Origin: an uncultured Candidatus Binatia bacterium
Lineage (GTDB): Bacteria; Desulfobacterota; Binatia; Bin18; CBDCRK01
Reading direction: 5' to 3'
Length of the DNA stretch: 64,000 bases
Assembly: GCA_965220955.1 (NCBI GenBank)
Contig: CBDCRK010000037.1
Coordinates: forward strand, 58,928-122,927
Shown here: in pieces, positions 1 through 64,000 of the stretch
Position numbering within the stretch: the stretch's first letter is position 1
How the letters are laid out: every line of letters begins with the position of its first letter
Made by a program: the position numbers and the translations under genes
The notes under the pieces: generated by a model
The model's input: only the letters and a program-made list of their open reading frames with translations
The model's database searches: none
What the model was told of the DNA's origin: nothing

Positions 1-826
1 ATTCTGATAAAATGGCGGAGTATGTCTCGACCAAGAAGGGTGTCAGTATCGGGCGGACCCGCTCTCCGTATAGCGCTGACAGAAAACGCCGCGGGCAATA
101 AGATAGGCTTGTTCCACCAGTGCTTGGGTAAAGAGGCCCGTGGCAGGTGTCGCACAACCGACGACGACTAGGGTATGCATGTGAGCGCTCCTCTATGAGT
201 GATGTTATGAATTTCTGAATAGCCAGCAATGAGGCAGATAGCCATAAGGGACCCCTCTCGTTACCAAATAAGCCAATTGAAACAATCTCCTGTTCCTCGC
301 CCGACCCCCGCCTATCAGGCAATTGTCGACTAAATAGGGTTGAAACCCGTAATCATATCTGGGCGACCCACGGCACGCAGCGTGCGATATGTATCGGCTT
401 GCGGCCGTAGCGCTGTTATTATTGACAGCTAGCCTGCTGAATACGCCAAGTCGTATTGCCTGGTATACCGACCGAATTGATTTACTAGGATTCCTAAAAA
501 CTAATGATACCATGAGGTTCGAGTATGGCCTTCTCTACATGGACTCGGATATGGGGTGTTTCGCTCTCGCCTTTCACTTGCAGAGCTTGGCCGAGCTGTC
601 AGTAATAATTTGGTTACCCGCGTTAGCGAATACCAGATCGTTGGAGGCCTGCTATTAGCCTTCCTTGGGTTGTTTGTAGTAAACTGGTATTATGGTAGAA
701 ACAGGTTGCCCAGGGCGTCTTCGTAATAGAAACCTGGTCTTCACCACGTTGTGCTTCGTTCAGAATGACGGGTTGGGGATGAGAACTGGTATGAGTCTCA
801 TCGTATGTGGGGCCTGACGTTACTTC

Positions 827-854
827 TTTGATGGATTGATTTTGATGGATTGAT
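827..854. repeat. Exact tandem duplication of a 14-bp unit (tttgatggattgat x2) immediately upstream of the apaG RBS
   Basis: Two identical adjacent 14-mers at 827-840 and 841-854, followed by GGGAGG (855-860) and the ATG at 865. Confidence 0.7.
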
Positions 855-864
855 GGGAGGTTCT

Positions 865-1248
865 ATGTCCGAAGCTATAACCCGTGGAGTTCGTATCACG
901 GTAAACCCCCAGTATGTTCCCGAGCGCTCCTCTGTCGATCATAGCTACTTCTTCTTTGCCTACCATGTGACCATTCGTAATGAGGGGGATGTCCCTGTCC
1001 AGCTCATATCGCGGCACTGGATTATCACGGACGGTGCGGGCCGGGTGGAAGAGGTCCGTGGGCCTGGAGTAGTTGGCGAGCAACCGCGGCTGCAGCCGGG
1101 GGAAGAATTCGAGTATACAAGCGCTTGTCCCTTGCCGACCGAGGTGGGGTCAATGCATGGTACCTATCAGATGATCACTGATAGCGGTGAGTCCTTCGAT
1201 GCACAAATTGCGCCGTTCACACTAGCCCGTCCCAACACGATGAACTGA
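865..1248 (+). CDS. apaG: ApaG (DUF525) protein
   Basis: ORF 850..1248; conserved ApaG core (FFFAYHVTIRNEG...HWIITDG...GVVGEQP); RBS GGGAGG 4 nt before the ATG at 865, so the true start is probably the MSEAITRG methionine. Confidence 0.8.
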   Translation: MSEAITRGVRITVNPQYVPERSSVDHSYFFFAYHVTIRNEGDVPVQLISRHWIITDGAGRVEEVRGPGVVGEQPRLQPGEEFEYTSACPLPTEVGSMHGTYQMITDSGESFDAQIAPFTLARPNTMN

Positions 1249-1344
1249 ACTTATTGCTCAGTCAAGAATGGGAGCCGGAAGGCCGAGGAAGAAGAGAAAG
1301 TTTTAGGTTGCTGGTTCTGGGTAGACAGAGAGGAATTGTTGTGA

Positions 1345-2076
1345 TCACAAAGCCAAGCGAAAGCCAATGAGGTTAAAACGAAAGTCCGGGTTGTTCCTAA
1401 AGCGGTAAGCCACTCGGCAGAACTGAGCAAAGAGCAGCCATGCCCCCCCCCGCAGAACATGGACTGTCCCCTTCTCTGGACCCTGCGGATTATATACCGG
1501 AGACTCGTGATAATATTTCGCATGATACCAGTCTGCCACCCACTCCCACACATTTCCGGCCATATCATAGAGCCCATAACCATTAGGAGGATATGAGCCT
1601 ACCGGAGTAGTGCCTTCGCGAGTGTCGTAGTTGGCCAGGCTTTTATTGATCTCGTCTCCCCAGGGATAGAGTTTACCCTCCAGCCCCCCTCGCGCTGCTC
1701 TCTCCCACTCGGCCTCCGTTGGCAGCCGTCCCCCGGCCCATGAAGAGTAGGCCTGGGCATCATGCCAGCTTACTAACACCACGGGATGGTTTCCACGTCC
1801 CACAGGATAGGTCTTTCTCTCCGGATCCCAATTGTCGAGCTGTGCCCTGGGATCGTCAAAGTGAGGAGCCCTGTAACCTGTTTCGTCAACGAACTTTCTG
1901 TATTGGATGTTGGTGATTGGGGATTTGCCAAGATAAAAGGCATCCAGGGACACTCGATGGACGGGGCGCTCGGCAGCAACCCCATCTTCACTCCCCATTA
2001 GAAACTCACCCTCCGGAATAAGCACCAGCTCTGACCCATCCTTCTTGTTGGTTATTTCCGTAAGGATCTTATCCAC
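1345..2076 (-). CDS. Formylglycine-generating enzyme (FGE-sulfatase / SUMF1) family protein
   Basis: 243-aa ORF with characteristic FGE motifs (GGAWL, RVAYRFRNNPDFRFNLIGFRLA, WHDAQAYSSWAGGRLPTEAEWE). Confidence 0.8.
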   Translation of the reverse strand: MDKILTEITNKKDGSELVLIPEGEFLMGSEDGVAAERPVHRVSLDAFYLGKSPITNIQYRKFVDETGYRAPHFDDPRAQLDNWDPERKTYPVGRGNHPVVLVSWHDAQAYSSWAGGRLPTEAEWERAARGGLEGKLYPWGDEINKSLANYDTREGTTPVGSYPPNGYGLYDMAGNVWEWVADWYHAKYYHESPVYNPQGPEKGTVHVLRGGAWLLFAQFCRVAYRFRNNPDFRFNLIGFRLAL

Positions 2077-2307
2077 TATGGGTCTCCTCCTTCCACCCTC
2101 TCATTCCCGCGCCAGCGAGAATCCAGAAAAGTTGCCGGCCAATAGATGCCACTCAGGAACAAGTTTCGCAGGAATGACACAAGAAGGAAAGCGTCCTAAT
2201 GTCATAGGGTTTGATTTAGCAAAAAGAAAAGGATTGACACCAGATGAGGCCAGAGGTAACCTGCCGTTCGTTAGTGCTGCAGATGTGAAAATCTTTGGAG
2301 GAAAAGC

Positions 2308-3082
2308 TATGGATTTGGGTCTCAAGGATCGAGTGGCCATTATCACTGGTGGCAGCTATGGCATTGGACAAGCAGTTGCGCAGCATCTAGTCCAAGAAGG
2401 AGCTAAGGTGGCTATCTGTGCCCGGCACGCAGAGCAGTTGGAGCGTACAGCCAAGGAACTGGAGCCTAACGTACTAGCTGTACAGGCGGACATTACCCAA
2501 GCGGAGGATATTGCCAAACTGTTTGACCAAACACTGGGCAAGTTTGCTAGGCTGGATATCCTGGTAAATAACGCCGGGGGCACGCACCTGAGCCAACTCC
2601 TAGACCTACCCGACGAAGCCTGGCAGGAGATTATTGATACCAATCTGTTTAGCGTTATACGTTGCTCGCGCCTAGCGATCCCACACATGAAGAAACAAAA
2701 GTGGGGACGGATTATCAACATCTCCTCGATATTCGGCAAACAGCCCGGTACCGGCATGATCGACTATAACGCCACTAAGGCAGCAGTGATCAGCTTAACC
2801 AAGACTCTGGCCGATGAATTGGCTAAGGACAATGTCTTGGTTAACGCGGTCTGTCCAGGGCCGGTGCGCACACCCCTATGGCAAGAGGCAGCCAAGATAA
2901 TCAATCCGCAAGACCCAGAAGGCATGATAGCCGGCTTTGCTGCCGCTAACATTCCTATGGGCCGGTTTGGCCGGCCGGAGGAGATAGCTAGCCTGGTAAC
3001 ATTTCTTGCCTCAGAGCGGTCGAGCTTTATCACTGGCGCAGCCTATGACATTGACGGTGGCATGGTGAAATATATGGTCTAG
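2308..3082 (+). CDS. SDR family oxidoreductase (3-oxoacyl-ACP reductase-like)
   Basis: TGGSYGIG Rossmann motif, NNAG, catalytic S...Y..K (YNATKAAV); RBS GGAGGA upstream of the ATG at 2308. The longer ORF call from 2045 is probably a 5' overextension. Confidence 0.8.
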
Positions 3083-3675
3083 GTGACATGCCAAGTGGAG
3101 GTATAAAACAGATGCCCTTGGGTGACATTTTCTATAAAGCCGGCTGCCTGCAACTCACGCCGCAGGGCACGGCGTGTTACAAAGTCAGGATCAGGAAACT
3201 GCTCAGAAACGGATAGACGGCCCCCAGGACAAAGTACCCGGCGGATCTCAGCCAGCGCTTGTGGACGATCTGGTATCTCGCCCAGTACGGCGATGAGAAA
3301 GACATGATCGACTGAGTCAGACCGTAGTGGGAGCATAATCGCGCTGGCCTGGACGAAGCCGGCGTTGTCTTGACCGGCCACAAGGATCCGGCGTCGGACC
3401 TCAAGCAGCATGTCCCGCTGGATGTCAAGGCAGGTCAGGCGTCCTCTCTCTCCAACACGACGTGTCGCCTCAAGGGAGTAATAGCCGATCCCCGGCCCAA
3501 TCTCGAGCACGCGCTCGCCCTCCGCCAGCCCGAAGGCGCCAAGAATCTGCTTGGGGCCCGCAACGAGCACCCGCAGCGGTGACTCCAGGACAGCCGCATG
3601 CGAGAATGGACAGGGCATGGGCTCCAGCCTCCTCCAAAGGCGGTCCCACCAAGCACGAATAAGAGACTTAGCCAT
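3079..3675 (-). CDS. Class I SAM-dependent methyltransferase
   Basis: Methyltransf_11-like motif (VLEIGPGIGYY...LDI) in a 198-aa ORF; start could be the internal Met (MPCPFSH). Confidence 0.6.
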   Translation of the reverse strand: MAKSLIRAWWDRLWRRLEPMPCPFSHAAVLESPLRVLVAGPKQILGAFGLAEGERVLEIGPGIGYYSLEATRRVGERGRLTCLDIQRDMLLEVRRRILVAGQDNAGFVQASAIMLPLRSDSVDHVFLIAVLGEIPDRPQALAEIRRVLCPGGRLSVSEQFPDPDFVTRRALRRELQAAGFIENVTQGHLFYTSTWHVT

Positions 3676-3853
3676 CGAAAAACCTCTATGAGGAAATGAT
3701 CTCCCTTGGGTCGACGCTTATCATTCTCCGCTTGATAAGACCAACAGCACTGTTTGTTATGAATTCACCGCTCTGTCACCGGCCAGACAAGGCCGTCAAG
3801 GCTCTAGTTGGAACGCTAGCATAGAGTCGATTTTGAGATGAGGCCAGGATCGT

Positions 3854-3883
3854 TTGACTTGCAGGAAGGGGCGTGCCTATAAT
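3854..3883 (+). promoter_or_regulatory. Near-consensus sigma70-type promoter (TTGACT-18 bp-TATAAT) upstream of the amidohydrolase gene
   Basis: TTGACT at 3854-3859, 18-bp spacer, TATAAT at 3878-3883; a duplicated tattcaaaaa motif follows in the 5' UTR, then RBS AAAGGAGG. Confidence 0.5.
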
Positions 3884-3941
3884 TCGGCAGTAAGAATCTT
3901 AATGTATTCAAAAATATATTCAAAAAAAGGAGGATTAGTCT

Positions 3942-5048
3942 ATGGCTTATCGTATTATTTCAGGGGACTCCCACTTTGTTGAACCCCCTGGCATGTGGGC
4001 CGAGCGCATGGACAAGAAATTCCGCGACAGGGCTCCGCACACCATAAAGGGGTATCAGGGAAAAGAGGGAGAATTTTTTGTCTGTGAGAATATTACCCCC
4101 ATTGCCGTGGCCGGGTTTTTTGGCTCGGGCAAAAGCTCTGAAGAGCTGCCCGAACACAACCGACACGGATTTGATGTGGCCCCAGCTAGCGTCTGGGACC
4201 CGGCTGCACGGCTGAAAGAGCAAGAGAGGGATGGGGTAAGCGCGGAGGCACTCTATACTTCTATGGGCATGATGCTCTTTGGTCTGGAGGATGCTGAACT
4301 ACGGACGGCCGCTTTTCGAGCGTTTAACGACTATGCAGCAGAGTACTGCAGCTATGACCCCAAGCGTCTGGCAGGGCTGGGCGTGATTACCTTAGAGAGC
4401 ATCCCGGCTGGGGTGGAAGAGTTAAAACGGTGTGCCCAAAAGGGACTAAAGGGTGTGCTTATCTGGGGAGCCCCGCCTGAGGATAAACCCTACAGCCATA
4501 GGGACTACGACCCCTTCTGGGCGGCAGCCCAGGACCTGAATATGCCCCTTTCCCTCCATATTCTCACCGGTCGGCGGGGAACAGGAGTCAGCTTTGACCT
4601 ATCAAACATCCTCCACGCCTACATGGCTCTGCCCCAGGAAATCCAGCTCACCCTGGCAAACATGGTCTTTGGCGGCGTGTTCGAGCGGTTTCCCAGGCTA
4701 AAAATTGTCTCCGCTGAAAACGATGTTTCCTGGATTCCCCACTTCATGTACCGTATTGACCATGCTTATGACCGCTTGCGCCATTTTGAGGGAGTCACCC
4801 TCCAGATGATGCCCAGCGAGTATGTCAAACGGCAGGTCTGGGCGACTTTCCAGTTTGAGGATGTATGGATTGATCTGCGCAAGCGCTATGCGCTAGACAA
4901 ACTGATGTGGTCCTCGGACTACCCACACACCGATTCCCCCTGGCCTCGCTCCAAGCAGTGGATCGAAGAACATTTCACAGGGGTACCTGAGAACGAGTTG
5001 GCCGAGGTAGTTGGCGGCAACGTTGCTAATCTCTACGGGATTGCTTAA
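3942..5048 (+). CDS. Amidohydrolase-2 family metal-dependent hydrolase (ACMSD-like)
   Basis: 368-aa ORF with strong RBS; N-terminal ISGDSHF..EP and C-terminal WSSDYPH motifs typical of Amidohydro_2. Confidence 0.7.
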   Translation: MAYRIISGDSHFVEPPGMWAERMDKKFRDRAPHTIKGYQGKEGEFFVCENITPIAVAGFFGSGKSSEELPEHNRHGFDVAPASVWDPAARLKEQERDGVSAEALYTSMGMMLFGLEDAELRTAAFRAFNDYAAEYCSYDPKRLAGLGVITLESIPAGVEELKRCAQKGLKGVLIWGAPPEDKPYSHRDYDPFWAAAQDLNMPLSLHILTGRRGTGVSFDLSNILHAYMALPQEIQLTLANMVFGGVFERFPRLKIVSAENDVSWIPHFMYRIDHAYDRLRHFEGVTLQMMPSEYVKRQVWATFQFEDVWIDLRKRYALDKLMWSSDYPHTDSPWPRSKQWIEEHFTGVPENELAEVVGGNVANLYGIA

Positions 5049-5071
5049 ACGGCGTTAACGACTCTCTGTCA

Positions 5072-5106
5072 AGGGAGAGGGTAGAGACCCTCTCCCTTTC
5101 TAGTTT
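5072..5106. terminator. Rho-independent-type hairpin between convergent genes (amidohydrolase + / cytochrome c' -)
   Basis: Perfect 10-bp stem (agggagaggg / ccctctccct) with a 6-nt loop, followed by a T-rich run (ttctagttt). Confidence 0.5.
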
Positions 5107-5132
5107 GGTGAACACATCCCTATGACTATAGC

Positions 5133-5621
5133 TTATGCCTTCTTCTCCGGCTTGCGGAACTGGTCATGACAGCTCTTGCACGCGCCAAAGACCTTCCTTA
5201 GCTGAGCACCAGCGGTCTCAGCTTCACCGTTGACCGCCGTTTGGGCTAGCTGATCAGCCTCAGTGCTTAGCATTGTGGCCGATTTGACAAAGTCTTCCCA
5301 CTGCTGCCAGATTTCTGCCTTGGCCCGGGAACTATCCGAAGTGCTCCCCTGGGGAAAAAGCTCAGCAATACGGGTAGAGTGGAGCGCAATAGCCTGGGCG
5401 TTGACCGCCATCTCCGCTACCCGGCCACCGTCAAGCTTGGCCTTCATGGCCTTGGCATTCTCGCCAATGTTCTCCATTAAGTAATGACGAAAGTTAATGG
5501 AGTCTTTAGCCTTAGGAAGGCCCTTGGGGTGGTCGTGATCTCCATGCGCAATAGAGCCTGTGCTATAAAGCAGCCCAGCAGCACCAAGAGCAAGAACTAA
5601 ATAAGAAAGAGATAGCTTCAT
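5133..5621 (-). CDS. Cytochrome c' (class II c-type cytochrome)
   Basis: Signal peptide, four-helix-type sequence with a single C-terminal CKSCH heme-binding site; RBS GGAGGAGGA precedes the internal ATG (MKLSLSYLV), so the start is set at 5621. Confidence 0.65.
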   Translation of the reverse strand: MKLSLSYLVLALGAAGLLYSTGSIAHGDHDHPKGLPKAKDSINFRHYLMENIGENAKAMKAKLDGGRVAEMAVNAQAIALHSTRIAELFPQGSTSDSSRAKAEIWQQWEDFVKSATMLSTEADQLAQTAVNGEAETAGAQLRKVFGACKSCHDQFRKPEKKA

Positions 5622-5649
5622 ACCTGTCCTCCTCTCCGTCAGTGTATTT

Positions 5650-6552
5650 TTATTTGCCTTCAACCACATAATGAATCGGCGGGACACTTTTGAGATAGGC
5701 CGCCACTGCCCTGGCATCTTCACGTGTCATATCCTTGTACCCTACAGGTAACCCATCGACAAGCAGGGCCATTAATCCCTGCACATTGTCCGCATTGGGC
5801 TTAAATCCCGTACGCAAGAGGTCGGCAATATCGCGCTCGCTCCAGTCTCCAATTCCGGTCTTTTCATCAGGAGTAATATTGGGAACAATCTCGCCATCTA
5901 CCCCTTCAGCATTGCCCGCAAGGTAAAGAGAATCTTCCAGAGTGCCTGTGACTTTACGTGGGGTATGACACTCGCCACAGTGAGCCACATGCTCGGCAAT
6001 GTATTTCCCTCGTTCCACTCCGGATTCCGGCGCTTGTCGAGAAGCAGAAGCCGGAGAGAAGAAGAGCCAGCGCCATATCCGCATCAGGGTTCCAGAAAGC
6101 GGGAGTTTCATCTCATGGGGTTTGTTTTCTTGGGCAATTGGGGGAAGACTGAGCATATAGACAACCAGAGCCTTCACATCCTCGTCTGCCATGCCACTAA
6201 AAGCGGGGTATGGCATCACCGGACTGAGACGCTCTCCGTTTGGTCGTACACCCAGGCGAATAGAATCGATAATCTCCTGGTTGGTCCATTGGCCAATACC
6301 GTAGGTTGGATCTGACGTGACATTAGTGCCATAATAGGTACCCAAAGGCGTTTTTGTTGGCCGACCTCCGGCGTTTAGCGGTCCTCCCTCTGCCGTGTGA
6401 CATCCACACCCTCCGGCAAGCGCAAAAACATATTTTCCCTTTTCCACCAAGCTCTGGCTGGCTTCTTGGGCAAGGGTACAAGGAGGGAGAGCCCCCCCCA
6501 GCAACAAGATCAGAATAAGAACCCACTTTTTTTTATGCCTTAGACACCGCAT
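5650..6552 (-). CDS. Diheme c-type cytochrome
   Basis: Signal peptide plus two CxxCH motifs (CGCH, CGECH) in a 300-aa ORF. Confidence 0.7.
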   Translation of the reverse strand: MRCLRHKKKWVLILILLLGGALPPCTLAQEASQSLVEKGKYVFALAGGCGCHTAEGGPLNAGGRPTKTPLGTYYGTNVTSDPTYGIGQWTNQEIIDSIRLGVRPNGERLSPVMPYPAFSGMADEDVKALVVYMLSLPPIAQENKPHEMKLPLSGTLMRIWRWLFFSPASASRQAPESGVERGKYIAEHVAHCGECHTPRKVTGTLEDSLYLAGNAEGVDGEIVPNITPDEKTGIGDWSERDIADLLRTGFKPNADNVQGLMALLVDGLPVGYKDMTREDARAVAAYLKSVPPIHYVVEGK

Positions 6553-6696
6553 TGTGCCGCTCTTTGGTCCCCAGTTGTTTATCTAGTTATTTATGAGGAA
6601 GGTTGAGGTTTTGCAAGCAGGTCTTGAGGGAAGAGAAGTGGCGAATCTAAGCAACACAATCTTTGAGATAACTCGGGCACTTCTGCATAAGAAAAC

Positions 6697-6809
6697 TTTT
6701 CCACTTGTATTACGAGAAGAAAAAAGCCTAGGGGCACTGGCTTGTGGATAAGCCTGTGGAAAAAACAAGAAAACTTCAATTTTTAAGATTGGTTATAAAG
6801 TTATCCACA
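6697..6809. promoter_or_regulatory. Cluster of DnaA-box-like 9-mers in an AT-rich intergenic region
   Basis: Perfect TGTGGATAA at 6743-6751 and perfect TTATCCACA at 6801-6809 in inverted orientation; a 1-mismatch TGTGGAaAA at 6755-6763 and a 2-mismatch box at ~6697. Confidence 0.45.
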
Positions 6810-6825
6810 ACTGTGAATAATCCTT

Positions 6826-7032
6826 ATGGCTATTCTACTAGATTTGGGAGCTGCGCAGAGGGATGAGAAAAAGATGCTGGATCTTTTAGGTGGTAGGATC
6901 ACAGTCGAAAGCGAGGTTGGACGCGGCTCGACGTTTCGCGTGTGGGTCCCCACCAACAGAACCGCCTATGCGTACGGCAGCTCATGTTCAGGATTTGAGC
7001 AACGGAACCGCAAGAAACGACTATATATATGA
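6826..7032 (+). pseudogene. C-terminal remnant of a histidine kinase (HATPase_c G2 box only)
   Basis: 68-aa ORF containing only GGRITVESEVGRGSTFRVWVP, the extreme C-terminal motif of histidine kinases; no HisKA/DHp domain upstream. Confidence 0.55.
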
Positions 7033-7140
7033 GGCTTTCGGCTCCGCGCTCCAACTCACTGCTTGTTGGCTGGCGTGAGGTCTGAAATCTGGCAGCTTTA
7101 ATTGAGTCCTATCTGCCTCTCGAAGAGACCCCTGATAACC

Positions 7141-8181
7141 CTACCTAGCCAGTTCCTGACGAATAATGTGCGTCCCAGCCACCAGTGCCTGCAGCTTGGC
7201 TTTGGCAATAGGGCGTGAAGAAGCCGAGAACCCACAGTCCGTGGTCAGGTAGAGTTTTTCCGGCCTGACATGCTTAAGCACAACTCTAATCCGTTCAGCT
7301 ACATCTTCCGGGGTTTCCAAGTACATAGACTTTACATCCACCACTCCGGCTGCAAGCTCGCGGTCATCGCCGAATTCACTCCAAAGGTCGATTTCAGCCA
7401 TTTCCCGGTTGGCAAATTCCAAGGCGAACTGATCGGCCTTGACAGCAAGAACACCTGGAAACAGGGGGCGATAGGTCCGCTTCATTGCCGGTCGACCTTG
7501 GTTGTTACCAAAGCAGATGTGTAGTGCAATCTTGGCTTTTACTCCATCGATAGTACGGTTAAACAGCTTCACCGTTTCCTCTACGGGAAGCGCGGGCTGA
7601 CGGCCTGCGGCCGAGGGTTCATCAATCTGGATAAAATCTGCCCCAGCTGCTACCAGCTGCAACAGCTCGCGGTTAACCAGCTCGGCAATGTCATAGGAGA
7701 GCGCAAGATAGTCTTCTGCTGTATATCCGGCCTTGGGGGTAATAGGCATGGTGAGGGTGAGCGGCCCAGGAGTGCAAATTTTTATGGGATTTTTTGTCAA
7801 GGTGCGCACAAAGGTAAATTCCTCAACTAGCCCCAATCCATGGGGAGCTGAAACGCGCTCCGTAGTCTCGAACCTAGGGGCACTATCATAGCTCATTACC
7901 CCCATTTTGCGCTGGGCGGGGACAATCTTGAGCCCGCCCAGCCTCTCCACTATATTCCAAAGAAATCTCTGGCGGCGCATTTCGCCGTCAGTAAGGATGT
8001 CCAGCCCGGTCTCCTCCTGGTCACAAACCGCCACCCTGACGGCATCTTGTAAGGCTTCTTCTATGTCGGCTGGGCCAAAATCGCCTGAGCGCAAGGCCCG
8101 GCGTGAGGCAAACAGCCATGATGGTGAGGCATAGCTTCCCACTCCCATAGTGGGAAGAAGAGTCTGAGCGTCTGGTGCCAT
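7141..8181 (-). CDS. Cobalamin-independent methionine synthase (MetE C-terminal domain-like, Meth_synt_2) family protein
   Basis: 346-aa ORF with MetE-like motifs (IQIDEP, HICFGN, TTDCGF). Confidence 0.7.
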   Translation of the reverse strand: MAPDAQTLLPTMGVGSYASPSWLFASRRALRSGDFGPADIEEALQDAVRVAVCDQEETGLDILTDGEMRRQRFLWNIVERLGGLKIVPAQRKMGVMSYDSAPRFETTERVSAPHGLGLVEEFTFVRTLTKNPIKICTPGPLTLTMPITPKAGYTAEDYLALSYDIAELVNRELLQLVAAGADFIQIDEPSAAGRQPALPVEETVKLFNRTIDGVKAKIALHICFGNNQGRPAMKRTYRPLFPGVLAVKADQFALEFANREMAEIDLWSEFGDDRELAAGVVDVKSMYLETPEDVAERIRVVLKHVRPEKLYLTTDCGFSASSRPIAKAKLQALVAGTHIIRQELAR

Positions 8182-8360
8182 ATAGGTTCCTCCTGTCTTT
8201 TCAAAGGATCAACCTTTTTTTTACTCTAAAGACTTTCCACATTTTCTTCAAATTGTACACAGGCAGGCAATACTCGCAATGTAGCCTTGACAGCCTAGAT
8301 GTTTCTATGGCGTACTCAAGCAAGTCGAAGTTTACATGATAGGCTGCTAGCGGAGGGAAC

Positions 8361-9230
8361 ATGACACAGTTAGGGCGCTTACGAGACCTTCTTACCCAGA
8401 ACAAACTCACTATGGCTGCCGGTGTATACGATGTGATCTCTGCCCGGATAGTGGAGGAGGCTGGCTTTCCGGTGGTTTACTATTCCGGTGGGGTATCTGC
8501 CGGGGCTCTGGGGTATCCTGACTTTGGGCTGAGAACCCTGACCGAGATGATCATACAGCTTGAAGGAGTGTGCCGGGCGGTTGACCTTCCTGTTATTGCT
8601 GACGCCGAGGCTGGCTTTGGTACTCCGCTTAATGTGGCGCGCATGGTACAAGAGTATGAAAGGATTGGTGTAGCCGGGCTTCATATCGAAGATCAGGACC
8701 TGCCCCGCCGTTGTGGGCATTTAGGGGGAAAGGTGCTGGTCTCGGCCAAAGATCACGCAGCCAAGATCCGGGCGGCAGTTGACAGCCGGGCCAATCCAGA
8801 TCTGCTTATTATTGCCCGTATTGACGCCATTGCCGTCAACGGTCTTGACGACGCCATGGCCCGCGCCGAGGCTTACGTCGAAGCCGGAGCCGACATGCTG
8901 TTCTTTGAAGCGTTTGAATCCATCAAACAGATGGAGAGAGTTTGTAGTCACTTCTCCGCGATTCCGCTCCTTGCCAATATGGTGGAAGGGGGCAAGACTC
9001 CTTTCCTGTCGGCCAAAGATTTGGAGGAGATAGGGTTTAGCCTGGTTATTTATCCGACCACCATGGTACTAGCTGCTACCTTCCAGATGAAAAAGGTGCT
9101 GAAAGAACTCAAAGAGAAGGGGACGACCCAGAACATGTGGAGAGAAATGCTCAGCTTCGATGAAGTGTTTAATGACCTTCTCGGCTGGGATCAGGCACTG
9201 TCGTTTATTGATCACTATAGCGAGAAGTAA
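8361..9230 (+). CDS. Isocitrate lyase / PEP mutase superfamily enzyme (2-methylisocitrate lyase / carboxyphosphonoenolpyruvate mutase-like)
   Basis: ICL/PEPM family signatures (AGVYD, GLHIEDQ, KRCGH-like RRCGHLGGK, ARIDA). Confidence 0.8.
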   Translation: MTQLGRLRDLLTQNKLTMAAGVYDVISARIVEEAGFPVVYYSGGVSAGALGYPDFGLRTLTEMIIQLEGVCRAVDLPVIADAEAGFGTPLNVARMVQEYERIGVAGLHIEDQDLPRRCGHLGGKVLVSAKDHAAKIRAAVDSRANPDLLIIARIDAIAVNGLDDAMARAEAYVEAGADMLFFEAFESIKQMERVCSHFSAIPLLANMVEGGKTPFLSAKDLEEIGFSLVIYPTTMVLAATFQMKKVLKELKEKGTTQNMWREMLSFDEVFNDLLGWDQALSFIDHYSEK

Positions 9231-9362
9231 GAACAGAACCCCGGACCGTACCTACGGGGCCACACTAAGGGGGAGGGTCGGTGGTCTCCCAGTCGGCTTA
9301 TGATAACCTCGTTTGAGATGGATATTGACTTGACTCGGGCAACCCCCTAGAAAATCAAACTT

Positions 9363-10357
9363 ATGATGAAACTTACAATGAAGGCTAGTCTCTCCCCCTT
9401 TCTGATTCCCTTAATCTTAGTGTGCGCCTCGCCGCGGGCTTTGGGTGCTGCTGAAGATGTGTCTTGCGCGGATCACTCCATTGCCGCCAGCGCCGTGCGT
9501 ACACCGAAGGAGGTTGAGGCGTTCGTTCAATGCGCCTACGAGTTCGTCCAGGAAGTAGGCTTTGAGGAAGCCCGGCGAGCCTTCCACGAGGACGAGCGTT
9601 GGAGAAGCGGCCCGATCTATGTCTTCGTCGCCGAAGTGACACCCATGACCGAGATGGCCGGGCGTTCGTCTACCCACCCGACCCCTCAAGGGAAGGCGCC
9701 CCGTGGGGAGTGGTGGTCGATGTCTTCGGCAACGACTACTTCATCGAACTGTATCGCATTGTGAGCAGCTTCGGCGAGGGCTGGATCTACTACTCCTTCA
9801 CAAACCCAGATACGGGCCAGGATTCACCTAAGGCTTCCTATGTCAAGAGCCTCGACTGGTATGATACCCCCTCCGCAATCGGCGCGGGGATCTACCGCCG
9901 TGACCTTCCCGGCACCTGCAGGAGTGAAGAGGTCAACGCCATGGAGCTAGAGGGCGATCCTTCCCAGGAGAGGCTGAAGGAGTTTGTCCGTTGCGCGGCG
10001 ATGGAGCTTGAATCCAAAGGATACTTTGCCATCTTCCCTCTGTCCACCGACCCGCGTTGGGTGCTCAACTCGATCTACTTGTTCGGTCTTGATACGTACG
10101 GCAACCTGCTGTTCAGCGGCGATTCAGAGAACGTGAGGTCAGGCGAATCGGAGTTGAACCCCGATTCTAACGAAACTCTAGGTGGTCAGGATGTAGTGAG
10201 TATTGCGGGAGCTTTCGGAGAAACCTTCCTATACTACTCGACGCGCAATCCCGCCACTGAGATGGAGCAGCGCAAGGTAGTTTTCGTCAAGAGGATAGTG
10301 GCTTATGGTGTGCCAATTCTACTCGGCTCCGGTTATTATCTGGACGATGAAGTGTAG
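9363..10357 (+). pseudogene. Secreted protein with two tandem Cache-like repeats, interrupted by a frameshift
   Basis: ORF 9363..9764 (signal peptide + first repeat) and ORF 9599..10357 continue the same protein in a different frame; the frame switch maps to the GGCCGGGCG run near 9650-9660. The two repeats share a Y/F..F....D.RW....IY.FG.D.YGN pattern. Confidence 0.5.
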
Positions 10358-10447
10358 ATGGTAGAATAGTTCTCCAGTCCACTTTGCTGGCCCATAGACG
10401 GCCCTGGGAGGCAATGTTCACATACTGAAATCAAATTTGTTCAAAAC

Positions 10448-11131
10448 ATGGTTGATACTAGAAAGGTTTATTTCGCAGGCGAATTGTTTAGCCTCAAACA
10501 TTTGATCGGCAACGCAGTTTTAGCCCATGCGATCAATGAGGTTTCAGAAGGTCGATATACCTGCGTTTTGCCCCAGGCGTTGGAGCAGCGAGGTGTGACC
10601 GCCAAAGTTATTAGGGACCAGGACATCAAAAAGCTTATGGAGTGCGATGTCGGCTTGTTCAATTTTGATGGTGGTGAGATCGATTCGGGAACGGTTGTGG
10701 AATACATGATTGCAAAATTTCTGGACATACCCTCGGTAATTGTGCGTTCGGACTTTAGGTTGAGCGGTGACAGTGGCAGCGACCCGTGGAATCTGATGAT
10801 GAGCTTTTATCCGCGCACGAAGATCATTCTCACGGACGGTATGGCGGATTATCACAGCGAACTCAGCCATCGTGATGCGATTAGAGACGATTTTGCAGAG
10901 ATGGCGAGGAATTCCATTGAGGCCGTAACGAGTGCACTCAATTCACTGGCATTGCGTATCATTTCGGGTTTTGACGAGGTTGCCAACCTCTCACCTGTAC
11001 TTCCGAAGCAGAGTAGAAATCAAGTATACGCCTGGGCTCAGTTGATGCCTGGAGATGATTTTAGCAAGATAGTGGATTGTGACGCCTTGCAGGAAATACT
11101 GGAACGAAAAGTTAGAATGGGTTTGCTTTAA
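10448..11131 (+). CDS. Nucleoside 2-deoxyribosyltransferase-like (Nuc_deoxyrib_tr superfamily) protein with ~90-aa C-terminal extension
   Basis: N-terminal KVYFAGELFS and central DxxxxDSGTxxExxxA motif match the NDT/LOG-like Rossmann-like fold; C-terminal part unrecognised. Confidence 0.45.
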   Translation: MVDTRKVYFAGELFSLKHLIGNAVLAHAINEVSEGRYTCVLPQALEQRGVTAKVIRDQDIKKLMECDVGLFNFDGGEIDSGTVVEYMIAKFLDIPSVIVRSDFRLSGDSGSDPWNLMMSFYPRTKIILTDGMADYHSELSHRDAIRDDFAEMARNSIEAVTSALNSLALRIISGFDEVANLSPVLPKQSRNQVYAWAQLMPGDDFSKIVDCDALQEILERKVRMGLL

Positions 11132-12008
11132 AGATGAAGTCTGGTCTGCAATCGCTTGGATGTGTCCAGGGTTGAGATCATTGACCTTGAGGATCCGATC
11201 ACATACCTGCCCTTAAAGGAAGTTCTGCGTTTGTATTGTGACAACAAGATTGTCTGGTTACATAGGGGAGTGTCCCGGGAGTTCGAGTTCGATACGGTGT
11301 GAGGACGGATGACATTTCATTTGTGGGATCACTCTCAACATGAAGTATCAGTTCTGAGCAAATGAGTCAGAGGCGGCATTGTGCTGTGCTGGGGCCGCTG
11401 ATGCGCCTTGGAAATGGGTCTTGACTGCGGTTACGCCCCAGCCCATGACATCCCATTGTTGGCTCCTCTGCCCCAAGCCTTTGCCGGGTTCGCGCCCGCC
11501 GATAAGGGCTTTATCCATGCTTTGCCCCAAGCTCTGCTCAAGTACCCCCACGGTGTAGTCGTGCTCACACCTGCCCCCGATGGTGAAGGCGGGGTCAAGG
11601 TGCTGGGGCGAGTCAGCTCCAAACGGGTCTGGTACTTGCCGCCTCCACCTTACTGTGGCCACGGGTGCGTGGGCGCAAGCTCAAACTCAACGATCAGCAC
11701 ACACTGCCCGAGCCGCACCGCCACCAGCGCATGGAGCTGGCCGAGGGGGGGCTAGGGTGAGGTCAGCCAGTGGGAGGATGGGCGGATGCGGCAGTGGCCC
11801 CCTCAGCCCCTGGTCTTTTATCGGGTGTGGGAGTATAAGGCCGAGGGCACCCGCCGCTATAAGCGAGCGCTGTGGTTGATCTATGTGGGCCAGGCTCTTG
11901 TTCCTGTTTCCCTCTTCTTCCTCTTGGCATAAGGGGTCTTTTGGCGCATAATGGTGATATTAGTCTGTCATAGAGATTCTGATAACCTTGGGATGAACTG
12001 GTAGACAT

Positions 12009-12845
12009 ATGCGATGTTTTTTCTGCAGTTTGCTTCTAGCTTGCCTTCTCTGCCCTACCGGGGCTTTTGCTGACCTCTATCAGTGGACCGATAGCACAGG
12101 AGTGCTCCATATTGTGGACGAGTCCGTGGAGGTTCCGACGGAGTTTCGGAATGCGATGAAGGTATACCATACAAACAAGTCCTCTTCTTCAGGGAAGACT
12201 TTCCTACCTTCCCGTTCATTTGCCGAAAACACCCAAGGACGATTCGCTCAAAAGCTGGCCCAAGACCTGGGATTGATCGAAAGAGAAAGTGAAGATGCCC
12301 TAACCGCCCTTACTAGTGTGGGCATCTCCCCGGCCGGGGGGTGGAAGGCTTACGATTCTCTTAGCCGCGAAGCAGCTGATGAAGTTATTGCTTCGGCCCG
12401 CCGAGCAGCCGAGTCCCATCGCCTTTCTCTATCCGCAGACGGGGCCGAAGGGGTGGTACAGCAAGCTCTAGGTTCGTTTATCCTTGCTGGTCCACCAAAG
12501 GCCGATGTTGTAGAACCAGCTTACAGAGAGGACAAGTATTATAACAGCGAACCTGCGGTGGTGGAATATAAGCAGGAGGTCATTGAGGTTATTCCTCAGC
12601 CCGCTTATGTTTACTCTCCGGTGGTAGTAGTGACCTCACACCACCATCCACACCGTCGCTTGTCTAAGCCTAGGCGTTTTCGCCGTCAACCCCCAGAAGC
12701 GACGGGTCCCGTTTCCTCGCCCTTTTCCTCTTCCCGTTTCACCAATAAAAGGTCAAGGCGTCCCTTTTTTAGCACTCCTCCCCTTCCTCTTCGCCGGCCT
12801 TCTCCCTTTCCCTTTGCTTCGCCCTATCCCGGGGTTAGACGCTAG
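12009..12845 (+). CDS. DUF4124 domain secreted protein with Pro/Arg/Ser-rich low-complexity C-terminus
   Basis: Signal peptide then LYQWTDSTGVLHIVDE (the DUF4124 Y.W.D..G..H.SD signature); C-terminal third is low complexity. Confidence 0.55.
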   Translation: MRCFFCSLLLACLLCPTGAFADLYQWTDSTGVLHIVDESVEVPTEFRNAMKVYHTNKSSSSGKTFLPSRSFAENTQGRFAQKLAQDLGLIERESEDALTALTSVGISPAGGWKAYDSLSREAADEVIASARRAAESHRLSLSADGAEGVVQQALGSFILAGPPKADVVEPAYREDKYYNSEPAVVEYKQEVIEVIPQPAYVYSPVVVVTSHHHPHRRLSKPRRFRRQPPEATGPVSSPFSSSRFTNKRSRRPFFSTPPLPLRRPSPFPFASPYPGVRR

Positions 12846-12958
12846 CCATTTACTGTCGCTCAGGCCATTTCCCGCACACATACCTACCTGATCGTTGCCT
12901 CAGGAGAAAGAGGCAAGTATAAAACTAGCGTTCAGCAGACGAGAGAAAGGAGGCATTT

Positions 12959-13747
12959 ATGCCAAGAAAGCTAGACGGGAGAGTTGCCATTGTCACCGCG
13001 GGAGGAGCAGGGATTGGGGCAGCTACGGTACGACGATTGGTCCAAGAGGGAGCAATGGTGGTGGTAGCAGACCTCAGCGGCAGGAGGGCAGAAGAGGTTA
13101 CAGAGGAGGTCAAGGCCACAGGGGGAAAGGCAGTGTGCCTCAAAATGGACGCCGCCGACCCCCAAGGCGTGCAAGCCACTATCCAGCTTGCTCTGGACAC
13201 CTATGGTCGGCTTGATATCTTACATAACAACGCCGGGTATACTGAAGTTGCGCCAGTCGAGGCACTCTCCTTAGAGAGTTGGAATCGGATTATGGCAGTA
13301 ACGCTTACCAGCACGTTTCTGGGTCTAAAGTATGCGATTCCCCTTATGCGTAAACAGGGCAAAGGGGCGATTATCAACACCGCCTCAATCTCTGGCATCC
13401 GCGGAGATTATGGCCTAAGTGCCTACAATGCAGCTAAGGCTGGAGTCATTAACCTTACTCGCTCGGCCGCCTTGGAAAATGCTAAGTATAACATCCGCAT
13501 CAACTGTGTATGCCCAGGTGGGATTAACACCCGTGTGGCTTCGATTCTTGGCAAGGGGCGGGAAGAGAAATTTCGCCGGACCATGGGTTCGGCCCATCCT
13601 CTGGGGCGGATGGGTGAAGCCAAAGAAATTGCCAACACTGTTCTCTTTCTTGCCTCAGACGAGTCGTCCTTTATCACTGGTGAGGCCATCGTTGTGGATG
13701 GCGGTGTCACCGCGCACACCGGTCTACCAAGTTTACCAAGGACATAA
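12959..13747 (+). CDS. SDR family oxidoreductase
   Basis: VTAGGAGIG, NNAG, S...YNAAKAG catalytic triad; RBS AAAGGAGG upstream. Confidence 0.8.
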   Translation: MPRKLDGRVAIVTAGGAGIGAATVRRLVQEGAMVVVADLSGRRAEEVTEEVKATGGKAVCLKMDAADPQGVQATIQLALDTYGRLDILHNNAGYTEVAPVEALSLESWNRIMAVTLTSTFLGLKYAIPLMRKQGKGAIINTASISGIRGDYGLSAYNAAKAGVINLTRSAALENAKYNIRINCVCPGGINTRVASILGKGREEKFRRTMGSAHPLGRMGEAKEIANTVLFLASDESSFITGEAIVVDGGVTAHTGLPSLPRT

Positions 13748-13925
13748 GCGTTTGACCACAAAGCATGATATCACCGAGTTGCGACGTGATAGGTAGAAGG
13801 CCATGGCCGAGTTACGGCATGATATATGGGACTTAGGGTATCGCTTGACCATCCTTTGAGTACCATGCTTGCCACTGCTATCACTGTGGTCGCTGCTCTT
13901 GTAAAGTTGCTTTAGGAAAACGAGC

Positions 13926-14513
13926 ATGAAAAAGGATTTGCCCAGTGCCCTACGGAGAATCCTCGATAGCCGCCAGCGGGCTGTAGATCAGGAACCGGCA
14001 AGGCGATACGCTGCTGTTCTTGTTCCTCTTTTCTACCACCAAGAGGAATATCACCTGCTCTTCACCTTACGGACGGAGCGTCTCGCCACCCATAGCGGAC
14101 AGGTAGCTTTCCCCGGGGGCCTGTGTGATGCCGGGGATAAGAGTCCCCTCCATACTGCGCTACGGGAAGCCGAAGAAGAGGTCGGACTTAAGCAGGATGA
14201 CGTGCAAGTGCTGGGTTCACTCGACGATATTCGCACCCGAAGCACCAACTATATTGTCACGCCTTTTGTTGGCCTTGTTCCCCACCCCTACTCTTACCGG
14301 CCAGACCCCACCGAAGTAGCCAAGATTTTCTCTGTTCCACTCCTTTTTCTTCAGGACCAGCAAAACCTCAACCATGAGCTTTGGGTCCACAATGATGAGG
14401 AAATTCCTATTGTCACCTATCGCTATCAAGGCTACAAGATCTGGGGAGCTACCCAACGGATCATAGAGAATTTGCTGGAGATCCTTAGCAATGAATATGA
14501 AGATCCCTCATAG
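13926..14513 (+). CDS. NUDIX hydrolase, CoA pyrophosphatase (NudL-like)
   Basis: Nudix box GGLCDAGDKSPLHTALREAEEEVGL plus the upstream LFTLR motif typical of CoA pyrophosphatases. Confidence 0.75.
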   Translation: MKKDLPSALRRILDSRQRAVDQEPARRYAAVLVPLFYHQEEYHLLFTLRTERLATHSGQVAFPGGLCDAGDKSPLHTALREAEEEVGLKQDDVQVLGSLDDIRTRSTNYIVTPFVGLVPHPYSYRPDPTEVAKIFSVPLLFLQDQQNLNHELWVHNDEEIPIVTYRYQGYKIWGATQRIIENLLEILSNEYEDPS

Positions 14514-14650
14514 TCTCCTCTCCAGGCTACCTTTATAAATCGTGGCGCAAAATATGAGAACCGGCGTTATATTTGACAGCCTCCCCATTTCGCTCTATGG
14601 TGAGGATGGTTATCTGGCTCTGGAAAAATAAAAGGTAAGGTCACAAGGCA

Positions 14651-15679
14651 ATGAGGAAGCGTAGAATTAAGGCTTCTATGCTGGTGCTCAGCCTGATTTC
14701 CTTTCTCGCCAGTGGATGCGCCATCAAAAGGTGGATCCCTTTTGTTTCTAACAATGAGCCCACTGTAAATCAGTCTCTGGCTGAACGGCCAGACGGTTCA
14801 CAGGGTTCGGTGTTATCTTTTGGCAACGGCAACAAGGCAGAGGGGGGGCTAAACCCACAGTATGTAACCGAGGGGGATCTCCTCAAGATTGTTAACGAGT
14901 TTCAGAACAGTGCCCAGAGAGACACCTACCGTTTTCCCCTGCCTAAAGACATCACTGGTGCCAATGTACTCAAAGCTACACTCACACGGCTTAAAGACTA
15001 CGAGGACGAACACCCCGGCGCTTATCCGGAGCTCATCGAGTTTACCCGGGCACGAGCCTACGAAGGGTTGCATGAGTATGACAAGGCGGTCGAGTCCTAC
15101 CAACAGGTAACCCAGACGAATAGCCGTCTCAGAGATGAGGCAACCAAAGGGCTAGCGGCACTCACCCGCTTCCTCCAACTCAAGTCCCAACCTATTACCG
15201 CAACTACTCCGCTTGAGTATTTAAAGGCCCTTGACCACAATATTACCGCCTGGCAGGAGTTGGTACAGGAGTTTGCCGAAACCCCTTATGCGACCCTTGC
15301 TCAAGAGGAGGAGGAACGGCTGGACTGGGCTAAAGTGGCCTTTCTTGAGCTGAACCGTCACCGGCTTGAAGACGGCAACGCGCTTGTAGTGCTGGCCTGT
15401 CAGCAGCTTATTGCCAAGCACCAGGAAAGCAAAAATCTCTATCGCTATTTGGTTGAGCTAGGCGACTTTTACACCGTGCTTGCCCACGAATATGTAGCGC
15501 AAAATGATCCCGAAGGACTGCGCTTTGATACCAATACATTTGAAGAATTGGGGCAGTCGGCGTTGCGCCTGTACGGGCGGGTAGCCCAGGAGGACGGGAT
15601 TATGGAAAAACTCGAAGCTAGGGGCAAGCTGGCAGCGCTTGAGGCATACATGGCCAAAGTGGGGCGCCTGAGCCGATGA
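14651..15679 (+). CDS. Hypothetical lipoprotein (signal peptide + lipobox LASGC), mostly alpha-helical
   Basis: 342-aa ORF with lipoprotein signal; no recognised domain; stop overlaps the start of the next gene (ATGA). Confidence 0.5.
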   Translation: MRKRRIKASMLVLSLISFLASGCAIKRWIPFVSNNEPTVNQSLAERPDGSQGSVLSFGNGNKAEGGLNPQYVTEGDLLKIVNEFQNSAQRDTYRFPLPKDITGANVLKATLTRLKDYEDEHPGAYPELIEFTRARAYEGLHEYDKAVESYQQVTQTNSRLRDEATKGLAALTRFLQLKSQPITATTPLEYLKALDHNITAWQELVQEFAETPYATLAQEEEERLDWAKVAFLELNRHRLEDGNALVVLACQQLIAKHQESKNLYRYLVELGDFYTVLAHEYVAQNDPEGLRFDTNTFEELGQSALRLYGRVAQEDGIMEKLEARGKLAALEAYMAKVGRLSR

Positions 15680-17718
15680 GAAAAGCCTTCATATGGGGGG
15701 GTCTCTTTACCTTTCTCTTCATTGTCCCGCTCAGGGCAGAAGAGCTTTCTGATCCGCTTGCCCGTAGGCTTACTGACTTTTTTCCCACTTATACGCCTTT
15801 TGTTCCCGAGATACCGCCGGACCGCTACTTCCCGGATGAAGTGGGAAAGGGGGTAGCTGAGGCGATTGTTGACACTTACCTACAGGACTCGCAGGCCCTG
15901 GAAAAACATTATCAAGACTTGGTGAATAAAGACGCTGAACTGGCCGCCAAAGGGGAGCTACCAAGCGGGATTGCCCCATATGTTCGTAATCTAAGGGAAG
16001 GACTCATTCCTGAAGCAAAAGACGAGGAAAGGGAAGACTTCTTCCTGGCCTCTGCTTCTCCAGGGGATCTGCGGCAAGAAGCCGATCGTCTACTTGCCGA
16101 GGAGAAACGTAGCCAAGTAGGCCGCAAGTTTAATTGGCTCCTCTCCTCCCTGAATGTTACTGGCCTCTTTTTCGGTGCGCCCGCCCAACCCAATATTTAT
16201 GAGACACAGCGTGCGGTGTCGAGCTTTGGTGAGACTAAAAGCATGTCTTCTCGTGAGCGTAAAGCGCTTGTGCTCTATCGGGAATTTCTTCGTCGAGCCC
16301 CCGAGGAGCCAGGCGTTGAGGAGGTTGAAGAAAAAGTGCGCCAGCTCGAAGAGCAGAAAAAGCAGGCGCTATTGGAGAGAGAGTTGCAACAGGCCGAAGT
16401 CTGGTTCGAGAAGCAGGACTACTGGAGAGCAAACTTCCACTATCAGCTCGCTCTTCTGGTTGACGAAAATGCTCCAGAGGTACACGAAGGACTTGCCAAG
16501 GTTGAAAAGCAGCTGCAGCGCAAGGATGAACCGTGGGCCGATAAACAGCCTGTAGACGCGCTAGCTGGACTGAAACGGGCGCAATGGGAACACGACAAAG
16601 ATACAGTCAAATACCTGTTACCTGGAGGCAGATATATCAAAGACAACGTTGTCATTGCTGGCACACAGATTGCCACCGAAGGGCTGATGGGTGGGGTCAC
16701 GTTTGGCGCCCTTTCCTTAGTCCACATTGGAGCAAAAGTGTTCCAGCTGTTCACTAGCAATCCTGTTTCCCACCAGCCGATCATCACCGAGGGAGAAAAA
16801 TACCTGTATGATACTCCTTCCGAGGAGCGTGATCCTGAGGTGTATGGCATCCTTGCCACTGCGTACGAGAGAGAAGGGAGATATGACAAGGCCATCGAGT
16901 ACTATACCCTCGCTGGACAAGAAGAGAAGGTGCCTGCCCTAAAAGAAAGAGCAGCACAAGCCCTCCTGTACATGGCTAAGGAAAGTGACCAAGAGACACA
17001 AAAGGAGTCCTACCTTCGCCTCTTGCTTGAACATTACCCCAACACTGAGGCAGTCCAGGAAGCCGCACCACAGCTACGTGAGCTGACCCAGCTGGAAAAC
17101 CGGGGTCTCAGAATGAGCAAGGCGTTTCTTAAGGAGCATCCTGAGCTTTTCGGCCGGAGCGGATTGGGGCTTAAAGAAACACTCTTTGACCGAGACAGGG
17201 ACAATGTTGAGCTCGCCGACGAGGGGGTGACACTACTGCCTAATGGAGAGATTGCTATTTACTTCCAAACCAAAGAAGGAAGCAGAGTTAAACGCTATAT
17301 TCCACCGCAGGGGGCATGGGATCGTTTCTGGCGACGTTTCCGTGAAGAGGGCTATACCCAGGCCCTCAAAGGAGATGGCCAAGATATGATAGCCCTGATG
17401 GTAGGAGGTACAGCTCAAGACACCGTGTTGAAAGGGCAGAAGGAAAAACACGAAGAAGGGGGATGGCGTCTTCTCCCCTATATGGCGGGAAGCCTTTCCG
17501 GCAGCTATGTTGATCTTCATGGTACTCTACCACCCGAGATTGCCGGCTCACGCATGGCATTTGGCACCGACCAAAACAGCCCTTATGCTGGTATGGAACT
17601 TCCTATGCCCTTTGTGCCGGTGGATTTTCTCTTTATAGGCCGTACTGGTAGCGTTGCCCTTTTTCCGCAAATTCGCCTGCCAGAGAGTCAGCTGAAGGAC
17701 GAGAAACTGTACCAATAA
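15676..17718 (+). CDS. Hypothetical secreted protein, 680 aa, TPR/alpha-helical-like
   Basis: N-terminal signal peptide; long ORF translationally coupled to the upstream lipoprotein gene; no recognised catalytic motif. Confidence 0.5.
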   Translation: MRKAFIWGGLFTFLFIVPLRAEELSDPLARRLTDFFPTYTPFVPEIPPDRYFPDEVGKGVAEAIVDTYLQDSQALEKHYQDLVNKDAELAAKGELPSGIAPYVRNLREGLIPEAKDEEREDFFLASASPGDLRQEADRLLAEEKRSQVGRKFNWLLSSLNVTGLFFGAPAQPNIYETQRAVSSFGETKSMSSRERKALVLYREFLRRAPEEPGVEEVEEKVRQLEEQKKQALLERELQQAEVWFEKQDYWRANFHYQLALLVDENAPEVHEGLAKVEKQLQRKDEPWADKQPVDALAGLKRAQWEHDKDTVKYLLPGGRYIKDNVVIAGTQIATEGLMGGVTFGALSLVHIGAKVFQLFTSNPVSHQPIITEGEKYLYDTPSEERDPEVYGILATAYEREGRYDKAIEYYTLAGQEEKVPALKERAAQALLYMAKESDQETQKESYLRLLLEHYPNTEAVQEAAPQLRELTQLENRGLRMSKAFLKEHPELFGRSGLGLKETLFDRDRDNVELADEGVTLLPNGEIAIYFQTKEGSRVKRYIPPQGAWDRFWRRFREEGYTQALKGDGQDMIALMVGGTAQDTVLKGQKEKHEEGGWRLLPYMAGSLSGSYVDLHGTLPPEIAGSRMAFGTDQNSPYAGMELPMPFVPVDFLFIGRTGSVALFPQIRLPESQLKDEKLYQ

Positions 17719-18032
17719 TAAACAGAAATAAGCAGAGAAAAACCAATCCTCCACCGCGGGCATCTGTCGCTTTACTCAGGAACTATGGGCAGACAAAGAG
17801 TTCTTCACCACCCTGGTTTCGTTGCGTGACGGGTTCATTATAGGCGTTAAAGCATAGCAAAAACAGAGGCTTAACTGCCAGTCATTATCTCAATTCCCCC
17901 TCTTTGTTTTTCCCCACTTTTCTGCTAATAATCCTAAGTTTTCAGCGGTCAGCTTCCAGCAATCGGTTAAGCTAGGAATCCGTAACTATACTTTTGCTAA
18001 CAGTTCACTGTGTTGAGAGAGGAGGAAACGGT

Positions 18033-18356
18033 ATGACAGACCTAATGCAGGTGACCGATGACAGTTTTGAGAACGAGGTGCTTAAAGCCCCGCTGCCGGT
18101 ATTGATGGACCTCTGGGCTCCCTGGTGTGGTCCTTGTCGCGCCATTGCCCCGATTGTGGATGAACTAGCCAATGAGTACACGGGCCGACTGAAGGTTGTC
18201 AAGATGAACGTTGATGACAACCCTCGTACTCCTTCGCGCTACGGAGTGAGAGGGATCCCCAACCTTATTCTTTTTAAGGATGGAGAACTGAAGGAGCAGA
18301 TTGTTGGCGCCGTGCCGAAGGGGCATCTGGTTAAAGCCATTGAGAAGGTTGTGTAG
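18033..18356 (+). CDS. trxA: Thioredoxin
   Basis: WAPWCGPCR active site and thioredoxin fold; RBS GGAGGA before the ATG at 18033. Confidence 0.9.
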   Translation: MTDLMQVTDDSFENEVLKAPLPVLMDLWAPWCGPCRAIAPIVDELANEYTGRLKVVKMNVDDNPRTPSRYGVRGIPNLILFKDGELKEQIVGAVPKGHLVKAIEKVV

Positions 18357-18359
18357 AGA

Positions 18360-19457
18360 TCAAAATAAAAACCTCCGGGTACTGACATTGATGGCAAGTC
18401 CAATCCCAACCATCGCGGTCAGCAGTGCTGACCCCCCATAGCTCAAAAATGGTAATGGCACTCCTACCACTGGGAGGACACCTGTATTCATACCAACATT
18501 GATAACCACCTGCCAGAACACCATTGCGGCTATTCCGACGACAAGCAGTGTACCAAAACGATCCCGTGCCTTCCACGCTACATAGAGGAGCCTTATTAGT
18601 AAGACTCCATAGAGAGCAAGAAGGAGGGCTACACCTATCAAGCCCCACTCTTCTGCTAACACCGCAAAGACAAAATCGGTATGCTTTTCGGGTAAAAAGT
18701 CGAGCCGATTTTGTGTCCCTTGCAGGAATCCTTTCCCCCAGATCATCCCTGAACCCACGGTAATCTTGGACTGAATTATGTGATAGCCTGCTCCTAGGGG
18801 GTCAAGGTCCGGATTAAGAAACGAAAGAATGCGCTGCTTCTGATAGGATTTCAAACCATACCAGAGCGCCGGCAGTATCGCAGCGCCGGCTAAACCAGCA
18901 AAGGCTAGCGAGCGCAGCCGTAACCCGGCCACAAACACCACACTCAAAAATATTAATCCTAGAATCCCGGTTGTGCCGAGGCTTGGCTCAATTAAAATGA
19001 GCGTGGCAGGGAGCGCCACCAAGAGAGCGGGAATAACCATCTGGCGTAGCTCATAACCTTGTACCGGGGCCTCACGGGCCAAGTATCTAGCTAGCATTAC
19101 CACTAGCGTCACCTTCATAAACTCTGAGGGCTGTAGAGATATAAAACCAAACCTGATCCACCTCCTGGCACCGCCGCCCAGCGAACCGATGACCGGCATC
19201 AGTAGCAAAAGTATAATAACCAGAACATATAATAGAGGGACCCACCGCTTTAAATGACGGTAATCAACGGCAAAGGCAACAAACATGCCGATAAGGCCCA
19301 GACCCACCCAGAGTGTCTGGCGTATTGTCCAGAGGCTTAGTGGTCGGTCCTCTTCATAGGTGGCACTGTAGACAGCCAGAACTCCAATCCCGACTAGGGC
19401 TAGGCAGAAGGTCAGGAGCGCCCAGTCAAAATGCGAGAGGAGCTTCTTGTTGAACAT
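18360..19457 (-). CDS. mrdB: Rod shape-determining protein RodA (FtsW/RodA/SpoVE family)
   Basis: 10-TM SEDS family protein immediately downstream of PBP2; start set at MFNKKLL (ORF call extends to 19508), which gives a ~32-nt overlap with mrdA. Confidence 0.8.
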   Translation of the reverse strand: MFNKKLLSHFDWALLTFCLALVGIGVLAVYSATYEEDRPLSLWTIRQTLWVGLGLIGMFVAFAVDYRHLKRWVPLLYVLVIILLLLMPVIGSLGGGARRWIRFGFISLQPSEFMKVTLVVMLARYLAREAPVQGYELRQMVIPALLVALPATLILIEPSLGTTGILGLIFLSVVFVAGLRLRSLAFAGLAGAAILPALWYGLKSYQKQRILSFLNPDLDPLGAGYHIIQSKITVGSGMIWGKGFLQGTQNRLDFLPEKHTDFVFAVLAEEWGLIGVALLLALYGVLLIRLLYVAWKARDRFGTLLVVGIAAMVFWQVVINVGMNTGVLPVVGVPLPFLSYGGSALLTAMVGIGLAINVSTRRFLF

Positions 19458-21348
19458 CCTTCTTCCCCCGGGTCGAGGCAAAATACCTTTCCAGAACCTG
19501 CCGAACAACAGGGGCGGCTACTGCTCCTCCACCCTGACCTGCATGTTCAACCAGACAGACTACCACTATCTCAGGGTCCGCAAACGGGGCAAAGGCGATA
19601 AACCAAGCATGGTCTCGGAATTGTCGAGGAAGTTCGGTTTCATCTTCCTTAAGACCAGCCACCGTCTGGGCTGTGCCAGTTTTGCCAGCCACTAAAACAT
19701 TGGACAGCCGAGATTTTTTCCCAGTACCTGGAGGGCTGTTAACAACATCCCGCATGGCCAGCCGAACAAGGTTGAGGATCTCTTGGTCTATTCCTGCAGT
19801 CAGGTTGACCTCCGGATGGTACTCTTCCACTACTTCTCCCTCAACACTTTCTACCCGCCTAACAAGATAGGGCCGATAGACGATTCCGCCGTTAGCAACA
19901 GCCGCGGTGAGCGTTGCCATCTGCAGGGGGGTAACAGACACATACCCCTGGCCTATCGCCACTGACAGGGTCTCCCTCGCACCCCAGGGAACCCCAAATA
20001 TTTTCTCCTTCCATGCTGCCTCAGGAATCACTCCAACCTTTTCATGATCGAGGGTGATCTTGGTGAGCTGACCCAGGCCAAATCTACGGGCATAATTGGC
20101 AATGGCATCGATTCCTAGCTGCTGTCCTATCTGGTAGAAATAGACATTGCACGACTGTACCAACGCCCGATGCAAATCCACCATTCCATGCCCACCCTTT
20201 TTCCAGCAGTGAAAGAAGCGGCCACCAAATCTTAGGCCGCCCCGGCAAAAAAAACGCGTGGAAGGATTAACCATCCCTTCTGCAAGGGCAGCAGCAGCAA
20301 GAACAACTTTAAACGTCGAGCCTGGGGGATACTGCCCCTGAATCACCCGATTGGTAAGTGGGTGGTAGGAGCTAGTAACCAGCTCCTGCCACTCCTCCGG
20401 GCGAATTCCACGAGCAAAAATGTTAGGGTCAAACGCTGGGCGGCTGACCATGGCTAAGACAGCACCGTCCCTCGGGTCAAGGATCACTAGAGCTCCCTCT
20501 TTTCCCGCCATTGCTTTCTCGGCAGCGTCCTGCATGTCCCAATCAAGGGTAAGAATCAGATTGAACCCTGATTGGGCTCCGATTTCTTCTAAGATTCGCA
20601 GCCGCCTGCCCACCGAATCTACCTCAATGTGCTGGAAGCCGTTTCGCCCACGTAAGTATTTTTCCCATCGCTTCTCTGCTCCAAACTTCCCAATCACCTC
20701 TCCCATGTGGTAGTCTGAAAACAGGATGAGTTCCTCTGGGCTGATCTCGCCCACATAACCCAGAAGGTGGGCGGCAAACCCGTTGGACGGATAGCGCCGC
20801 TTGGGGTGCACTTCTACACTCACTCCAGGAATATCAAGCTTATGCGACTCCACCGCTGCCAGTGTCGACCAATCAACGTCCCGCTTGACCACTACTCCCT
20901 CATAAGAAGGCCGACGCAGGCGGCGCGACGAGACACCGTTGGCTAGCTCTTGGCCACCCGGCAGGTACAGGGTAAGAGAATTGAGAGTAGTCTCGATATC
21001 AGGGGTATCCTCAGGTACCAGAACCACATCAAAAGAGGGACGGTTGTCAACCAACACCCTTCCCTTGCGGTCATAAATGATTCCTCGCAACGCCTCTGTC
21101 TGTTTAAGGCGTAGACGATTACTCTCCGAGAGAGCGCGAAAATGCTCTCCCTCAATGGCCTGCAAATACCATAAGCGGAGACATAGAAGACATATCGTCC
21201 CCAGGACAACCGTGCCGACCGTTAAGAGCCGCGGCCAGAGACTAGGAGAATCGAGTAAGAAGTTGGGAGTCTTTTTAAGGAAAGTGCGGTCTAAACGCCA
21301 ACGCCGGGTCTTTCCCCTTGATCTCTGGGCTCTATGCTTCTGATTCAT
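19426..21348 (-). CDS. mrdA: Penicillin-binding protein 2 (elongasome transpeptidase)
   Basis: 640-aa ORF with PBP dimerisation and transpeptidase motifs (STFK, SCN, KTGT) in mre/mrd context. Confidence 0.9.
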   Translation of the reverse strand: MNQKHRAQRSRGKTRRWRLDRTFLKKTPNFLLDSPSLWPRLLTVGTVVLGTICLLCLRLWYLQAIEGEHFRALSESNRLRLKQTEALRGIIYDRKGRVLVDNRPSFDVVLVPEDTPDIETTLNSLTLYLPGGQELANGVSSRRLRRPSYEGVVVKRDVDWSTLAAVESHKLDIPGVSVEVHPKRRYPSNGFAAHLLGYVGEISPEELILFSDYHMGEVIGKFGAEKRWEKYLRGRNGFQHIEVDSVGRRLRILEEIGAQSGFNLILTLDWDMQDAAEKAMAGKEGALVILDPRDGAVLAMVSRPAFDPNIFARGIRPEEWQELVTSSYHPLTNRVIQGQYPPGSTFKVVLAAAALAEGMVNPSTRFFCRGGLRFGGRFFHCWKKGGHGMVDLHRALVQSCNVYFYQIGQQLGIDAIANYARRFGLGQLTKITLDHEKVGVIPEAAWKEKIFGVPWGARETLSVAIGQGYVSVTPLQMATLTAAVANGGIVYRPYLVRRVESVEGEVVEEYHPEVNLTAGIDQEILNLVRLAMRDVVNSPPGTGKKSRLSNVLVAGKTGTAQTVAGLKEDETELPRQFRDHAWFIAFAPFADPEIVVVCLVEHAGQGGGAVAAPVVRQVLERYFASTRGKKDVQQEAPLAF

Positions 21349-21848
21349 GTGCGCTTGTCACGATAGAGCAAGGCAAAAACCACAGGGGTCAACAATACCG
21401 CGACCACCGTATCCCACATTAAGTAGTGGGCTATCGCCATCTGCGCTCTTACTGTGAGCTGGCCAAAGCCGCTCAGCAGGAAAAACGCGCCCGTTTTGAG
21501 CATTATACCAAGACACACTAGAGAGGCGATCGTTAGGGGGTTACTCGGCCATAGATAGCGCGAGATAGCCACCACCGTAGCAAACACCAGACTCATAGCA
21601 AAAGCATTGACCCCTACTGGCGCCCCTGAGCAGCTGTCAAGAAAGTAGCCAAGAAAAAATGCCCCCGAGGCCCCCCCTGCGGATTGATGGTGAAGCCCAA
21701 GATATACACAAAGGATCAGCATGAGGTCGGGAATAAGGGGAAACTGGTGCAGCAGCGTAGTCTGGAGGAGTAAGGCTCCTGCACCACTCAAGGCAATGAG
21801 CATGGCTACCCTTCCTGATCCGCTAACGATTCCTTCCCCCGTCCGCAC
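21345..21848 (-). CDS. mreD: Rod shape-determining protein MreD
   Basis: 167-aa polytopic membrane protein between mreC and mrdA; start may be the internal Met at ~21803. Confidence 0.7.
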   Translation of the reverse strand: MRTGEGIVSGSGRVAMLIALSGAGALLLQTTLLHQFPLIPDLMLILCVYLGLHHQSAGGASGAFFLGYFLDSCSGAPVGVNAFAMSLVFATVVAISRYLWPSNPLTIASLVCLGIMLKTGAFFLLSGFGQLTVRAQMAIAHYLMWDTVVAVLLTPVVFALLYRDKRT

Positions 21849-22668
21849 GGGAAGTAAAGCGGGGAATCACAAGAACTTCTTCCACCTTAGCAAGTTCGAC
21901 ACTAGGTGCTACCTCCACCTCCTGGAACAGCCGGTTGGCGCTCCATTTCACCCTCACAACCTCGCCGATGAGTTGTCCCTTAGGAAAGATACCATCAAGG
22001 CCCGAAGTAACCACTGCATCGCCCACCTGTACATCGTCGGCCGAGTGAACGTACTTGAGAATACATCTTCCCTCTAGGGTACCCTCAGCAATTCCACGCA
22101 CCCGTTTTCGCTGGACCAACGCATCCGCCCCACTGCTATGGTCAGAAATCAAAAGTACCTGTGCCGCGTGGGGACTAACAGACACCACCCGACCCACTAC
22201 CCCCTCAGGCACCAGAACCGCCATACCCTCGCTAAGGCCATCACGCTTACCTTTACCCAGGGTAAGCGTACGGACCCATCCCAGCGGGCTTCTACCAACC
22301 ACCTGGGCGGCAATAGCACTCCCACTGAAGCTATCTCTGAATACAAGCAGGTCTTCCAGCCGCTTGTTCATTAAATCAAGCTCCACCGCTCGCCGTGCTG
22401 CACTCTGAAGTTCTTGCAGTCGTCGGCGTAGGGCCTCGTTTTCTTGGCGTAGAGCCAGTAACGAGACGTAGCGGTCCCACAAGCGCCTTACACTCCGCAC
22501 CGCCAGCGTAGTTCCAAGCTGTAGCGGGTGCATGATCTCAAGGAAGATCACACCCACTGGGTCTACGCTATAGGGGGTGCGGGTATTCGCCGAGGCAAGA
22601 AACAGCGATAAGAGAAGAAAGAATATACAAGAGAGAACAACCTGATATCGCTGGAGAAATCCGCGCAT
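21823..22668 (-). CDS. mreC: Rod shape-determining protein MreC
   Basis: N-terminal TM, coiled-coil (ALRQENEALRRRLQELQ), then MreC beta domains. Confidence 0.85.
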   Translation of the reverse strand: MRGFLQRYQVVLSCIFFLLLSLFLASANTRTPYSVDPVGVIFLEIMHPLQLGTTLAVRSVRRLWDRYVSLLALRQENEALRRRLQELQSAARRAVELDLMNKRLEDLLVFRDSFSGSAIAAQVVGRSPLGWVRTLTLGKGKRDGLSEGMAVLVPEGVVGRVVSVSPHAAQVLLISDHSSGADALVQRKRVRGIAEGTLEGRCILKYVHSADDVQVGDAVVTSGLDGIFPKGQLIGEVVRVKWSANRLFQEVEVAPSVELAKVEEVLVIPRFTSRADGGRNR

Positions 22669-22684
22669 GTCCCTACTTGATAAG

Positions 22685-23782
<1,098 letters not shown>

Positions 23783-23984
23783 TTATAGCAAGCTTTGCAG
23801 CTGTACGTTCTTATCTAAAAAGGCAAGAAGAAGGGCTTAATGCCTGGTTCTCTCTGTCCCATCTGCCAAGGGAATCGGCTATAAGCAGGCATGGTTTTCT
23901 CTTTTTTGATACAAAGAAAATGGTTTCAAGTGTTGCTTTTCCATTATGGGGTTATTATCTCCTAAATTAAGGAGGTTCTAGACT

Positions 23985-25910
23985 ATGCTAAATTCCCTGC
24001 GTCGTCGGGCTCGGGCTTCTGCCCGCTCCCCTGTGATTAAGACTCTTCTCTTTGTCATTATTATAGTGTTCATTTTTTGGGGGGTAGGTGGAATCACAGA
24101 AAACCAACTAGATATAGTAGCGACCATTGACGATCATGTGATTTCCAGCCAGGAATTTCAGCAAGCTTATGAAAACATTAAGAGCAACTACCGCTATCTC
24201 TATAAGGAACGGTTCTCGCCCGAGCTCCTCCAGTCGCTTGATCTCAAAGGCAGAACGATTGACGAGCTGATCAATCATACACTACTCCTCAGGGAAGCCA
24301 AACGATTGGGGCTCACGGTGGTGGAGGAAGAGTTGCGTGCGACTATTGCTGCCCTGCCTGCTTTCCAAGCCGATGGTCGCTTTCGCAAAGATCTATATCT
24401 GCGGGCGTTGCACTATGCTCGTCTCACTCCAGGCGAATTTGAAGAAGCACAGCGCGAGCAGATTTTAGTCGAGAAACTGCGCAACCTGCTCACCGACTCC
24501 CTGCAGGCGACTGAGAAAGAAGTGAAAGATCTCTACTGGTTTGGCAACGAGAAAGTGATCCTTTCTTTTATTAAGCTCTCCGCTAGTGATTTTTTCGATC
24601 AAGTTACCATCAATGACCATGAAACTGCGGAATACTACCAGACCCACCAAGAATCCTTTCGCCGGCCCGAGCGGGTTAGGCTACGCTACATGGCCTACTC
24701 CTTTGACCGCCTTGCACCCAAAACACAGGTAGCGGATCAGGAGATTTTGGCATATTACAATCTCAACAAGGAGAACGCCTTTACTTTACCTGCCCGGGTG
24801 CATATCCGCCATATCCTCTTCGCCACCCCTTCACAGACAAGCAACAACGAACGGGGAAATATTCGAGCTAAGGCCGAAGATGTGCTTGGGCGTATCCGTA
24901 CGGGCGAGGATTTTTCTTTACTGGCCAAGACCTACTCTGACGACCCGGCCACAGCTCCCGAGGGGGGAGACCTGGGTTTCATTACCAGGGGCCGCATGGT
25001 CAAACCTTTTGAGGAGGCAGCTTTTAGTCTTACCGCTGGAGGTATTAGTAACCTGGTCGAAACAACCTTGGGCTTCCACATTATCAAGGCCGATGCGGTA
25101 GAAGAAGAACGGGTGCAATCCCTGGAAGAGGTCAAGGAAGAAATTCGCCAGATGCTGGGCAAAGAAAGGGCTCAGGACTTAGCTCTGCTACAGGCACAGG
25201 TAGATCAGCAGAAAATCGTTGCGGGGGAATCTCTGGATACCGTCGCCCAGGCAGCAGGAATATCAGTAGAAGAGACACCTTTGCTTGCCTGGGACGAGAC
25301 CATTCCTGGGCTTGGCCGCCAGCCTACATTTATCGAAGCCGCCTTTGCTTTGCCTCTTCAAGGAATTAGCGAGCCCCTGTGGACTGACCAGGGATTCTAT
25401 TTGATCTCGCCAGTTGAGAGAGTTCCCTCAACCATTCCTGATTTGGCTGCTATCCGCGAAGAAGTGGAGCGTAAGCTTAAGAATGAAAAGGCAGAGAAGC
25501 TCGCCCAGGAAAGAGCTAGGTTACTTCTGGCCCAGCTCAAGGAGAGCCAGGACCTTGCCAGTGTGGCTAAAGAGGCTGGCCTAAGGGTTGAAGAGAGTGG
25601 TGCTTTCACTCGCCAGGGAAGCTATATAGCAAAAATGGGCAGCCTACCAGAGCTAAAAAAGGATACGTTTCACCTCACTGCTGAACAGCCCGTAGCTGAA
25701 CAGATCTACACCTGGAGCAGTAATGTTTACCTTGCTGTCTTAAAAGAGCACTTGAAACCTCAACTGCAGGAGTTCGACAAGCAGAAAGAAACCCTTGAGG
25801 AGACCTTAACCCAGCAAAAGAAGGCAACCGTGGTAGCAGAGCTCCTGCGCCTGTTGAAAGAAAAGGCCGAGATCAGCATTAATCAAACCCTGCTCGCCAG
25901 CCTGTCTTAG
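23985..25910 (+). CDS. Periplasmic chaperone / peptidyl-prolyl isomerase, PpiD/SurA-like
   Basis: N-terminal TM anchor, SurA_N-like region and a parvulin PPIase domain (HILFATP..GGDLGFITRG..GFHIIK). Confidence 0.75.
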   Translation: MLNSLRRRARASARSPVIKTLLFVIIIVFIFWGVGGITENQLDIVATIDDHVISSQEFQQAYENIKSNYRYLYKERFSPELLQSLDLKGRTIDELINHTLLLREAKRLGLTVVEEELRATIAALPAFQADGRFRKDLYLRALHYARLTPGEFEEAQREQILVEKLRNLLTDSLQATEKEVKDLYWFGNEKVILSFIKLSASDFFDQVTINDHETAEYYQTHQESFRRPERVRLRYMAYSFDRLAPKTQVADQEILAYYNLNKENAFTLPARVHIRHILFATPSQTSNNERGNIRAKAEDVLGRIRTGEDFSLLAKTYSDDPATAPEGGDLGFITRGRMVKPFEEAAFSLTAGGISNLVETTLGFHIIKADAVEEERVQSLEEVKEEIRQMLGKERAQDLALLQAQVDQQKIVAGESLDTVAQAAGISVEETPLLAWDETIPGLGRQPTFIEAAFALPLQGISEPLWTDQGFYLISPVERVPSTIPDLAAIREEVERKLKNEKAEKLAQERARLLLAQLKESQDLASVAKEAGLRVEESGAFTRQGSYIAKMGSLPELKKDTFHLTAEQPVAEQIYTWSSNVYLAVLKEHLKPQLQEFDKQKETLEETLTQQKKATVVAELLRLLKEKAEISINQTLLASLS

Positions 25911-25983
25911 AGCAGCTAACAAAATGAACGCCAGAGCGTATAGCCATACGCCCTTACATTGGCCAGTGGCTGACCGCTTATTA

Positions 25984-27144
25984 TCAGCGATAGGCCCTTA
26001 GAGCCTCCTGATAGACAATCTTTAGTGGCACATTCTTCTCCTGTGCCAGCCGTCGGCAATCCTCGTACTCTGGAGCAACACTCTCCCGACCCTGAGGGTC
26101 ATAGGCAATCTTAATCCGTACCGGGCCATAAGCAGTTGCCACCTCTCGCACCTCTCGTCGCAGGGCTATTCTCTTAATGGGGAAATAGCGAATCCCCAAG
26201 GTTGAGGTCTCGCGAAAGATTACGGTGCTGAGCTTCTCTCGGTCCTGCTCTTGAGCAAGAACCCAAAGCAGCACCCCGGGACGCCCCTTCTTCATCTGAA
26301 TAGGAGTGAGAAACACATCCTTAGCTCCAATGACAAAGAGACTCTCTGTCACATGCTCGTACAGCTCAGGGTTTAAATCGTCAATGTTTGTCTCCAGCAC
26401 CAGCAGGTCTTCGTGTTGAACCGACTCTACCCGTCTCCCCACCAGTACCCGTAGCAGGTTTGGCCGATCGGATAGCTTCCTCTCTCCGGCGCCATAACCA
26501 ACACCCTCAACCTGCATCTCGGGAATACCGTCTTGCTTGGCCAATGCAGCAAGAATCGCTGCTCCTGTAGGTGTAACCATCTCCGCCTCACCCTCCTGCA
26601 TACGTACCTTCATGTCTTTAACCAGCTCAACCGTTGCCGGAGCAGGAATGGGAAGTATACCGTGGCGGGAGGGCACCAAGCCCTTTCCTAGAGGCAGCGC
26701 CGAAGCAAAGATTTCTTCAATGCCGAGAGTGTGCAAGCCATAGGCGGTTCCAACAATATCGATGATTGAGTCCACCGCACCGACTTCATGAAAGTGCACT
26801 TTCTCTAATGAAACCCCATGAACTCGCCCTTCTGCCTCGGCCAGCACAGTGAAGATCCGAATCGCTCTCTCAGCTACTTGCGGTAAGAGAGAGGCATTTT
26901 CAATCATACCCACAATCTCGGGAAAGCTTCTTTCCTTCTGCTCTTTGGCCTCAATAGCAACCTGAAATTTAATCCCCCTAATCCCGTGCACGTTTCTCTC
27001 TTCTTTTCCTAACATATATCCGCTCAGCGGTAGCTTGCGCATGTCTTCAACAAAAGCCTCCCAGGGAAGGCCGAGATGTAGTAGGGCCCCAATAGTCATG
27101 TCTCCGCTGATACCCGAGAAGGTATCAAAATAGGCAATCTTCAT
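25984..27144 (-). CDS. larC: LarC family nickel-insertion protein (nickel-pincer cofactor biosynthesis, DUF111)
   Basis: Hallmark N-terminus MKIAYFDTFSGISGDMTIGALLHLG and conserved C-terminal domain. Confidence 0.8.
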   Translation of the reverse strand: MKIAYFDTFSGISGDMTIGALLHLGLPWEAFVEDMRKLPLSGYMLGKEERNVHGIRGIKFQVAIEAKEQKERSFPEIVGMIENASLLPQVAERAIRIFTVLAEAEGRVHGVSLEKVHFHEVGAVDSIIDIVGTAYGLHTLGIEEIFASALPLGKGLVPSRHGILPIPAPATVELVKDMKVRMQEGEAEMVTPTGAAILAALAKQDGIPEMQVEGVGYGAGERKLSDRPNLLRVLVGRRVESVQHEDLLVLETNIDDLNPELYEHVTESLFVIGAKDVFLTPIQMKKGRPGVLLWVLAQEQDREKLSTVIFRETSTLGIRYFPIKRIALRREVREVATAYGPVRIKIAYDPQGRESVAPEYEDCRRLAQEKNVPLKIVYQEALRAYR

Positions 27145-27224
27145 GTTGCTCCTCCTATGAGAGGGATAGCTTGCATCCTGTCTATACCCAAGCTATGACA
27201 GTGTAAACCCAATGAGTTCTATCA

Positions 27225-28388
27225 ATGAGTTCTATTGTTGTTCGCTACCACGAAATTGCGCTTAAGCGGGGAAATCGCCCCCGCTTTGTGGCCAAGCTAG
27301 TAGAGAATTTAAAAGCTGCTACTCGAGACCTCGCGGTGCGGCCTGCCCAAGCACGGATGAGCCGGATTGAGGTTCCGCTGTTGACAGAGGCTGACTGGCC
27401 TGAGGTCCGCCGGCGGATTGAGGGAGTATTCGGCGTTGTCAATTTTTCCCTGGCGGAGCGCGGCTTCCGTAACGCCGAAGAGTTAAAGAGGCAAATCGGG
27501 GAAGCTCTGGAAGGCAAGGTTTTCCGTTCCTTTCGCATCCACACTAAACGGGCGGACAAGGCATACCCGTGGACTTCACCGCAGCTTAACACCGAGATCG
27601 GGGCATACGTGAAGGAGCGCACCAGAGCAGCGGTGGACCTGGACCATCCAGAGTTGACCGTTCAGATTGAAATCTTGCCCAAGGAGATATTCTTTTCCAT
27701 CGAGAAAGTCCCTGGGCCCGGCGGCCTACCGGTAGGTATCAGTGGTCCTGTCCTAGGCCTCATCTCCGGCGGCATTGATTCACCCCTGGCTGTCTACCGC
27801 ATGATGCAGCGAGGCTGTCGAGTCGTTTTTGTCCACTTCCACAGCGTGCCGTATCTCAATCGTACCAGTCAAGAGAAAGTCAAGGAGCTTGTTACCCTGC
27901 TTACCCGCCACCAGTTTCACTCTCGGCTGTTTCTTGTGCCCTTTGGCGAAATCCAACGGGAAATCGTCCTAGCGGTTAAGCGTCCCTATCGTATTGTCCT
28001 TTATCGGCGCATGATGCTGCGGATTGCCGAAACTATAGCCCGGCAAGAGGGAGCCAAGGCCCTGATTACTGGCGAAAGTCTAGGACAGGTTGCCTCGCAA
28101 ACCCTGGACAATATTGCCACCATTGAAGAAGCTGCCACCCTACCTGTGCTACGTCCCTTGATTGGTATGGATAAAAACGAGATCTCCCACCAAGCCGAGC
28201 GCATTGGCACTTTTTCCATCTCCATTATTCCTGACCAGGATTGCTGCCAGCTTTTTACTCCTCGTCATCCATCTACAAGCGTCTCCCTTGAGCAGGTAAA
28301 ACGAATCGAGAGCGGGCTCAACGTTGACGAGCTAGTCAAGCTGGGAGTTGGAGGAGCCGAGCTGGTCAAGTTTACTTTCCCTGGATAG
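27225..28388 (+). CDS. thiI: tRNA 4-thiouridine synthase ThiI (THUMP + PP-loop, no rhodanese domain)
   Basis: THUMP-like N-terminus, PP-loop SGGIDSPLA; 387 aa. Confidence 0.8.
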   Translation: MSSIVVRYHEIALKRGNRPRFVAKLVENLKAATRDLAVRPAQARMSRIEVPLLTEADWPEVRRRIEGVFGVVNFSLAERGFRNAEELKRQIGEALEGKVFRSFRIHTKRADKAYPWTSPQLNTEIGAYVKERTRAAVDLDHPELTVQIEILPKEIFFSIEKVPGPGGLPVGISGPVLGLISGGIDSPLAVYRMMQRGCRVVFVHFHSVPYLNRTSQEKVKELVTLLTRHQFHSRLFLVPFGEIQREIVLAVKRPYRIVLYRRMMLRIAETIARQEGAKALITGESLGQVASQTLDNIATIEEAATLPVLRPLIGMDKNEISHQAERIGTFSISIIPDQDCCQLFTPRHPSTSVSLEQVKRIESGLNVDELVKLGVGGAELVKFTFPG

Positions 28389-28503
28389 GTTCGCAAGGAG
28401 GATAGATGCCAATGATACCTCCCAGGGGCTTTGATGCCCTTTTGACCTTCGGGCGTTAGGTGCCTATACGTCGAGAGAAAATGTTCGTTCGACGGAAGTA
28501 GCC

Positions 28504-29094
28504 ATGTCACGTCAGATCCGCAGAGTGTGTGTTTATTGCGCGTCGAGCCGTAAAGCAGATGGCGCGTATCTCGATGCCGCAGGCCGCCTCGGCCGGCTCC
28601 TGGCACGGCAGGGGATTACCTTGGTCTACGGTGGTGGATCTGTCGGAGCCATGGGCGCGCTTGCTGACGGAGCTCTAGCAGAGGGCGGGCGTGTTATTGG
28701 CGTCCTCCCGCGCTTCATGTATGAGCTGGAATGGGGACACAGCAGACTCACTGAGCTCCAGCTCGTCAATGATCTCCACGAGCGCAAGCGGCTCATGATT
28801 GAGGAGGTAGACGCTATCGTTGCCCTGCCCGGTGGATCTGGCACTCTGGAGGAGTTGCTTGAAGCTATCACTTGGAAGCGCCTGGGGTTGTACGTGAATC
28901 CGATCGTGTTGGTTAACATTCGGGGCTTCTTCGATGCTCTAGTGGCACTGTTCGACAGAGCCATTGCCGAGAACTTTATGGACGTACGCCACCGCTCGAT
29001 GTGGATTGTAGTGGAAAGAATCGAAGAGGTGGTGGCTGCGATTCACAAGGCACCAAAGTGGAGCGCTGAAGCACAAAAGTTTGCAACTGTGTGA
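28504..29094 (+). CDS. LOG family protein (TIGR00730; cytokinin riboside 5'-monophosphate phosphoribohydrolase-like)
   Basis: VYGGGSVGAMGA and PGGSGTLEEL motifs. Confidence 0.8.
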   Translation: MSRQIRRVCVYCASSRKADGAYLDAAGRLGRLLARQGITLVYGGGSVGAMGALADGALAEGGRVIGVLPRFMYELEWGHSRLTELQLVNDLHERKRLMIEEVDAIVALPGGSGTLEELLEAITWKRLGLYVNPIVLVNIRGFFDALVALFDRAIAENFMDVRHRSMWIVVERIEEVVAAIHKAPKWSAEAQKFATV

Positions 29095-29427
29095 CCCGCG
29101 GGAGGCGTTATCAACAAAAACCACAAGGTGATGAGAGACAAATGTCCAACCCACTGCTGCACAACTCCTGACCTTGCTCATTCAGGACCACTCATGTAGA
29201 AATGGCGGGCATGTCGCTGCCCATCGAAATTCTTCTCCCACTGCTTCCAAAACTCAGCGCGCGTGACCCTCTACAAGAACTCCGTCACATCCGTCGCAAA
29301 ATTGAGGAAGCCTGCGAGGAGCGAGGCCAAACATACACAGACTATCTCTTACAGGTGCAGAGAAAACATACCGATCGTCTCGTGCGTTGTGGGCCGAAGC
29401 CACGTTTAAAAGTGAAGGAACACCGTA

Positions 29428-29775
29428 TTGCACAATGGTCTTCGGGCAATGCTCACAACACAGGCCATTAAAAATTGGCTTGACCGTCTGCCCAAAGTCG
29501 AATTGCACATACACATCGAAGTTGCCATCCCCCTCCCGGCCCTCTGGCAACTTATCGAGAAATACGGGGCTGCACCGAATATTGGAGGCATTGATGCTCT
29601 GCGAGATCGCTTCAGGTACCTCGATTTCCAGCAGTTTAGCGGGAATTCTAGGTCTGCCTGGATTGATAAAGCTGAACGAGAGACGTCTTTAACCGGATTT
29701 ACCGAAAGGCTGGTATCACCTCCTGGGCAAAACACTGGAGACCTTCGAGGTCATAAGGCGAGGAAACGGAGATGA
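29428..29775 (+). pseudogene. N-terminal stub of an adenosine deaminase-like gene
   Basis: LPKVELHIHIEVAIPLPALWQLIEKYG resembles the ADA N-terminus (LPKxELHxHLDG..) but similarity is lost after ~70 aa; the convergent LLM oxidoreductase gene overlaps its 3' part. Confidence 0.4.
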
Positions 29776-30643
29776 TGAGGTGGGTAACCCCAACGGCAAT
29801 GAATTCTTCAACCTGTTTTCGCACCTCTTGGGAACTGCCCACAAGCATCCACTTACGTGCCTCCTCCAAGGTGGTGTTCCAGGTTGCCGCATAGGCTTCT
29901 AGGGCTTTGCGTTCTTTCTCCCGGTCATTGCTGAGGGTCATCTGGATCAGCACCGACTTTTCAATGGCTGCAGGGTCACGGCCGATCTGATAGCAGTGCT
30001 CTGTCAGCACAGCGATTTTATGGCGAAAGACCTCAGGCGAGCCGAAAGTGTTCCACATATTCGCATGGCGGGCAACAATGCCTAAGGCCACCCTCTCGCC
30101 TGCCGCGCCAAGCATAATAGGGGGATGGGGGTTTTGCATCGGCTTGGGCTTAAAGAGGGCATCGTTGAGCTGATAGTATTTACCAGTGAAGTTGGCCTTC
30201 TCTTCTATCCACAATCGCTTGATCACTTCCAGAGCCTCGTCTAGCATTGCTAGCCGATCGCTAATCTTGGGAAAAGGAATATCATACGCCTTATGCTCCA
30301 GCTCAAACCAGCCAGCACCAAGACCCAGAATTAAACGGCCACCGCTGATCACGTCTACTGTAGTTGCCATCTTTGCCAGCACCGCCGGGTGGCGATAGGT
30401 GTTGCCCGTAACCATCACCCCCAGGCGAGCTTTCTTTGTAGCCATGGCTAGGGCAGCCAGAGTTGTCCAGCCTTCCAAGCAAGGTCCGGTGGGATCAGAA
30501 AAGATAGGAATAAAGTGATCAAACACCCAAGCACTGTCAAACCCCAGGGAGTCCACATTTTGCCAGAGTGAGAGCACCTCCTGCCAAGACCCATGCTGCT
30601 GTGGAGTCTGGATGCCAAAGCGGACCGGATGCGCACTCGACAT
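29699..30643 (-). CDS. LLM-class flavin (F420/FMN)-dependent oxidoreductase (luciferase-like monooxygenase family)
   Basis: Luciferase-like TIM barrel motifs; RBS AAGGAGG before the internal ATG (MSSAHPV), so the start is set at 30643. Confidence 0.75.
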   Translation of the reverse strand: MSSAHPVRFGIQTPQQHGSWQEVLSLWQNVDSLGFDSAWVFDHFIPIFSDPTGPCLEGWTTLAALAMATKKARLGVMVTGNTYRHPAVLAKMATTVDVISGGRLILGLGAGWFELEHKAYDIPFPKISDRLAMLDEALEVIKRLWIEEKANFTGKYYQLNDALFKPKPMQNPHPPIMLGAAGERVALGIVARHANMWNTFGSPEVFRHKIAVLTEHCYQIGRDPAAIEKSVLIQMTLSNDREKERKALEAYAATWNTTLEEARKWMLVGSSQEVRKQVEEFIAVGVTHLIISVSSPYDLEGLQCFAQEVIPAFR

Positions 30644-30729
30644 ACGACCTCCTTTTTTTCTCCTGTTTGCACCTGACAACGTGGCCTATCGGCATGGCTT
30701 TCAGCGTGACCTATTATGCAGCGCGAAAC

Positions 30730-31626
30730 TCAAAGCCGATAGGGAGGAATCGCCTGCTCGTTACCCAGCCGGTCGACCCTTACCGAACCAAAGCGCAGGC
30801 ATCTCACTTCGGCAAGAGACAACAACGGCGAAAGAAATTCAATGGCTCCCTTGCCCATATTGAGATCGGTGAGAAGGCCTAACCCCAGGCAAAAATTCTC
30901 TCCGTCATTAAGCCCAAGGAGGAGTCCTGCTAAGGCCTCAGCCTTAGTCTGAGGAACTCTGCCCCACACAGCAACATCCTTCAGCAAAAGACGGCAGGGC
31001 TTAAGGTTGTTAAAATACGCGGTATATTTTTTGCGCCGGTTATGCCGCCGTTCCTCTGACGAGCGCAGGCGCGTTTGACTAGAAACGGGTAAGCGGTGGA
31101 TCTTCATACCACTGTGGGTCCGGCAGGGACCAAGGATGGGCTCAAGTTCTTGATCATGGGCTAGGGCTAGGATGTGCGTGGGAGAGAGAAGGTCGATCTT
31201 TTGCAGTTTGAACTCCACAGCTAGAGGGCCTTCTACCAAACCCGTGGTGTCAATCAGAATAGCCTTGACCCCTAAGCCAAGGGCTCGTTGCAAGAGTCGT
31301 TTACAACCCACCACCGTCTGCAGCAAGTGCCCCACTGGCGAAGTAGAACCAACAAAGCAACTGGCAACTTTCTCTGGCACAACTTTCTCAGCATTGGCGC
31401 CGGGCTGAAGAAGTACCAGGTTAAGCGTAGTGGGCAGGCCGTAGGTAGATTGACCCATGTCCCCGTCGAGAACGGCTACCGGATTGCTCGCAGCAAGAAA
31501 AAGTTTGGTCAGCCCCTGAAGGAGCATGGTCTTACCCACGTCAGTCTTTCCCAAAACGAAGAAGGTTCCCCCCTCATGGATGATCTCTGGCAAAAGCGAA
31601 CGAAAGGCTTCTTCCTGCTGACCCAT
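30730..31626 (-). CDS. Clp1/Grc3-like P-loop polynucleotide kinase family protein
   Basis: GGTFFVLGKTDVGKTMLLQGL...VAVLDGDMGQS matches the Clp1 P-loop domain (GPxDSGKST...DLDVGQ). Confidence 0.5.
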   Translation of the reverse strand: MGQQEEAFRSLLPEIIHEGGTFFVLGKTDVGKTMLLQGLTKLFLAASNPVAVLDGDMGQSTYGLPTTLNLVLLQPGANAEKVVPEKVASCFVGSTSPVGHLLQTVVGCKRLLQRALGLGVKAILIDTTGLVEGPLAVEFKLQKIDLLSPTHILALAHDQELEPILGPCRTHSGMKIHRLPVSSQTRLRSSEERRHNRRKKYTAYFNNLKPCRLLLKDVAVWGRVPQTKAEALAGLLLGLNDGENFCLGLGLLTDLNMGKGAIEFLSPLLSLAEVRCLRFGSVRVDRLGNEQAIPPYRL

Positions 31627-31663
31627 ATCGGAGTGAGTAACTGAACTAAAGCGCCTCCTCGCT

Positions 31664-32140
31664 CTATGTCACGTCCTCTTCCTTAAGGGACCGACGGCGA
31701 GCTGATAACAAAGAGGAGAACGCCTCCTTGAGCTTGTCATTGTCCAGCGGAGGAAGGGTTAATTCTACAAAGGGTTCTTGGCGGCGAACCAGACGAACTT
31801 CCCGTTCCTCCCCACGTTCGCGCCGGCTCCTCCCCAGGACAAAGAAAATATCCTTGATCACAGGCTCACCCACGCGCCTGTTAATCTTTTCTTTCACCAT
31901 CTCTTTGAGAAATTGTAGCTCCTGCATCCACATGGAGTCCGACACATGGACAAAAAGAAGCCCTTTCTGAATTTTGCTTGGCCACGCATGACGAGCAACC
32001 GTTTCCCCCACTGCCTCTCTCCACACTCCCCACACCTGATACTGCTGCAACTGCCTGCCCATCGGCAGCCGCTGCAGCAGTGTTGTAATCACCTCACCTG
32101 TTAGCGACCATGTTGGCCGTTGGTGTCTTTCTTTTGTCAT
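31664..32140 (-). CDS. DUF721 / DciA-like protein
   Basis: 158-aa ORF with the DUF721 pattern (LQQYQVWGVWREAVGETVARHAWPSKIQKGLLFVHVSDSMWMQELQFLKEMVKEKIN). Confidence 0.6.
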   Translation of the reverse strand: MTKERHQRPTWSLTGEVITTLLQRLPMGRQLQQYQVWGVWREAVGETVARHAWPSKIQKGLLFVHVSDSMWMQELQFLKEMVKEKINRRVGEPVIKDIFFVLGRSRRERGEEREVRLVRRQEPFVELTLPPLDNDKLKEAFSSLLSARRRSLKEEDVT

Positions 32141-32337
32141 TATCAGGCATCATAGAGAAAGTCCCATAAAAAAAGAAGAGCCACCTTTTTCTGAAGAGCC
32201 CTCTCTTTTCTCTGCACCACCGTCAACTAAACGCAGGGTACTAGTGAGGGGGTCTAGTCACAAACCGAAACTATGCAGAATAACTGAAGCTTTCTTTCTT
32301 CTTTATTTTCTCCTTTTTTTCGCTTAAAGCGAAGGTC

Positions 32338-32400
32338 TTGACAAATGAATAAAACACAACATATAGTGCTCCGTCATTTTGTCCACTACAAGATCATGTA
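32338..32400 (+). promoter_or_regulatory. nrdJ promoter with two NrdR-box-like palindromes
   Basis: -35 TTGACA (32338-43), -10 TATAGT (32362-67). Box 1 ACACAACATATAGTGC (32354-69) matches 14/16 of the NrdR consensus acaCwAtATaTwGtgt and overlaps the -10. A second imperfect palindrome TACAAGATCATGTA (32387-32400) is centred 32 bp downstream. Confidence 0.55.
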
Positions 32401-32500
32401 TCATTTAAGAGTCGAAGGAGGGGCCCTTAACTCGAATCTGCCAGCTTTTTCAGCTGGCCCCGCCAGATATTAGACCAGATATTAGAGAGGAGGGGAGAGT

Positions 32501-35464
32501 ATGGCTGAGAGGGTGAGGAAGCGGAATGGCGTGGTCAACAGTCATCGGGTGGAGAAGGAACTAAGCAAAGCCTTAGTCAGCGAATCTAGTGAACGGAGTG
32601 CCCAAAGCACGCAACTAAGCACAGCGTCCATGAGCGAGGCGGAGTCCAACGGATCCGGTCGAGGGCAGGGAAACCTCTTAGAGGTAGAAGGCCAAGGTGT
32701 GGCCATTCAACGCTACTTTACTCGCCCGGGAGAGCCTCCCTTTGACCTTGTCGAGTGGGAGAAGCGCAACGCCATTATTTCCGGAGAACACGGAGAGACC
32801 GTTTTTGAACAGCGCGAGGTTGAGATTCCCAGGCCGTGGTCCCAGCTTGCTACCAACGTTGTGGTATCCAAATACTTTCGCGGGCCGCTCGGTACTCCCC
32901 AGGGGGCAGACCCCCGCCGAGAGCACAGTGTCCGTCAGCTAATTGGCCGAGTGGTGAAGACCATTACTGCCTGGGGTCGGAAGGATAAGTATTTCACAAC
33001 AGAAGAGCAAGCCTCTACCTTTGCTGATGAACTCACCCATCTCCTACTCCAGCAAAAAGCCTCGTTTAACAGCCCGGTGTGGTTCAACGTTGGGGTCGAA
33101 CCTGAGGGAAAAGCCCAGTGTAGTGCATGCTTCATCCTCTCTGTTGAGGACACCATGGAATCGATCCTCGACTGGTATAAGAAAGAGGGCACTATCTTTA
33201 AGGGCGGCTCAGGCTCCGGCATTAATCTTTCCAAAATTCGCTCCTCAAAGGAGAGGCTCTCAGGTGGGGGCCTAGCCTCAGGACCTGTCTCTTTCATGCG
33301 TGCGGCTGATGCCTCAGCTGGGGTAATAAAGTCAGGCGGAAAAACCCGCAGGGCAGCTAAGATGGTTGTCCTTGACGCTGATCACCCTGACATTGTCGAA
33401 TTTATCCACTGCAAGTCCGAAGAAGAGAAAAAGGCCTGGGCCTTGATTGACGCAGGTTATGACGGTTCTCTCGATGGCCCGGCCTACAGCTCTATCTTTT
33501 TCCAGAATGCCAACAACTCGGTGCGGGTAACCGACGATTTCATGAAGGCAGTGATAGAGGATGAAGAGTGGCAGACCCGGTTGGTTATGACCGGAGAGGT
33601 CTGTGAGACCTATAAGGCCCGTGACCTCCTGCGCATGATTGCTGACGCTACCTGGCAGTGTGGGGATCCGGGGATGCAGTTTGACACCACAATGAACAAT
33701 TGGCACACCCGTCCAAACAGTGGACGGATAAACGCAACCAATCCTTGCGGAGAATTTAACTCGCTCGATAACACCGCCTGCAACTTGTCCTCCTTAAATC
33801 TCATGAAATTCCTCAAAGATGACAGCACTTTTGACATTGCCGCGTTTCGCCACGCGGCGGACGTGATGATTACCGCCCAGGACATTCTTGTTGACAACTC
33901 CAGCTATCCTACCCCGGAGATTACAACCAACGCCAAAGGGTTCCGCGAGCTGGGACTGGGGTATGCTAACCTTGGAGCGCTGCTTATGTACCTGGGACTA
34001 CCCTACGACTCTGAGGCTGGACGGCAGCATGCCGCAGCCATCACTGCATTAATGACCGGTGAGGCTTACCTACAATCCGCTCGCTTGGCTGAGCAGTTGG
34101 GACCTTTTTCCGGCTATGCAGTCAACCGCAAGCCCATGCTTAAAGTGATCGAAAAGCACCGCAGTCACGCTCATAAGCTAGACCCCGCCCTAGTGCCTTT
34201 GGATCTCCTTTCCGAGGCCAGAAAAGTCTGGGACGAGGCCCTGAACTTGGGAAAAGAAGTGGGGTTTCGTAATTCGCAGGTCACGGTTTTGGCTCCTACC
34301 GGCACTATTGCCTTTATGATGGATTGTGACACCACCGGTGTAGAACCAGATATTGCCCTGGTCAAATATAAACGCCTTGTTGGCGGTGGACTTCTAAAGA
34401 TAGTCAACAACACGGTTACCCCTGCCCTTAAGCGTTTGGGCTATGACAGTAAAGAAGTCCAGGAGATCGTTGAATACATCGACGAACACGAAACCATTGA
34501 AGGCGCGCCTGAGCTAAGAGATCAACACCTTCCAGTGTTTGATTGTGCGTTTAAGCCGACCAAGGGAGCCCGCTCTATCCACTATTTGGGCCATCTCAAG
34601 ATGGTAGCGGCGGTGCAGCCTTTCCTTAGCGGCGCGGTATCAAAGACAATTAATGTTCCCTCCCAAGTAACTGTCGAGGAAATTGCTGACGCTTATATCC
34701 AGGCTTGGAAGCTGGGGATTAAAGCAGTAGCCATCTACCGCGATGGGTGTAAACGGATACAACCGCTTAGCACCGGGGTAAAGAAGAGCCCGGAGGTGGG
34801 AGACCGCCCCCGAGAAGCTGTGGCAGTAGAAGCTCATCCAGTGCGCCGTCGTCTGCCTACTGACAGGCAGGCGCTCTGTCATAAGTTTGAGATCGCTGGG
34901 CACGAGGGTTATATCCATGTGGGTTTCTATGAGGATAGCGCGCCCGGTGAGATCTTCATCAAGATGGCCAAAGAAGGAAGCACTATTTCTGGCCTTATGG
35001 ATGCTGTCGGGCTTCTCACCTCAATGGCACTGCAGTATGGTGTGCCACTTGAGGTGCTGGTGGACAAGTTTAGCCATGTCCGTTTCGAGCCTTCGGGCTT
35101 TACTAAGAACCCGGATGTTCCCTATGCGAAATCGCTCATTGACTACCTTTTCCGTTTTCTAGGCACTCGTTTCCTATCGGCCGAGCAGAAGCAGCAGGTT
35201 GGTTTGATGGAAAGTGGCAACTGGCAAGAGGCCCCACAGAACGAAAATGACCAGCCTCATGGCCAAGCGACTATGACCATAGCTGAGCCTGGTTATACCT
35301 CGGCAGCTGCTACTGGTTTTAACCCTAAGCCAGCCCTTGTTAGCAGAACTCCTTGGCAGTCGCAGGCCGACGCGCCGAGCTGTCCTGACTGTGGCGCTAT
35401 TATGATCCGCAACGGCTCCTGTTATAGGTGCCTAAACTGTGGAGCCACCAGCGGGTGCTCATAA
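32501..35464 (+). CDS. nrdJ: Class II (adenosylcobalamin-dependent) ribonucleotide reductase
   Basis: 987-aa ORF with RNR active-site motifs (NPCGEF, SSLNL) and a C-terminal Cys-rich zinc ribbon tail; strong RBS AGAGGAGGGGAG. Confidence 0.9.
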   Translation: MAERVRKRNGVVNSHRVEKELSKALVSESSERSAQSTQLSTASMSEAESNGSGRGQGNLLEVEGQGVAIQRYFTRPGEPPFDLVEWEKRNAIISGEHGETVFEQREVEIPRPWSQLATNVVVSKYFRGPLGTPQGADPRREHSVRQLIGRVVKTITAWGRKDKYFTTEEQASTFADELTHLLLQQKASFNSPVWFNVGVEPEGKAQCSACFILSVEDTMESILDWYKKEGTIFKGGSGSGINLSKIRSSKERLSGGGLASGPVSFMRAADASAGVIKSGGKTRRAAKMVVLDADHPDIVEFIHCKSEEEKKAWALIDAGYDGSLDGPAYSSIFFQNANNSVRVTDDFMKAVIEDEEWQTRLVMTGEVCETYKARDLLRMIADATWQCGDPGMQFDTTMNNWHTRPNSGRINATNPCGEFNSLDNTACNLSSLNLMKFLKDDSTFDIAAFRHAADVMITAQDILVDNSSYPTPEITTNAKGFRELGLGYANLGALLMYLGLPYDSEAGRQHAAAITALMTGEAYLQSARLAEQLGPFSGYAVNRKPMLKVIEKHRSHAHKLDPALVPLDLLSEARKVWDEALNLGKEVGFRNSQVTVLAPTGTIAFMMDCDTTGVEPDIALVKYKRLVGGGLLKIVNNTVTPALKRLGYDSKEVQEIVEYIDEHETIEGAPELRDQHLPVFDCAFKPTKGARSIHYLGHLKMVAAVQPFLSGAVSKTINVPSQVTVEEIADAYIQAWKLGIKAVAIYRDGCKRIQPLSTGVKKSPEVGDRPREAVAVEAHPVRRRLPTDRQALCHKFEIAGHEGYIHVGFYEDSAPGEIFIKMAKEGSTISGLMDAVGLLTSMALQYGVPLEVLVDKFSHVRFEPSGFTKNPDVPYAKSLIDYLFRFLGTRFLSAEQKQQVGLMESGNWQEAPQNENDQPHGQATMTIAEPGYTSAAATGFNPKPALVSRTPWQSQADAPSCPDCGAIMIRNGSCYRCLNCGATSGCS

Positions 35465-36013
35465 GATGAGGCTCACAAGATGAGGAGGACTTTTTCTCTA
35501 TTCGGCTTTTTTCAAGCTGGGAGACCAAAGGAGGGAGAAGGGGGCGAGCGACGAAAGAACGGCCTTCCACAGTGGGGGGAGGAAGGGCTGAATAATCGGG
35601 CGGGGTGTCTACGGGCGCCCCGCGGGGTGGAGTAATTAGTTGCTTAATGTGATGGGCATACGAATCGGGTGTGTATGCGAGATGCCATAGATAACATGAG
35701 GCGCCGCAGATTTGGCCACCTTCACTTCCTTGGGTTTCACCTGAGGAGTAATGTGCAGGACAAAGCCATTGCGAGCTGTGAGAAAACGCTGGGGTTTCTG
35801 CGAAGATTGTTGCTGATCCATAGACTATGTTTCTGCCTCATAAAAAATTAGCGTCCGAGGCTGGTAGTCAAGCGCTTACCTCGTCTGGCTGACAGCTGGC
35901 TTCCGACCGCTGAGTCTTTACATAGCATAGTCTTCACTCACCTCCAACTGCTTGCAAGCTACACTACTCCAGTTTATGCTAGGGACAGCAAACAGAGCCG
36001 AAGGAGATTGACA

Positions 36014-36667
36014 ATGGGATTGTCAGATGAGCTGCGCCAGAAGCACGAGACACTGTGGGAAAAAATGGTCATGCATTCGTTTGTCCGAGAGCTGGGTGAG
36101 GGTACGCTGCCGGCAGAGAAATTTATCACCTACTTTGTTCAGGACTATACTTTCCTGGTTGACGCAACCAAGATGATGGCCCTGGCTATTTCCAAGGCGC
36201 CCGATGTAGAGGCCGCACAAAAAATTTCTGCTTTTCTCAATGCAGCGATTACCGGGGAGGAGAGTCTTTTTCGCCGGGGCTTTGAGGAGCTGGGCGTACC
36301 TCCTGGAAGATACACTGGAGCAGAGCTACTTCCTACGGCTCTGTCCTATGCCAATTTCCTTCTGCGCACTGGTCATGAGGGAAGCTTTAACCAGATCCTG
36401 ACAATTCTTATGGTTGTCGAATGGACCTATCTCGATTGGGCAAAGAGGCTGGTAGCACAGGGGAAAAAACCGGTAAGAAAAGTGTATCAGGAGTGGATTG
36501 ACATCCACGTTGCACCAGCCCTGGAAGAGTTTGTTGGCTGGGCAAAGGAGCGAATTGACAACAGTCCAGTGGGCGAGCGAGCGTCTATCGAACAGACATT
36601 TTTAGTTACGCTCCGCTACGAATACCTCTTTTGGGATATGGCGTACCAAGGAGAAAGCTGGCCCTGA
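36014..36667 (+). CDS. TenA/Thi-4 (thiaminase II / heme-oxygenase-like) family protein
   Basis: TenA-like helices (FVQDYTFLVDA, WTYLDWAKR); RBS AAGGAG 7 nt before the ATG at 36014. Confidence 0.7.
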   Translation: MGLSDELRQKHETLWEKMVMHSFVRELGEGTLPAEKFITYFVQDYTFLVDATKMMALAISKAPDVEAAQKISAFLNAAITGEESLFRRGFEELGVPPGRYTGAELLPTALSYANFLLRTGHEGSFNQILTILMVVEWTYLDWAKRLVAQGKKPVRKVYQEWIDIHVAPALEEFVGWAKERIDNSPVGERASIEQTFLVTLRYEYLFWDMAYQGESWP

Positions 36668-36767
36668 GAAAGTCACTGCTGCTCGGCTGAGCTTGCAACT
36701 CAGTCCAAGCCAAAGGTTCACCAGGTTTACAAGGAACCCTGCGGGAACCCCTTCGGAATGCTTTCTC

Positions 36768-37064
36768 TCAATGTCCGATTTCTTCCTCAGAGTTTTCCTC
36801 AATTGCTCCTTCAGCCTGATCGAGGAGGAAGCTCAGCTCACGTAGAGCCTCGTTCATGTGATAGGCTACAGCCAGCAGGGAGCCATAGGCAATCTCTTCC
36901 GTGTCGTGTAGCTTTAGGTGGTCATTGACCATAGAGAGAAGGCTACGCATTTGTTCTTCAGCGTCATAGAGGTGCTCACAAAGACCCATGGTTCCCTCCC
37001 GACCCTGACCTATAAGGCCAAGAAGCATTGATTTCACCATAAGGGAAAAGACTAACAAGGGCAA
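36768..37064 (-). CDS. Small hypothetical acidic protein
   Basis: 98-aa ORF (likely start at the internal ATG giving ~90 aa); no RBS or recognisable domain. Confidence 0.3.
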   Translation of the reverse strand: MPLLVFSLMVKSMLLGLIGQGREGTMGLCEHLYDAEEQMRSLLSMVNDHLKLHDTEEIAYGSLLAVAYHMNEALRELSFLLDQAEGAIEENSEEEIGH

Positions 37065-37154
37065 GGGTAGATCCCTATCCCTCTACTTTTACATAGCCAA
37101 TCGGTGCTTTAGAAAAATCCCACATTGGTACCTTTTGGCAAACGATCTTGCTGA

Positions 37155-37292
37155 GCACCCGGCCTGCCCGTCCCGGCCATTGGGGCGGTGCTCTGGCATG
37201 CCTCGATGGAGACGACGGCTGGCTATGCCAAAGTCGATTTGCCCTTGCTCCAGCAAGTGGCCCAACCCTGGCCGGAGGTGGCGCCATGTTGA
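37155..37292 (+). pseudogene. C-terminal tail fragment of a tyrosine recombinase
   Basis: Short frame ending ...LWHASMETTAGYAKVDLPLLQQ..., matching the extreme C-terminus (LGHAS..TT..Y..V) of phage-integrase-family proteins; nothing upstream. Confidence 0.45.
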
Positions 37293-38030
37293 TGACCGCA
37301 GTCGATACCTACTTAGCCGTACGGCGGGCGGCAGGCTTTCAACTCAACCATCTTGAGGCCTATTTGCGCAGCTTCGCCCGCTTTATGCACGCGGAGAACC
37401 CGCGGCATGAGATCCCCCCCGCAAACCCTCTTCTGTGGGCGGCGCCAGCAACCGACCCCCTATATCTTTAGCGAGGCGGAAATCCAGCGCATTGTGGCTC
37501 ACGCGCGGCAACTCAGTCCCTTGGATTCGCTGCGGCCCTCTACCTACAGCACCCTGTTTGGTCTGCTCGCTGCCACGGGGATGAGTTGCGCGGAAGCTCG
37601 GGCGCTCCAGCTCAGCAATATCACTCCGGCTAGAATCCTCATCCGGGAAAGCAAGTTCAAGAAAAGCCGACTGCTCCCGCTGCACGACACAACCTGGGTG
37701 GCCCTGGAGGGCTACCTCGACCGGCGGCGGCGAGTCGCCGGCCACGATCCGCACCTGTTTGTCTCCCGCCGCGGCGGCAAGCTCTCTCACACCATCGTGG
37801 CCGAAACCTTCCATGCGGTAGTGCAAGCAGCTGGCGTTCCGAGTGAGCCAGGCAAACCCTGCCCCCGGCTCATGGACCTCCGGCATATCCTCGCCGTCCG
37901 CGGGCTCGAGACGTGTCTCGATGGCCGCGATCAAGTCCTTCATGCACTTTCCGGAGTACCGCGTCCCGGCCCACCTGGAGCAGATTCGCTAGGCCCTGGC
38001 CATCCCCGCAAAAAAACCAGCAGCCCCTGA
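37286..38030 (+). pseudogene. Tyrosine recombinase / phage-integrase family gene disrupted by at least two frameshifts
   Basis: N-terminal SAM-like domain (MLMTAVDTYLAVRRAAGF..LEAYLRSFARF) in one frame and the catalytic domain (IRESKFKKSRLLPLHD..HLFVSRRGGKL..LRHILAV) in another; the C-terminal HxxR..Y region shifts again. Confidence 0.6.
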
Positions 38031-38090
38031 TCCCGCATCTCTCCCTCACAGAATGTTAAGCTTGGCATCAACGAGGAGGAATTTTATCGC

Positions 38091-38633
38091 TTGGCGGATG
38101 AAAACAGCGATGGAGAGTACCTTGACGGAAGGATTGTCATGCATTCGCCTGCCTCAAATCGGCACGAGGATACTTCCCGTTTTCTCCTCACCCTCCTGAG
38201 CGCCTACCTGGATGAAAAAAGAGCAGCGGTGGGGCGCGGCTCCCGTTATCCGAGGCGTCTCGATGCCAGCTGGTCCCCGGAGCCTGATATCCTGGTAGTC
38301 CGCAAGAGTCGCCGGCAGCTTATGACGTCCCGCCGTTTGGAAGGGCCCGCCGATATGGTCATCGAGATCGCTTTGGAGAGCGACCCCAGGCTGGACTACC
38401 GTGAAAAGCTCCCACGCTATCGCCAGGCAGAGATCGAGGAGATCTGGATCATCAATCCCTTCGAGAACGATATCCTGGCGGAGGTAAAAACAACGGCCGG
38501 CTACACCACGCAGGTCCTGTCCTCGGGACAGCTAAGGTCCAAGGTACTGCCCGGTTTCTGGATCGAGGTCTCCTGGTTCTGGCAGGAGGAGTTGCCGCCA
38601 ACGCTCAGGTGCCTACGAGAAATCATGCAATAA
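38091..38633 (+). CDS. Uma2 family (DUF820) putative endonuclease
   Basis: EYLDGRIVMHSPA...PDILVV...EIALESD...Y..A.IEEIWIINP pattern of Uma2/PD-(D/E)xK; the frame stays open ~20 codons upstream without an ATG, so the start is uncertain (TTG at 38091). Confidence 0.6.
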   Translation: MADENSDGEYLDGRIVMHSPASNRHEDTSRFLLTLLSAYLDEKRAAVGRGSRYPRRLDASWSPEPDILVVRKSRRQLMTSRRLEGPADMVIEIALESDPRLDYREKLPRYRQAEIEEIWIINPFENDILAEVKTTAGYTTQVLSSGQLRSKVLPGFWIEVSWFWQEELPPTLRCLREIMQ

Positions 38634-39514
38634 TTCCTTAGTAGAGAGGAATAATCCCTTTTGCCCATTCTCATCCCTGTCCATCTCTTTCTTATAGGGG
38701 TGCCTATAGTCTCGGAAAGATAGCAATTCGCTAAGCGCCTGGTGGCTGTATTCGGACTCTGAAATCACCAGCCCGGCCAGAAACGCACCCAAGGCCAAAG
38801 AGAGTCCAGCTTGCGCTGTTACCCAGGCAGTACCCAACCCCAGAAGCAAGATACTAACTAAGAAGAGCTCACGGCTGCGCGTACGTACGACCTGATACAA
38901 TACCGTGGGGACAAGGTAACGGGTGGCAACAAGCACCAGAACCAGGACCCCCCCGCTTTCCCTACGACTACAAGCACAGGTTCTGATCCTTGAGCTCCAG
39001 CACCGGCTAAAAACGGAACCAGCAACATCATCAGCACAACGCTAAGATCCTGAAGAATTAGGATGCCTAGTGCAGTACGCCCCTGGGGACTATCGAGAGT
39101 AGCTTGCGCTGCCAGGAGCCTTACCACAATGGCAGTGCTGCTCAGAGAGATAAGGAAACCAAGGAACACAGAGGGGCCCATCGGCTGGCCCAACACTTGG
39201 GCGAGCACAAATACCACTCCTACCGTACCCAACACCTGCAGCGTCCCGCCCAGAAGCACAGCTCGCCGGATGAGCATAAGCTCCCGGAGGGAGAATTCGA
39301 TGCCAATGGTAAACAGCAGCATAACAACGCCAATTTCGGCCAGGACTTCAACTTCCTGCACCGCGGCGATCAGCTGCAACCCATGCGGACCAACTAGAAC
39401 TCCGATAAAGAGAAACCCCACAATGGTCGGTAACCGCAGGTAATGGAAAACAAAGAGGACCCCTAGGGACAAGCCAAAGATAATAATCAAGTCTGTTAGA
39501 ATATGCACTTCCAC
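38613..39514 (-). pseudogene. CPA2 (KefB/KefC-type) cation:proton antiporter membrane domain, frameshifted and truncated
   Basis: ORFs 38858..39514 and 38613..38936 together cover the Na_H_Exchanger TM domain with a frame change near 38900-38940; no C-terminal KTN/RCK domain. Confidence 0.55.
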
Positions 39515-39925
39515 ATTGGGCTCCTATCAACAGAGGAAGGGAGACCGGTATACCCCGAGCAAAGTCATTTGGCAAATGTCAGGGGTCGAGCAGCCCCGCG
39601 GCCGGAGCTAGCAGGAAATTGGATCTCTCGTCAATAGCCTCACTGGACGCTCTTGCTATCGAGTGCGGTCGCGGGCCGAGAGAGTTCTGAGTAGCAACTA
39701 TAGGCCAAAAGAGAGGCCAGTAGAACTCTACAGGTTCACTGATGGTAAGTAGGGGAAAGGGCTATTGTAAGCCAACCAAAGAAGAAAGACCGACAAGAAG
39801 GACCGCTGGACAAGCAAAAAAATTAGAGTTCTTCTGACTTGAACTCATAAGCCACCTCACTTTCTGTTCTTAGTATTGTATTTTCATCAAGAAGAGAAGG
39901 GGGTTGTGTAAGTTCGTATATAATT

Positions 39926-39960
39926 CCCAAAAAAATAGGGGCGCAAAACCTTGCACCCCT
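39926..39960 (-). terminator. Rho-independent terminator of the hsp20 gene
   Basis: On the minus strand, a 10-bp GC-rich stem (AGGGGUGCAA/UUGCGCCCCU) with a GGUU loop followed by a U7 run. Confidence 0.65.
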
Positions 39961-39980
39961 ACCCTTAGCCCAACGGCTGC

Positions 39981-40445
39981 TTATTTAGCCTCAATAGGAA
40001 TCTGTCTGGTTGTCTTAGCTTTGGGGGCAGGCAGAGAGATATCCAAGACTCCGTCGTGATAGCGAGCGCTGACACCATCGGCGTCCGTTCCCTCAGGCAG
40101 AGGTAGACTGCGCTCAAAACGCCCATAGCGCACCTCACGGTAGGCATAATGGCTCCCGTTCCCAGTGTGCTGATGATCAACTTTGCGCTCGCCCTTAATA
40201 GTGAGCTGATCATTAGCCACCGAGACCTCCACATCCTTGGGATTCACTCCCGGCAGATCGGCCTTTATAATCAGCTTATCTCCCTCCAGATAGCTCTCTA
40301 CCGAAGGATACCCATCGCCAGAGCGGAACCACACAGGAAGATCTCGCTCCCAATTTCCAAAGAAATGGCCAAAGAGATTATCCATTTCCCGGTGAAAGGG
40401 AGAAAATTCCTTAAAAGGTTTCCACAGCACTAATTCACTCCTCAT
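39981..40445 (-). CDS. Hsp20 / alpha-crystallin family small heat-shock protein
   Basis: Alpha-crystallin domain (DLPGVNPKDVEVSV...GVLDISLPAPK); RBS AGGAGGTGA; TTGACA-16-TAATTT sigma70-like promoter upstream. Confidence 0.85.
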   Translation of the reverse strand: MRSELVLWKPFKEFSPFHREMDNLFGHFFGNWERDLPVWFRSGDGYPSVESYLEGDKLIIKADLPGVNPKDVEVSVANDQLTIKGERKVDHQHTGNGSHYAYREVRYGRFERSLPLPEGTDADGVSARYHDGVLDISLPAPKAKTTRQIPIEAK

Positions 40446-40764
40446 AACTTCTCACCTCCTATACGTTTTTTTCACCTCTTGTCACTTTTAAATTAAGCAT
40501 CATCCAAATGCTGTCAAGGGAAATGCGGCCCCATTATTCGTCCCTTTTATGGGGCAGCTAAGGCGAAGGTCTCCCCTGGCTCCTCACTAGACCTCCCTAC
40601 CTTGCTAGCAATAAATAAATAGAGGAAACTAGGGGGCACTTGCTGGAGCTAGCGGAAATTTTTAGTGAAACCACATTCGCAATCCGCTTTATCCAAACAA
40701 TGAAAGAGAACGGCTAGAGGTAGTATTGCTGTAGCTGAAAATGTGACAACCAAAGGGGAATAGT

Positions 40765-41337
40765 ATGAGGTTCCTTCCAACTGACCTTCCAGGTGTTATT
40801 ATTGTTGAGCCAGATGTTCATCAAGACTCACGAGGATTTTTTTTAGAGACTTACCAGGCGCGAAAGTATCAGGAGGGTGGTATTCCTACTGTATTTGTGC
40901 AGGACAACCACTCGCGGTCAGTCCAAGGAACCATCCGGGGACTGCACGCACAGCTGCAGTACCCTCAGGGCAAGCTGGTGCGAGTAATTGAGGGTGAGAT
41001 TTATGATGTGGCGGTAGATCTTCGGCGTGGATCCCCAACCTTTAGTCGCTGGATCGGAGTTGCTTTATCCGCGGAGAACTTTCGACAGTGCTATATTCCT
41101 CCGGGCTTTGCCCACGGCTTCTGCGTCACCAGCGAGTTAGCCCAGATCGAATATAAATGCACGGATTTTTACCATCCCACTAGTGAAATTAGCCTCCGCT
41201 GGGATGACCCTGATTTGGGCATTACTTGGCCGGCGGTGACCCCAACTCTGTCCCCCAAGGACCTTGCAGCCCCATGCCTTCGTGACCTCATGGACAAACT
41301 CCCTGTCTTTCCGGAAGTGACCGGAAAAACCTTTTGA
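40765..41337 (+). CDS. rfbC: dTDP-4-dehydrorhamnose 3,5-epimerase
   Basis: RmlC cupin motifs ([35 protein letters not shown]). Confidence 0.85.
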
Positions 41338-41381
41338 CCAGCCTTTGGGGAATGAGACAGGACTTGGAAGAGGGGGACGAA

Positions 41382-41993
41382 CTACTTTTCGGCTTCTGCC
41401 AAAACCGCATCGAATAATTGCCGGTAACGCTCACGCGACAGCGCGCCTTCAACAACACGCCGCTTGCCCACAAACATTGTGGGAATCGCGGTCACCCGGT
41501 CTTGCTCTACCCCCATGCTGAACTCACGCCAGACCAGTTCCTTAAGCTCTGGATCAGTCATCTCTTCGTCAAAGCGTTCGAGGTCCGCGCCAACACTTGT
41601 TGCAATCTGCCGTAGCACCGCCGGATCTTCCAGGTTTTGGCTGAGGCTAAAGAACGCCCGCATGGCTTCTAGGTGGAAGGCGTTGAATAAGGCCGATCCC
41701 TGCCGAGCTATGGCCTTGCCAGCAATATGGGCGGGTAAACTAGTACTGGGGTAAGAAGTGCCCTGCCAGGGAGCAAAGGTTAGAGCAGGCTCAGCTTCCT
41801 GGGCCTTGTGCCAGTGTGCAGCCACATATCCGTTCCAGCCTTTGTGTGCATCCTCACGAAACAGGAGAAAGCTGCGCCACTGGATTGTGAGCCGCTCTTT
41901 ATACTCTTCTTGCAGGCAGTGTAGCCGCACCGCGGCCACATAACACCAGGGTCAAAGGTAATCGGAAAAAACTCGAACTATCACCGGTCGCAT
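41382..41993 (-). CDS. DsbA/FrnE-like thiol:disulfide oxidoreductase, predicted selenoprotein (in-frame TGA = Sec at 41952-41954)
   Basis: The ORF track starts at 41939, but the frame continues upstream through a TGA to an ATG at 41993 with RBS AGGAG 7 nt upstream. The N-terminus MRPVIVRVFSDYL-U-PWCYV reproduces the DsbA/FrnE active site FSDxxCPWCY with TGA in place of the first Cys. A 9-bp stem + GGU loop hairpin starts 11 nt after the TGA (SECIS-like). Confidence 0.6.
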
Positions 41994-42307
41994 ATCCTTA
42001 CTCCTGTATAAGCGCTATCATAGCACAGGTCCTGAGAGGAAAATCTCCCTAACTAAAAGGTTTTCTCCTATGCCCCGAACGACCCTATTCTTGCTGGGGA
42101 TAGGCATCCTGACAATCTCCACTGCTGCGCCGCTTATCAAGCTGGTCCCCCATGTACCTGCCTTGTAAGGTATAGGTACCCTCTTCATCCTGACCGGCAC
42201 TGGTCTCGGCCAAAAACAGAGGGAATAGGGACCATAGTAGGGAGTTGTGAAGTGACTGAACATTGTCTACAGTAGATCCTTAACAGTCAGCTGGAGGCTG
42301 GTTTCCC

Positions 42308-44329
42308 ATGAGCGAGCATCACGAAGCAGAAAGACAAGAAAGTCATCCAGAGTCCGGGCGTACTGAGCCCTATCGCCCTGGACGCCATCGTTACCTCAGG
42401 AAAAAGCCGCTGCAGGAGTCGCTGCAGATCTTCCTAGGGGCTGTGACTATGCCGTCCCGGCGTGCCGAAACCATAGCCGTTGAGGAGGCTCTCCACCGCG
42501 CTATTGCTCAACCCATTTTTGCCAAAATCTCCTCTCCTCATTACCATGGCGCTGCTATGGACGGTATTGCTGTGCGGGCTGAAGACACCTTTGGCGCTAG
42601 TGAAGTTGTTCCCCTTACCTTGAGCCTTAACTCCAAGAAGCCATCAGCCAGAGGGCAGAAGCCAACCGACGGATATCGGCCTTTTCAATACGTAGACACC
42701 GGTAGCCCTCTCCCATCTTGGGCCAACGCGGTGGTGATGATCGAACGGGTATTTAAACACAATGATCACGAGGTCGAGGTCCGCGACGCGGCTGCGCCCT
42801 GGCAGCACGTGCGTCTGGTTGGCGAGGATATTGTAGCCACGGAACCCCTACTCTCCCGCGGACACAAGGTTCGACCCTATGATATGGGAGCCCTTCTCGC
42901 CGCTGGGTATACGCGTATCCCAGTCAAACCCAAGCCCAGTGTAGCCATTATCCCTACAGGCAGCGAGCTCATTGAGCCTGGAGACAAGCCACAGCCCGGT
43001 CGCATCATTGAGTTTAACTCACGGGTGATGGCCGGGTTTATTGAGGAATGGGGAGGTCATCCCCATCGCCTACCACGAGTGAAGGATGATCTTACGGTGG
43101 TAACGGAGACCCTGGCTGCAGCGGTCTCACAGCATGATATTACCACCATCATTGCTGGTTCCTCGGCCGGGGAGCATGACTTCACCGTAAGAGCTATAGG
43201 AAAACTGGGCGAGGTTCTTGTCCATGGTATCGACATTATGCCCGGCAAGCCGGCCATTCTGGCCATCATCCAGGGGAAGCCGGTGGTTGGCATTCCCGGC
43301 TATCCAGTCTCCGCGGTTGTGGTCTGCCAACAGATTTTGCGCCCACTGATTGCCAAATTTCTTGGTTGTCCAGCAGAAGAGCCCCCCAAGGTCAAAGCTA
43401 TGACGGCAAAAAAAATTCCTTCACGGCTGGGCCTGGAAGAGTTTATACGGGTAAGCCTGGGAAAGGTTGGGAACCGGGTCATTATGAACCCCCTGGGACG
43501 CGGGGCCGGCGTTATTACTACCATGGTTAAAGCCGACGGCGTGTTGCGCATTCCTTCTTTAGACGAAGGGATCAATGCCGGACAGGAAATAGAGGTCGAA
43601 CTTTTGCGTCCGAGAGAGGATATTGACAACACCATCCTCTTTACCGGTAGCAATGACCTCACCATTGGCGTGCTGGACGATCAGCTCAAGACCCGTTATG
43701 CAGATCTCAGAATCTCGGCAAGCAATGTGGGTAGTCTTGGCGGGCTGGTATCGCTTAAGCGTGGAGAGGCCCACCTCATTGGTACCCACCTCCTTGATCC
43801 GGCTAGCGGAAAATACAACCTACCTGATATCAAAAAGTATCTCTCGCTCTCCAAGGTCATGGTCATGAACCTTGTCATCCGCGACCAAGGGCTGATTGTG
43901 GCCAAAGGGAATCCCAAGAAGCTCAAAGGCATCAAGGACCTGGTACGCAAAGACGTCACGTTCATGAACCGCCAGCCTGGTGCTGGCACTCGTGTCCTTC
44001 TGGACTACAAACTTAAAAAGTTTAAGATTCCTCCCGAACGGATCCACGGCTATGAAAAAGAAGAGTTCACCCATATGGCAGTAGCCGTGGCTGTGGCTAG
44101 CGGGCTGGTTGATACCGGCCTGGGGATCAAATCGGCAGCCATGGCCCTGGGGCTTGATTTTATCCCCGTTGAGCGGGAGGACTATGATCTGGTTTTTCTC
44201 AAAGAGTTTTTTGAGAACGATAGGGGTCAGAAGCTTGTCGAGGTTATCCGTTCCGATGCCTTTAAGCAGGCAGTAGAAAAACTCGAGGGCTATAACACTA
44301 CCAAGACAGGCACCCTCAAAAAAGCTTAG
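42308..44329 (+). CDS. moeA: MoeA (molybdopterin molybdotransferase) fused to a C-terminal periplasmic-binding-protein-like domain
   Basis: MoeA N-terminal, MoCF_biosynth and C-terminal domains, followed by a ~250-aa PBP-like domain; start may be the internal Met (~42446). Confidence 0.7.
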   Translation: MSEHHEAERQESHPESGRTEPYRPGRHRYLRKKPLQESLQIFLGAVTMPSRRAETIAVEEALHRAIAQPIFAKISSPHYHGAAMDGIAVRAEDTFGASEVVPLTLSLNSKKPSARGQKPTDGYRPFQYVDTGSPLPSWANAVVMIERVFKHNDHEVEVRDAAAPWQHVRLVGEDIVATEPLLSRGHKVRPYDMGALLAAGYTRIPVKPKPSVAIIPTGSELIEPGDKPQPGRIIEFNSRVMAGFIEEWGGHPHRLPRVKDDLTVVTETLAAAVSQHDITTIIAGSSAGEHDFTVRAIGKLGEVLVHGIDIMPGKPAILAIIQGKPVVGIPGYPVSAVVVCQQILRPLIAKFLGCPAEEPPKVKAMTAKKIPSRLGLEEFIRVSLGKVGNRVIMNPLGRGAGVITTMVKADGVLRIPSLDEGINAGQEIEVELLRPREDIDNTILFTGSNDLTIGVLDDQLKTRYADLRISASNVGSLGGLVSLKRGEAHLIGTHLLDPASGKYNLPDIKKYLSLSKVMVMNLVIRDQGLIVAKGNPKKLKGIKDLVRKDVTFMNRQPGAGTRVLLDYKLKKFKIPPERIHGYEKEEFTHMAVAVAVASGLVDTGLGIKSAAMALGLDFIPVEREDYDLVFLKEFFENDRGQKLVEVIRSDAFKQAVEKLEGYNTTKTGTLKKA

Positions 44330-44382
44330 CCAGAAAAAAGATTGGTAGAGGCGTATGGCAATATGCCCCTACTTTATCGCCA

Positions 44383-45498
44383 GTGAAAAATAACATGGGT
44401 ATCTTTGAAAGGATGGCAGCCCATGACCACGAAGAGGTGGTCTTTTTCCGCGACAAGACAACGGGCCTGCGGGTGATTGTTGCTATCCACAGCACGGCGC
44501 TGGGCCCAGCCATGGGCGGCACACGCATGCTCCCCTATGCCTCTGAGGACGAGGCACTTACCGACGTGCTGTTGCTGGCTCGGGCCATGACCTACAAGTC
44601 AGCAGTAGCAGGCTTAGATGTGGGTGGTGGCAAGGCCGTTATTATTGGCGATCCTGCTCAGGACAAATCAGAAGCATTACTGCGAGCCTATGCCCGCTTC
44701 ATTCACTCCTTGGGCGGCCGATACTTTGCCACCACCGATGTAGGCACCAACACTGCCGACATAGACATTCTACGTCGTGAGACGCCCTATATAACCGGCT
44801 GCTCCCCTGCCTTTGGAGGTAGCGGGGATACCTCCATCCTTACTGGGCTCACCGTTTATCTGGGCATGCGAGCGGCCGTTAAAGAGGTGTTGGGTCAAGA
44901 CTCTCTAGCCAACCTGCGCGTGGCAGTGCAGGGTATTGGCAAGGTCGGCTGGCACCTGATGGAGCATCTGGCCAAGGAAGGCTGTCACCTTACCATTACT
45001 GACGTGAACGCCGAGGTGGTGGAGCAAGCTGTTAAGAAGTTTGCGGCCAAAGCCGTGCCACCTGACGCCATCTATGATGTGGAGTGTGATGTTTTTTCTC
45101 CCAACGCCCTAGGTGCTGTCTTGGATGCCATAACGATTCCCCGCCTACGCTGCCGCATCATCTGCGGCGGAGCCAACAATCCCCTGGCCGAGAAACAACA
45201 CGTCGACGAACTCATGAAGCGAGGGATTCTGTTTGCTCCTGACTTTGTGGTCAACAGTGGCGGCATTATTAATGCGGCTGAGGAGCTGTGGGGTTATAAC
45301 GCAGCACGGGCGGAGGCGCGGGCCCGAACCACTTATGAAACAACACTACGGGTATTCGATTTGGCTCGTAAGCTAGGTATCAACCCCTATATGGCAGCCG
45401 AGCAACTAGCCGAAGAGCGCATCCAGAAGGTGAGCGCCATTCGCCATTTCTATTTGCCTTCACTCCCACCTCAGAGCCGACCCCTCGGCCTATCTTAA
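44383..45498 (+). CDS. Glu/Leu/Phe/Val dehydrogenase family (leucine/phenylalanine dehydrogenase-like)
   Basis: GGGK catalytic motif (LDVGGGKAVIIGDP), NAD-binding GIGKVGWHL. Confidence 0.8.
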   Translation: MKNNMGIFERMAAHDHEEVVFFRDKTTGLRVIVAIHSTALGPAMGGTRMLPYASEDEALTDVLLLARAMTYKSAVAGLDVGGGKAVIIGDPAQDKSEALLRAYARFIHSLGGRYFATTDVGTNTADIDILRRETPYITGCSPAFGGSGDTSILTGLTVYLGMRAAVKEVLGQDSLANLRVAVQGIGKVGWHLMEHLAKEGCHLTITDVNAEVVEQAVKKFAAKAVPPDAIYDVECDVFSPNALGAVLDAITIPRLRCRIICGGANNPLAEKQHVDELMKRGILFAPDFVVNSGGIINAAEELWGYNAARAEARARTTYETTLRVFDLARKLGINPYMAAEQLAEERIQKVSAIRHFYLPSLPPQSRPLGLS

Positions 45499-45684
45499 CT
45501 GCCGTAAAGTCCTTTCTAGCTCTCTCCGGTTGATAACCCGCATCACTGTCACCAAGGTCCCATCAAGGCGGTAGAGTACCCGATAGTCACCCGAGCGGAG
45601 GCGATAAATTGGGAAGGAGAAACCTCTAAGCCGTTTGATTTGAGGAGGCCTGCCTGCAGTGCTTCCCCTTCTCCGAACATCTTG
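45490..45684 (-). pseudogene. C-terminal remnant of a RelE/ParE-family toxin gene
   Basis: Minus-strand frame encodes ...FIALRSGDYRVLYRLDGTLVTVMRVINRRELERT*, the conserved C-terminal half of ParE/RelE; the N-terminal ~30 aa and any antitoxin gene are absent. Confidence 0.4.
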
Positions 45685-45714
45685 CTATGGCTCCTTCGCC
45701 TGGATCAACAAAAG

Positions 45715-47250
45715 CTATGTCCCTGATGTCATGCGGTTACGCACCATACGATTAACAGCTTCGGCAGTTTCACTAGCCCTATTTTCAAGCGCAGCAATTT
45801 CTTCCAACCACAGATGCTTTGCCTGGTGATCTTTCACCGCGGCAGCGTTGACACGCACATTGAGGGCGGCAGCCTGGGCGGCAGCCAACGCCAGATTGGC
45901 AGCAGAACCGGCGTCGGAGAGGGCGTTAAGGTTGCTCTTTTCAGCCACAATGACAGCCAGGCCCAACACCTTCGTAGCATCACGTGCGACACACAGCGGC
46001 ACAGCCGCTGCACCGTACAGAGCTCGCTCGATAGCAGTGTCTCGCACTGCCGTTGCAGCACTAGAGTCCTGCGGCAGTTTATAGGCACGCATCATGGCAT
46101 CAAAGGCGGTGATATCAGCGCCTACGCTGCCCGTAAGGTCAGCACGCAGCTTGTTGGCAGCACTACACACTTTCTCCATCTCGGGAGCAACGTCAGCATA
46201 TGGCTTTTTGCCAATGGTAAGATGAGCCACCATGGCCACCAGTGCAGCAGCCATGGCCCCGGTATATGCCGCTGCTGCACCGCCACCCGGTGTTGCCGTT
46301 CCTGCAGCAAGTGAGTCAAGAAAGGCATTGGCGGTCTCCTCTACGCCCTGCGGTTGTTCGGGCATGGACAGTTTGTTTTCAAAAACCTGCTCGTCTTGCA
46401 GTCCATCCAATTGTAAATACCACTGGGCCGCGTCGATAAGGGCAGTATGGGGAATCAGACCAATAAGTTCAGAGCGCAGGATGTTGGTTCCATAGCGTGC
46501 GGCCTCGTGGCGCACCATTTCCACAACCCGGTGCACAGGCGTCTGGCGAAAGTCGGTCAGGTTCATGCTCACCTGGGCCTGCCCGCCAACGAGCAGGCCC
46601 AGGGCTTTGACATATTGCAGACCTCCGGAGGAATGGCGGACGGCGCGAGCAACCTTTTTAGCAATGCCCACGTCAGACGTGTTGAGGTATACATTATAGG
46701 CAATGAGGAACGGGCGCGCACCCATGACAGTGGCACCAGCTTTACCCAGACGCATCGGACCGAAGTCTGGCTTACGGTTAGGATTAGTCCCGATTTCATC
46801 CTTCAATCCCTCGTACTGGCCGCGGCGGATGTTCTCCAAATTCTGCCGATCAGGACGCGTAGCTGCCGCCTCATACAAGTACACTGGGATACCCAGCTCA
46901 CTCCCCACCCGTTCACCCAGCCGGCGAGCCATGGCAACACAATTGTCCATAGTGGCATGGCGGATGGGGACAAAGGGCACAACATCGGTGGCGCCGATAC
47001 GCGGGTGCACGCCCGCGTGTTGATCGAGATCGATTAACTCGGCAGCCTTGACGATCCCAACGAATGCTCCGGCTTCCACAGCAGCTGAGTCGCCCACAAA
47101 AGTGATTACGGTACGGTTATGATCGAGATCGGAGCTGACATTGAGTATCCGCACGCCTGATACCGTCCTAATCGCTTCCACAATGGCCTGTACTACTTCA
47201 GGGCGGCGTGCTTCAGAAAAGTTGGGAATACATTCGACAAGTTCGGACAC
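45715..47250 (-). CDS. Bifunctional glutamate formimidoyltransferase / formimidoyltetrahydrofolate cyclodeaminase (FTCD-like)
   Basis: N-terminal FTCD_N/FTCD domains (MSELVECIPNFSE...) and a C-terminal all-alpha cyclodeaminase domain; GTG start. Confidence 0.8.
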   Translation of the reverse strand: MSELVECIPNFSEARRPEVVQAIVEAIRTVSGVRILNVSSDLDHNRTVITFVGDSAAVEAGAFVGIVKAAELIDLDQHAGVHPRIGATDVVPFVPIRHATMDNCVAMARRLGERVGSELGIPVYLYEAAATRPDRQNLENIRRGQYEGLKDEIGTNPNRKPDFGPMRLGKAGATVMGARPFLIAYNVYLNTSDVGIAKKVARAVRHSSGGLQYVKALGLLVGGQAQVSMNLTDFRQTPVHRVVEMVRHEAARYGTNILRSELIGLIPHTALIDAAQWYLQLDGLQDEQVFENKLSMPEQPQGVEETANAFLDSLAAGTATPGGGAAAAYTGAMAAALVAMVAHLTIGKKPYADVAPEMEKVCSAANKLRADLTGSVGADITAFDAMMRAYKLPQDSSAATAVRDTAIERALYGAAAVPLCVARDATKVLGLAVIVAEKSNLNALSDAGSAANLALAAAQAAALNVRVNAAAVKDHQAKHLWLEEIAALENRASETAEAVNRMVRNRMTSGT

Positions 47251-47472
47251 AATGACTTCTCAGAACAAAGATGCCAGCACTATTTAGCCTATTACTCGCA
47301 CAGAAATATGTTGGTTGTAGGGGCTTAGGAGCAGAGTATATGAAGCGTCAGATTGCTGAGGAGAGCCGGGCCTTTTTTCGCAAAGGACTTTCATGTCGCG
47401 GCAGGGCCCCGGACTCCTATATTGGCTATACGGTCTCGTTAGTCAGGAAGGAAGGCGCATGAGGGTACTGGG

Positions 47473-48192
47473 TTACGCCGCAAAAATTTCCTCGAAGAAC
47501 GACGCCATCGTCTTCCACGAACGCTCGTCCGCGAGCTTGTTGTAAGCAAGCCCTTCCATGCCCACACTGTCGGCTGCCGGATTGGTGAAGCTGTGCACCG
47601 TACCGCCATAACTAATAATCTGCCAGTCCACCCCAGCCTTGCTCATTTCCTCGGCTAAGGCATTGACCTGAGCCAGCGGCACAAACGGGTCGTCGGCCCC
47701 GGTACAAACCAGGACCTTTGCCTTGACCTGACCGACCTCCGCCGGACGTTGCGTCTCCAGACCGCCATGAAAGGATACTATGCCCTTCAGCGCTGCTCCG
47801 TCCCGCGCCAGCTCTAAGGCGAAGGTGCCACCCATGCAATAGCCCATCGCCGCTAACCGGCTCGAATCAACCTGCGGTAGTGAGGCTAGCTTCTCTAGCG
47901 CCACGCGCGCACGTTGGCGGAATTTTATGGGGTCCTCGCGTAGAGGACCGGCATATTTCATTGCCTCTTGAAGATCTTTGGCCTCGATGCCGTTGCCATA
48001 GGGATCACCCGCCAACGCCACGTACCCAAGACCGGCCAGCCGCTCGGCACGTTGCTTGGCATGGATGCCCAGCCCAAAGGCCTCCGGCATTACCAGCACT
48101 CCCGGGCGCTTATGGGATTGCTGGTCGTCCAAAGCAACAAACCCTCTCAGGGTCACGTCGCCGTCCTGGTACTCGATGCTCTCAGTCTTCAT
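47473..48192 (-). CDS. Dienelactone hydrolase family protein
   Basis: DLH fold motifs (GYCMGG nucleophile elbow, SFHGG); start set at the internal ATG (MKTESIEYQ); the ORF call extends to 48288. Confidence 0.7.
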   Translation of the reverse strand: MKTESIEYQDGDVTLRGFVALDDQQSHKRPGVLVMPEAFGLGIHAKQRAERLAGLGYVALAGDPYGNGIEAKDLQEAMKYAGPLREDPIKFRQRARVALEKLASLPQVDSSRLAAMGYCMGGTFALELARDGAALKGIVSFHGGLETQRPAEVGQVKAKVLVCTGADDPFVPLAQVNALAEEMSKAGVDWQIISYGGTVHSFTNPAADSVGMEGLAYNKLADERSWKTMASFFEEIFAA

Positions 48193-48469
48193 GCCATTGC
48201 TCCTATAGTTGCGTCTCAAGCGGATGAGACCTGTCCTTACAATAGTTTCGTCCTCGGCCGCTCGCCCCAAAAGGCCGCACAAGGACACACTTCTTTTGTG
48301 GCATCCCAGACTGCTGAAGTCAAGCGTTCCCTTTCGCCTTGCAACACTGCTGTTCTTGATTTACTTTAGGGTTATTTAGGGAGCGGCTGCAATTCTGGCG
48401 GTCAAGTGTGTGGCTTGCCCCATGCTCTGTACAATCAGCGGTCGCTTGAGCAATAACCAGGAGGCACCT

Positions 48470-49345
48470 ATGTCATATGCTGACTCAGATGGCGTAAAGC
48501 TCTATGTCGAAGAAACAGGGAACGGTTATCCGATTGTATTTGTTCACGAGTTCGCCGCGGACCATCGTGAGTGGGAAACCCAGGTACGCTATTTCTCGCG
48601 CAATTATCGCTGCGTCACCTATGCCGCCCGTGGCTATACGCCCTCGGATGTCCCTGAGGATGAGGCCGCATACAACTACATCCACTTTGCCGATGACATA
48701 GCCGCAGTCATGCGACACGTTGGAGTGCCCAAAGCCCATATCGTAGGGCTTAGTCAGGGGGCGTATGCAACTCTGATGTTTGGGCTCCGGCATCCCCAGT
48801 TGGCAAGTGCGCTTGTCGCCGCGGGCTGTGGAAGCGGCTCGGCCAGGGAGCAGCGAGAGGATTTTTTGAAGCAATGCGAGATCAATGCGCACCGGTTTGT
48901 GCAGGAAGGGGCAACAGCCCTGGCCCAAGAAATGAGCCTCAGCGCCAGCCGGGTGCAGCTGCTGAACAAGGATCCGCGCGGGTGGCAGGAATTCGTTGAC
49001 CACCTGAGCCACCATTCCGCCAGAGGCTCGGCGCTGACGATGAGAAACTACCAAGGCAAGCGGCCGTCTCTGTACGAGTTTGCCGAGCAGTTTTCCGCAC
49101 TGACAATCCCCACCCTGATTATTGTCGGCGATGAGGACGATGCCTGCATTGAGCCCAGCGTCTTCTTGAAACGTACCATTCCGACTGCCGGGTTGTTTGT
49201 ACAGCCACGGACCGGCCATGCCATCAACCTCGAAGATCCGGCCGTATTTAATCGCGAGGTCCAGGAATTTTTTAGTACCGTAGAGCGAGGACGCTGGGGC
49301 AGACGCGATCCGAGGGCCACGGTTAGCGTACAAATCCCGCGCTGA
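48470..49345 (+). CDS. Alpha/beta-fold hydrolase
   Basis: GLSQG nucleophile elbow, HG oxyanion, C-terminal His; RBS AGGAGG before the ATG at 48470. Confidence 0.75.
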   Translation: MSYADSDGVKLYVEETGNGYPIVFVHEFAADHREWETQVRYFSRNYRCVTYAARGYTPSDVPEDEAAYNYIHFADDIAAVMRHVGVPKAHIVGLSQGAYATLMFGLRHPQLASALVAAGCGSGSAREQREDFLKQCEINAHRFVQEGATALAQEMSLSASRVQLLNKDPRGWQEFVDHLSHHSARGSALTMRNYQGKRPSLYEFAEQFSALTIPTLIIVGDEDDACIEPSVFLKRTIPTAGLFVQPRTGHAINLEDPAVFNREVQEFFSTVERGRWGRRDPRATVSVQIPR

Positions 49346-49524
49346 GGCGATGGAAACCCAAAAGCCGCTGGCGCGGAGGTAGCCTGTCCTGAGCTTAGCG
49401 AAGGGTTCAGAGCGAACGCCGAGGAGGAAGTGTTTAGATGTGTCTAGAGGGAAGACAGTAATAAAAAAAGGGAGTTATATACGATTTTACACAAGTCCAC
49501 CCAATTTAGTGAGGCTGAATGCTA

Positions 49525-49592
49525 AACCATGCCCTGCCCTACCTTGCCTTGACAGGCCATGCCTTAACGGGCCAAGCCCTGCCTTGATGAGA
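49525..49592. repeat. Three imperfect direct repeats (~15-17 bp, core gcc(a/c)tgcctt(g/a)a) at the left edge of the AT-rich island
   Basis: ccttgccttgaca / ggccatgccttaacg / ggccaagccctgccttgatg, read directly from the sequence. Confidence 0.4.
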
Positions 49593-49690
49593 GTTGGGCA
49601 AATCTGGGGAGAACCGAGACTCAGCCATGTCCTCCGGAACAAATTGTTTCGGATAATCGCCGAAGCAATTGAAATAGAAAGGAGAAGAGA

Positions 49691-49966
49691 ATGGCGCACA
49701 ATTTCATGTTAGTCTTTAAGGAAAACCCAATATTTAAGGAAGACCCACAACCAACTGAACCTCTTGCCCGCATCGCTCTCAGAAGCTGGACGAAGGACAA
49801 GGATGGATTAATTTTCATCGCTTCCCTTTGTAAGGGAGAATATGAACTTGAGTATGAAGTGAACCAACTCAAGGCAGAACTCGACGAGATACTCCGCCTT
49901 GGGCGTGAGAAATTTAAGAATCACAACGCCAAAAAATCAAAAAGGTCCGGCAAAGCAACCCCGTAG
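49691..49966 (+). CDS. Hypothetical small basic protein (91 aa)
   Basis: Strong RBS GAAAGGAG; low-GC context; no recognised domain. Confidence 0.45.
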   Translation: MAHNFMLVFKENPIFKEDPQPTEPLARIALRSWTKDKDGLIFIASLCKGEYELEYEVNQLKAELDEILRLGREKFKNHNAKKSKRSGKATP

Positions 49967-50019
49967 GAAGTGGAGGTATTTGGAGAAAAAGAAAACGGCT
50001 CTGGGGTTGGGGTACAGAG

Positions 50020-50238
50020 ATGAGCAAGGGGATGAGCAAGGGTAAGTATTGCCCCCTGTGTCAACGGTTCGTCGAGCCTGAAACACGGGGAAATGACAGT
50101 GCCGGCTGCATTCTTTTTTTGCTCTGCTTCTTTCTTGCTATCCCCACTCTCGGATTGAGCCTACTCGGTTTCCTGCTATGGGCGTTGTCTGCTAAAGGAC
50201 GGTGCCCCATATGCCATAACGCTCAGCTAGAAAATTAG
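50020..50238 (+). CDS. Hypothetical small membrane protein with split zinc-ribbon (CPLC...CPIC) flanking a TM helix
   Basis: 72-aa ORF; CxxC ... TM ... CxxC arrangement. Confidence 0.4.
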   Translation: MSKGMSKGKYCPLCQRFVEPETRGNDSAGCILFLLCFFLAIPTLGLSLLGFLLWALSAKGRCPICHNAQLEN

Positions 50239-50269
50239 GAAAACCAGCAACTTCAAAGGAGAAGAGAGC

Positions 50270-50458
50270 ATGAGCTTATCCGAGTGGCTGTCTATCATTG
50301 CTTACTATGCCCAGTTGATGGCTATCTTCTACGGCATCCGTCAGATGGGGAAAGCAAGCATTCAGAGAGATAAGGCTTTGGAGCAACAGGGCAAGGCTTT
50401 GGAAGATATGGGAGCTGGGATACGGGAACTGCTACAGAGAACGCCCAGGGCTGCTTAG
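50270..50458 (+). CDS. Hypothetical small membrane protein (62 aa)
   Basis: RBS AAGGAG; N-terminal TM helix. Confidence 0.4.
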   Translation: MSLSEWLSIIAYYAQLMAIFYGIRQMGKASIQRDKALEQQGKALEDMGAGIRELLQRTPRAA

Positions 50459-50493
50459 GAGAAACGGTGGTCAAGAAGGGAAGGGAAGAGAAT

Positions 50494-50925
50494 ATGCCAG
50501 AAGATTCAGGACAAAATTGGGTAGTGAGACGTTATGAATGTAGGGTCGAGAAGCAGTTAGAGAAGCTTAGAAATGTTCTTGAACAGGATGTTAATCAAAT
50601 GAACATCCTGCTTGGCGAGAAAAGTGAGTGGTGGTTCGATGTTTCTGATCCAGGTTTGCTTGAATCTGAATCTGGATGTGAGGTCAGAAAAGTTGATAAG
50701 TATACTCGATCTCTCGTTTCCGTTGGGTCAGAGAACACAGTTTCCTTTATCTTGGAAAAGCAAGCAATTCATGTAAAGCACGATGGTAAAGAACTATTCA
50801 AGGTTCAGCTTGAGTGGAATGGGCGGCAGAGCCATTGTGACCTCAAGATTGATGGGGAGACCTATGAACTTTGGGAAATATCCCATATAGCCCTGGGTCC
50901 TTTCTTCTTTGAGGGCAAGTTTTAG
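50494..50925 (+). CDS. Hypothetical protein (paralog A of a duplicated gene)
   Basis: ORF 50467..50925; start set at MPEDSGQNWVV by analogy with paralog B (MPEEDLGPDWVV) and the GGGAAGGGAAG RBS. Confidence 0.5.
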   Translation: MPEDSGQNWVVRRYECRVEKQLEKLRNVLEQDVNQMNILLGEKSEWWFDVSDPGLLESESGCEVRKVDKYTRSLVSVGSENTVSFILEKQAIHVKHDGKELFKVQLEWNGRQSHCDLKIDGETYELWEISHIALGPFFFEGKF

Positions 50926-51870
50926 AAAGTCAGGAGGTCAGGCAGGAGTAGCTGAGCTGTTTTCCATCCATAAGTCTGACCATTGCGGTCATGCGATCCA
51001 AGATAGAGAGTGGCCGCAGGTTATGGCGGCCCACAAACTCGTTCACGTACCTGCCCAAGTGCTTCACGCTCATTTTATGGTAGACGCCATAGTGCCCACG
51101 TTTAAGGAGTGCCCAGAAGCTTTCTATGCCGTTAGTGTGAACCATGCCCGAAACGTACTGGCCGGCACTATGTCTGACAGAGTGGTGGTTTTTCAGGTCA
51201 ATATAGCCGCCATGGTCGTCCGTAAAGACAAGGGCGTCCTCTGGCTATTCGTTCTTCAACAAACTTCTGTAGAGTGGCTTTATCGGTGCCGAGAGACACC
51301 ATGGCTTTTAGCTGGTTAGTCCCACGGTCCAAGATCCCTAACACGGGAGTCTTACCGGCTGTCCCTCTACCCGAGCGTAGTTTCTTGTCTCCGTGCTTAT
51401 TCTTCTCTCTTCCGCCCACATAGGTTTCATCTACTTCTACCGGGCCCACACAAACCGAGAGTCATTATCATTCCATATTTCCCTTATGCGGTGCGCCAGA
51501 TGCCAGGCTGTTTTCTGGGTAATACCAAGGTCACGGGCAAGCCGAACGCTCGACACACCTTAACACTGGTGCTTATCATGTAGAACGCCAGAGCCCAGCC
51601 CTGAAATCCAAGCTTGGAGCTCTGCATTGGGGTTCCCGTCTTTACTGAGAAGTCTCTCCTGCAATGCCGGCAATGGTAAGGCTGGGGCTTGCGGTGGGGC
51701 GAAGGTATAGGTCTCGTGATTCACACTTCGGACACCGTATACCGCCCGGCCAGCGAGCCTCTATAAACCATTTCTCAGCCGTAGCATCGTCAGGGAATTT
51801 ATGAAGTAACTGGGCCAGCGAGAGTTGTTTCTCCATACACCCTAATGATAGCAAAGGCGTATAACATCTT
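50926..51870 (-). mobile_element. IS1595-family insertion sequence remnant; transposase split into three frames
   Basis: Minus-strand pieces: N-terminal zinc-ribbon (51642..51854, ...RWPGGIRCPKCES...), central DDE region (51198..51449, ...DETYVGG...) and C-terminus (50930..51145, ...NGIESFWALLKRGHYGVYHKMSVKHLGRYVNEF...). Confidence 0.7.
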
Positions 51871-51882
51871 AAAGGAGGATCT

Positions 51883-52290
51883 ATGCCAGAAGAAGATCTA
51901 GGACCAGATTGGGTAGTGAGACGTTATGAATGTGGGGTCGAGAAGCAGTTCCTTAAGCTTAGGAATGTTCTTAAAGGTGATGTTAGTAAAATGAACGTCC
52001 TGCTTGGCAAGAAAAGTGAGTGGGAGTTCAGTGTTCCTAAGCTAGCTGCTTTTGAAACATATAAAATTGATGTCGTAAAAGAGCACAAGTCTATGTCTCT
52101 CCTTCGGTCAGAAAGCACAGTTTCCTTTACCTTGGAAAACCAGACAATTCATGTAGCGCAGGGTGATAAAGAACTATTTAAGTAGAGCTTGCCTGGAATG
52201 AAAGGCAAAGCCATTGTGACCTGAAGATCGACGGTGAACCTTATGAGCTTTGGGAAATCTCTCAGAGAGCATTAGGACCTTTGAGGATTA
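51883..52290 (+). pseudogene. Paralog B of the 50494..50925 gene, carrying a frameshift/premature TAG
   Basis: First 100 aa collinear with paralog A, then TAG at 52183-52185; the remaining homologous C-terminus (...CDLKIDGEPYELWEIS...) continues in another frame (apparent 1-nt deletion) and runs into the convergent peptidase gene. Confidence 0.5.
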
Positions 52291-53697
52291 TTTCCCCAAC
52301 TCCTCTAAGACCTCTATCAAGGTTTGCGTGCCTGAGATCAGGCTTTCTAAAGAGATTCGCTCATTGAGTCCATGCACGCGCCGAGACTCCCCCTGAGCAA
52401 GTGTGATAGCGGTAAAACCGTAGCTAACAATGTCCTTTCTGCGAAAGTAGTGAGAGTCAGTGAATCCCACTAAAATGCCCGGTACTACAGGGGCCTCGGG
52501 GTGATGGCGAGAAGCCACGGTTTGGATCGTACGGAAAAGCTCAGTGTCCGTCTTAGAAGCAAGGGACGGAAAGTTAAGCAAAATGGAAAAGCGCACCTGG
52601 GGGTCATCTGCCACTTGTTCCAACTCGGCAATAAACTTCTGCGGGTCTTCTCCGGGGAGTAGACGACAGTCAAGCTGAGCCGTGGCCTGGGCAGGAATCA
52701 CATTCGTTTTATTGCTTCCTGAAATAACGGTGGGCACAATGGTATTGCGTACCAGCGCATTGTAAAGGGGGTTAGCCATAAACTCCTGACGAAAGGTAGG
52801 GTCTTTAAGTGCCTGGGTCAGGTCGCGATAGTGCTCTCGTTTGGCTGGCTCTTCCTGCTCCGCCAGGGCCGTGAAAAACTCCTGCACTGCTGGCACAACC
52901 TTGACCTCGGTCTCATGGAGGCGAATCTTTTCCAGAGCACGGATCAGGCGTGTCACCGCAGTCTCGGGCAACGGAACCGAACCATGTCCGGCCTGGCCGC
53001 TAGCTGCCAACTGGACCCAGCAGGGGGCTTTCTCTGCCACGGCCACGGAGTAAGACCTCTTGCCGTCTTTCATCCTGATTCCTCCACCCTCGTTGAGCAG
53101 AAACTCGGCATCGGCAATAAGATCAAAATGGTTATCCACAAACCACCCGGCCCCTAGCTTCCCCCCTGTCTCTTCATCCGCTGTCCCTAGGAATATGATA
53201 TCACGCTTAAGTAGCGTGCCCATCCGCTTAAGCAGAGCCATGGCAAGAAACTCAACCGTTCCCACCCCTTTGCAATCCATTGCTCCCCGGCCGTACACAT
53301 ACCCATCTTTGATCACACCAGCGAAGGGATCAACTTCCCAGCCCACTTTTGTGGCTGGTACTACATCAAGGTGATTGAGTAGTATCACTGCCTTTTTTTC
53401 CCCTGTGCCCTTGAGTCGAGCGTATACTATTCCTCGCCCCGGCTGGGACTCAAATACCTGGGCAGGAATTCCCTCCTGAGCAAATCGCTCCTGGAAGAAC
53501 TTGGCTGCAGGAGTTTCGTTTCCTGGCGGGTTGGTGGTGTCGATTTGAATATAGTGGCTAAGCAGATCACCCGCTTCCTCCTGGACCACGCTCCAGTCTA
53601 CCTCAGTTGCCCAGGCAACCCGAAGGACAAAGCAAAAGGAGAAAAAACAGAGGGGAATCACAAATTTACGGAGAACCAGAGCCATCTTAACCCCCAC
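52288..53697 (-). CDS. M20 family metallopeptidase (ArgE/DapE/CPG2/PM20D1-like), secreted
   Basis: Signal peptide; M20 motifs (NHLDVVP, GRGAMDCKG, TADEETGG). Confidence 0.8.
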   Translation of the reverse strand: MGVKMALVLRKFVIPLCFFSFCFVLRVAWATEVDWSVVQEEAGDLLSHYIQIDTTNPPGNETPAAKFFQERFAQEGIPAQVFESQPGRGIVYARLKGTGEKKAVILLNHLDVVPATKVGWEVDPFAGVIKDGYVYGRGAMDCKGVGTVEFLAMALLKRMGTLLKRDIIFLGTADEETGGKLGAGWFVDNHFDLIADAEFLLNEGGGIRMKDGKRSYSVAVAEKAPCWVQLAASGQAGHGSVPLPETAVTRLIRALEKIRLHETEVKVVPAVQEFFTALAEQEEPAKREHYRDLTQALKDPTFRQEFMANPLYNALVRNTIVPTVISGSNKTNVIPAQATAQLDCRLLPGEDPQKFIAELEQVADDPQVRFSILLNFPSLASKTDTELFRTIQTVASRHHPEAPVVPGILVGFTDSHYFRRKDIVSYGFTAITLAQGESRRVHGLNERISLESLISGTQTLIEVLEELGK

Positions 53698-53868
53698 CTT
53701 AATCCTCTCCTATCGAACAGGAGGGAACTATCTTTTTGCCTTCTCTCAAAAATTTCCTTGCTTACCGCTTGGATCCACTCGGCTTTGCTTGCTGACTGAC
53801 GATATGCTTAGTTCTTCTCCCCTGGCGGGGAGGATTAAAGAAAGGGGAGGACTTTTGGCAGCATCTTA

Positions 53869-54570
53869 TTAGGAAGCAGCTATAGCCCGCTCGATGCCAT
53901 CAAAGAACTGCCACCACATATCAAGCGAGCAGTTGAGGGCCAAACGCACTCTTTCTTGCCACTCCTCCGTAGTGGCGTGACGCACAACAATGTGATCACC
54001 TACATCGCTGTGATCCTTATCTGCCTCTTCGTGTATATCCCAAAAAGCAACCTGAGCGCTGGTAAGTCCGTAGTGCTTTTCCAGGGAACGGGCAAAGGGA
54101 CTAAAGCTGCCTGGCACCTGTCCCTCAGCCGCAAGGTTGATGGCTGCTGCTCCTTCAATAAAAGAGCGCTGCTTGGTAGACAGCTCAAACCAATTGATGA
54201 GCGTAGCAGTAGCTGGTAAGGGCTCGCCATAGACTATCTGCTCACGGGACAGCCCCAGCCCCTGGCCAAAACGGACGAATAGCTCAGGGTGAGGGAGGTT
54301 GCAACCCGAGATCTTACCTGTCTCTTCTTCGAAGAGGCTCTCGGCCAGCTTGATCCGCTCTTCAGCAAACGGACAATTGGCATGCATAGCGCTCACTGCC
54401 CGAGGAAACTCACGCACCTGCAGGAAAAATTGTACGGCCCAGGTCTGCATCTGCAGGAGCGTAAGTTCTCCCTCCATAATCTTGAGCCAGAGCGGGTGGC
54501 GACCAAACGTTCGCTTGGCCTGGATTGTCTCCATCAAATCTTGCACAAATTCTCGGTTTGACACGGTCAT
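53869..54570 (-). CDS. PqqC-like / heme-oxygenase-like (TenA_C/CADD-like) family protein
   Basis: Strong similarity to the PqqC pattern (RHPLWLKIMEGELTLLQMQTWAVQFFLQVREFPRAVSAMHANCP...LFVRFGQGLGLSREQI); start at the internal ATG (54570), whose ATGA overlaps the ribBA stop. Confidence 0.6.
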   Translation of the reverse strand: MTVSNREFVQDLMETIQAKRTFGRHPLWLKIMEGELTLLQMQTWAVQFFLQVREFPRAVSAMHANCPFAEERIKLAESLFEEETGKISGCNLPHPELFVRFGQGLGLSREQIVYGEPLPATATLINWFELSTKQRSFIEGAAAINLAAEGQVPGSFSPFARSLEKHYGLTSAQVAFWDIHEEADKDHSDVGDHIVVRHATTEEWQERVRLALNCSLDMWWQFFDGIERAIAAS

Positions 54571-55838
54571 AGAGTTGCCCTCTTTAAAGATTCCTTCCCT
54601 CCTCGATTGTAAGCTGCAGGTTGTGGGTTTCGTTTTCTCGACGCAGAAGGAGTACGCCGCTGAGAGGGAACGCTCAACGGCACACACTCAACAATCTCCA
54701 AACCATATCCAGGTAAACTCACCAAACGGGGCGGATTATTAGTGAGGAGCCGCATTTTTCTCACCCCCATATCTCGTAGGATCTGGGCGCCAATGCCATA
54801 GTCACGAAAGTCGCGTAACCGGGAGGTTAGGCTTGTGCTTAGCTGGCGTGATTTCTTACTGCGACCTTTTCCATCCAAGCCATGGTCGCGAAAGAGGTCT
54901 GTTCCTCGTCCCTCCTGCCGCAGGTAGAGGATCACCCCTTTCCCCTCAGCAGCAATGATCTCCATTGCCTGGTGAAGAAGGGCTCCCGTATTGCGGCGGG
55001 CGTAACCAAACACATCCCCTGGCAGATACTCGGTATGGGCCCGCACCAGCACTGGCTCCTTGGGGTTAATCTTTCCCTTGACTAGGACTAGATGCTCCTC
55101 TTCATCCACGTCACTGATATAAACGCAGGCAGTAAAGTCGCCGCCATAGCGGCTTGGCACCTTTGCTTCCGCCACCCGGTGAACTAGGGAATCATGCCGC
55201 AGACGGTATTGGACAAGGTCAGTAATGGTAGCGATCTTAATCCCATGCCGGGCGGAGAACTTCTCGAGGTCTGGCAACCGCGCCATGGTACCATCATCCT
55301 TCATAATCTCGCAGATCACTCCAGCGGGTTTAAGCCCAGCGAGGCGTGCAAGATCCACGGATCCTTCGGTTTGCCCAGTACGCACAAGCACCCCGCCTCT
55401 GCGGGCACACAGGGGAAACATATGTCCCGGAGTCACTAGGTCCTCGGACCGTGTGTTGTCACGGATGGCAGTAAGAATGGTGGTGGCCCGGTCCTCCGCC
55501 GAAACTCCCTTACCTACTCCATAGCGGGCATCAATAGAGACGGTAAATGCAGTGCCTAAGGGCGCAGTGTTTTTGCTCACCATCATGGATAGGCCGAGCG
55601 CATCAACCTGCCCCGCAGTCAGGGGTAGACAGATGAGCCCTCTACCGTACTTAGCCATGAAATTGATCGCCGCCGGCGTTACTTTCTCCGCTGCTAGGCA
55701 AAGGTCTCCCTCATTCTCTCGATCTTCATCGTCCATAAGGATGATCATCTGGCCAGCACGGGTTTCCTCGATTGCCTCTTCAATCGAGACCACATAGGAA
55801 CTCTTGTACACTGGAGTAGGTAGTGGTGTCGAAAACAT
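54567..55838 (-). CDS. ribBA: RibBA-like: 3,4-dihydroxy-2-butanone-4-phosphate synthase fused to a degenerate GTP cyclohydrolase II-like domain
   Basis: N-terminal RibB motifs intact (DDEDRENEGDL...); in the RibA-like domain the zinc-ligand region reads HTEYLPGDVFGYARRNTG instead of HSECLTGDxFGSxRCDCG, so all three Cys are absent, and the following catalytic stretch is also divergent. Confidence 0.7.
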   Translation of the reverse strand: MFSTPLPTPVYKSSYVVSIEEAIEETRAGQMIILMDDEDRENEGDLCLAAEKVTPAAINFMAKYGRGLICLPLTAGQVDALGLSMMVSKNTAPLGTAFTVSIDARYGVGKGVSAEDRATTILTAIRDNTRSEDLVTPGHMFPLCARRGGVLVRTGQTEGSVDLARLAGLKPAGVICEIMKDDGTMARLPDLEKFSARHGIKIATITDLVQYRLRHDSLVHRVAEAKVPSRYGGDFTACVYISDVDEEEHLVLVKGKINPKEPVLVRAHTEYLPGDVFGYARRNTGALLHQAMEIIAAEGKGVILYLRQEGRGTDLFRDHGLDGKGRSKKSRQLSTSLTSRLRDFRDYGIGAQILRDMGVRKMRLLTNNPPRLVSLPGYGLEIVECVPLSVPSQRRTPSASRKRNPQPAAYNRGGKESLKRATL

Positions 55839-56461
55839 TGTTTTCCTCCAAAGAATAGTGACCCTATCTTATATCCTGCCTACCCTAGCAATGTAAAGAT
55901 GCAACTACCCGGCTAAACAGTCACTGGGAGTAGTAGGAGTTTGCTGGCTCTATTTGTCAAAACATATAGAATTTTCTATATGTTACGCTGATTGGTCAAG
56001 AGGCGAAGATCGTATATGCTAAGCGAATTGGCAAAGAATCAGCTGAATGTTTTCAATCATCGGCCAGACTCTGAATATACCAAGAGACGGTTAGGCTTCC
56101 CAAGCGCGGTATTTCTATTAGGCCGATTGACCAGTATCTCTACGTAACATTCCAGGGGTCGGGCTACACAGGCCCCTTACTCGTTTTAGACCACTTATTT
56201 AATCTGACCCTGGTCTTAATCCTCTTTGCTCTCTGCGCCAGCACCGGAAGTTTAGTGCTAGTAGGATGGGGCTATACCTTATATACATAGGGTTACGACA
56301 TTGGGTGAAGGTGGGTTGAGGCATTGTGAAAGAGGGTATGGTGGAGGGGAATGAGTTAAGGAAAGAATTGCATTGCGACCCGTTAGGCTTTCGTCTATTT
56401 TGGGACAGCATAAAAAACAGGCCTCAAAGGCAAATAAAAACCCGTTCACCAGGAGGACGTG

Positions 56462-58798
56462 ATGGCAGGCGCTTTAGACGGCGTGCGGATTGTCGAATTG
56501 GCCCAAGGCATTGCCGGACCCTATACTGGTATGCTGCTCGCCGAACAGGGAGCAGATGTTATCAAAATCGAACCCCCTCAAGGGGATAAAGCCAGAGGTA
56601 CGCCAGGGTTTCATGTCTGGAATCGTAGCACGCGAAGCGTCATTGCTGACCCTGCAACTGCTGAAGGCAAAGACTTCATCCTCAGTCTTGCCTCTACTGC
56701 TGATATTGTTCTAACTGACTATCAGCCCGAAGAAGTAGAGAAACTTGGCCTAAACTACGAGGTTTTTTCTCAAGATAACCCCGGTCTTATTTACTGCCAC
56801 CTTCCTGCCTACGGCGGCTACGGCCCGCATGCTGGCCGCTATCCCGACGACACGCTAGTGGCCGCAGTGAGCGGCCTTCTGGGTAGTCAATGGTCTCACC
56901 GTGACGGTGGGGTATACCTGGTGCTTCCTATTGCTAGTTATGGGGCGGCCTTTGTTGCCAGTAGTTCCATCTCTGCTGCTCTCTTCGAGCGGGAGGGAAG
57001 TGGAAGAGGACAAAAGATTGAGGTTTCGTGGCTGGCTGGAGCCTTTGCTATGCAGAGCGGCACTATTCTTTATCACCCTGAATTGCTTCGCTTGTTCAGT
57101 GGCCGTCTCAACCCCCTAGGCCCAATCCCGGTCTATCGCCTGTATAAGGCTAAAGACGACTGGCTCTTTGTGGCTTGTGGGAACACAACCTTCTGGAACA
57201 AATTTTGTCTGGCACTTGAGCATCCGGAGTGGACTTCTGATCCACGTTACGAGAAGGCACCCTGGGGAATTGCCCCAGAGGACCGGGATGAACTCGCGGA
57301 GAGGATTGCTGCTGTCATTGCCGGTAAACCCCGTGAGGAATGGCTACGCATTCTACGAGAGTATGACGTGCCTTCTGCTCCGGTAACTAGTCGTCAGGAG
57401 TTCATTGATCACCCTCAAACTATCCACAATGGCATGCGGGTAGAAGTAGATGATCCGAAACTGGGCAAGACCGTGCAGATGGGGGTACCGGTGCGTATGT
57501 ATACAACCCCTGGGACCATTAAAGGACCTGCCCCATTGCTGGGACAGCATACAGACGAAGTCAAAAGAGAGGGAGTGAGGGCAGGTTTCAAACCTGCCCT
57601 CACCTCTTCATATTCTTCTTACCCTCTCCAGGGGGTCCTTGTTCTCGACTTTGCCAGCTACATTGCTGGCACCTATGGCCCCATGGTGCTGGCTCAGCTT
57701 GGAGCTACGGTCATCAAGGTTGAGTCGCTTCAGGGAGATGCGTTTCGCGCTTTTGGCTTTGGCTTCCTGGGATGGAATCAGGGGAAAAGGGGCATTTCCG
57801 TCAACCTGAACCAACCCGAGGGACGGGAGGTTATTTACGACCTGGTACGCAAGGCTGATGTTGTGGTGGAAAATCTCCGGCCCGGTGCCACAAAGCGCTA
57901 CGGTATTGACTATAAGACTCTCTCTGAGATCAATCCTCAATTGATTCATGCCACAGTTACGGGTTTTGGCTCTAGTGGCCCGGACCACAACCAGCCGGCG
58001 TTTGATCCTCTCCTCCAAGCTCGCTCCGGAATCATGCAAGCTCAGGGTGGGCACGGGCATCCGCCTTTCTATCTCACCTGTGGAGTGTGTGATTATGCTG
58101 CCGCACTGCTCAGCGCCTATGGTGTCTGTGCCGCCCTCTATGCCCGTAGACGAGGGGGTAAAGGCCAGAGGATTGAGACTTCTCTTTCCCAGGCTTCTAT
58201 TGCGGTACAGTCAGGAAGTTTTATTTTCTACAAAGGCCGGCCGGATTTAGAGAACGGCGGGCCAGACTTATGGGGAACCAGTGACCTGTATCGCATTTAC
58301 CTCACTGCCAACAACTCCCTCTTTCTTGCTGTTCTAGAAGACCCCCACTGGCAGGCACTCTGCAGTGCTATTCGGCGAACGGACCTGAGCGACCGTTACA
58401 GTTTCCATCAGGCTTGCCGGGAAAGTGTGGAAAGCCCGCTGGGAGAGATACTGGCAGAAATCTTCGCAAGCAAGACAACCGAAGAGTGGGTCTCACTCCT
58501 GGATACCGTTGGGGTCCCCTGCGCGCCGATATTACCCCTTCCTCAACTCTTTAGCGACGAGCACGTTGTGGCCAACGACCTACTTGCCACCCACACCCAC
58601 CCCCAGTGGGGTGAAGTACGACAGACCGGCATCTTTGCTAAATTCTCCCGCACCGCCGCAACCGTTCCCTATGCAGCCCCACTCCTGGGACAGCACACCA
58701 CGGAGGTGTTGCAAGAGGTGGTAGGATACGATGAGGAGAGAATTCAAATGCTGCTGAACGCTGGTGTCATCAAACAGGCGCTGTGGAAGAATCAATGA
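56462..58798 (+). CDS. Fusion of two family-III CoA-transferase (CaiB/BaiF) domains
   Basis: 779 aa; two complete CoA_trans_3 units, each starting with the GxRIVELAQGIAGPY / GVLVLDFASYIAGTY glycine-rich motif; RBS AGGAGG before the ATG at 56462. Confidence 0.75.
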   Translation: MAGALDGVRIVELAQGIAGPYTGMLLAEQGADVIKIEPPQGDKARGTPGFHVWNRSTRSVIADPATAEGKDFILSLASTADIVLTDYQPEEVEKLGLNYEVFSQDNPGLIYCHLPAYGGYGPHAGRYPDDTLVAAVSGLLGSQWSHRDGGVYLVLPIASYGAAFVASSSISAALFEREGSGRGQKIEVSWLAGAFAMQSGTILYHPELLRLFSGRLNPLGPIPVYRLYKAKDDWLFVACGNTTFWNKFCLALEHPEWTSDPRYEKAPWGIAPEDRDELAERIAAVIAGKPREEWLRILREYDVPSAPVTSRQEFIDHPQTIHNGMRVEVDDPKLGKTVQMGVPVRMYTTPGTIKGPAPLLGQHTDEVKREGVRAGFKPALTSSYSSYPLQGVLVLDFASYIAGTYGPMVLAQLGATVIKVESLQGDAFRAFGFGFLGWNQGKRGISVNLNQPEGREVIYDLVRKADVVVENLRPGATKRYGIDYKTLSEINPQLIHATVTGFGSSGPDHNQPAFDPLLQARSGIMQAQGGHGHPPFYLTCGVCDYAAALLSAYGVCAALYARRRGGKGQRIETSLSQASIAVQSGSFIFYKGRPDLENGGPDLWGTSDLYRIYLTANNSLFLAVLEDPHWQALCSAIRRTDLSDRYSFHQACRESVESPLGEILAEIFASKTTEEWVSLLDTVGVPCAPILPLPQLFSDEHVVANDLLATHTHPQWGEVRQTGIFAKFSRTAATVPYAAPLLGQHTTEVLQEVVGYDEERIQMLLNAGVIKQALWKNQ

Positions 58799-58903
58799 TC
58801 TCGAATAACATAACCCCGGCCACCAAAGATAACATCCGAAGCCTTGATACGCCCTTGATCGCTTTTTTATCCCATCCAGGGCTACTGAATTTATTGCTGG
58901 GCT

Positions 58904-59059
58904 TTATAACACCCCAGACGGGCTTTGCGCCTGGGACAGGCTGGCGGTGAGGCTGACAAGCAAGACGATGCTTCCCGCTCTTTTACCGTAATTACTCCCT
59001 GGCAGCTCAAGAAGAGACAAACGAGCCAGAGCCAGACAATCACGTAAGTCAATACGCAT
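58904..59059 (-). CDS. Small ORF (51 aa) with a canonical RBS, antisense to the region upstream of the MTase gene
   Basis: AGGAGG 6 nt before the ATG (MRIDLRDCLALARLSLLELPG...); not in the ORF track because it is under 60 aa; function unknown, possibly a relic. Confidence 0.25.
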   Translation of the reverse strand: MRIDLRDCLALARLSLLELPGSNYGKRAGSIVLLVSLTASLSQAQSPSGVL

Positions 59060-59202
59060 GCCCGACCTCCTTTCTCCTCTTGACTGGCAAACGTGTGACC
59101 TAGTAAGAAGCTTACTGGCAAAACTACAGAGCTATCTGCGGTATGGCAAATATGAGGAGGCAGGGACGGGGGAAACGTTCTTAGCCCTCAGTAGAAATCA
59201 TT

Positions 59203-60651
59203 ATGATACAGAAGATACTAGGACAAAAAGTCGGGAAGGAAGGCTTTGCCTTGCAACCATCACTGCCATTCTTTCAGAAAAAGAATGGCACAAAACCAGA
59301 AGAATCTATAGACGTTGAGCGTAGACTGTCAGTTCTGCTCAGACATGATCTCACATTTAGGGGAGAGAAAACATCTTACGCGGGCCATAACATCCATGCT
59401 TTTGCGGCAAAGTTTCCGCCACAGATACCTCAAGCTTTTGTCAACGAGTTAACCAAGCCAGGGGAACGTATTCTTGACCCTATGGCTGGGTCTGGCACTG
59501 CCTTAATAGAAGCAGTGCTTGCTAGCCGTTTTGGCATCGCGGTTGATCTTGATCCTCTGGCTTCATTGATCTCTAAAGTAAAAAGCACGCCCATTGATTT
59601 CGCAGAGTATAAACATGCTAGCGAGAAAGTATTGAGAGAGGCAAGAAAGAAATTATGCTCAGCAGACGACAGAATATTATTGCGTTTCTACTCCCCGAAA
59701 GCCGTTGAATTTTTCCGATTTTGGTTTACCAAGGAAATTATCAATGAACTTTTTGCCTTGATCCGTGCAATCAGAAAAGTCAATAAACCAGAAATTCGAG
59801 TGTTCTTAAAGGTGATCTTTTCCTCTTGCATTATCACTAAAAGTGGTAGCCTTACGCTTGCACGAGATTTAGCACACAGCCGTCCGCATCGTGATCTAAC
59901 CAGACAGATAAAGCAAAGTGCATTCGATGTATTTCAAGACAGAATGTACAGCACGCTCGTTTCCCTGTATCACGTTTCTCAATTCCCTCCATCGTCTTTG
60001 GTATTGCGTGCTGATTCAAGAAATCTTCCATTAGCCACAAATTCTGTACACTTGATTGTGACTTCTCCGCCATACGCCGCCAACGCGATTGACTATATGC
60101 GCGCCCATAAGTTTTCGCTTATTTGGCTTGGTTACGAGCCGGACGATTTGAGTTTAATACGTAGCCGGTGTATAGGCTCAGAACTTAAGCCAGAAACCTT
60201 AAACGTCGATTCAGCAACAGGGAATGATATCATTGAACGACTAAAAACCATAGAAGAAAAAAGGGCTGCTGTTGTTGCCCACTACTATAACGAAATGAAG
60301 CTCTCATTGCTTGAAATGCTTCGCGTTCTTATACATGGCCGTGCAGCAGTTCTTGTAGTGGGCTCCTCAATCATTAAAGGGATCGATATCAAAGCCCCGA
60401 CCGTCTTGGCAGAGATAGCGACATCTGTAGGTTTTCACATAGTAGACGTTGCCAAGCGCGATATTGTACGTGACGCACGGATGATGCCTATAAGTCACAA
60501 AAGCGAGCGTACTGGCATTGAGGCTCGAATGCATGAAGAGGGAGTAATCGGCTTAATAAAACCATTAGAAGGGGAGGTCAATGCCAACGCGCAAACAGAT
60601 AATGCAATTCATAGCAACAGAACTAGCGAGGTTGGTGAAAACCCCAGCTGA
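59203..60651 (+). CDS. Type II DNA amino-methyltransferase (N6-adenine or N4-cytosine; motif I DPMAGSGT, motif IV SPPY)
   Basis: AdoMet motif DPMAGSGTA at ~aa 92 and catalytic TSPPYAANAIDY at ~aa 290; low-GC gene. Confidence 0.75.
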   Translation: MIQKILGQKVGKEGFALQPSLPFFQKKNGTKPEESIDVERRLSVLLRHDLTFRGEKTSYAGHNIHAFAAKFPPQIPQAFVNELTKPGERILDPMAGSGTALIEAVLASRFGIAVDLDPLASLISKVKSTPIDFAEYKHASEKVLREARKKLCSADDRILLRFYSPKAVEFFRFWFTKEIINELFALIRAIRKVNKPEIRVFLKVIFSSCIITKSGSLTLARDLAHSRPHRDLTRQIKQSAFDVFQDRMYSTLVSLYHVSQFPPSSLVLRADSRNLPLATNSVHLIVTSPPYAANAIDYMRAHKFSLIWLGYEPDDLSLIRSRCIGSELKPETLNVDSATGNDIIERLKTIEEKRAAVVAHYYNEMKLSLLEMLRVLIHGRAAVLVVGSSIIKGIDIKAPTVLAEIATSVGFHIVDVAKRDIVRDARMMPISHKSERTGIEARMHEEGVIGLIKPLEGEVNANAQTDNAIHSNRTSEVGENPS

Positions 60652-61318
60652 CATATGGATTGCTCTCTATGTGTTGCTTCTTGATTATGTCAATAGTGTC
60701 CCTCGTATAACTGACGCAAACAGACTTAAGTCAGGGTCGATCTGGTTCCGCAGAGCCGAACTTGTTGGAGCAACGTTGGCGCAGACGCTCGGCTGTATTC
60801 CGGCAGACACACCTAGCCGCGTCAATCAACTTATGCAAACCGTCTATCCCCCTGGCACGCAAAGAATGAATCCTATAGGTATCGCCCTGGCGGCTGCCAC
60901 TATTTACTTGATAGACAGATTCGCGGGTAATTATCGCTGGCAAACAGAAGCAAGAATTGGCATCGACGTGTTTCCAAATCTTATTAATTCTCGTCGCCGC
61001 TCTGTAGATATCGTTGCGTTTTATCCAAACAGCAATACGCCCTATGCCGTGATCTCAAGCAAGTGGGGAATGCGCCACGACAGGATACTAGACCCCCAGC
61101 AAGAAGCAGACACCTATAAACAACATGAGCCAAATCTGAAGTTCTATGTACTTACGAACGAGTTTGACAATGGAAGGCTTCAACATCTACTCAACTACCC
61201 AGCCATTGATGGAGTCTTTCATATTAGCAAGGACTTAGTTTGGCAGGTGTACGGGGGCAACCCGCCTGGGCTCACTGGCCTAATGGACTTTACTGACCTG
61301 TTTCCTTTGTTTCCCTAG
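60581..61318 (+). CDS. Putative cognate type II restriction endonuclease (PD-(D/E)xK-like)
   Basis: Overlaps the MTase 3' end by 71 nt; RBS GGGGAGG before the ATG; possible nuclease core (RRRSVDIVAF ... AVISSKWGMR); no database-level identification possible. Confidence 0.45.
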   Translation: MPTRKQIMQFIATELARLVKTPADIWIALYVLLLDYVNSVPRITDANRLKSGSIWFRRAELVGATLAQTLGCIPADTPSRVNQLMQTVYPPGTQRMNPIGIALAAATIYLIDRFAGNYRWQTEARIGIDVFPNLINSRRRSVDIVAFYPNSNTPYAVISSKWGMRHDRILDPQQEADTYKQHEPNLKFYVLTNEFDNGRLQHLLNYPAIDGVFHISKDLVWQVYGGNPPGLTGLMDFTDLFPLFP

Positions 61319-61616
61319 TAAATTATGCCTTTCTTCAAGTGGCAGCACGTTCCCTGTGGACGGCTTAGGGGGTCAGGCATGTATATTGACTTACTCAGAG
61401 TCTCAATTCTGTAGCAAGAACCGAAGATATCTGAGACGGAGCAGAACGCCACTATCTTAAACTAGGAAATTCTGAACCTTAATAACCTTAGCGCATTCAG
61501 GTTTGCTGCCTTCCGTGCCGCTGCACGCCGTCGGCTTTCCCCTCTCGGGATACCGAGAGGCTATCCTCCTGATGGTTGTTTAGGGAAAAAGCTATCAAAG
61601 CTAGGGTGGCGGACTG

Positions 61617-62255
61617 TTACATCATGGCCGCGCCAAACTGCATGGCCAGGGCCATATCGCCGCTGACCTTAATAATACCGCCCATAAAGGCTGATTGAGG
61701 ATTCAGTTCTCCTCGGGCCATCTTATGGGCATCTTCAACCTTTATGCTCATGACTGTTTGCGGGGTAGCCGGACATTCCCCCTCGCCAAACTGAAGGTCA
61801 AATCCATGTTCACTACCATCAGGGAAATCGGTAAAAGTAAAACGCAGCACGCCCTGGAGAGTCTTTAACCGCTCGATGCGCGATTTGGTCAACTGACCCT
61901 GCCCCCCTCCCTGTCCAGGAGCCAGCATTGCTTCCCCGCTGGTTACCGTTGCTTGCCAGTCATTATAAGACTGATATGTGGTCATGAGTGGCGGAAAAGC
62001 AGGCTCGGTCTCGACCGCCATCTCCCCAGCTTGGGTGTTCAGATACCATGTGCCCCCACCTTCTCCCTCAATCACTACTTTGACTGTGGCCTGGGCGTTG
62101 AGATGATCCTGGACCTCCTGTTCCAGAGCTATAATTCTACGGCGTAAGTCATCAACACGCTGTTTAAAGCGCGGCGCGATACCTTCTTGAAGAAAGCTTT
62201 TGGGAGTAAGCTGTGGCTGGGGTGGGGTTGAGGGAATCTGACCTTCATCTGCCAT
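61617..62255 (-). CDS. SCP2 sterol/lipid-binding domain protein
   Basis: SCP2 motifs (VKVVIEGEGGGTWYLN..., GELNPQSAFMGGIIKVSGDMALAMQF). Confidence 0.65.
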   Translation of the reverse strand: MADEGQIPSTPPQPQLTPKSFLQEGIAPRFKQRVDDLRRRIIALEQEVQDHLNAQATVKVVIEGEGGGTWYLNTQAGEMAVETEPAFPPLMTTYQSYNDWQATVTSGEAMLAPGQGGGQGQLTKSRIERLKTLQGVLRFTFTDFPDGSEHGFDLQFGEGECPATPQTVMSIKVEDAHKMARGELNPQSAFMGGIIKVSGDMALAMQFGAAMM

Positions 62256-62290
62256 AACTTCTGTCCTCCGTTACTCTATAAAGTCAGTTC

Positions 62291-63517
62291 TTATTCGCCT
62301 GTATCTTTTCCGGCTCCTGACCCCTCCTTCTGTAAGGCTTGGCTCATTATTTTTACGGCTTTGTCCATTTCCATGGCAGAGATGATCAAAGGCGGGGCCA
62401 AGCGAACAACCGTGTCACGGTGCAGAGTCCAGTTGAGGATGAGACCCTGGGCAAAGCAGGAACGGACAAAAGCCTGGGTGGCTTCTGGATCGGCAAACTC
62501 CAGGCCAACCAGGAGGCCCTTACCGCGCGCTTCCTTAAGGCCACCCTGGCCAATAAGACTTCTTAGCCTCTGTACCAATTTCTCCCCCATCACCCGCGCG
62601 CGCTCCGGCAAGTCTTCCGTAAGAATAAACTCCAGAGAAGCCAAACCAGCAGCGCAGCAGACAGGATGGCCACCGAATGTGGTCACATGAGCCAAAGGAG
62701 GATCGTGGGAAAGGGTGGCCATAATCTCTGGCGTACCCACAAAGGCGCCCAGTGGCATTCCCCCACCCAGGGCTTTGGCCAGGACCAGTATATCAGGCGT
62801 AACATCCCAGTGCTCGTAGGCAAAGAGTTTTCCCGTACGACCAAAGCCAGTGATGACCTCGTCGAAGATCAAGAGGGCGCCTACTGCGGTACAGTAACGA
62901 CGCAGAGTGGGAAGAAATTCGTCATCGGGAATGCGTACTCCGCCCTCCCCCTGGATGGGCTCAATAATCACTGCGGCAACGGAAGGATCAATCACGTCTA
63001 AAGCCTTCCTATCATTGAATGGCAGAAACTCCACAGTGGGAAGCAAAGGCTCGAATGGGGTACGATAGAAGGGATTTCCACCTACAGATAACGAGCCAAA
63101 GGTGTCTCCATGAAAACTACCCACAAAGCTCACAAAGCGAGAGCGGCCCGTGTATTTGCGGGCGGTCTTTAGGGCTCCTTCGACTGCTTCGGTCCCGCTG
63201 TTGGTAAAGTAGGTCATGGACAAGGGAGCAGAAACAACCTCGGCTAGGCGACGGGCGAGCCGCACCTGAGGTTCCTGGACGTACTCCCCGTATACCATGG
63301 CATGGAGGTATTGCTCGGCTTGTTCCTTGATTGCCTGCACAACCACCGGTTGGGTGTGACCAATGCTGGCTACACCCAGGCCAGAAAGAAAATCCAGGTA
63401 CTCCCTGCCGCTCTTGTCCCAGACTAGGCACCCCCGGGCTTTTTCGATTTCGATGCCCATGGGCTCGGACGACGTCTGGCAGACAAAATGGAGGAAATCC
63501 TCCTGCAATGAACTCAT
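62291..63517 (-). CDS. Class III pyridoxal-phosphate-dependent aminotransferase (acetylornithine/omega-aminotransferase-like)
   Basis: AT-III motifs (FTNSGTEAVEGALK, FDEVITGFGRTG, LAKALGGGMPLGA with the PLP lysine). Confidence 0.8.
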   Translation of the reverse strand: MSSLQEDFLHFVCQTSSEPMGIEIEKARGCLVWDKSGREYLDFLSGLGVASIGHTQPVVVQAIKEQAEQYLHAMVYGEYVQEPQVRLARRLAEVVSAPLSMTYFTNSGTEAVEGALKTARKYTGRSRFVSFVGSFHGDTFGSLSVGGNPFYRTPFEPLLPTVEFLPFNDRKALDVIDPSVAAVIIEPIQGEGGVRIPDDEFLPTLRRYCTAVGALLIFDEVITGFGRTGKLFAYEHWDVTPDILVLAKALGGGMPLGAFVGTPEIMATLSHDPPLAHVTTFGGHPVCCAAGLASLEFILTEDLPERARVMGEKLVQRLRSLIGQGGLKEARGKGLLVGLEFADPEATQAFVRSCFAQGLILNWTLHRDTVVRLAPPLIISAMEMDKAVKIMSQALQKEGSGAGKDTGE

Positions 63518-63656
63518 TATGTAGGCACTCGGCTCTCAGCGTTTAGCTTCTGTTGGCAACACACCCTTAGTTCTCTGAGGTCCCTTATCTCACTATGTTC
63601 GAGCCTATCTATTCAGCAGGGCAGAGACAAGGCTGATTGCTGACTGCTGAACGTTC

Positions 63657-64000
63657 TTATATTGGCTCCTCAACACCAACCCAACGAATCAGGTCACGAA
63701 GACACAGGCGGCCCCCGTGGTGCCAGCTGAGAGACGGTTTCTGCATCTTGCCTATAGGACAGATGCGAGCTACCCCGGCCTCACCCAGAATCTCGGCAAC
63801 CACCGGTAAACGCTCAGACGTGACCGCCACGCCAGCAGCCTCTAGATAAGTCCGCCATGGTCGAAGAAATTCGGCTATTTGTTGTACATCATCCAGAGGT
63901 TTCACCCGTACTGTTCTATTGAGCGGAGAAGAGAGAAAAGTAGGATCTTCGTCATAGATCACTGTCCAGTCGGTCCCCTGAGGGCTGGTATGAAGAACTA
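63657..64000 (-). CDS. Partial gene (5' end outside window): tentative LuxC-like acyl-CoA reductase C-terminus
   Basis: Minus-strand frame is open to the window edge; the C-terminal segment ...RICPIGKMQKPSLSWHHGG... resembles the acyl-CoA reductase (LuxC) family C-terminus. Confidence 0.35.
   Translation of the reverse strand, partial: VLHTSPQGTDWTVIYDEDPTFLSSPLNRTVRVKPLDDVQQIAEFLRPWRTYLEAAGVAVTSERLPVVAEILGEAGVARICPIGKMQKPSLSWHHGGRLCLRDLIRWVGVEEPI

Follow-up and report, generated by a model that had tools for sequence, protein, structure and literature searches.

In the window, which is the whole 64,000-nt stretch analysed here (contig CBDCRK010000037.1 of assembly GCA_965220955.1, from an uncultured Candidatus Binatia bacterium), a homologue of the helicase loader DciA and a homologue of the Clp1-type polynucleotide kinases are encoded in tandem (Table 1). 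The pairing occurs in a single uncultured, Binatia-like lineage, some of whose members have lost it. The locus is probably a lineage-specific operon of two genes of known kinds, which are independent of each other or loosely tied by co-expression, and no evidence for an obligate functional link between dciA and clp1 was found.

Table 1. Features of the dciA-clp1 locus and of the genes on both sides, in positions of the window
Feature	Position	Strand	Details
F420-dependent LLM-class oxidoreductase	29699..30643	-	TIGR03560, 280 bits (cut-off 231)
clp1, Clp1-family polynucleotide 5'-OH kinase homologue	30730..31626	-	298 aa; Pfam CLP1_P
dciA-clp1 spacer	31627..31663	-	37 nt
dciA, DUF721 helicase-loader homologue	31664..32140	-	158 aa; Pfam DciA
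Putative dciA promoter	32149..32182	-	T-rich element 32164-32182; -10-like TATGAT 32149-32154
Predicted nrdJ promoter and two NrdR-like boxes	32338..32401	+	promoter and box scans
nrdJ, class II (B12-dependent) ribonucleotide reductase	32501..35464	+	NCBIfam NF005122, 1421 bits; Pfam Ribonuc_red_lgC 8.8e-141

The kinase homologue was assigned with the Pfam profile CLP1_P (PF16575), which was matched over profile positions 1-187 of 188 with an E-value of 1.2e-31 and 110.4 bits (cut-off 26.6). The AlphaFold2 model (pLDDT 89.9, pTM 0.89) comprises a P-loop polynucleotide kinase domain (residues ~20-206) and a beta-rich C-terminal domain (residues ~207-298). The 23 best Foldseek matches in the PDB were all Clp1, Grc3 or Nol9; the top 21 had TMq values of 0.67-0.74 over ~300-380 aligned columns, and significant structural matches (E 4e-18 to 1e-10) fell exclusively into these families. 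The Clp1-type homology stated in the original prediction thus holds, and the strings quoted there from the N-terminus, GKTDVGKT (residues 26-33) and VLDGDMGQ (residues 52-59), are present in the protein. The other identity named there, a MobB/MinD-like P-loop NTPase, was rejected, as the CbiA match stayed under the cut-off (E 0.02) and had no structural support. SRP/FtsY-type GTPases reached TM values of at most 0.3 against the model. In a PADLOC search for defence systems, DciA had no match and the kinase had a weak match in the P-loop region to mad8 only (E 0.0026, residues 16-101).

Motif definitions for Clp1/Grc3 were taken from PMC5900568, and residue invariance was scored over 113 homologues. 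The Walker A motif GxxxxGK[T/S] is present as G26-KTDV-G31-K32-T33, with serine or threonine at position 33 in the 113 homologues, and the Walker B motif D-x-x-Q (defined as [D/E]hhQ) as D56-M-G-Q59, which aligns with ELDVGQ of C. elegans Clp1. R193 and R197 correspond to the lid arginines. Residues G26, G31, K32, D56, G58, Q59, D126, G129, R193 and R197 are invariant. The clasp reads T127-T128-G129-L130 and keeps T-x-G; its last position is occupied by Leu (91 homologues), Phe (13), Tyr (8) or Met (1), and by Trp in none. The three-domain layout of the eukaryotic enzymes was not found, since the kinase domain begins at about residue 20 and no N-terminal domain precedes it. This excludes the eukaryotic subfamily and not the whole family, because bacterial Clp1 proteins typically have a short N-terminus (PMC6777427). 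The structural alignment does include the C-terminal beta domain, which the protein has.

It was also considered that the P-loop protein is no polynucleotide kinase and instead, as an NTPase, gives DciA the ATP-dependent step of DnaC/DnaI. In favour of this, DciA itself lacks an ATPase, its gene and clp1 lie side by side in one orientation, and weak sub-threshold matches to AAA-type families and Hda were obtained. These matches had E-values above 0.08, far under the cut-offs, and the residues of phosphotransfer are invariant (Walker B D-x-x-Q glutamine, clasp T-x-G, lid arginines). Together with structural matches that all belong to Clp1, Grc3 or Nol9, and with a close relative in which clp1 is dispensable (L097, see below), this makes the probability of such a role almost negligible.

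By analogy with archaeal Clp1 and with Ts-Clp1 of Thermus scotoductus, a proven 5'-kinase that prefers ssRNA over ssDNA (Saito et al. 2019, PMC6777427), the window kinase would most likely use the gamma-phosphate of ATP to phosphorylate single-stranded RNA, and with lower efficiency DNA, at 5'-OH ends. Lys32 and Thr33 of the P-loop would bind the nucleotide, Asp56 would be the Walker B catalytic base, Gln59 would contact the first phosphodiester of the substrate, and Arg193 and Arg197 of the lid would stabilise the transition state. Phosphorylation of 5'-OH ends would make the protein a 5'-end-healing enzyme, by which ends become ligatable or degradable. The preference for RNA is predicted from the bacterial and archaeal Clp1 enzymes that were assayed (PMC6777427). 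One observation counts against an RNA kinase: the clasp motif of eukaryotic Clp1 is [T/S/L]xGW, its Trp is important for RNA specificity there, and this residue is Leu in the window kinase.

Compared with bacterial Clp1 and Ts-Clp1, the window kinase has the same CLP1_P domain, short N-terminus, conserved Walker A and B motifs and a partly conserved clasp (T-x-G), the clasp being described as well conserved in bacterial Clp1 (PMC6777427). It also resembles them in its rare, scattered phylogenetic distribution, and bacterial Clp1 proteins were earlier annotated as GTPases or hypothetical proteins. Two differences from these proteins were noted. The 298-aa window kinase carries a beta-rich C-terminal domain that aligns with those of Clp1/Grc3, whereas bacterial Clp1 is by sequence devoid of the archaeal C-terminal domain (PMC6777427); the His-tagged Ts-Clp1 is ~27 kDa. 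Both lid arginines are present in the window kinase and invariant in the 113 homologues, and Ts-Clp1 has a Lys substitution (PMC6777427). [quoted passage not shown] Unlike in the eukaryotic systems, none of the partners Pcf11, TSEN and Las1 is encoded near the window kinase, and pathways for tRNA splicing or ITS2 processing do not exist in the bacterial setting. Bacterial Pnkp-Hen1 and T4 Pnkp are P-loop 5'-OH kinases for end healing, which is the role proposed here for the window kinase. Their kinase clade is a different one, and searches for Clp1 do not retrieve T4-type PNK (PMC6777427). No phosphatase, ligase or Hen1 methyltransferase is fused to the window kinase or encoded next to it.

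The DUF721/DciA assignment of the 158-aa protein was likewise upheld by profile search (Pfam PF05258, E 1.5e-21, 76.9 bits, cut-off 24, residues 15-100) and by structure. Its best sequence match in the PDB was 7ykm (E 2.4e-5). The core was modelled by AlphaFold2 at a pLDDT of ~88-92, and the top Foldseek match was again 7ykm, the DciA domain of D. radiodurans (TMt 0.84, rmsd 1.6 Å), followed by V. cholerae DciA (8a3v, VcDciA) and DnaA domain I (4tps). In the model the fold is KH-like and resembles DnaA domain I. The structured domain (residues ~15-100) is followed by a low-confidence linker (residues 103-134) and a C-terminal helix (residues 135-154) predicted at a pLDDT of ~55-69; the C-terminal sequence is kept among close relatives. 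The same PF05258 domain with a KH-like, DnaA-domain-I-like fold occurs in DciA of V. cholerae, D. radiodurans, M. tuberculosis and C. crescentus, and the flexible C-terminal extension with a helix known from DciA is predicted for the window protein as well. The N-terminal MTK is common to the window and the relative L003, which supports the ATG at 32140 over the start chosen by the gene caller (142 aa).

DciA is a non-ATPase loader or operator of the replicative helicase DnaB, and dciA usually lies in the cluster dnaA-dnaN-recF-dciA-gyrB. Unlike cluster-borne dciA, the window gene points away from nrdJ and precedes a kinase gene. The closest outgroup DciA found (L095, 48% identity) is encoded inside the canonical cluster, which argues that the window DciA is an ordinary replication protein; in the metagenomic scan, the dnaA-dnaN-recF-gyrB setting was seen at 9/80 other DciA loci. 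The protein, with its DUF721 KH-like domain, predicted flexible linker and C-terminal helix, would be an ordinary loader or operator of DnaB. Alternatively, it might be a paralogue that is no loader and serves as a KH-like, nucleic-acid-binding kinase subunit in place of the Clp1 N-terminal domain. That domain is missing from the kinase, dciA lies outside the origin cluster, DUF721 domains bind ssDNA (PMC12547741), and the genome of roughly 5.5 Mb may encode a second DciA. Nevertheless, a subunit of this kind is very improbable: a linker and a conserved C-terminal helix, typical of DnaB-binding DciA, are predicted, the nearest outgroup homologue is an origin-cluster DciA, dciA persists without clp1 in L097, and Clp1-like genes that lack a DUF721 neighbour number in the hundreds.

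The spacer between dciA and clp1 is one nucleotide shorter than the 38 nt originally given. A terminator scan yielded two weak sites (3.2 expected by chance), neither of them in the spacer. Since the spacer contains no convincing terminator, dciA and clp1 are probably co-transcribed. Terminator-like hairpins within dciA and clp1 were disregarded, as they were fewer than in shuffled sequence. On the same strand, 86 nt separate the kinase gene from the F420-dependent oxidoreductase gene that lies downstream. This gene also follows clp1 in the relative L094 (79% identical) and does not do so in more distant relatives; the transcript may end with it, in the sub-lineage of the window only. Upstream of dciA, the TATGAT element ends 8 nt ahead of the ATG, which suggests a leaderless or near-leaderless mRNA. 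The pattern CTCTTCTTTTTTT-N14-16-TAtGAT-8-9 nt-ATG is kept in the window and in L003, L011, L093, L012 and L009.

The original prediction had placed the gene pair upstream of an NrdR-controlled nrdJ. In the operon sense this is incorrect, because nrdJ and dciA are divergent genes separated by 360 nt. The two genes are also divergent in L003, L009, L011, L012, L013, L091, L093, L096 and L097. Control of nrdJ by NrdR is plausible, on the basis of motifs. The predicted nrdJ promoter consists of TTGACA at 32338, an 18-nt spacer and TATAGT ending at 32367 (11/12 positions matched), and it is overlapped by both NrdR-like boxes, one strong (32354-32369, 14/16) and one weak (32386-32401, 10/16), which are 32 nt apart. 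Paired boxes at this spacing were found in six of the seven relatives with a long enough upstream sequence; the stretch extracted from L013 stops inside the second box. Direct control of dciA by the boxes was judged unlikely for the window, because ~170 nt separate them from the dciA promoter element, although in relatives the two are adjacent, the second box preceding the conserved dciA promoter element by ~10 nt. Genes for NrdR, DnaA and DnaN were not found within the 64-kb window. No Rfam match at gathering thresholds and no tRNA were detected across the whole window, and by these scans the dciA-clp1 locus contains no riboswitch or other RNA element. Recent horizontal transfer was ruled out; GC and GC3 of dciA and clp1 agree with those of the adjacent housekeeping genes, so both genes are regarded as native to the genome.

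Conservation of the pair was analysed from both sides. The block of nrdJ, divergent dciA and clp1 was found again in ~10 distinct relatives, with identities of 49-79% (Clp1), 38-71% (DciA) and 63-76% (NrdJ). It is kept in two sub-lineages with different flanks on both sides. Gene junctions in the relatives overlap in most cases, and gaps of 9-42 nt occur in the others. In most block relatives an additional conserved gene for a helical protein of 65-72 aa lies between dciA and clp1 and overlaps the 3' end of dciA; this gene, whose product has weak, sub-threshold TPR similarity (E 0.06-0.17), is missing from the window and from L094. The pair therefore does recur elsewhere, as had been proposed for checking. 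The replication-initiation link implied in the original prediction was not borne out by the wider counts. Among 80 GTDB species-representative Clp1 loci, DciA was a neighbour at three (L011, L012 and L013) and absent at 77. As a word-indexed search for DciA homologues had returned 11 proteins, 80 metagenomic DciA loci were scanned; 78 did not contain the block, and clp1 was visible at one of the other two (1/80). In the close relative L097, nrdJ, dciA and the small gene are kept, and ~980 nt with clp1 are exactly missing compared with L093. In L024, a frameshifted clp1 (58% identical) has neither dciA nor nrdJ nearby. Because only 3/80 Clp1 loci are paired, L097 is devoid of clp1 and L024 carries it unlinked, dciA and clp1 are considered separable, and we infer that their products are not physically coupled.

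Two observations count against full independence of the genes. The block with its tight junctions persists across differing flanks, which is more than pure chance adjacency would give, and it may have been retained because co-expression, or formation of a complex, was selected for. Furthermore, dciA and nrdJ are both replication-linked, and a DNA-directed role of the kinase is possible.

A replication-linked module was weighed against these data, in which DciA, joined in most relatives by the small helical protein, would cooperate with the kinase. At forks that have stalled or restarted, for example, phosphorylation of 5'-OH ends of DNA or RNA might make nicks ligatable during DnaB reloading, with expression linked to nrdJ and the dNTP supply. 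Consistent with this are the overlapping junctions kept despite differing flanks, the proximity of the second NrdR-like box to the dciA promoter element in relatives, one distant Clp1 relative that adjoins a PolX/PHP repair polymerase, and the phosphorylation of ssDNA by Ts-Clp1 at high enzyme concentration (PMC6777427). The module is nonetheless unlikely, given that neither the Clp1-centred nor the DciA-centred scan revealed pairing outside the lineage, that L097 cleanly lacks clp1 and L024 carries it unlinked, that the small gene is missing from the window and L094, that the NrdR-like boxes of the window are distant from the dciA promoter element, and that assayed bacterial and archaeal Clp1 enzymes favour RNA. 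A more specific version is a long shot: DciA, the TPR-like small protein and the Clp1-type 5'-kinase of the Binatia-like lineage would together process ends as a replication-associated module. Its leaderless promoter would lie beside NrdR-controlled nrdJ, and it would couple DnaB loading or reloading to phosphorylation of 5'-OH ends of DNA or RNA at forks. If true, it would be a bacterial counterpart of the eukaryotic Clp1/Grc3 complexes of kinase and partner.

The rarity of bacterial Clp1 had been stated correctly: homologues occur in 0.9% of complete genomes (PMC6777427), and relatives were found in ~1,336 of 1.84 billion clusters (50% identity) at E<=1e-10. A Clp1 relative is present in at least 375 species-representative genomes, so that among uncultured bacteria the family exceeds the size indicated by the 2019 survey. 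That bacterial Clp1 kinases are poorly characterised is true in part, as they had already been described and one was assayed (Saito et al. 2019, PMC6777427); their activity is proven and their physiological role is not known. For this reason a conserved gene context is a lead. The dciA/nrdJ context is a weak one, because it is lineage-restricted and separable. Clp1 relatives at or below 43% identity lie in unrelated gene contexts, with a heterogeneous set of operon-like neighbours: His_Phos_1 (seven times), DUF72 (six), NTPase_1 (five), Memo (four) and RtcA (three). The recurrent neighbours in other phyla (histidine phosphatases, RtcA, and PolX once) point to nucleic-acid end healing.

The small gene of the relatives may be compared with the DciA-TPR fusions of Nitrospinae and Rokubacteria (Blaine et al. 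2022, preprint), from which it differs in being separate, in its sub-threshold TPR similarity and in its absence from the window. As a by-product of the analysis, dciA of the Binatia-like lineage was found to lie outside the origin cluster and to be accompanied by a conserved small helical partner gene.

The dciA-clp1 pairing is real and is a lineage-specific operon arrangement of two known gene kinds, confined to the organism of the window and its relatives with a nrdJ-dciA-clp1 block. For MreB, the nearest relatives with a name came from Candidatus Binatia MAGs, and the organism is therefore probably an uncultured Binatia-like bacterium. Both minus-strand ORFs lie where the original prediction had placed them (see table), with a measured gap of 37 nt instead of the 38 nt claimed. 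The DUF721/DciA assignment was confirmed by Pfam DciA (PF05258, E 1.5e-21) and by structural matches to DciA. In the model, a core with a pLDDT of ~90 (residues ~30-100) was joined to a C-terminal helix by a linker predicted with low confidence. The best structural match was the DUF721 domain of D. radiodurans DciA (target TM 0.84, 1.6 A), followed by V. cholerae DciA in complex with DnaB and by DnaA domain I; a PDB sequence search also retrieved 7ykm. The closest DciA homologue outside the lineage (P0131, 48% identical) is encoded in a textbook dnaA-dnaN-recF-dciA-gyrB cluster, which argues that dciA of the window is an ordinary replication gene that was relocated. The 64-kb window itself contained no dnaA, dnaN or nrdR.

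The clp1 product covered the entire Pfam profile CLP1_P (PF16575, E 1.2e-31). The next-best Pfam matches, to the P-loop families CbiA, AAA_25 and PIF1, were all below threshold, and no specific NCBIfam model was found. AlphaFold2 modelling with 18 homologues as input (pLDDT 89.9, pTM 0.89) gave a P-loop kinase domain together with a C-terminal domain rich in beta structure; an equivalent of the Clp1 N-terminal domain was absent. In line with the Clp1-type kinase proposed originally, the 23 best PDB matches were all Clp1, Grc3 or Nol9 (the top 21 with TMq 0.67-0.74 over ~300-380 aligned columns), and SRP-type GTPases and other P-loop proteins ranked after them (TM ~0.25-0.4). [quoted passage not shown] The P-loop G26xxxxG31K32T33 (position 33 being S or T), Walker B D56-x-x-Q59 and the lid arginines R193 and R197 were invariant. 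The clasp reads T-T-G-L, its fourth position being L, F, Y or M and never Trp among the homologues, whereas the eukaryotic enzymes carry Trp there. Judged from these motifs, the protein appears to be an active polynucleotide kinase whose substrate clasp is a variant form.

Bacterial Clp1 proteins have been described previously (Saito et al. 2019, PMC6777427) as rare (14 of 1,543 complete genomes), scattered in distribution and for the most part equipped with a short N-terminus. The Thermus scotoductus enzyme phosphorylated ssRNA (Km for ATP 2.5 uM); phosphorylation of ssDNA required a high concentration of the enzyme. Neither a gene-neighbourhood analysis nor a physiological role was presented in that study. 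An exhaustive search of 1.84 billion clusters (50% identity) retrieved 1,827 clusters at E<=1e-3, of which 1,336 reached E<=1e-10; the family is therefore small, yet larger than in 2019. These figures agree with the earlier statement that such kinases are rare; "poorly characterised" holds for their role, but not for the assayed T. scotoductus protein.

Positions of the genes and putative regulatory elements in the window and at homologous loci of other genomes and metagenomes
Feature	Locus	Position	Strand	Remark
dciA ORF	window	31664-32140	minus	158 aa
clp1 ORF	window	30730-31626	minus	298 aa
nrdJ	window	32501-35464	plus	class II ribonucleotide reductase; divergent from dciA
nrdJ sigma-70 promoter	window	within 32338-32401		predicted, near-consensus; overlapped by two NrdR-like boxes
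T-rich element and -10-like TATGAT	window	32149-32182	minus	upstream of dciA; kept across relatives
clp1 presence/absence polymorphism	L097 vs L093	5190-5218 vs 4966-5946		clean
clp1 homologue, frameshifted	L024 (Binatia MAG)	5944-6869		58% identical
small gene	L003	5773-5991		
small gene	L009	3481-3690		
small gene	L091	1150-1347		
small gene	L093	4753-4959		
small gene	L097	4978-5184		

The spacer between nrdJ and dciA (360 nt) contains one strong and one weak NrdR-like 16-mer, spaced 32 nt. Where the spacer is compact, as in some relatives, only ~10 nt lie between the distal box and the dciA promoter element; in the window, ~170 nt of extra sequence separate the two. In the window and in relatives alike, TATGAT ends 8 nt ahead of the dciA start codon. 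The conserved element next to this ATG favours the 158-aa start over the 142-aa start of the automatic gene caller, and its position suggests a leaderless dciA mRNA. A terminator scan detected no significant terminator between dciA and clp1, and GC and GC3 of both genes were native. An F420-type LLM oxidoreductase gene follows 86 nt 3' of clp1 in the sub-lineage of the window only.

That the pair should recur in other genomes was borne out, within this one lineage. Directly adjacent dciA and clp1 were found in the window, beside nrdJ, and in L094 (Clp1 79% identical). In L003-L005, L009-L013, L091, L093 and L096, a small gene is inserted between them; identities to the window proteins were 49-65% for Clp1, 38-52% for DciA and 63-76% for NrdJ. 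Downstream flanks differed among relatives (LLM, DAHP synthase, CoxMSL or hydantoinase). In L097, nrdJ, dciA and the small gene are kept, and exactly the ~980 nt holding clp1 are absent between flanks with 74-87% DNA identity to L093; its hydantoinase genes are shorter, with further deletions. The L024 homologue is broken up into two ORFs (177 and 132 aa), which could reflect a pseudogene or an assembly error, and neither dciA nor nrdJ was found within 6 kb. In the window (31627-31663) and in L094, by contrast, it is the small gene that has been lost, with clp1 kept. All three genes can thus be separated from one another.

The small gene encodes an all-helical protein of 65-72 aa with sub-threshold TPR similarity. 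Its copies are 66-92% mutually identical, a conservation exceeding that of DciA, and L097 retains the gene despite lacking clp1. In seven relatives the small gene and the dciA stop codon overlap; in L096 and L097 the gene lies 5 nt beyond that codon. The small gene may correspond, in split form, to the DciA-TPR fusions of Nitrospinae and Rokubacteria, which were catalogued among DciA architectures by Blaine et al. (2022); a Clp1 or kinase neighbour of DciA is not mentioned there.

Outside the lineage, 80 species-representative Clp1 loci were examined of at least 375 encoding a relative. DciA was a neighbour in L011-L013 only, and an iterated HMM search revealed no others; Clp1 relatives of <=43% identity lay in unrelated gene contexts. 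In the reverse scan of 80 metagenomic DciA loci, two carried nrdJ and the small gene, both of the same lineage, and nine others showed a gyrB/recF/dnaN context. Operon-like Clp1 neighbours in other phyla (L016-L090) were heterogeneous. Recurrent were His_Phos_1 histidine phosphatases (7), DUF72 (6), THEP1-type NTPase_1 (5), Memo (4), Drg/TGS GTPases (4), RtcA RNA cyclase (3) and DUF763/DUF488, many of them 'archaeal-flavoured' genes. At one locus only (L092, 5001-7732), a Clp1-like gene (43% identical) lies 71 nt ahead of a gene for a PHP-domain polymerase of the PolX family, an arrangement of kinase and repair polymerase resembling eukaryotic PNKP with Pol beta. These neighbours hint at nucleic-acid end metabolism and not at replication initiation.

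The implied tie of the kinase to a replication-initiation factor was not upheld, the pairing being lineage-restricted and the genes separable. The data give no support to an obligate partnership of DciA with the kinase; a looser replication-linked role of the kinase is conceivable. In the most probable arrangement, an ordinary helicase loader gene would have moved next to nrdJ and share its transcript with a bacterial gene of the Clp1 family, whose product, a 5'-OH polynucleotide kinase, would likely serve in RNA (possibly DNA) 5'-end healing.

Scans of the window gave no Rfam or tRNA matches. Co-oriented ORFs at 14651-17718 (342 and 680 aa) and 50467-51319 (152 and 136 aa) had no Pfam match at E<=1e-4. 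A ribBA gene is present at 54567-55838 and also in a Nitrospinota MAG (L006, 3996-5216), ~0.8 kb upstream of a Clp1-like gene on the opposite strand with an LpdD-like gene between; this co-occurrence is probably coincidental. A few kb beyond nrdJ (37353-39514), a mobile-element insertion may have left a scar, made up of a short phage-integrase-family ORF (225 aa), a gene for a putative endonuclease of the Uma2 family and a truncated piece of a Na+/H+ exchanger, whose 218 aa match only the first half of the profile.

Follow-up and report, generated by a model that had tools for sequence, protein, structure and literature searches.

The first description of RIT (recombinase in trio) elements came from Cupriavidus metallidurans CH34 (Van Houdt et al., 2012, PMC3414803), and they are also treated by Ricker et al. 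(2013, as cited in PMC8138268). They are defined by three adjacent genes that overlap (ritA, ritB and ritC), with overlaps of 4-8 bp (PMC3414803; PMC8138268), and predominate in alpha- and beta-proteobacteria (PMC3414803). For the element ends, palindromic repeats measuring 47 and 51 bp have been reported (PMC5737581). Intact elements are ~3.4 kb long, with the gene order ritA-ritB-ritC and terminal inverted repeats of 28-81 nt in relatives. The intact trios used here for comparison came from metagenome contigs (L002, L003 and L008) and from plasmids of Ochrobactrum and Sinorhizobium meliloti. Their three genes lie on one strand, encode proteins of 386-413, 303-305 and 329-350 residues, and overlap by 7 nt (A/B) and 4 nt (B/C).

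The region at 37075-39514 of the window (the whole 64-kb stretch of DNA that was analysed) is the dead remnant of a known RIT element amid truncated host genes. An earlier note on this DNA had reported a run of broken genes between the TenA gene and hsp20, which is real and correctly placed, and had read it as the scar of a decayed mobile element; that reading is borne out by fragments of RitA, RitB and RitC, all non-functional. What each fragment is, how far it extends and in which order the fragments lie could be established, and they are listed here by position in the window.

37075-37164, minus strand: host gene X, last 29 codons and stop codon, cut at the junction with the RIT element (alignment with L093)
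37161-37292, plus strand: RitA remnant, C-terminal 43 codons and stop codon (tblastn with RitA of intact trios)
37286-37937, plus strand: RitB remnant, residues 1-258 of ~303 (profile of 108 full-length homologs)
37373-37384, plus strand: scar of a 108-nt in-frame deletion in the RitB N-domain (single repeat copy, CTTCGCCCGCTT)
37414-37420, plus strand: C7 homopolymer, site of the RitB +1 frameshift (frame restored by removal of one C)
37922-38053, plus strand: RitC remnant, residues ~79-128 of ~330, part of the N-terminal domain (tblastn, DNA alignment)
38054-38633, plus strand: Uma2 (PF05685) gene without its start codon and first 11 codons (Pfam, orthologs, DNA homology)
38634-38710, no strand assigned: 77-nt AT-rich spacer from the Uma2 stop codon to the antiporter breakpoint (GC 0.43)
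38709-39514, minus strand: CPA2 (KefB/KefC-type) antiporter pseudogene, codons 1-269 only (Pfam, L092 ortholog)

Fragments of RitA, RitB and RitC

A homology search had been suggested to place the recombinase frames in a subfamily. When run, it assigned them to RitA, RitB and RitC, each fragment matching no protein of an intact trio, plasmid trios included, other than the one in the same place. The fragments come from three genes and not, as originally proposed, from two head-to-tail recombinases. With RitA proteins of intact trios as tblastn queries, residues 344-386 (L008) or 371-413 (L002/L003) aligned to 37161-37289 at 67-74% identity, with E-values of 1e-14 to 7e-16; the tail also scored E about 1e-16. 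The part upstream of this tail, ~340-370 codons, is missing. The tail ends in AVLWHASMETTAGYAKVDLPLLQQVAQPWPEVAPC followed by the stop codon and includes the conserved-tyrosine region TTAGYAKV; this tail with the tyrosine is all that RitA keeps. Its TGA and the RitB ATG overlap by 7 nt (ATGTTGA, 37286-37292), in agreement with the recombinase tail of ~45 residues and the 7-nt stop/start overlap seen previously.

The homologs of RitB are 303-residue proteins that share 61-65% identity with it across 97% of the query (tblastn E 4e-83), and the remnant matches Pfam Phage_integrase at profile positions 4-139 of 172 (E 5e-12). A family profile was built from 108 full-length homologs. It matched positions 1-33 and 69-87 in the frame that opens at 37286 and positions 84-258 in the next frame (298 bits), the latter, the core frame, containing the box II LRH motif; positions 259-303, the tyrosine region, had no match to this profile in any frame. 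By this profile the second recombinase is split over two frames, rather than three as had been thought. The third-frame piece (37906-38053) was rejected as the RitB C-terminus because the profile was silent there; read earlier as a recombinase HxxR/Y C-terminus, it is by tblastn (E 9e-12 to 1e-10) part of the N-terminal domain of RitC, residues ~75-128.

Three further lesions were located within RitB. L008 and L001 each hold the repeat GCTTCGCCCGCTT twice, 108 nt apart, and in the window these have collapsed into a single copy, with the sequence left of the first running into the sequence right of the second. This deletion removes 36 internal residues, and 45 more are lost from the C-terminus. 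When one C is taken out of the C7 run, the frame reads HEIPPQTLFCGRRQ, matching the family consensus heippeelfcgrrq. The Arg of TGMR (catalytic Arg-I), 100% conserved in the family, is replaced by Ser (AGT, 37584-37586). RitB differs from the family at 6 of the 72 columns with at least 95% conservation, this Arg among them; these changes indicate relaxed constraint, as do the stop codon in RitC and its 2-nt deletion.

For RitC, residues 75-128 of the proteins from L008, L002, L003, L005, L089 and L090 aligned to 37888-38053 (tblastn E 9e-12 to 1e-4). DNA alignment placed the switch from RitB to RitC at GGCCGCGATCAAGTC (37922-37937), where the sequence is similar in both genes, the RitC piece being fused to RitB through a deletion of ~387 nt. 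The fragment spans the N-terminal domain only, and carries an in-frame TAG at 37990-37992 and the 2-nt deletion beside an A7 run at 38010-38016. Pfam returned no significant family for this stub, nor for orf98.

Comparison with intact trios bears out the resemblance to 'recombinase in trio' units that the earlier note had raised. The likeness consists of three tyrosine-recombinase fragments in the order A-B-C on one strand (here the plus strand, as remnants rather than whole genes) and of an identical A/B overlap: its 7 nt equal those in L001, L002, L003, L008, L089 and L090 and lie within the 4-8 bp that define the family. The locus differs in that both ends, most of RitA, the tyrosine region of RitB and most of RitC are deleted, as is the B/C junction. 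No terminal inverted or palindromic repeats were found anywhere in the window, both element ends being gone, and the catalytic Arg ... His-x-x-Arg ... Tyr set is not present in all three proteins. The surviving pieces (RitA codons ~371-413, RitB codons 1-33 and 69-258, and RitC codons ~79-128) amount to ~0.9 kb of ~3.4 kb, about a quarter of an element. The locus is thus a RIT remnant and not a complete member of the family. With no terminal repeats and with RitA, RitB and RitC all crippled, it is unmistakably dead and incapable of recombining DNA. The GC content of the recombinase segment is 0.637, against 0.526 for the window, which points to a foreign, high-GC origin of the element; that of the Uma2 gene is mildly raised (0.57).

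Truncated genes flanking the recombinase fragments

On the left side, the only collinear relative was L093, from a related organism (77% nucleotide identity), which aligns with the window at 35727-37164 and diverges after that. In L093 a minus-strand ORF ending in RQDIRESQIFKDNEGRVLTKVIPKKVQAWDFSKAPIGYVKAEG and a stop codon runs off the end of the contig, which stops 44 nt beyond the breakpoint. The window keeps GRVLSKIVCQKVPMWDFSKAPIGYVKVEG and the stop codon, 72% identical, as the stub of gene X in a stretch that looks intergenic. No Pfam family was found for the stub. The genes around the scar are housekeeping genes (DciA, ribonucleotide reductase, TenA, Hsp20, RmlC, DsbA and MoeA). When 185,579 species genomes were scanned, the best relatives of TenA were Chloroflexi/Dehalococcoidia MAGs with 54% identity, and the number of neighbouring genes shared with the best match was zero.

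The Uma2 gene was previously described as intact-looking. Its family was correctly recognized: the Pfam match to PF05685 (formerly DUF820; putative restriction-endonuclease-like) covers positions 2-171 of 172 with E 3e-25 and 89.1 bits (gathering cut-off 27), a full-length domain. The gene itself is 5'-truncated, unlike its orthologs, which are 203-residue proteins of a well-populated subfamily with 84-85% identity. DNA homology to the ortholog in L173, which sits in an unrelated context, starts at GTTAAGC (38054, about codon 12) and ends just past the stop codon. The 5' end is joined directly to the RitC fragment, and the start codon is lost: possible starts are internal only (TTG 38091 and ATG 38139), with no ATG, GTG or TTG upstream of TTG 38091. 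We also considered Uma2 as a mobile cassette and rejected this; at least 17 contigs with one close homolog share a single context, and no evidence of mobility was obtained. The 77-nt spacer that follows had no match in the RIT loci, in L173 downstream of Uma2, or in L092.

Beyond the spacer, Pfam confirmed the KefB/KefC-type antiporter with an internal frameshift and no RCK domain, as two minus-strand ORFs that match Na_H_Exchanger at positions 4-192 and 185-259 of 375. The frameshift lies in a G7 run (C7 on the plus strand, 38948-38954). L092, from a related organism, encodes at the same position an intact 665-residue Na_H_Exchanger+TrkA_N+TrkA_C protein beside rmlC, of which residues 1-189 and 186-269 match the window in two frames with 87-88% amino acid identity, and nothing beyond. 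In comparison with KefB/KefC CPA2-RCK antiporters, therefore, the copy here keeps the N-terminal 269 residues, is cut within the membrane domain and is frameshifted; truncation after codon 269 of the 665-residue ortholog also accounts for the missing RCK domain, since codons 270-665, which include both RCK domains, are deleted. Because the ortholog in L092 is intact and adjoins rmlC, the antiporter is an ancestral host gene and not cargo of an element. Past the antiporter, L092, the relative on the right side, has different genes and no hsp20.

Deletion junctions and origin of the locus

Four junctions could be checked against relatives, and all fall at microhomologies of 2-15 nt, which argues for illegitimate deletions:

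Host/RitA junction: shared GGCC
Within-RitB junction: 12-14-nt repeat
RitB/RitC junction: imperfect repeat of ~15 nt
RitC/Uma2 junction: TG

We consider it probable, at roughly 85%, that a RIT element entered this core chromosomal region and was then eroded by microhomology-mediated deletions and point decay. A foreign, high-GC element would have inserted somewhere in the interval bounded by gene X on one side and by the gene for a KefB/KefC-type CPA2-RCK antiporter on the other, and serial microhomology-mediated (illegitimate) deletions plus point decay would have whittled the region down. The same or similar deletions would have taken both element ends and the 5' part of gene X, as well as the start and first 11 codons of Uma2 and antiporter codons 270-665. 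No genome with an intact RIT element at this position, or with an empty site, was recovered; it is for this reason that we infer insertion in situ followed by decay, and likewise the initial presence of an intact element and the order of the deletions.

The outer junctions could also have arisen by capture, and it is only in the origin of these junctions that capture differs from decay in situ. Short stretches of a RIT copy and of a Uma2 gene that lie at other sites in the genome would then be filler DNA taken up in error-prone break repair, through microhomology-mediated end joining at a break that destroyed the 5' part of gene X and the 3' part of the antiporter gene. Each junction is indeed an abrupt intragenic break with just 2-15 nt of microhomology, element ends and target duplications were not found, the Uma2 ortholog of the relative L173 occupies an unrelated locus, and the spacer is without a match in the compared loci. 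The RitA, RitB and RitC pieces, however, are collinear and retain their native order and native 7-nt overlap, and both internal deletions amount to simple loss of the DNA between repeats, for which a once-contiguous element is the simplest account. The stop codon, together with the frameshifts and the change from Arg to Ser, speaks for a pseudogene of long residence. We therefore regard capture as unlikely; were it true, templated or captured filler insertion would have in this locus a natural, clearly resolved bacterial example.

A classical integrative element, whether a prophage, an integrative conjugative element or an island, is a highly improbable source of the region; its integrase would be of the lambda type, inactivated at an attachment site, and Uma2 and the antiporter would be its cargo. 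The Pfam Phage_integrase match and the raised GC of the recombinase segment and, mildly, of Uma2 would fit such an element, but the closest homologs (60-74% identity) are members of RitA/RitB/RitC trios and not single arm-binding integrases, and the antiporter, orthologous to the intact gene beside rmlC in L092, is host DNA. The window contains no tRNA gene, the neighbours are housekeeping genes, and flanking direct repeats were not found beyond chance-level matches of 13-20 nt. Of the insertion boundaries and attachment-site repeats that a syntenic comparison had earlier been proposed to define, none survives. Scans for attachment-like repeats, tRNAs, Rfam families, promoters and terminators gave nothing informative. 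A possible second integrase at 997-1218 (weak tblastn match, E 0.008) falls in an ApaG-domain gene and is spurious, and apparently duplicated flanks around the hsp20 block proved to be no real duplication.

Less probable still is that the recombinase and antiporter genes are intact in the organism, their breaks having arisen in homopolymer runs through errors of sequencing or assembly. Both single-base frameshifts do lie in plus-strand C7 runs (37414-37420 and 38948-38954), 7-nt C runs being a classic site of sequencing error, and the antiporter copy of a close relative (P0241) lacks the G7 frameshift and reads through the second run. Correction of both runs would nevertheless leave RitA as a 43-codon tail, RitB short of its catalytic Arg and of 36 internal and 45 C-terminal residues, RitC as a stub of 50 codons interrupted by a stop codon, Uma2 startless, and the antiporter without codons 270-665. 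Vanishing frameshifts could thus not rescue the genes, since the large deletions and truncations would persist. Of the 22 other homopolymer runs of at least 7 nt in the window, most sit within long ORFs that are not interrupted. Another public assembly, L091, was built separately; it is gap-free and 99.994% identical to the window over 16 kb, and shows the identical sequence here, although it may go back to the window's own reads and would then be no independent check on the two homopolymer frameshifts. This identity, and the different frameshift that P0241 carries downstream in its antiporter, argue against an assembly artefact.

Implications for annotation and for the RIT family

Insertion of a RIT element followed by its decay bears chiefly on annotation. 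The remnants should be marked as pseudogenes (ritA', ritB', ritC', uma2', the CPA2 antiporter remnant and the 29-codon gene stub), and annotation of the region as integrase, endonuclease and antiporter genes would be wrong. The locus is unfit as evidence for an active integrative element or a genomic island. Beyond annotation its importance is little: the scar is a product of ordinary genome decay and no new system, and the element type is already known. The host lies outside the alpha- and beta-proteobacteria, where RIT elements were reported to predominate (PMC3414803), and the remnant indicates that these elements have reached this poorly sampled lineage. It also provides a clean, base-resolved case of a RIT element and its neighbours eroded by microhomology-mediated deletions.

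A degenerate trio of tyrosine recombinases

Between the genes for TenA and Hsp20, ORF listing and three-frame translation left orf98 as the sole intact gene. GC content was 0.63-0.65 over 37250-38000, versus ~0.53 in the surroundings. The genes around the scar (DciA, class II ribonucleotide reductase, TenA, Hsp20, RmlC, DsbA, MoeA and glutamate dehydrogenase) are housekeeping genes, which rules out a large genomic island. The main features are:

36008-36667, TenA gene
36768-37064, minus strand, orf98, a conserved ORF of 98 codons
37075-37164, minus strand, gene stub (last 29 codons), the 3' end of an ORF in L093, a left-flank metagenome contig from a related organism
38634-38710, AT-rich spacer of 77 nt between Uma2 and the antiporter
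39981-40445, minus strand, hsp20

Neither a tRNA gene nor an Rfam match above the gathering score was found in the 64-kb window; a thiamine riboswitch, perhaps to be expected in the 540-nt leader upstream of TenA, had no Rfam match there.

An earlier note had described two recombinases resembling a recombinase in trio (RIT) element, the tail of the first overlapping the start of the second by 7 nt. The same ORF listing and translation confirmed the overlap: the tail (ending in AVLWHASMETTAGYAKVDLPLLQQVAQPWPEVAPC before its stop) finishes at 37292, its TGA overlapping the next ATG (ATGTTGA, 37286-37292). The proposed homology and profile searches then identified the subfamily as RitA/RitB/RitC, with remnants of three genes rather than two. 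The reconstructed second recombinase had ~1,500 homologs, the best of 303 residues with 61-65% identity at 97% query coverage. Their contexts were uniform, each lying between two further tyrosine-recombinase genes on the same strand (386-413, 303-304 and 329-331 residues for genes 1, 2 and 3), with overlaps of 7 nt between genes 1 and 2 and 4 nt between genes 2 and 3, so the RIT resemblance was correct. Many trios lie on 3-3.6-kb contigs (L002-L008), as expected of a repeated mobile element. Plasmid tblastn searches returned 536 records, chiefly from Rhizobium, Sinorhizobium, Bradyrhizobium, Agrobacterium and Sphingobium, with some from Cupriavidus; the two plasmids inspected (Ochrobactrum CP061776 and S. 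meliloti NZ_CP021803) carry trios with identical 7-nt and 4-nt overlaps.

Of RitA from intact trios, only the last 43 residues align, at 37161-37289 (tblastn; 67-74% identity, best E 7e-16). For RitB, a profile of 108 full-length homologs was run on all six frames. Positions 1-33 and 69-87 matched the frame starting at 37286 and positions 84-258 the next frame (298 bits), while 259-303 matched none of the six; RitB therefore occupies two frames, not the three claimed. The third-frame piece was rejected as a RitB C-terminus, since RitC residues ~75-128 align there, to 37888-38053 (E 9e-12 to 1e-4, tblastn with six RitC queries). Pfam Phage_integrase covered just profile positions 4-139 of 172 on the central frame (E 5e-12).

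The lesions can be read against intact elements. RitB positions 34-68 are gone through a 108-nt in-frame deletion: GCTTCGCCCGCTT, present as two copies 108 nt apart in intact elements, occurs once in the window (37373-37384), joining the outer flanks. The RitB frameshift comes from a single additional C within a C7 run (37414-37420), and deleting one C restores HEIPPQTLFCGRRQ. The catalytic arginine of the TGMR motif, 100% conserved, is a serine, one of 6 alterations among 72 nearly invariant columns. In DNA alignment RitB switches to RitC at GGCCGCGATCAAGTC (37922-37937), similar in both genes, which implies a deletion of ~387 nt. The RitC stub is interrupted by an in-frame stop (TAG, 37990-37992) and has lost 2 nt next to an A7 run.

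Terminal repeats of intact relatives

Terminal inverted repeats of 28-81 nt bound intact relatives of this subfamily:

L008, 4611-4641 / 7957-7987
L002, 1-81 / 3377-3457
L003, 89-129 / 3425-3465
L090 (S. meliloti plasmid), 1431-1458 / 4768-4795

The L008 element spans ~3.4 kb between perfect 31-nt repeats. Short motifs recur inside such repeats (e.g. TTATGGAA, twice in L008) and are plausible candidate recombinase-binding sites. No similar terminal repeats occur in the window, and no attachment-like direct repeats, which the earlier note had suggested seeking, were found around the scar.

Other copies vary. The metagenome contig L001 holds another decayed RIT (2730-6588), with RitA in two ORFs, RitB intact and, at the expected RitC position, a 537-residue ORF without Pfam domain that may be an insertion sequence. 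On the Ochrobactrum plasmid (L089), 309-nt inverted repeats that are 97% complementary and include two DUF736 genes (1300-1608 / 5074-5382) enclose the RIT, which looks as if it were nested in a larger palindromic duplication.

Flanking genes and the reality of the lesions

L093 is collinear with the window over 35727-37164 and then diverges (TenA 82% amino acid identity; 77% nucleotide identity overall). It shares orf98 (71% amino acid identity, no Pfam match), whose conservation suggests a real small gene of unassigned function adjoining TenA. The 29-codon stub, absent from the earlier note, corresponds to a minus-strand ORF running off the L093 contig. Host sequence meets RitA at a GGCC common to both sides.

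The ORF after the recombinases matched Uma2 (Pfam, E 3e-25). Its closest homologs (203 residues, 84-85% identity) align to nearly the whole stop-to-stop frame, and DNA homology runs from about codon 12 (38054) to just past the stop codon. There is no start codon upstream of an internal TTG at 38091; the gene, previously thought intact-looking, is 5'-truncated. TG is the only sequence shared at the RitC/Uma2 junction, and the ortholog in contig L173 has an unrelated genomic context. The AT-rich spacer matched neither RIT loci, L173 downstream of Uma2, nor L092, a right-flank contig from a related organism. This Uma2 subfamily (P0245-P0363; L173, L174-L181) is unusually conserved over many metagenome contigs, with 66-85% identity among 120 listed matches; one member is flanked by a TilS-like gene on one side and a short Cas1-domain ORF on the other, a context recurring in 8 samples.

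Na_H_Exchanger (Pfam, 375 profile positions) is divided between two minus-strand ORFs, one matching positions 4-192 and the other 185-259. In L092 (7.3 kb, ~84% nucleotide identity), a gene divergent from rmlC, at a distance of 128 nt, encodes a complete 665-residue Na_H_Exchanger+TrkA_N+TrkA_C protein. Two window frames align with residues 1-189 and 186-269 of that protein (87-88% identity), and nothing beyond 269 has a counterpart in the window. By comparison with this gene, the antiporter is an ancestral host gene that lost its 3' 60%, including both RCK domains; the frameshift and missing RCK domain had been noted rightly, its assignment to the element wrongly. The related contigs thus place breakpoints at 37164 and antiporter codon 269. 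A ~1.07-kb hsp20 block (39515-40587), its edge exactly at the antiporter start codon, is missing from L092, where the region upstream of rmlC runs directly into that codon; this absence reflects insertion in the window lineage or deletion in that of L092. No flanking duplication was found around the block.

The antiporter frame changes within a G7 run (C7 on the plus strand, 38948-38954). A second public assembly (L091), separately built from run ERR13605531, aligns without gaps over 16,003 bp at 99.994% identity, and may share the window's reads; both homopolymer frameshifts are also present in it. P0241 (261 residues, 5.54-Mb ENA contig) is almost identical to the antiporter fragment; it stays in frame through the G run and shifts ~40 codons later, so the gene is decaying independently in a close relative. 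The window's 22 other homopolymer runs of at least 7 nt lie mostly within long open frames, so no general homopolymer problem exists. The two frameshift sites (37414-37429 in RitB, 38948-38963 in the antiporter) have similar 16-nt contexts, CCCCCCCGCAAACCCT and CCCCCCCGCTTTCCCT, which could be coincidence, slippage-prone sequence or sequencing bias. Even if both single-base frameshifts were erroneous, the truncations and the 108-nt and ~387-nt deletions would leave every gene non-functional.

Origin of the scar

The most economical account is RIT insertion followed by illegitimate deletions and point decay. A horizontally acquired, GC-rich RIT element would have landed in the interval, which would then have undergone at least five illegitimate deletions, removing the RIT ends, most of the RIT gene content and portions of three host genes, and later point decay. 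All four junctions with reference sequence lie at microhomologies of 2-15 nt. The main alternative, capture of the fragments as filler while a break was being repaired, is less likely: the A-B-C pieces are collinear, the native overlap is retained and there are signs of long decay. Filler capture would in any case alter only the origin of the outer junctions.

The earlier observation was thus largely borne out, with its recombinase, Uma2 and antiporter details corrected. RIT mobility is still to be demonstrated experimentally (PMC3414803); raised mobilome coverage and palindromic ends have been reported and hairpin intermediates proposed (PMC5737581). With ~0.9 kb surviving of an element that is ~3.4 kb in L008, and with both ends and every complete recombinase gone, the remnant cannot join any RIT mobility reaction. 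The locus is an ordinary one: the element type is known and this copy is dead.

Follow-up and report, generated by a model that had tools for sequence, protein, structure and literature searches.

The locus at 41382-41993 raises the question of whether a TGA triplet at the active site of a DsbA-like gene ends translation or is read as selenocysteine (Sec). In the window (the whole 64-kb stretch of Candidatus Binatia DNA that was analysed), the ORF list holds just a GTG-started 185-aa piece of this gene (41382..41939, minus strand), as the initial annotation had remarked, and the public-database model for the gene (P0001) is the same 185-aa product. It had also been proposed that the frame crosses a single TGA to reach an ATG preceded by AGGAG, and this held when the frame was re-read. 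On the minus strand, the frame runs from the ATG at 41993-41991 through one in-frame TGA at 41954-41952 to the TAG at 41384-41382, which gives a full-length DsbA/FrnE-like (seleno)protein gene at 41382..41993 with 203 codons and the stop codon TAG. Its translation from ATG 41993 reads MRPVIVRVFSDYL up to the TGA and PWCYVAAVRLHCLQ... beyond it. The Shine-Dalgarno-like AGGAG is present at 42001..42005 on the same strand, 7 nt before the ATG, and a GTG at 41984 represents an alternative start, which is aligned with the start of most orthologs. Judged from comparative sequence evidence, it is very probable that the gene is a genuine Sec-decoding gene of the DsbA/FrnE type, in which Sec replaces the first active-site Cys. 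This reading, already put forward in the initial annotation, is supported by orthologs with either TGA or Cys codons, by a low pN/pS before the TGA, by a hairpin that agrees with the published criteria for SECIS elements, and by FrnE as the nearest solved relative by sequence.

When Cys is put in place of the stop, the translated protein matches the Pfam family DSBA (PF01323) with 76.5 bits against a cut-off of 25.6. As the match spans residues 6-191, the domain includes the residues encoded before the TGA. The TGA (41952..41954, minus strand), which is the proposed Sec codon at residue 14, matches the first Cys of the CPWC motif of the homologs. The window protein reads FSDYL-U-PWC where the homologs read FSDYL-C-PWC, and C14, P15, W16, and C17 are invariant in 30 Cys homologs, which bears out the earlier view of this block as a FrnE/DsbA active site with its first Cys codon replaced by TGA. 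The redox motif U-P-W-C (TGA CCC TGG TGT, 41943..41954, minus strand) is located between strand β1 and the N-terminus of helix α1 of the thioredoxin fold. The only Cys residues of the window protein are C17 and the non-conserved C26, and its C-terminus reads ...DAVLAEAEK. Structural features were taken from an AlphaFold model (pLDDT 92.9) that stands in for the window protein; it was built for P0002, a Cys ortholog with 83% identity, and has strand β1 at residues 4-10 and helix α1 at residues 15-30. No signal peptide was recognized by inspection, and strand β1, starting at residue 4, leaves no room for one. In the Foldseek search with the P0002 model, the best match was 2in3 (TM 0.86), followed by YjbH, HCCA isomerase, FrnE (TM 0.77), and DsbM, and the periplasmic DsbAs ranked lower (TM 0.52-0.65). 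On the other hand, the best PDB match by sequence was FrnE of Deinococcus radiodurans (E = 1.3e-6). Since 2in3 is structurally nearer than FrnE, the placement in the FrnE subfamily is approximate. We infer that the product is a cytoplasmic thiol-disulfide oxidoreductase of the FrnE/DsbM type, with both its location and its reductase or isomerase role being predictions.

Exact-protein look-ups, together with genome and metagenome collections, supplied the DNA of the relatives. The codon for residue 14 is TGA in the window as well as in L002, L003, L007-L017, L020, L022, and L026-29. These carriers represent about 14 distinct sequences with 68-83% identity (13 distinct sequences in an alignment of 14 rows and 55 nt, plus L022), and they come mostly from Candidatus Binatia or soil metagenomes. 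The codon is TGC or TGT in eight close relatives (L001, L005/6, L018/19, L030, L031, and L032) and in three distant ones (L033-35). The initial annotation had suggested checking whether orthologs carry Cys or Sec in this column, and the occurrence of both TGA and TGC/TGT there is the classical signature of a selenoprotein. The closest full-length relative, L030, is a Cys form with 83% identity and is syntenic with the window, the shared gene order being DsbA-like, HSP20, TenA, and class II ribonucleotide reductase. Where the relatives have organism labels, these are Candidatus Binatia MAGs or, in older records, 'Deltaproteobacteria bacterium'. For one relative, the bin carries the name 'uncultured Enterobacteriaceae', probably in error.

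Directly behind the TGA, a SECIS-like stem-loop lies at 41915..41947 on the minus strand. It is composed of a lower stem of 4 bp (41947-41944 with 41918-41915), an upper stem of 9 bp (41940-41932 with 41928-41920), and the loop GGU (41931-41929). The core of the hairpin, UGUGGCCGC-GGU-GCGGCUACA at 41940-41920, starts 11 nt past the UGA, exactly where a 9-bp stem with a GGU loop had been noticed before, and the distance from the UGA to the loop is 20 nt. An RNA fold had been recommended as a check, and in it the hairpin forms the core of the MFE structure (-21.4 kcal/mol for 66 nt; z = -2.2 compared with dinucleotide shuffles of the 66 nt). The consensus for bacterial SECIS (bSECIS) elements sets four criteria (as quoted in PMC13188914): the loop measures 3-9 nt, the upper stem comprises 4-16 bp, a G occurs within the first two positions of the loop, and the UGA precedes the loop by 16-37 nt, with an MFE of -7.5 kcal/mol or lower. 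The window hairpin agrees with all of them (distance 20 nt, loop GGU, nine contiguous pairs, -14.0 kcal/mol), and so do the hairpins of 11/11 other tested main-clade TGA sequences.

How often such a hairpin arises by chance was estimated on three backgrounds. Among all 2018 TGA triplets of the window, 1.8% pass the bSECIS criteria, and 0.15% do so at stricter limits (stem of 8 bp or more, ΔG of -14 or lower). The respective proportions are 3.2% and, when the stem has 8 bp or more and ΔG is -11 or lower, 0.6% for 7042 in-frame positions of 14 homology-supported genes. They reach 8.3% and, at the latter limits, 1.7% for synonymous recodings of the same peptide. Five TGAs of the window have such a hairpin together with at least 60 open codons behind it, and only the one at 41952-41954 is in a homology-supported gene. 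The whole window gave no Rfam match at gathering thresholds, and with E up to 10 in 41800-42050 no SECIS or tRNA-Sec family was detected either. Bacterial SECIS elements are poorly represented among the Rfam models, and this null result is therefore uninformative.

The comparison of the relatives points to constraint on the RNA itself. In the 13 distinct TGA sequences, 94.7% of the pair cells of the stem hold standard pairs, and sliding the partners lowers this share to 30-68%. The substitutions in the stem are all one-sided and wobble-compatible (for example G-C/G-U or A-U/G-U), and no pair is altered on both sides in these 13 sequences, that is, there are no double compensatory changes. Furthermore, among the 62 columns in which the amino acid is invariant and degeneracy is fourfold or higher, only six are without any synonymous change; four of the six (Pro11, Ala16, Ala17, and Arg19) are found among the first 11 codons that follow the UGA (Fisher p = 4e-4). 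The pS falls to 0.31 in this 11-codon stretch, and the six-codon window with the lowest diversity in the gene begins in the stem.

However, the hairpin is not confined to the Sec forms. The close Cys orthologs L001, L005, L018, and L030 carry it intact, and 3/5 of the divergent Cys homologs also pass the bSECIS criteria (L031, L033, and L034 pass; L032 and L035 fail). The window hairpin is barely more stable than synonymous recodings (z = -1.8, p = 0.05). The same z ranges from -1.2 to -3.5 in the main clade and from -1.3 to -3.0 in the Cys forms, and it is about 0 in the TGA subclade of L003 and L026. In this subclade, the upper stem is weaker and interrupted, which is offset by a lower stem of 7 bp, and a strict implementation of the bSECIS criteria is failed. 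Hairpin stability was thus rejected as a discriminator between Sec and Cys forms because the Cys orthologs score alike and the L003 subclade has a z of about 0. The initial claim of a SECIS element stands as far as the agreement with the published model and the frozen synonymous sites are concerned, but not as a feature that sets the Sec forms apart. The hairpin is consistent with constraint at the RNA level and compatible with a SECIS element, although it is not diagnostic alone, and the binding of SelB to it is predicted. As read from the aligned sequences, the case for a probable selenoprotein is carried by the conserved TGA and the pattern of selection.

We hypothesize that the ribosome starts at ATG 41993 (or at GTG 41984) and meets the UGA at codon 14. 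The complex of SelB, GTP, and Sec-tRNA(Sec) would be held by the stem-loop at 41915-47, located 3' of the UGA, and Sec would be inserted instead of termination. Translation would then run on to the TAG at 41382, and the product would cycle between the selenol/thiol and selenenylsulfide states (U14-C17), thereby reducing or isomerising the disulfides of client proteins. Decoding by Sec and SelB is the likely step in this scheme that links the UGA to the full-length product. SelA, SelB, and SelD were not encountered among the 49 Pfam-annotated ORFs of the window. ARAGORN found no tRNA in the window, so there is no tRNA-Sec in it; no tRNA-Sec was found in 12 related loci either, two of which gave tRNA-Ala and tRNA-Gly only. 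The Pfam-annotated genes around L026-L029 also included no Sec machinery. The window was also searched for in-frame TGAs flanked by open frame before and behind, whether or not a hairpin followed, and no second selenoprotein emerged. The only other strong candidate, at 57610 on the minus strand, was rejected, as it is antisense to a CoA-transferase gene (661 bits).

The best surviving alternative is readthrough of the UGA that needs no selenium, in which a near-cognate tRNA-Trp or tRNA-Cys, or a Cys-charged tRNA delivered in a SelB-dependent manner, would insert a standard amino acid. The UGA-C sequence is a weak termination context, and C follows the UGA in every locus. Cys at residue 14 is clearly functional because Cys orthologs exist, and the lack of visible Sec machinery within the 64-kb window also agrees with such readthrough. 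We nevertheless regard it as improbable, since bacterial selenoproteins are defined by a conserved UGA at a redox Cys together with a hairpin of the SECIS type at the canonical distance, and the UxxC family of PF01323 is documented as consisting of selenoproteins (PMC1088965; PMC13188914). Moreover, low-level leakiness would not explain why TGA is kept over TGC/TGT in most lineages.

The second alternative concerns the place where translation begins. Either translation would stop at the TGA or there would be no start upstream of it, and the GTG at 41939 would open a 185-aa protein with a DsbA fold and without the redox motif. In the 12 main-clade TGA sequences, the nine codons before the TGA show a pS of 0.59 and a pN of 0.054, which corresponds to a pN/pS of 0.09, and the pN/pS of the gene body is 0.145. 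Thus, it is likely that the upstream peptide is translated in frame with the rest of the protein, and the strong purifying selection on the 9-13 codons before the TGA would be unexpected if the protein began behind it. The GTG used by ORF and gene callers (41937..41939, minus strand) is in frame and is the start of the public-database model, and DsbA-fold proteins with a single Cys or none do exist, for example DR_2335 (PMC8945050). On the other hand, this triplet is a Val codon inside a stable hairpin, has no Shine-Dalgarno sequence, and is not conserved as a start: it is GTG in 7/12 and GTA in 5/12 of the main-clade TGA sequences, and an internal start is not conserved among them. Initiation at 41939 would also remove strand β1 and the beginning of helix α1. 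The Shine-Dalgarno sequence and a promoter-like element are instead found upstream of ATG 41993, and the truncated product is consequently very improbable.

This conserved non-coding upstream element at 42014..42060 (minus strand) holds an extended -10-like sequence, TGCTATGAT (42025-42017). Most main-clade loci, both Sec and Cys, have kept the element as GGGCTT..CCTTCTC..TGCTATGGTAGCCCGCACG, and the extended -10-like sequence TGCTATGRT is found about 25-30 nt before the start in most of them. A consensus promoter scan gave another, weak site at 42115-42087. The element at 42014..42060 is a probable, still putative promoter, judging from its sequence and conservation. It would mean that the transcript starts upstream of the ATG and hence of the TGA. 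The overlapping orf81 (42018-42263, minus strand) was rejected as a gene because it has no family match and its translation is implausible. It appeared to be conserved in L007 and L012 because the promoter-like DNA is conserved there.

Public annotation is N-terminally truncated in many relatives. The protein search returned close relatives with 65-84% identity, which are of two kinds. The full-length ones have 200-231 aa and read ...FSDYLCPWCYVAA..., and the N-terminally truncated models begin with M/VAA(A/V)RLH right after the TGA or at later Met codons. That automated annotation would yield a truncated DsbA had been anticipated, and the 185-aa 'DsbA family protein' MBI3301413.1 is one example. 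The window gene and about two dozen database clusters of its orthologs are deposited as N-terminally truncated "DsbA family proteins" without the catalytic motif. No NCBIfam model recognises the window protein, and the lack of a dedicated model accounts for these truncated annotations. The model of the Rcas_1661 family thioredoxin-like (seleno)lipoprotein (NF041057) gave 26.6 bits against a cut-off of 190. With no NCBIfam model to rescue such genes, the selenoproteome of Binatia (Binatota) is under-annotated. The practical value of the present analysis is therefore in the repair of gene models that are missing the catalytic motif.

The third alternative is a pseudogene: the DsbA-like gene would be decaying, and the TGA would be no more than a nonsense mutation. 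Gene callers everywhere take the TGA as a stop, and the window holds no recognized Sec machinery, as would be expected for such a gene. However, the TGA has been kept in about 14 distinct sequences that differ in up to about 45% of their nucleotides, and these are not assembly copies of one sequence because they come from independent JGI, ENA, and NCBI assemblies. The codon was never found as TAA or TAG, there are no frameshifts, and the length of the gene is conserved at 200-202 codons across the orthologs. The initial annotation had named an unconserved N-terminal stretch as the mark of a plain nonsense mutation, but synonymous changes dominate there, and the selection before and after the TGA is that of a working gene. 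Decay of the gene is accordingly the least probable of these three explanations, with hardly any weight left to it. An alternative genetic code with UGA as Trp or Gly was rejected, since TGA ends 3/14 homology-supported window genes as well as DsbA-like orthologs themselves, and the code is thus standard. On the sequence evidence, the pseudogene, the truncated product, and the alternative code are all strongly disfavoured.

With the gene read as a Sec-decoding one, its Cys orthologs provide a view of how Sec and Cys have been exchanged. When the coding sequences were placed in a neighbour-joining tree, the Cys forms fell into the TGA clade at three separate places (L030, L001/L005, and L018/L019), and each of these has closer kin among the TGA sequences (84-91% nucleotide identity) than among the other Cys lineages. 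The separate nesting of three Cys lineages suggests at least three independent switches between Sec and Cys, a provisional count as the tree is unbootstrapped. The retention of the hairpin in the Cys forms would be explained by their recent derivation from TGA forms. It is also partly built from the codons of YVAA(A/V)RLH, a peptide that is kept even in distant Cys-only homologs. We tentatively suggest, with somewhat less than even confidence, that the hairpin persists as a latent SECIS element, so that the Binatia gene may have toggled between TGA and TGC/TGT at least three times with the hairpin intact, each switch being a reversible one-nucleotide event. If this is true, the clade represents a natural series for the rise and decay of bacterial SECIS elements. 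The pairs of Sec and Cys orthologs, with up to 91% nucleotide identity, are suitable for studying what Sec brings to catalysis and how SECIS elements evolve. Most relatives show translational coupling of the gene to that of an uncharacterised, Binatia-restricted lipoprotein, which is rich in Cys and has three CC pairs. This CC-pair lipoprotein may be a client of the DsbA-like protein.

Among characterized proteins, FrnE of D. radiodurans (DR_0659, PDB 5cnw and others) is a cytoplasmic disulfide oxidoreductase/isomerase (PMC8945050). It has the same fold as the window protein, a CP(W/F)C-type site at the same place, and no signal peptide. However, the two proteins share only about 21% identity, and the window protein has Sec for the first Cys. 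Like many but not all FrnE proteins, the FrnE of D. radiodurans also has a C-terminal CxxxxC tail, which regenerates its active site, whereas the window protein (203 aa) has no C-terminal Cys. The FrnE of Streptomyces roseofulvus and that of D. maricopensis are also without the CxxxxC tail (PMC8945050), and the case of S. roseofulvus means that the tail is not strictly defining for FrnE. With regard to the features of the FrnE subfamily (cd03024), the window protein thus shows the CP(W/F)C-type site without an export signal and the similarity to FrnE, but not the tail.

The nearest solved folds (TM 0.72-0.86) are the putative protein disulfide isomerase NE (2in3), DsbM of Pseudomonas aeruginosa (5hfg), YjbH (6ghb), HCCA isomerase, and kappa-class GST. 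They are cytosolic and share the DsbA-like thioredoxin domain with a helical insertion. Nevertheless, they are Cys or non-redox proteins with 13-23% identity, and their functions are diverse, so the fold match does not fix the substrate. The classical periplasmic DsbA differs from the window protein in having a signal peptide, a CPHC motif, and re-oxidation by DsbB, whereas the window protein has UPWC and no signal peptide. No dsbB was found near the window gene.

The hairpin can be compared with the SECIS elements of E. coli fdhF and fdnG and with the bSECISearch model. It shares with them an in-gene stem-loop directly 3' of the UGA and a small apical loop that opens with GG or GU; its distance of 20 nt is within the range of 16-37 nt, and its ΔG is well below -7.5 kcal/mol. 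The hairpins of the window clade differ from those of fdhF and fdnG in that they have a 3-nt loop (GGU or GGC), show no obvious bulged U, and persist in Cys orthologs.

The closest known system is the DsbA-like selenoprotein family with UxxC (COG2761, the FrnE COG; PF01323), which was found in 2005 in the Sargasso Sea metagenome (Zhang, Fomenko & Gladyshev; PMC1088965). DsbA-like UxxC selenoproteins were later reported in the genomes of Anaeromyxobacter, Desulfovibrio, and Desulfotomaculum (PMC1794560), and a 2026 review lists 'DsbA-like protein form 1, UxxC' (PMC13188914). The form-1 family and the window gene share the Pfam domain, Sec at the first position of CxxC, and widespread Cys homologs. 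In both, a hairpin of the bacterial SECIS type with G in its loop stands directly 3' of the UGA. At the sequence level, the window gene has the features expected of form 1, namely PF01323, a UGA at the first Cys with Cys homologs, conservation on both sides of it, and a hairpin within the bSECIS limits. The window clade differs in its origin, Candidatus Binatia and soil or groundwater metagenomes, and its placement in the same PF01323 subfamily as the published representative NIP15863.1 is putative. In the literature, we found no link between Binatota or Binatia and selenoproteins, selenocysteine, or SelD. As the UxxC DsbA-like family is already established, the window gene would add a member to it and no new mechanism. 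Existing knowledge of the mechanism of Sec decoding is left unchanged, and a soil and groundwater lineage would join the users of a Sec-containing cytoplasmic disulfide oxidoreductase.

In nearly every related locus that carries a DsbA-like ortholog, the start of an ORF of 123-156 aa overlaps the DsbA-like gene by 4 nt (ATGA). This overlapping ORF occurs alongside both the Sec form (TGA at the active-site codon) and the Cys form (TGC/TGT at the same codon) of the gene. The ORF encodes a lipoprotein-type signal peptide and three CC pairs in the conserved block KKVECCE(N/K)KAACC(Y/F)xQMCCLPRYAKAAG; its tail is rich in PQ/E, and the C-terminus, GF(L/F)GRL(W/L)PF, is conserved as well. It was located at L001:7196-7657, L002:10603-11004, L010:1935-2360, L012:3603-3995, L022:3606-3986, L026:10561-10932 and L032:1642-2034, and it is missing from the window and from its closest relative, the syntenic Cys locus L030. 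No family match was obtained in Pfam or NCBIfam; the ORF is represented by 92 database clusters, and those labelled with an organism belong to Binatia or 'Deltaproteobacteria'. The product is a possible partner or client for the DsbA-like oxidoreductase.

Locus L002 (CAZAYE010000007.1) is recorded as 'uncultured Enterobacteriaceae bacterium'. It encodes a Binatia-type DsbA-like selenoprotein (81% identity) and also the Binatia-restricted lipoprotein partner gene, and its label is probably wrong. The DsbA-like ortholog at L022:3001-3600 (contig Ga0187894_10000056) is atypical in that the TGA is retained while the second Cys is replaced by Gly (U-P-W-G). Its SECIS-like hairpin is degraded and no obvious ATG was found at the usual start position; this ortholog is a variant with a single Sec or else a copy undergoing decay.

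A non-coding element upstream of the DsbA-like gene (window 42014-42060, minus strand) is strongly conserved at the same position in L001, L002, L005 and L008-L020. It reads GGGCTT(T/C)(T/C)CCTTCTC...CC(A/G)TGCTATGGTAGCCCGCACG, and within it lie the extended -10-like motif TGnTATGRT and a short palindrome, GCTATGGTAGC. The element probably combines a promoter with an operator. An ATG within the element is sometimes taken as an ORF start by gene callers. Immediately upstream of the DsbA-like gene, an ORF of 81 codons (42018-42263, minus strand) has no family match and an implausible translation, and its likeness to L007 and L012 arises because the upstream DNA is conserved; it is probably not a gene. 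Elsewhere in the window, an antisense TGA followed by a 12-bp hairpin (-20.8 kcal/mol) was observed at about 57550-57610 on the minus strand, and this hairpin falls within a well-supported, two-domain CoA-transferase family III gene (56459-58798, plus strand).

Divergent from the DsbA-like gene lies a fusion gene (42308-44329, plus strand) whose product joins MoeA (molybdopterin molybdenumtransferase) to a PBP-like domain, PF12727, at the C-terminus; this neighbourhood is not kept in relatives. Two insertions distinguish the window from the syntenic L030. One, between TenA and HSP20 (37353-39514), contains a truncated phage-integrase-family ORF of 225 aa, an ORF for a Uma2-family endonuclease and a truncated piece of a Na+/H+ exchanger gene, and the other, between HSP20 and the DsbA-like gene (40765-41337), is a lone dTDP-4-dehydrorhamnose 3,5-epimerase gene (rmlC).

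Follow-up and report, generated by a model that had tools for sequence, protein, structure and literature searches.

The locus raises a simple question: did an IS1595-type transposase gene land between two host genes, or did the genes around it arrive with it? The window, by which we mean the whole stretch of 64,000 nucleotides analysed, holds a 2.8-kb island (49470–52287, right limit about 52287) of small genes and a broken transposase gene. The initial annotation described it as an insertion sequence (IS) inserted between two diverged paralogs. Our results make it probable that the island as a whole (49470 to about 52287) is what is left of an IS1595-family IS that carried cargo ('transporter IS') and has become immobile. 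On this reading, what a genome annotation would list as hypothetical small proteins plus an IS insertion becomes a single fossil IS1595 element with cargo, one end of which is mapped. As suggested by its relatives, the zinc-ribbon DDE transposase would have recognised terminal inverted repeats (IRs) beginning GGGAATTATATAC and moved everything between them, duplicating 8 bp of target. Decay would then have left one IR, a frameshifted and 5'-truncated transposase gene and a frameshifted, 3'-truncated second copy of the p143 gene, the right IR being lost in a deletion that reaches precisely to the stop codon of the neighbouring M20 peptidase gene.

Composition and limits of the island

The drop in GC content from about 49.4 kb that was noticed earlier was confirmed, with values of 0.42–0.48 in the island against 0.55–0.60 in the flanks (0.44–0.48 over 49.4–50.9 kb and 0.42–0.45 over 51.8–52.3 kb). 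GC fell exactly at 49470, which is the position of a terminal IR. On the right, the island abuts the stop codon (52288–52290) of the M20 peptidase gene, whose C-terminal end (ELGK and stop) was the same in relatives without the island. Homology between the two p143 copies ended at 52282–52286, and the junction with native DNA was placed at 52283–52287. Among the 80 Binatia loci compared, the nearest genomes of the collection (Candidatus Binatia) showed 62–73% amino acid identity in the peptidase, and synteny covered only ribBA-TenA-M20. The relatives in this comparison were very distant, with no close relative genome among them.

The Logan assembly of run ERR13605531 gave an identical sequence, including the frameshift of the second p143 copy. 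No Rfam family or tRNA was found within the window, and no phage or plasmid backbone gene was present inside or beside the island. The three imperfect direct repeats proposed at 49525–49592 were reduced to one weak subterminal array at 49545–49578 (15 nt × 2.3 copies, TRF score 47), located past the IR and ahead of p91, the first cargo gene. As a guess, it could be a transposase-binding or promoter region.

Terminal inverted repeats

The left edge of the island is formed by the terminal IR GGGAGTTATATACGATTTTACACAA (49470–49494, plus strand), which contains the exact core GGGARTTATATAC. This end lies distal to the transposase, and the element extends rightwards from it. The 25-nt IR pattern occurred twice in the window against zero expected. 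The second, solitary repeat, GGGAATTATATACGAACTTACACAA (39904–39928, minus strand, interior to the left), is what remains of an end, either of this element or of a sister element. No transposase fragment was found near it. The adjoining 37–39.9 kb region contained a truncated integrase, a Uma2 gene and a broken Na/H exchanger.

Over 2.27 Mb of comparison loci, the IR core GG[GA]A[AG]TTATATA[AC] was confined to loci with IS1595 transposases. In six of these loci the core bounded elements of 2.4–3.6 kb with perfect 8-bp target duplications and variable passenger genes: L147 (2405–5982, TATACTAG), L090 (98–3710, CTTACAAA), L177 (1082–3438, AATACGAA), L206 (TCCCCGGA), L209 (TCCGAGGA) and L210 (TCCCAAGA). 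Ends beginning GGGAATTATATAC, together with an 8-bp duplication, can be used to recognise a clade of transporter ISs within the IS1595 family. In the IR pair test, the 49470–49494 end matched the ends of these six delimited relatives, while the 39904–39928 copy was wrongly placed to be its partner. The window IRs resembled those of L206 and L209, the loci whose transposases were also the nearest to that of the window (63% identity). The core lay 36 nt past the p143-family gene in L214 and 75 nt ahead of the transposase in L216. The GGGAATTATATAC core was not present in L083–L085.

To the right of the 49470 end, no IR was found in the correct orientation with up to 4 mismatches. The 8-bp flank TAAAAAAA (49462–49469) had no partner at 52283–52300, because the right end would have been deleted. 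The single surviving IR counts against the fossil reading with respect to the right extent and the target duplication. Two other candidate ends were rejected as native M20 coding sequence: the right arm of a 13-nt inverted repeat at 49591/52290, and a string at 52283 that resembles the IR with 4 mismatches but on the wrong strand. Both window IRs abut an A7 run, which had suggested that they are halves of one insertion; this idea was weakened by L216, which independently has an A-run flank.

Transposase pseudogene and its junctions

The IS1595-family transposase pseudogene (50930–51836, minus strand) was delimited by Pfam and a tblastn frame map. Pfam placed Zn_ribbon_IS1595 at 51642–51854 and DDE_Tnp_IS1595 at 51198–51449 and 50930–51145, all on the minus strand; the zinc ribbon (PF12760) and the ISXO2-like DDE domain (PF12762) matched three ORF pieces with E values of 1e-7 and of 4e-12 to 7e-14. 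The type and the inactivation proposed earlier both held, but the gene is broken into more than three pieces, as tblastn with intact relatives showed five segments and four frame changes (at least four). The reconstructed 302-aa transposase was 63% identical to intact IS1595 transposases of 310–313 aa. Comparison of N-termini with relatives showed that it lacks the conserved first ~12 codons (APGKxHRKG), homology beginning only at residue ~14 (window 51830). By its sequence, the transposase is inactivated and its 5' end replaced. The missing 5' end shows at least one internal rearrangement.

A 46-nt spacer (51837–51882) separates the truncated 5' end from the second p143 copy, ATG to ATG. It contains a promoter-like TTAAGA-16-TATCAT on the minus strand (51872–51845) in the direction of the transposase, as well as the ribosome-binding site of that copy, and is unrelated to the leaders of relatives. 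No IR was found in the spacer, which is a probable rearrangement junction. On the other side, the stop codons of the first copy and the transposase are 4 nt apart.

A plain IS1595 element, consisting of transposase and its own ends, could have inserted between tandem chromosomal paralogs in an unrelated, horizontally acquired island. The transposase gene does lie exactly between both p143 copies. With a dS of 0.6 these are old, and their dN/dS of 0.38 shows past purifying selection, as long-standing paralogs would. However, the search near 50926 and 51870 revealed neither IRs nor a target duplication; a generic inverted-repeat search around the transposases of the window and of L083–L085 likewise gave no credible IRs. 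The gap from the stop of the first copy to the start of the second is 957 nt, which barely has room for a transposase ORF of 906–942 nt; as one side offers just 4 nt, it cannot also accommodate a leader of 60–110 nt and two IRs, each 25 nt or longer. The family-typical IR instead lies 1.46 kb to the left, at the island edge, and p143 relatives are cargo inside delimited IS1595 elements. The absence of ends largely refutes the plain insertion model put forward in the initial annotation, and we regard it as very improbable.

The two p143 copies

The four tightly packed plus-strand ORFs of 91, 72, 62 and 143 aa were reproduced by the ORF coordinates. The last of them, p143A (50494–50925, plus strand), is a 143-aa protein whose ATG lies within a 152-aa GTG ORF. 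It has all the near-invariant residues of its family (W9, V10, C16, D32, N37, W108, C115, W127, S130, L134 and F139) and is apparently intact.

The diverged second copy, p143B (51883–52286, plus strand), was upheld by the alignments as a pseudogene. Over 51883–52282 its DNA was 76–84% identical to copy A. A single 1-nt deletion at about 52182 creates a TAG; the last ~7 codons are lost, and the shifted frame enters the M20 peptidase gene (stop at 52288). After frame repair, 87 of 131 amino acids were identical to copy A, with dS 0.60, dN 0.23 and dN/dS 0.38. Among the elements examined, only the window has p143 genes flanking the transposase on both sides, which, with the rearrangement shown by the missing transposase 5' end, counts against the fossil reading.

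This arrangement leads to a variant of the transporter reading, in which the island may be two abutting element copies collapsed by deletions. Two head-to-tail cargo elements, each with the order IR, p143, convergent transposase, IR, would have been fused by one deletion that took the 5' end of the first transposase, two IRs and the cargo to just before p143B, and by another that took everything from the end of p143B to the peptidase stop. The alternative within the same explanation is a single element carrying two paralogs. The truncation of the transposase at residue ~14 and the foreign 46 nt upstream agree with such a fusion, and the dS of 0.6 far exceeds that of a recent in-situ duplication. 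A convergent p143/transposase pair also recurs in L090, L084, L163 and L128, and the solitary IR at 39904–39928 implies more than one element end in the region. Related IS copies exist in the sample, because the Logan contigs end inside the IS. The fusion nevertheless needs two precise deletions, and the second transposase and internal IRs would have left no remnant. We therefore consider it a plausible variant, with a somewhat less than even chance.

The p143 family and its genomic settings

The p143 family is, on profile evidence, a real and unnamed protein family. An exact-word homology search with p143 returned only the protein itself and the profile version only six proteins. The exhaustive profile search gave 380 matches at E ≤ 1e-3, nearly all of them full-length and 120–175 aa long; these roughly 380 relatives are clusters at 50% identity. 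No entry of Pfam, NCBIfam, PHROGs, PADLOC or PDB matched the family. Plasmid and phage sequences gave no tblastn match to p143, and the profile had none among PDB sequences.

Three of the fully delimited IS1595 elements hold a p143-family gene between their ends: L147 (5000–5413), L177 (2172–2552) and L090 (1902–2277). In L090 it is convergent with the transposase at a distance of 27 nt, similar to copy A of the window. As p143 relatives lie inside IR-bounded IS1595 elements, the small ORFs and both p143 copies are most simply cargo and not host genes; and because the family repeatedly travels inside such elements, the transposase would not have landed between host genes. Against this reading, the closest transposase relatives (L206–L210) have no p143 gene, and the L206, L209 and L210 elements carry other cargo. 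The 152- and 153-aa ORFs of L206 and L209 were rejected as p143 relatives, being unrelated.

Six family members were located by exact sequence; four of these adjoin an IS1595 transposase, one adjoins an IR and one lies in a Mu-like phage. Further family loci were gathered by scanning metagenome loci with a hand-made degenerate N-terminal motif, and 119 of the 120 loci obtained carried a p143-family gene. IS1595 transposases were present in 7/120 and IS1-family transposases (DDE_Tnp_IS1, 29.2 bits) in 14/120, with both in one locus, compared with 2/80 in the control. In 14 loci the p143-family gene directly follows the IS1-family transposase on the same strand. Counted by clusters (50% identity), 16 of 30 had a transposase neighbour when one large chromosomal cluster was excluded. 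About 100 of the 120 motif-scan loci had no transposase nearby, and many were fixed upstream of infC, which also counts against the fossil reading. In some lineages the family appears to have been domesticated at this fixed site.

The nearest p143 homolog, P0003 (42% identity), lies on a contig of a Mu-like phage, where it is flanked by Mu F and tail genes and no transposase is present, and the L083 copy is among phage head genes. These settings speak for a different origin, in which the island derives from a phage, a plasmid or a defence island that the IS1595 parts joined incidentally, and in which the small proteins would act as a toxin/immunity or abortive-infection module; weak homologs of p91 on Microvirga plasmids near an Abi-family gene point the same way. 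However, PADLOC gave no matches for the small proteins, and only three isolated chance-level matches among 61 p143-family members. PHROGs was not significant for p143 or its family and sub-threshold for p91, p72 and p62. The island and its neighbourhood lack phage and plasmid backbone genes, and the IR sits exactly at the composition break. The toxin/immunity, abortive-infection or phage-remnant functions suggested at first thus received no direct support from PADLOC, and we consider this origin improbable.

The small ORFs p91, p72 and p62

Between the surviving IR and the transposase, p143A is preceded by p91 (49691–49966), p72 (50020–50238) and p62 (50270–50458), all on the plus strand. The basic 91-aa p91 has a strong AGGAG ribosome-binding site and is called as a gene in the Logan assembly. 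p72 is a CxxC-TM-CxxC membrane protein that the public gene caller left uncalled, and p62 starts with a single hydrophobic helix and is preceded by a strong ribosome-binding site. p91–p72–p62–p143A would form a plus-strand cargo operon that is potentially still functional.

HMM searches of Pfam, PADLOC and NCBIfam gave no family above cutoff for these proteins, and PADLOC-DB none at E ≤ 1. The earlier statement that they have no recognisable domains needs one qualification: p72 reached 21.4 bits against zf-LITAF-like PF10601 (gathering threshold 23.8 bits) over profile positions 7–64 of 70. Both CxxC motifs and the central hydrophobic segment are visible in its sequence, and the near-match agrees with the CxxC-TM-CxxC layout. 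p72 is similar to LITAF/SIMPLE-like proteins in having two CxxC knuckles around a hydrophobic, membrane-inserted stretch, but differs as a 72-aa stand-alone bacterial protein below threshold and with no detected homologs. The PHROGs matches of p91, p72 and p62 were to families of unknown function and all stayed below threshold (best E 0.001). The tblastn matches of p91 were to small hypothetical ORFs on Microvirga plasmids (E 1e-3, 35% identity). No plasmid homolog of p72 and no homolog of p62 was found.

These results allow that p91, p72 and p62 are mostly not genes and that the region from the IR to p143A is decayed non-coding or pseudogene sequence. p91 and p62 were singleton clusters among 15 billion proteins (p91 at 90% identity), p72 was never called as a gene, and the element is mostly decayed. 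No homolog of the three occurred in any p143 or IS1595 locus or other delimited element, and their cargo status therefore rests on position and composition, another point against the fossil reading. Opposing this, all three ORFs are read from one strand with little space between them, AGGAG ribosome-binding sites in near-identical upstream context precede p91 and p62, p72 has the complete LITAF-like layout and p91 has its weak plasmid homologs. We judge the non-coding alternative rather unlikely.

Predicted fold and role of p143

Structure prediction for the 143-aa protein gave an AF2 model of p143A with a pLDDT of 88.9; the single-sequence model (pLDDT 34) was unusable. The family is predicted to be cytoplasmic, about 140 aa long and folded as a helix / seven-strand sheet / helix sandwich of frataxin-like appearance. 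Foldseek of the model against PDB and BFVD showed no significant match. The modelled resemblance to frataxin, CyaY and the complex I subunit Nqo15 is one of fold only, with 6–13% sequence identity. In contrast to frataxin, p143 has no profile match to Frataxin_Cyay or any PDB chain, and its conserved two Cys, three Trp, D32 and N37 do not correspond, by sequence, to the frataxin acidic ridge.

The ISfinder subgroups of IS1595 with passenger genes include ISNha5, ISNwi1+ and ISPna2+. For transporter ISs (tIS) of the IS1595 family, PMC11891212 cites Siguier, Gagnevin & Chandler (2009). The window transposase resembles that of tIS in its zinc ribbon and DDE_Tnp_IS1595 domain, and the end at 49470 resembles their short terminal IRs; the delimited relatives share the 8-bp target duplications, size of 2.4–3.6 kb and unrelated passengers on either side of the transposase. 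The window copy differs in being a fossil, with a single IR, an inactivated transposase and a missing target duplication, and the recurrent cargo is an unnamed 140-aa family instead of the regulators, methylases or resistance genes cited for known tIS.

IS1 and IS1595 are related families, according to the title of Siguier et al. (2009). The position of p143-family genes directly after the IS1 transposase in the 14 metagenome loci is a likeness to the window. These IS1-family elements, whose transposase has a single ORF, are ISMhu11-like. They differ in a conserved 103-aa third gene, which has no relative in the window or the IS1595 loci, and the window transposase is IS1595-type, not IS1-type.

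An unnamed family that recurs in IS1595 and IS1 elements and also occurs in a Mu-like phage is a candidate for studying how small cargo benefits simple transposons, as a putative cofactor, anti-defence or immunity protein. We give roughly even chances to p143 being portable cargo that works independently of the transposase, as a small module of protein-binding or inhibitor type that would benefit its carrier. A transposase-coupled accessory or regulatory factor is a more tentative assignment, and some other role would be unlikely. The related proposal of an undescribed accessory or regulatory partner common to the sister DDE families IS1595 and IS1 is likewise doubtful. If it were true, the p143 family would constitute a transposition cofactor of a new class, frataxin-like in fold, and p143A of the window would be the surviving orphan of such a system. 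The observations cited for this partner reading are frequent translational coupling, such as the 4-nt stop/start overlap of the p143-family gene with the transposase in L085 and L216, and the position of p143 as the sole gene common to differing cargo sets.

Composition and genomic setting of the island

Two convergent genes enclose the island: an alpha/beta hydrolase gene, which ends at 49345, and an M20 peptidase gene, which ends at 52288. The GC dip described in the initial annotation was reproduced: GC content decreased from 0.55–0.60 to 0.44–0.48 at about 49.4–50.9 kb, and a second fall was observed at 51.8–52.3 kb. All four closely packed plus-strand ORFs that it reported were found, and are named here by protein length: p91 (49691–49966), p72 (50020–50238), p62 (50270–50458), and p143A (50494–50925, also called copy A). 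Their described lack of recognisable domains held in Pfam, PADLOC, and NCBIfam scans, where the only match was a sub-threshold Pfam hit of p72 to a LITAF-like zinc ribbon (21.4 bits against a 23.8-bit cutoff); PHROGs gave nothing better than sub-threshold matches to families of unknown function. p91 and p62 showed strong AGGAG ribosome-binding sites in near-identical surrounding context. In the public protein collection p91, p72, and p62 were singletons or had never been called as genes. Weak homologs of p91 were present on Microvirga plasmids, and none were found on plasmids for p72 and p62. The p91 homologs (about 35% identity, E 1e-3) were located at 3983–4207 of the Microvirga terrae plasmid pR24_3 (L211) and on five more Microvirga plasmids; they are small hypothetical ORFs, and one follows an Abi-family gene at a distance of about 700 nt.

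At the left edge, where three direct repeats had been noted, some repetition was indeed present, amounting to a weak array of 15 nt × 2.3 (49545–49578). A short tandem repeat, GTGTCTAGAT × 1.9, occupied 49430–49448, just outside the terminal repeat of the island. No tRNAs or Rfam families were found in the window.

The host was placed in Candidatus Binatia by the flanking M20 peptidase, at which the best species-representative genomes showed 62–73% amino acid identity and were too distant to judge presence or absence of the island. Synteny in these relatives was kept for ribBA-TenA-M20, and nothing was kept on the island side. As the M20 C-terminus (...ELGK*) is identical in relatives, 52288 is where native sequence begins again, which puts the boundary of the island within 52283–52287. 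The window also contains two TenA/THI-4-family genes, at 36008–36667 and, beside ribBA-M20, at 53869–54687. The Logan assembly of run ERR13605531 contained the identical sequence; its contigs break within the IS on both sides, which points to related copies in this sample.

Transposase remnant and second p143 copy

The minus-strand IS1595-type transposase was recognised in pieces, as previously proposed: three ORF fragments matched Zn_ribbon_IS1595 and DDE_Tnp_IS1595 in Pfam. The reconstructed protein has 302 aa, and its identity to intact proteins does not exceed 63%. Its homology to relatives starts only at residue ~14 (51830) and the conserved N-terminal APGKxHRKG is missing, which places a rearrangement junction within 51830–51882.

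The second, diverged p143 gene (p143B, copy B) starts at 51883, with 76–84% DNA identity to copy A. The alignment agreed with the frame loss described for it: one G is missing at about 52182, producing a TAG, the match to copy A goes on to 52282, and beyond this point copy B, which has lost its last ~7 codons, runs on into the convergent M20 gene. The Logan sequence includes this frameshift. Comparison of the two copies gave dS 0.60, dN 0.23, and dN/dS 0.38; judged from these sequences, their divergence is old and took place under purifying selection, and copy B acquired its frameshift late. Copy A kept every near-invariant residue of its family and a usable ribosome-binding site. Because of these intact features and the AGGAG sites of p91 and p62, the four-gene cargo operon p91-p72-p62-p143A may still be expressed.

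Terminal repeats and limits of the element

The loci of the three closest transposase proteins (L206/L207, L209, and L210) share a core of transposase and CsgG-like gene. Their short inverted repeats, 2.8–3.6 kb apart, start with GGGAATTATATAC, and each pair is bordered by a perfect 8-bp duplication (TCCCCGGA, TCCGAGGA, and TCCCAAGA). The intact elements so delimited (L206 2052–5583, L209 2380–5639, and L210 2314–5052) are transporter ISs of 2.7–3.5 kb, i.e., ISs with passenger genes, each with the CsgG-like gene, a 54–55-aa ORF, and its own duplication. L209 has a third repeat copy at 6545. Across 2.27 Mb of fetched loci the terminal inverted repeat (IR) core was limited to loci with IS1595 transposases; afterwards it was also found in L214 and L216.

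From the IR core and 8-bp duplications, three complete IS1595 elements carrying p143 were delimited. The L147 element (2405–5982, duplication TATACTAG) contains the transposase, a 520-aa methyltransferase-like gene, a p143 relative, and a 105-aa ORF; the L177 element (1082–3438, AATACGAA) contains the transposase, a p143 relative, and 127-aa and 61-aa ORFs. In the L090 element (98–3710, CTTACAAA) an HNH-like ORF and the transposase are followed, after 27 nt, by a frameshifted p143 relative in convergent orientation, and copy A and the transposase of the window have the same arrangement. L147 is thus a 3.6-kb complete transporter IS with a DNA-methyltransferase-like gene between transposase and p143 relative; by eye, the 520-aa product has a DPPF-type motif, and its C-terminal part resembles a restriction endonuclease.

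An exact IR core was located at 49470 on the plus strand, precisely at the GC drop. Two copies of the 25-nt version, GGGARTTATATACGANNTTACACAA, were found in the window (0 expected): one at 49470–49494 (+), with the interior to the right, and a solitary second one at 39904–39928 (−), just after the hsp20 terminator. Since the interior is to the right of 49470, the element encloses p91, p72, p62, p143A, the transposase, and p143B. The initial annotation had instead placed an IS between two paralogs. This was not borne out: no IR or duplication was found around the transposase itself, including at 50926 and 51870, and the 957 nt from the copy A stop to the copy B start leave no room for the transposase ORF and two ends, whereas a family-typical IR is present at 49470. 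No right-hand IR was found; on that side the island runs directly up to the stop codon of the native M20 gene.

Taken together, the island fits a fossil transporter IS of the IS1595 family, a membership based on the transposase domains and one family-typical end, with no second end or target duplication in the window. Transporter ISs carrying passenger genes are already recognised within the IS1595 family (Siguier et al. 2009, as summarised in PMC11891212); the island is of the same kind, but decayed. With an inactive transposase and one end lost, it is no longer mobile. Either one element carried two p143 paralogs or two related elements were fused by deletions; both are possible. Modestly new here are the end signature of this IS1595 clade and the unnamed cargo family. 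If the element inserted at this position, an empty hydrolase/M20 junction in a close relative would carry a single TAAAAAAA.

Both window IRs abut an A7 run, which precedes the repeat at 49470 and follows the one ending at 39928 (flanks 49460–49469 and 39929–39937), the pattern that a single target duplication, divided in two, should give. However, the "right" end is found 9.5 kb to the left of the "left" one, and the genes from hsp20 to the alpha/beta hydrolase separate them. The pair could reflect a cointegrate, duplication, or composite-like structure. It could also reflect mere A-run target preference, as L216 has the flank GAAAAAAAT joined to GGGAATT. Beside the solitary IR, mobile-element debris (36768–39903) includes a truncated phage-integrase gene (37353–38030), an Uma2 endonuclease gene (38091–38633), and a frameshifted, truncated Na+/H+ exchanger gene on the minus strand (38613–39514); the first of the TenA/THI-4-family genes stands beside this region.

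The p143 protein family

A word-indexed homology search with the 143-aa protein returned only itself. A profile combining copy A with both halves of copy B was run exhaustively with HMMER against 1.84 billion cluster representatives. It retrieved 380 proteins at E ≤ 1e-3, of which 21 reached E ≤ 1e-10; almost all are 120–175 aa long and align over their full length. In 61 aligned members W9, V10, C16, D32, N37, I92, W108, C115, W127, S130, L134, and F139 were near-invariant. By these alignments, the 143-aa protein is a member of a real, unnamed family. Pfam, NCBIfam, PHROGs, and PADLOC scans of family members gave no consistent family match, and the profile matched no PDB sequence.

Supplied with the alignment, AlphaFold2 predicted the structure confidently (pLDDT 88.9, pTM 0.82); the model comprises one short and one long helix, seven strands, and a helix at the C-terminus. 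Foldseek detected nothing significant in PDB and BFVD. The frataxin-like look of the predicted structure is a fold-level resemblance and gives no evidence on function.

Genomic contexts and possible role of p143

Six family members were placed by exact sequence. In four of them (L083, L084, L085, and L216) the p143 gene is directly beside an IS1595 transposase gene, with a 4-nt stop/start overlap in L085 and L216. In a fifth (L214) 36 nt separate the end of the gene from an IS1595-type terminal repeat. The sixth is the nearest homolog (P0003, 42% identity), on a transposase-free Mu-like phage contig; at L213 3322–3729 it is moron-like, between Mu F and tail genes, with no transposase or IS end near.

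When the N-terminal motif was searched for as a degenerate DNA pattern, 120 metagenome loci were retrieved, 119 of which encode a family member. An IS1595 transposase was present in 7 and an IS1-family transposase (DDE_Tnp_IS1, 29.2 bits) in 14, compared with either kind in 2 of 80 control loci (1.38 Mb). With one large chromosomal cluster of 68 loci left out, 16 of 30 clusters (50% identity) had a transposase neighbour. In the IS1-type loci the transposase usually lies immediately upstream of p143 on the same strand, and a conserved 103-aa ORF comes next; L098 and L160 have the unit in common (1.83 kb, 76% identity), their flanks being otherwise unrelated. Units of ~1.8 kb were observed in L092, L098 (6680–8508), L104, L132, L160, L168, L172, L182, L184, and L190, comprising a 283-aa IS1-family transposase, the abutting p143-family gene, and the 103-aa ORF without known domain, at 65–76% DNA identity between loci with otherwise unrelated flanks.

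A link with transposition is favoured by the recurrent translational coupling of members with transposases of two related families, by retention of the gene in minimal three-gene IS1 elements, and by the position of p143 as the sole cargo common to these elements; we nevertheless regard a transposition accessory factor as a rather unlikely role. Members also occur in a Mu-like phage and at fixed chromosomal sites as well as in IS1595 and IS1 elements, p143 and the transposase do not keep a constant relative orientation, and the closest transposase relatives have no p143 gene. These points argue for portable cargo with a transposase-independent function, to which we give an even chance.

Eleven members of the large chromosomal cluster lie just upstream of infC-rpmI-rplT-pheS (L108, L111, L119, L142, L146, L149, L152, L153, L165, L170, and L176). 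This fixed position suggests a domesticated or housekeeping-linked copy. The infC-linked loci belong to one lineage, from peat and soil metagenomes.
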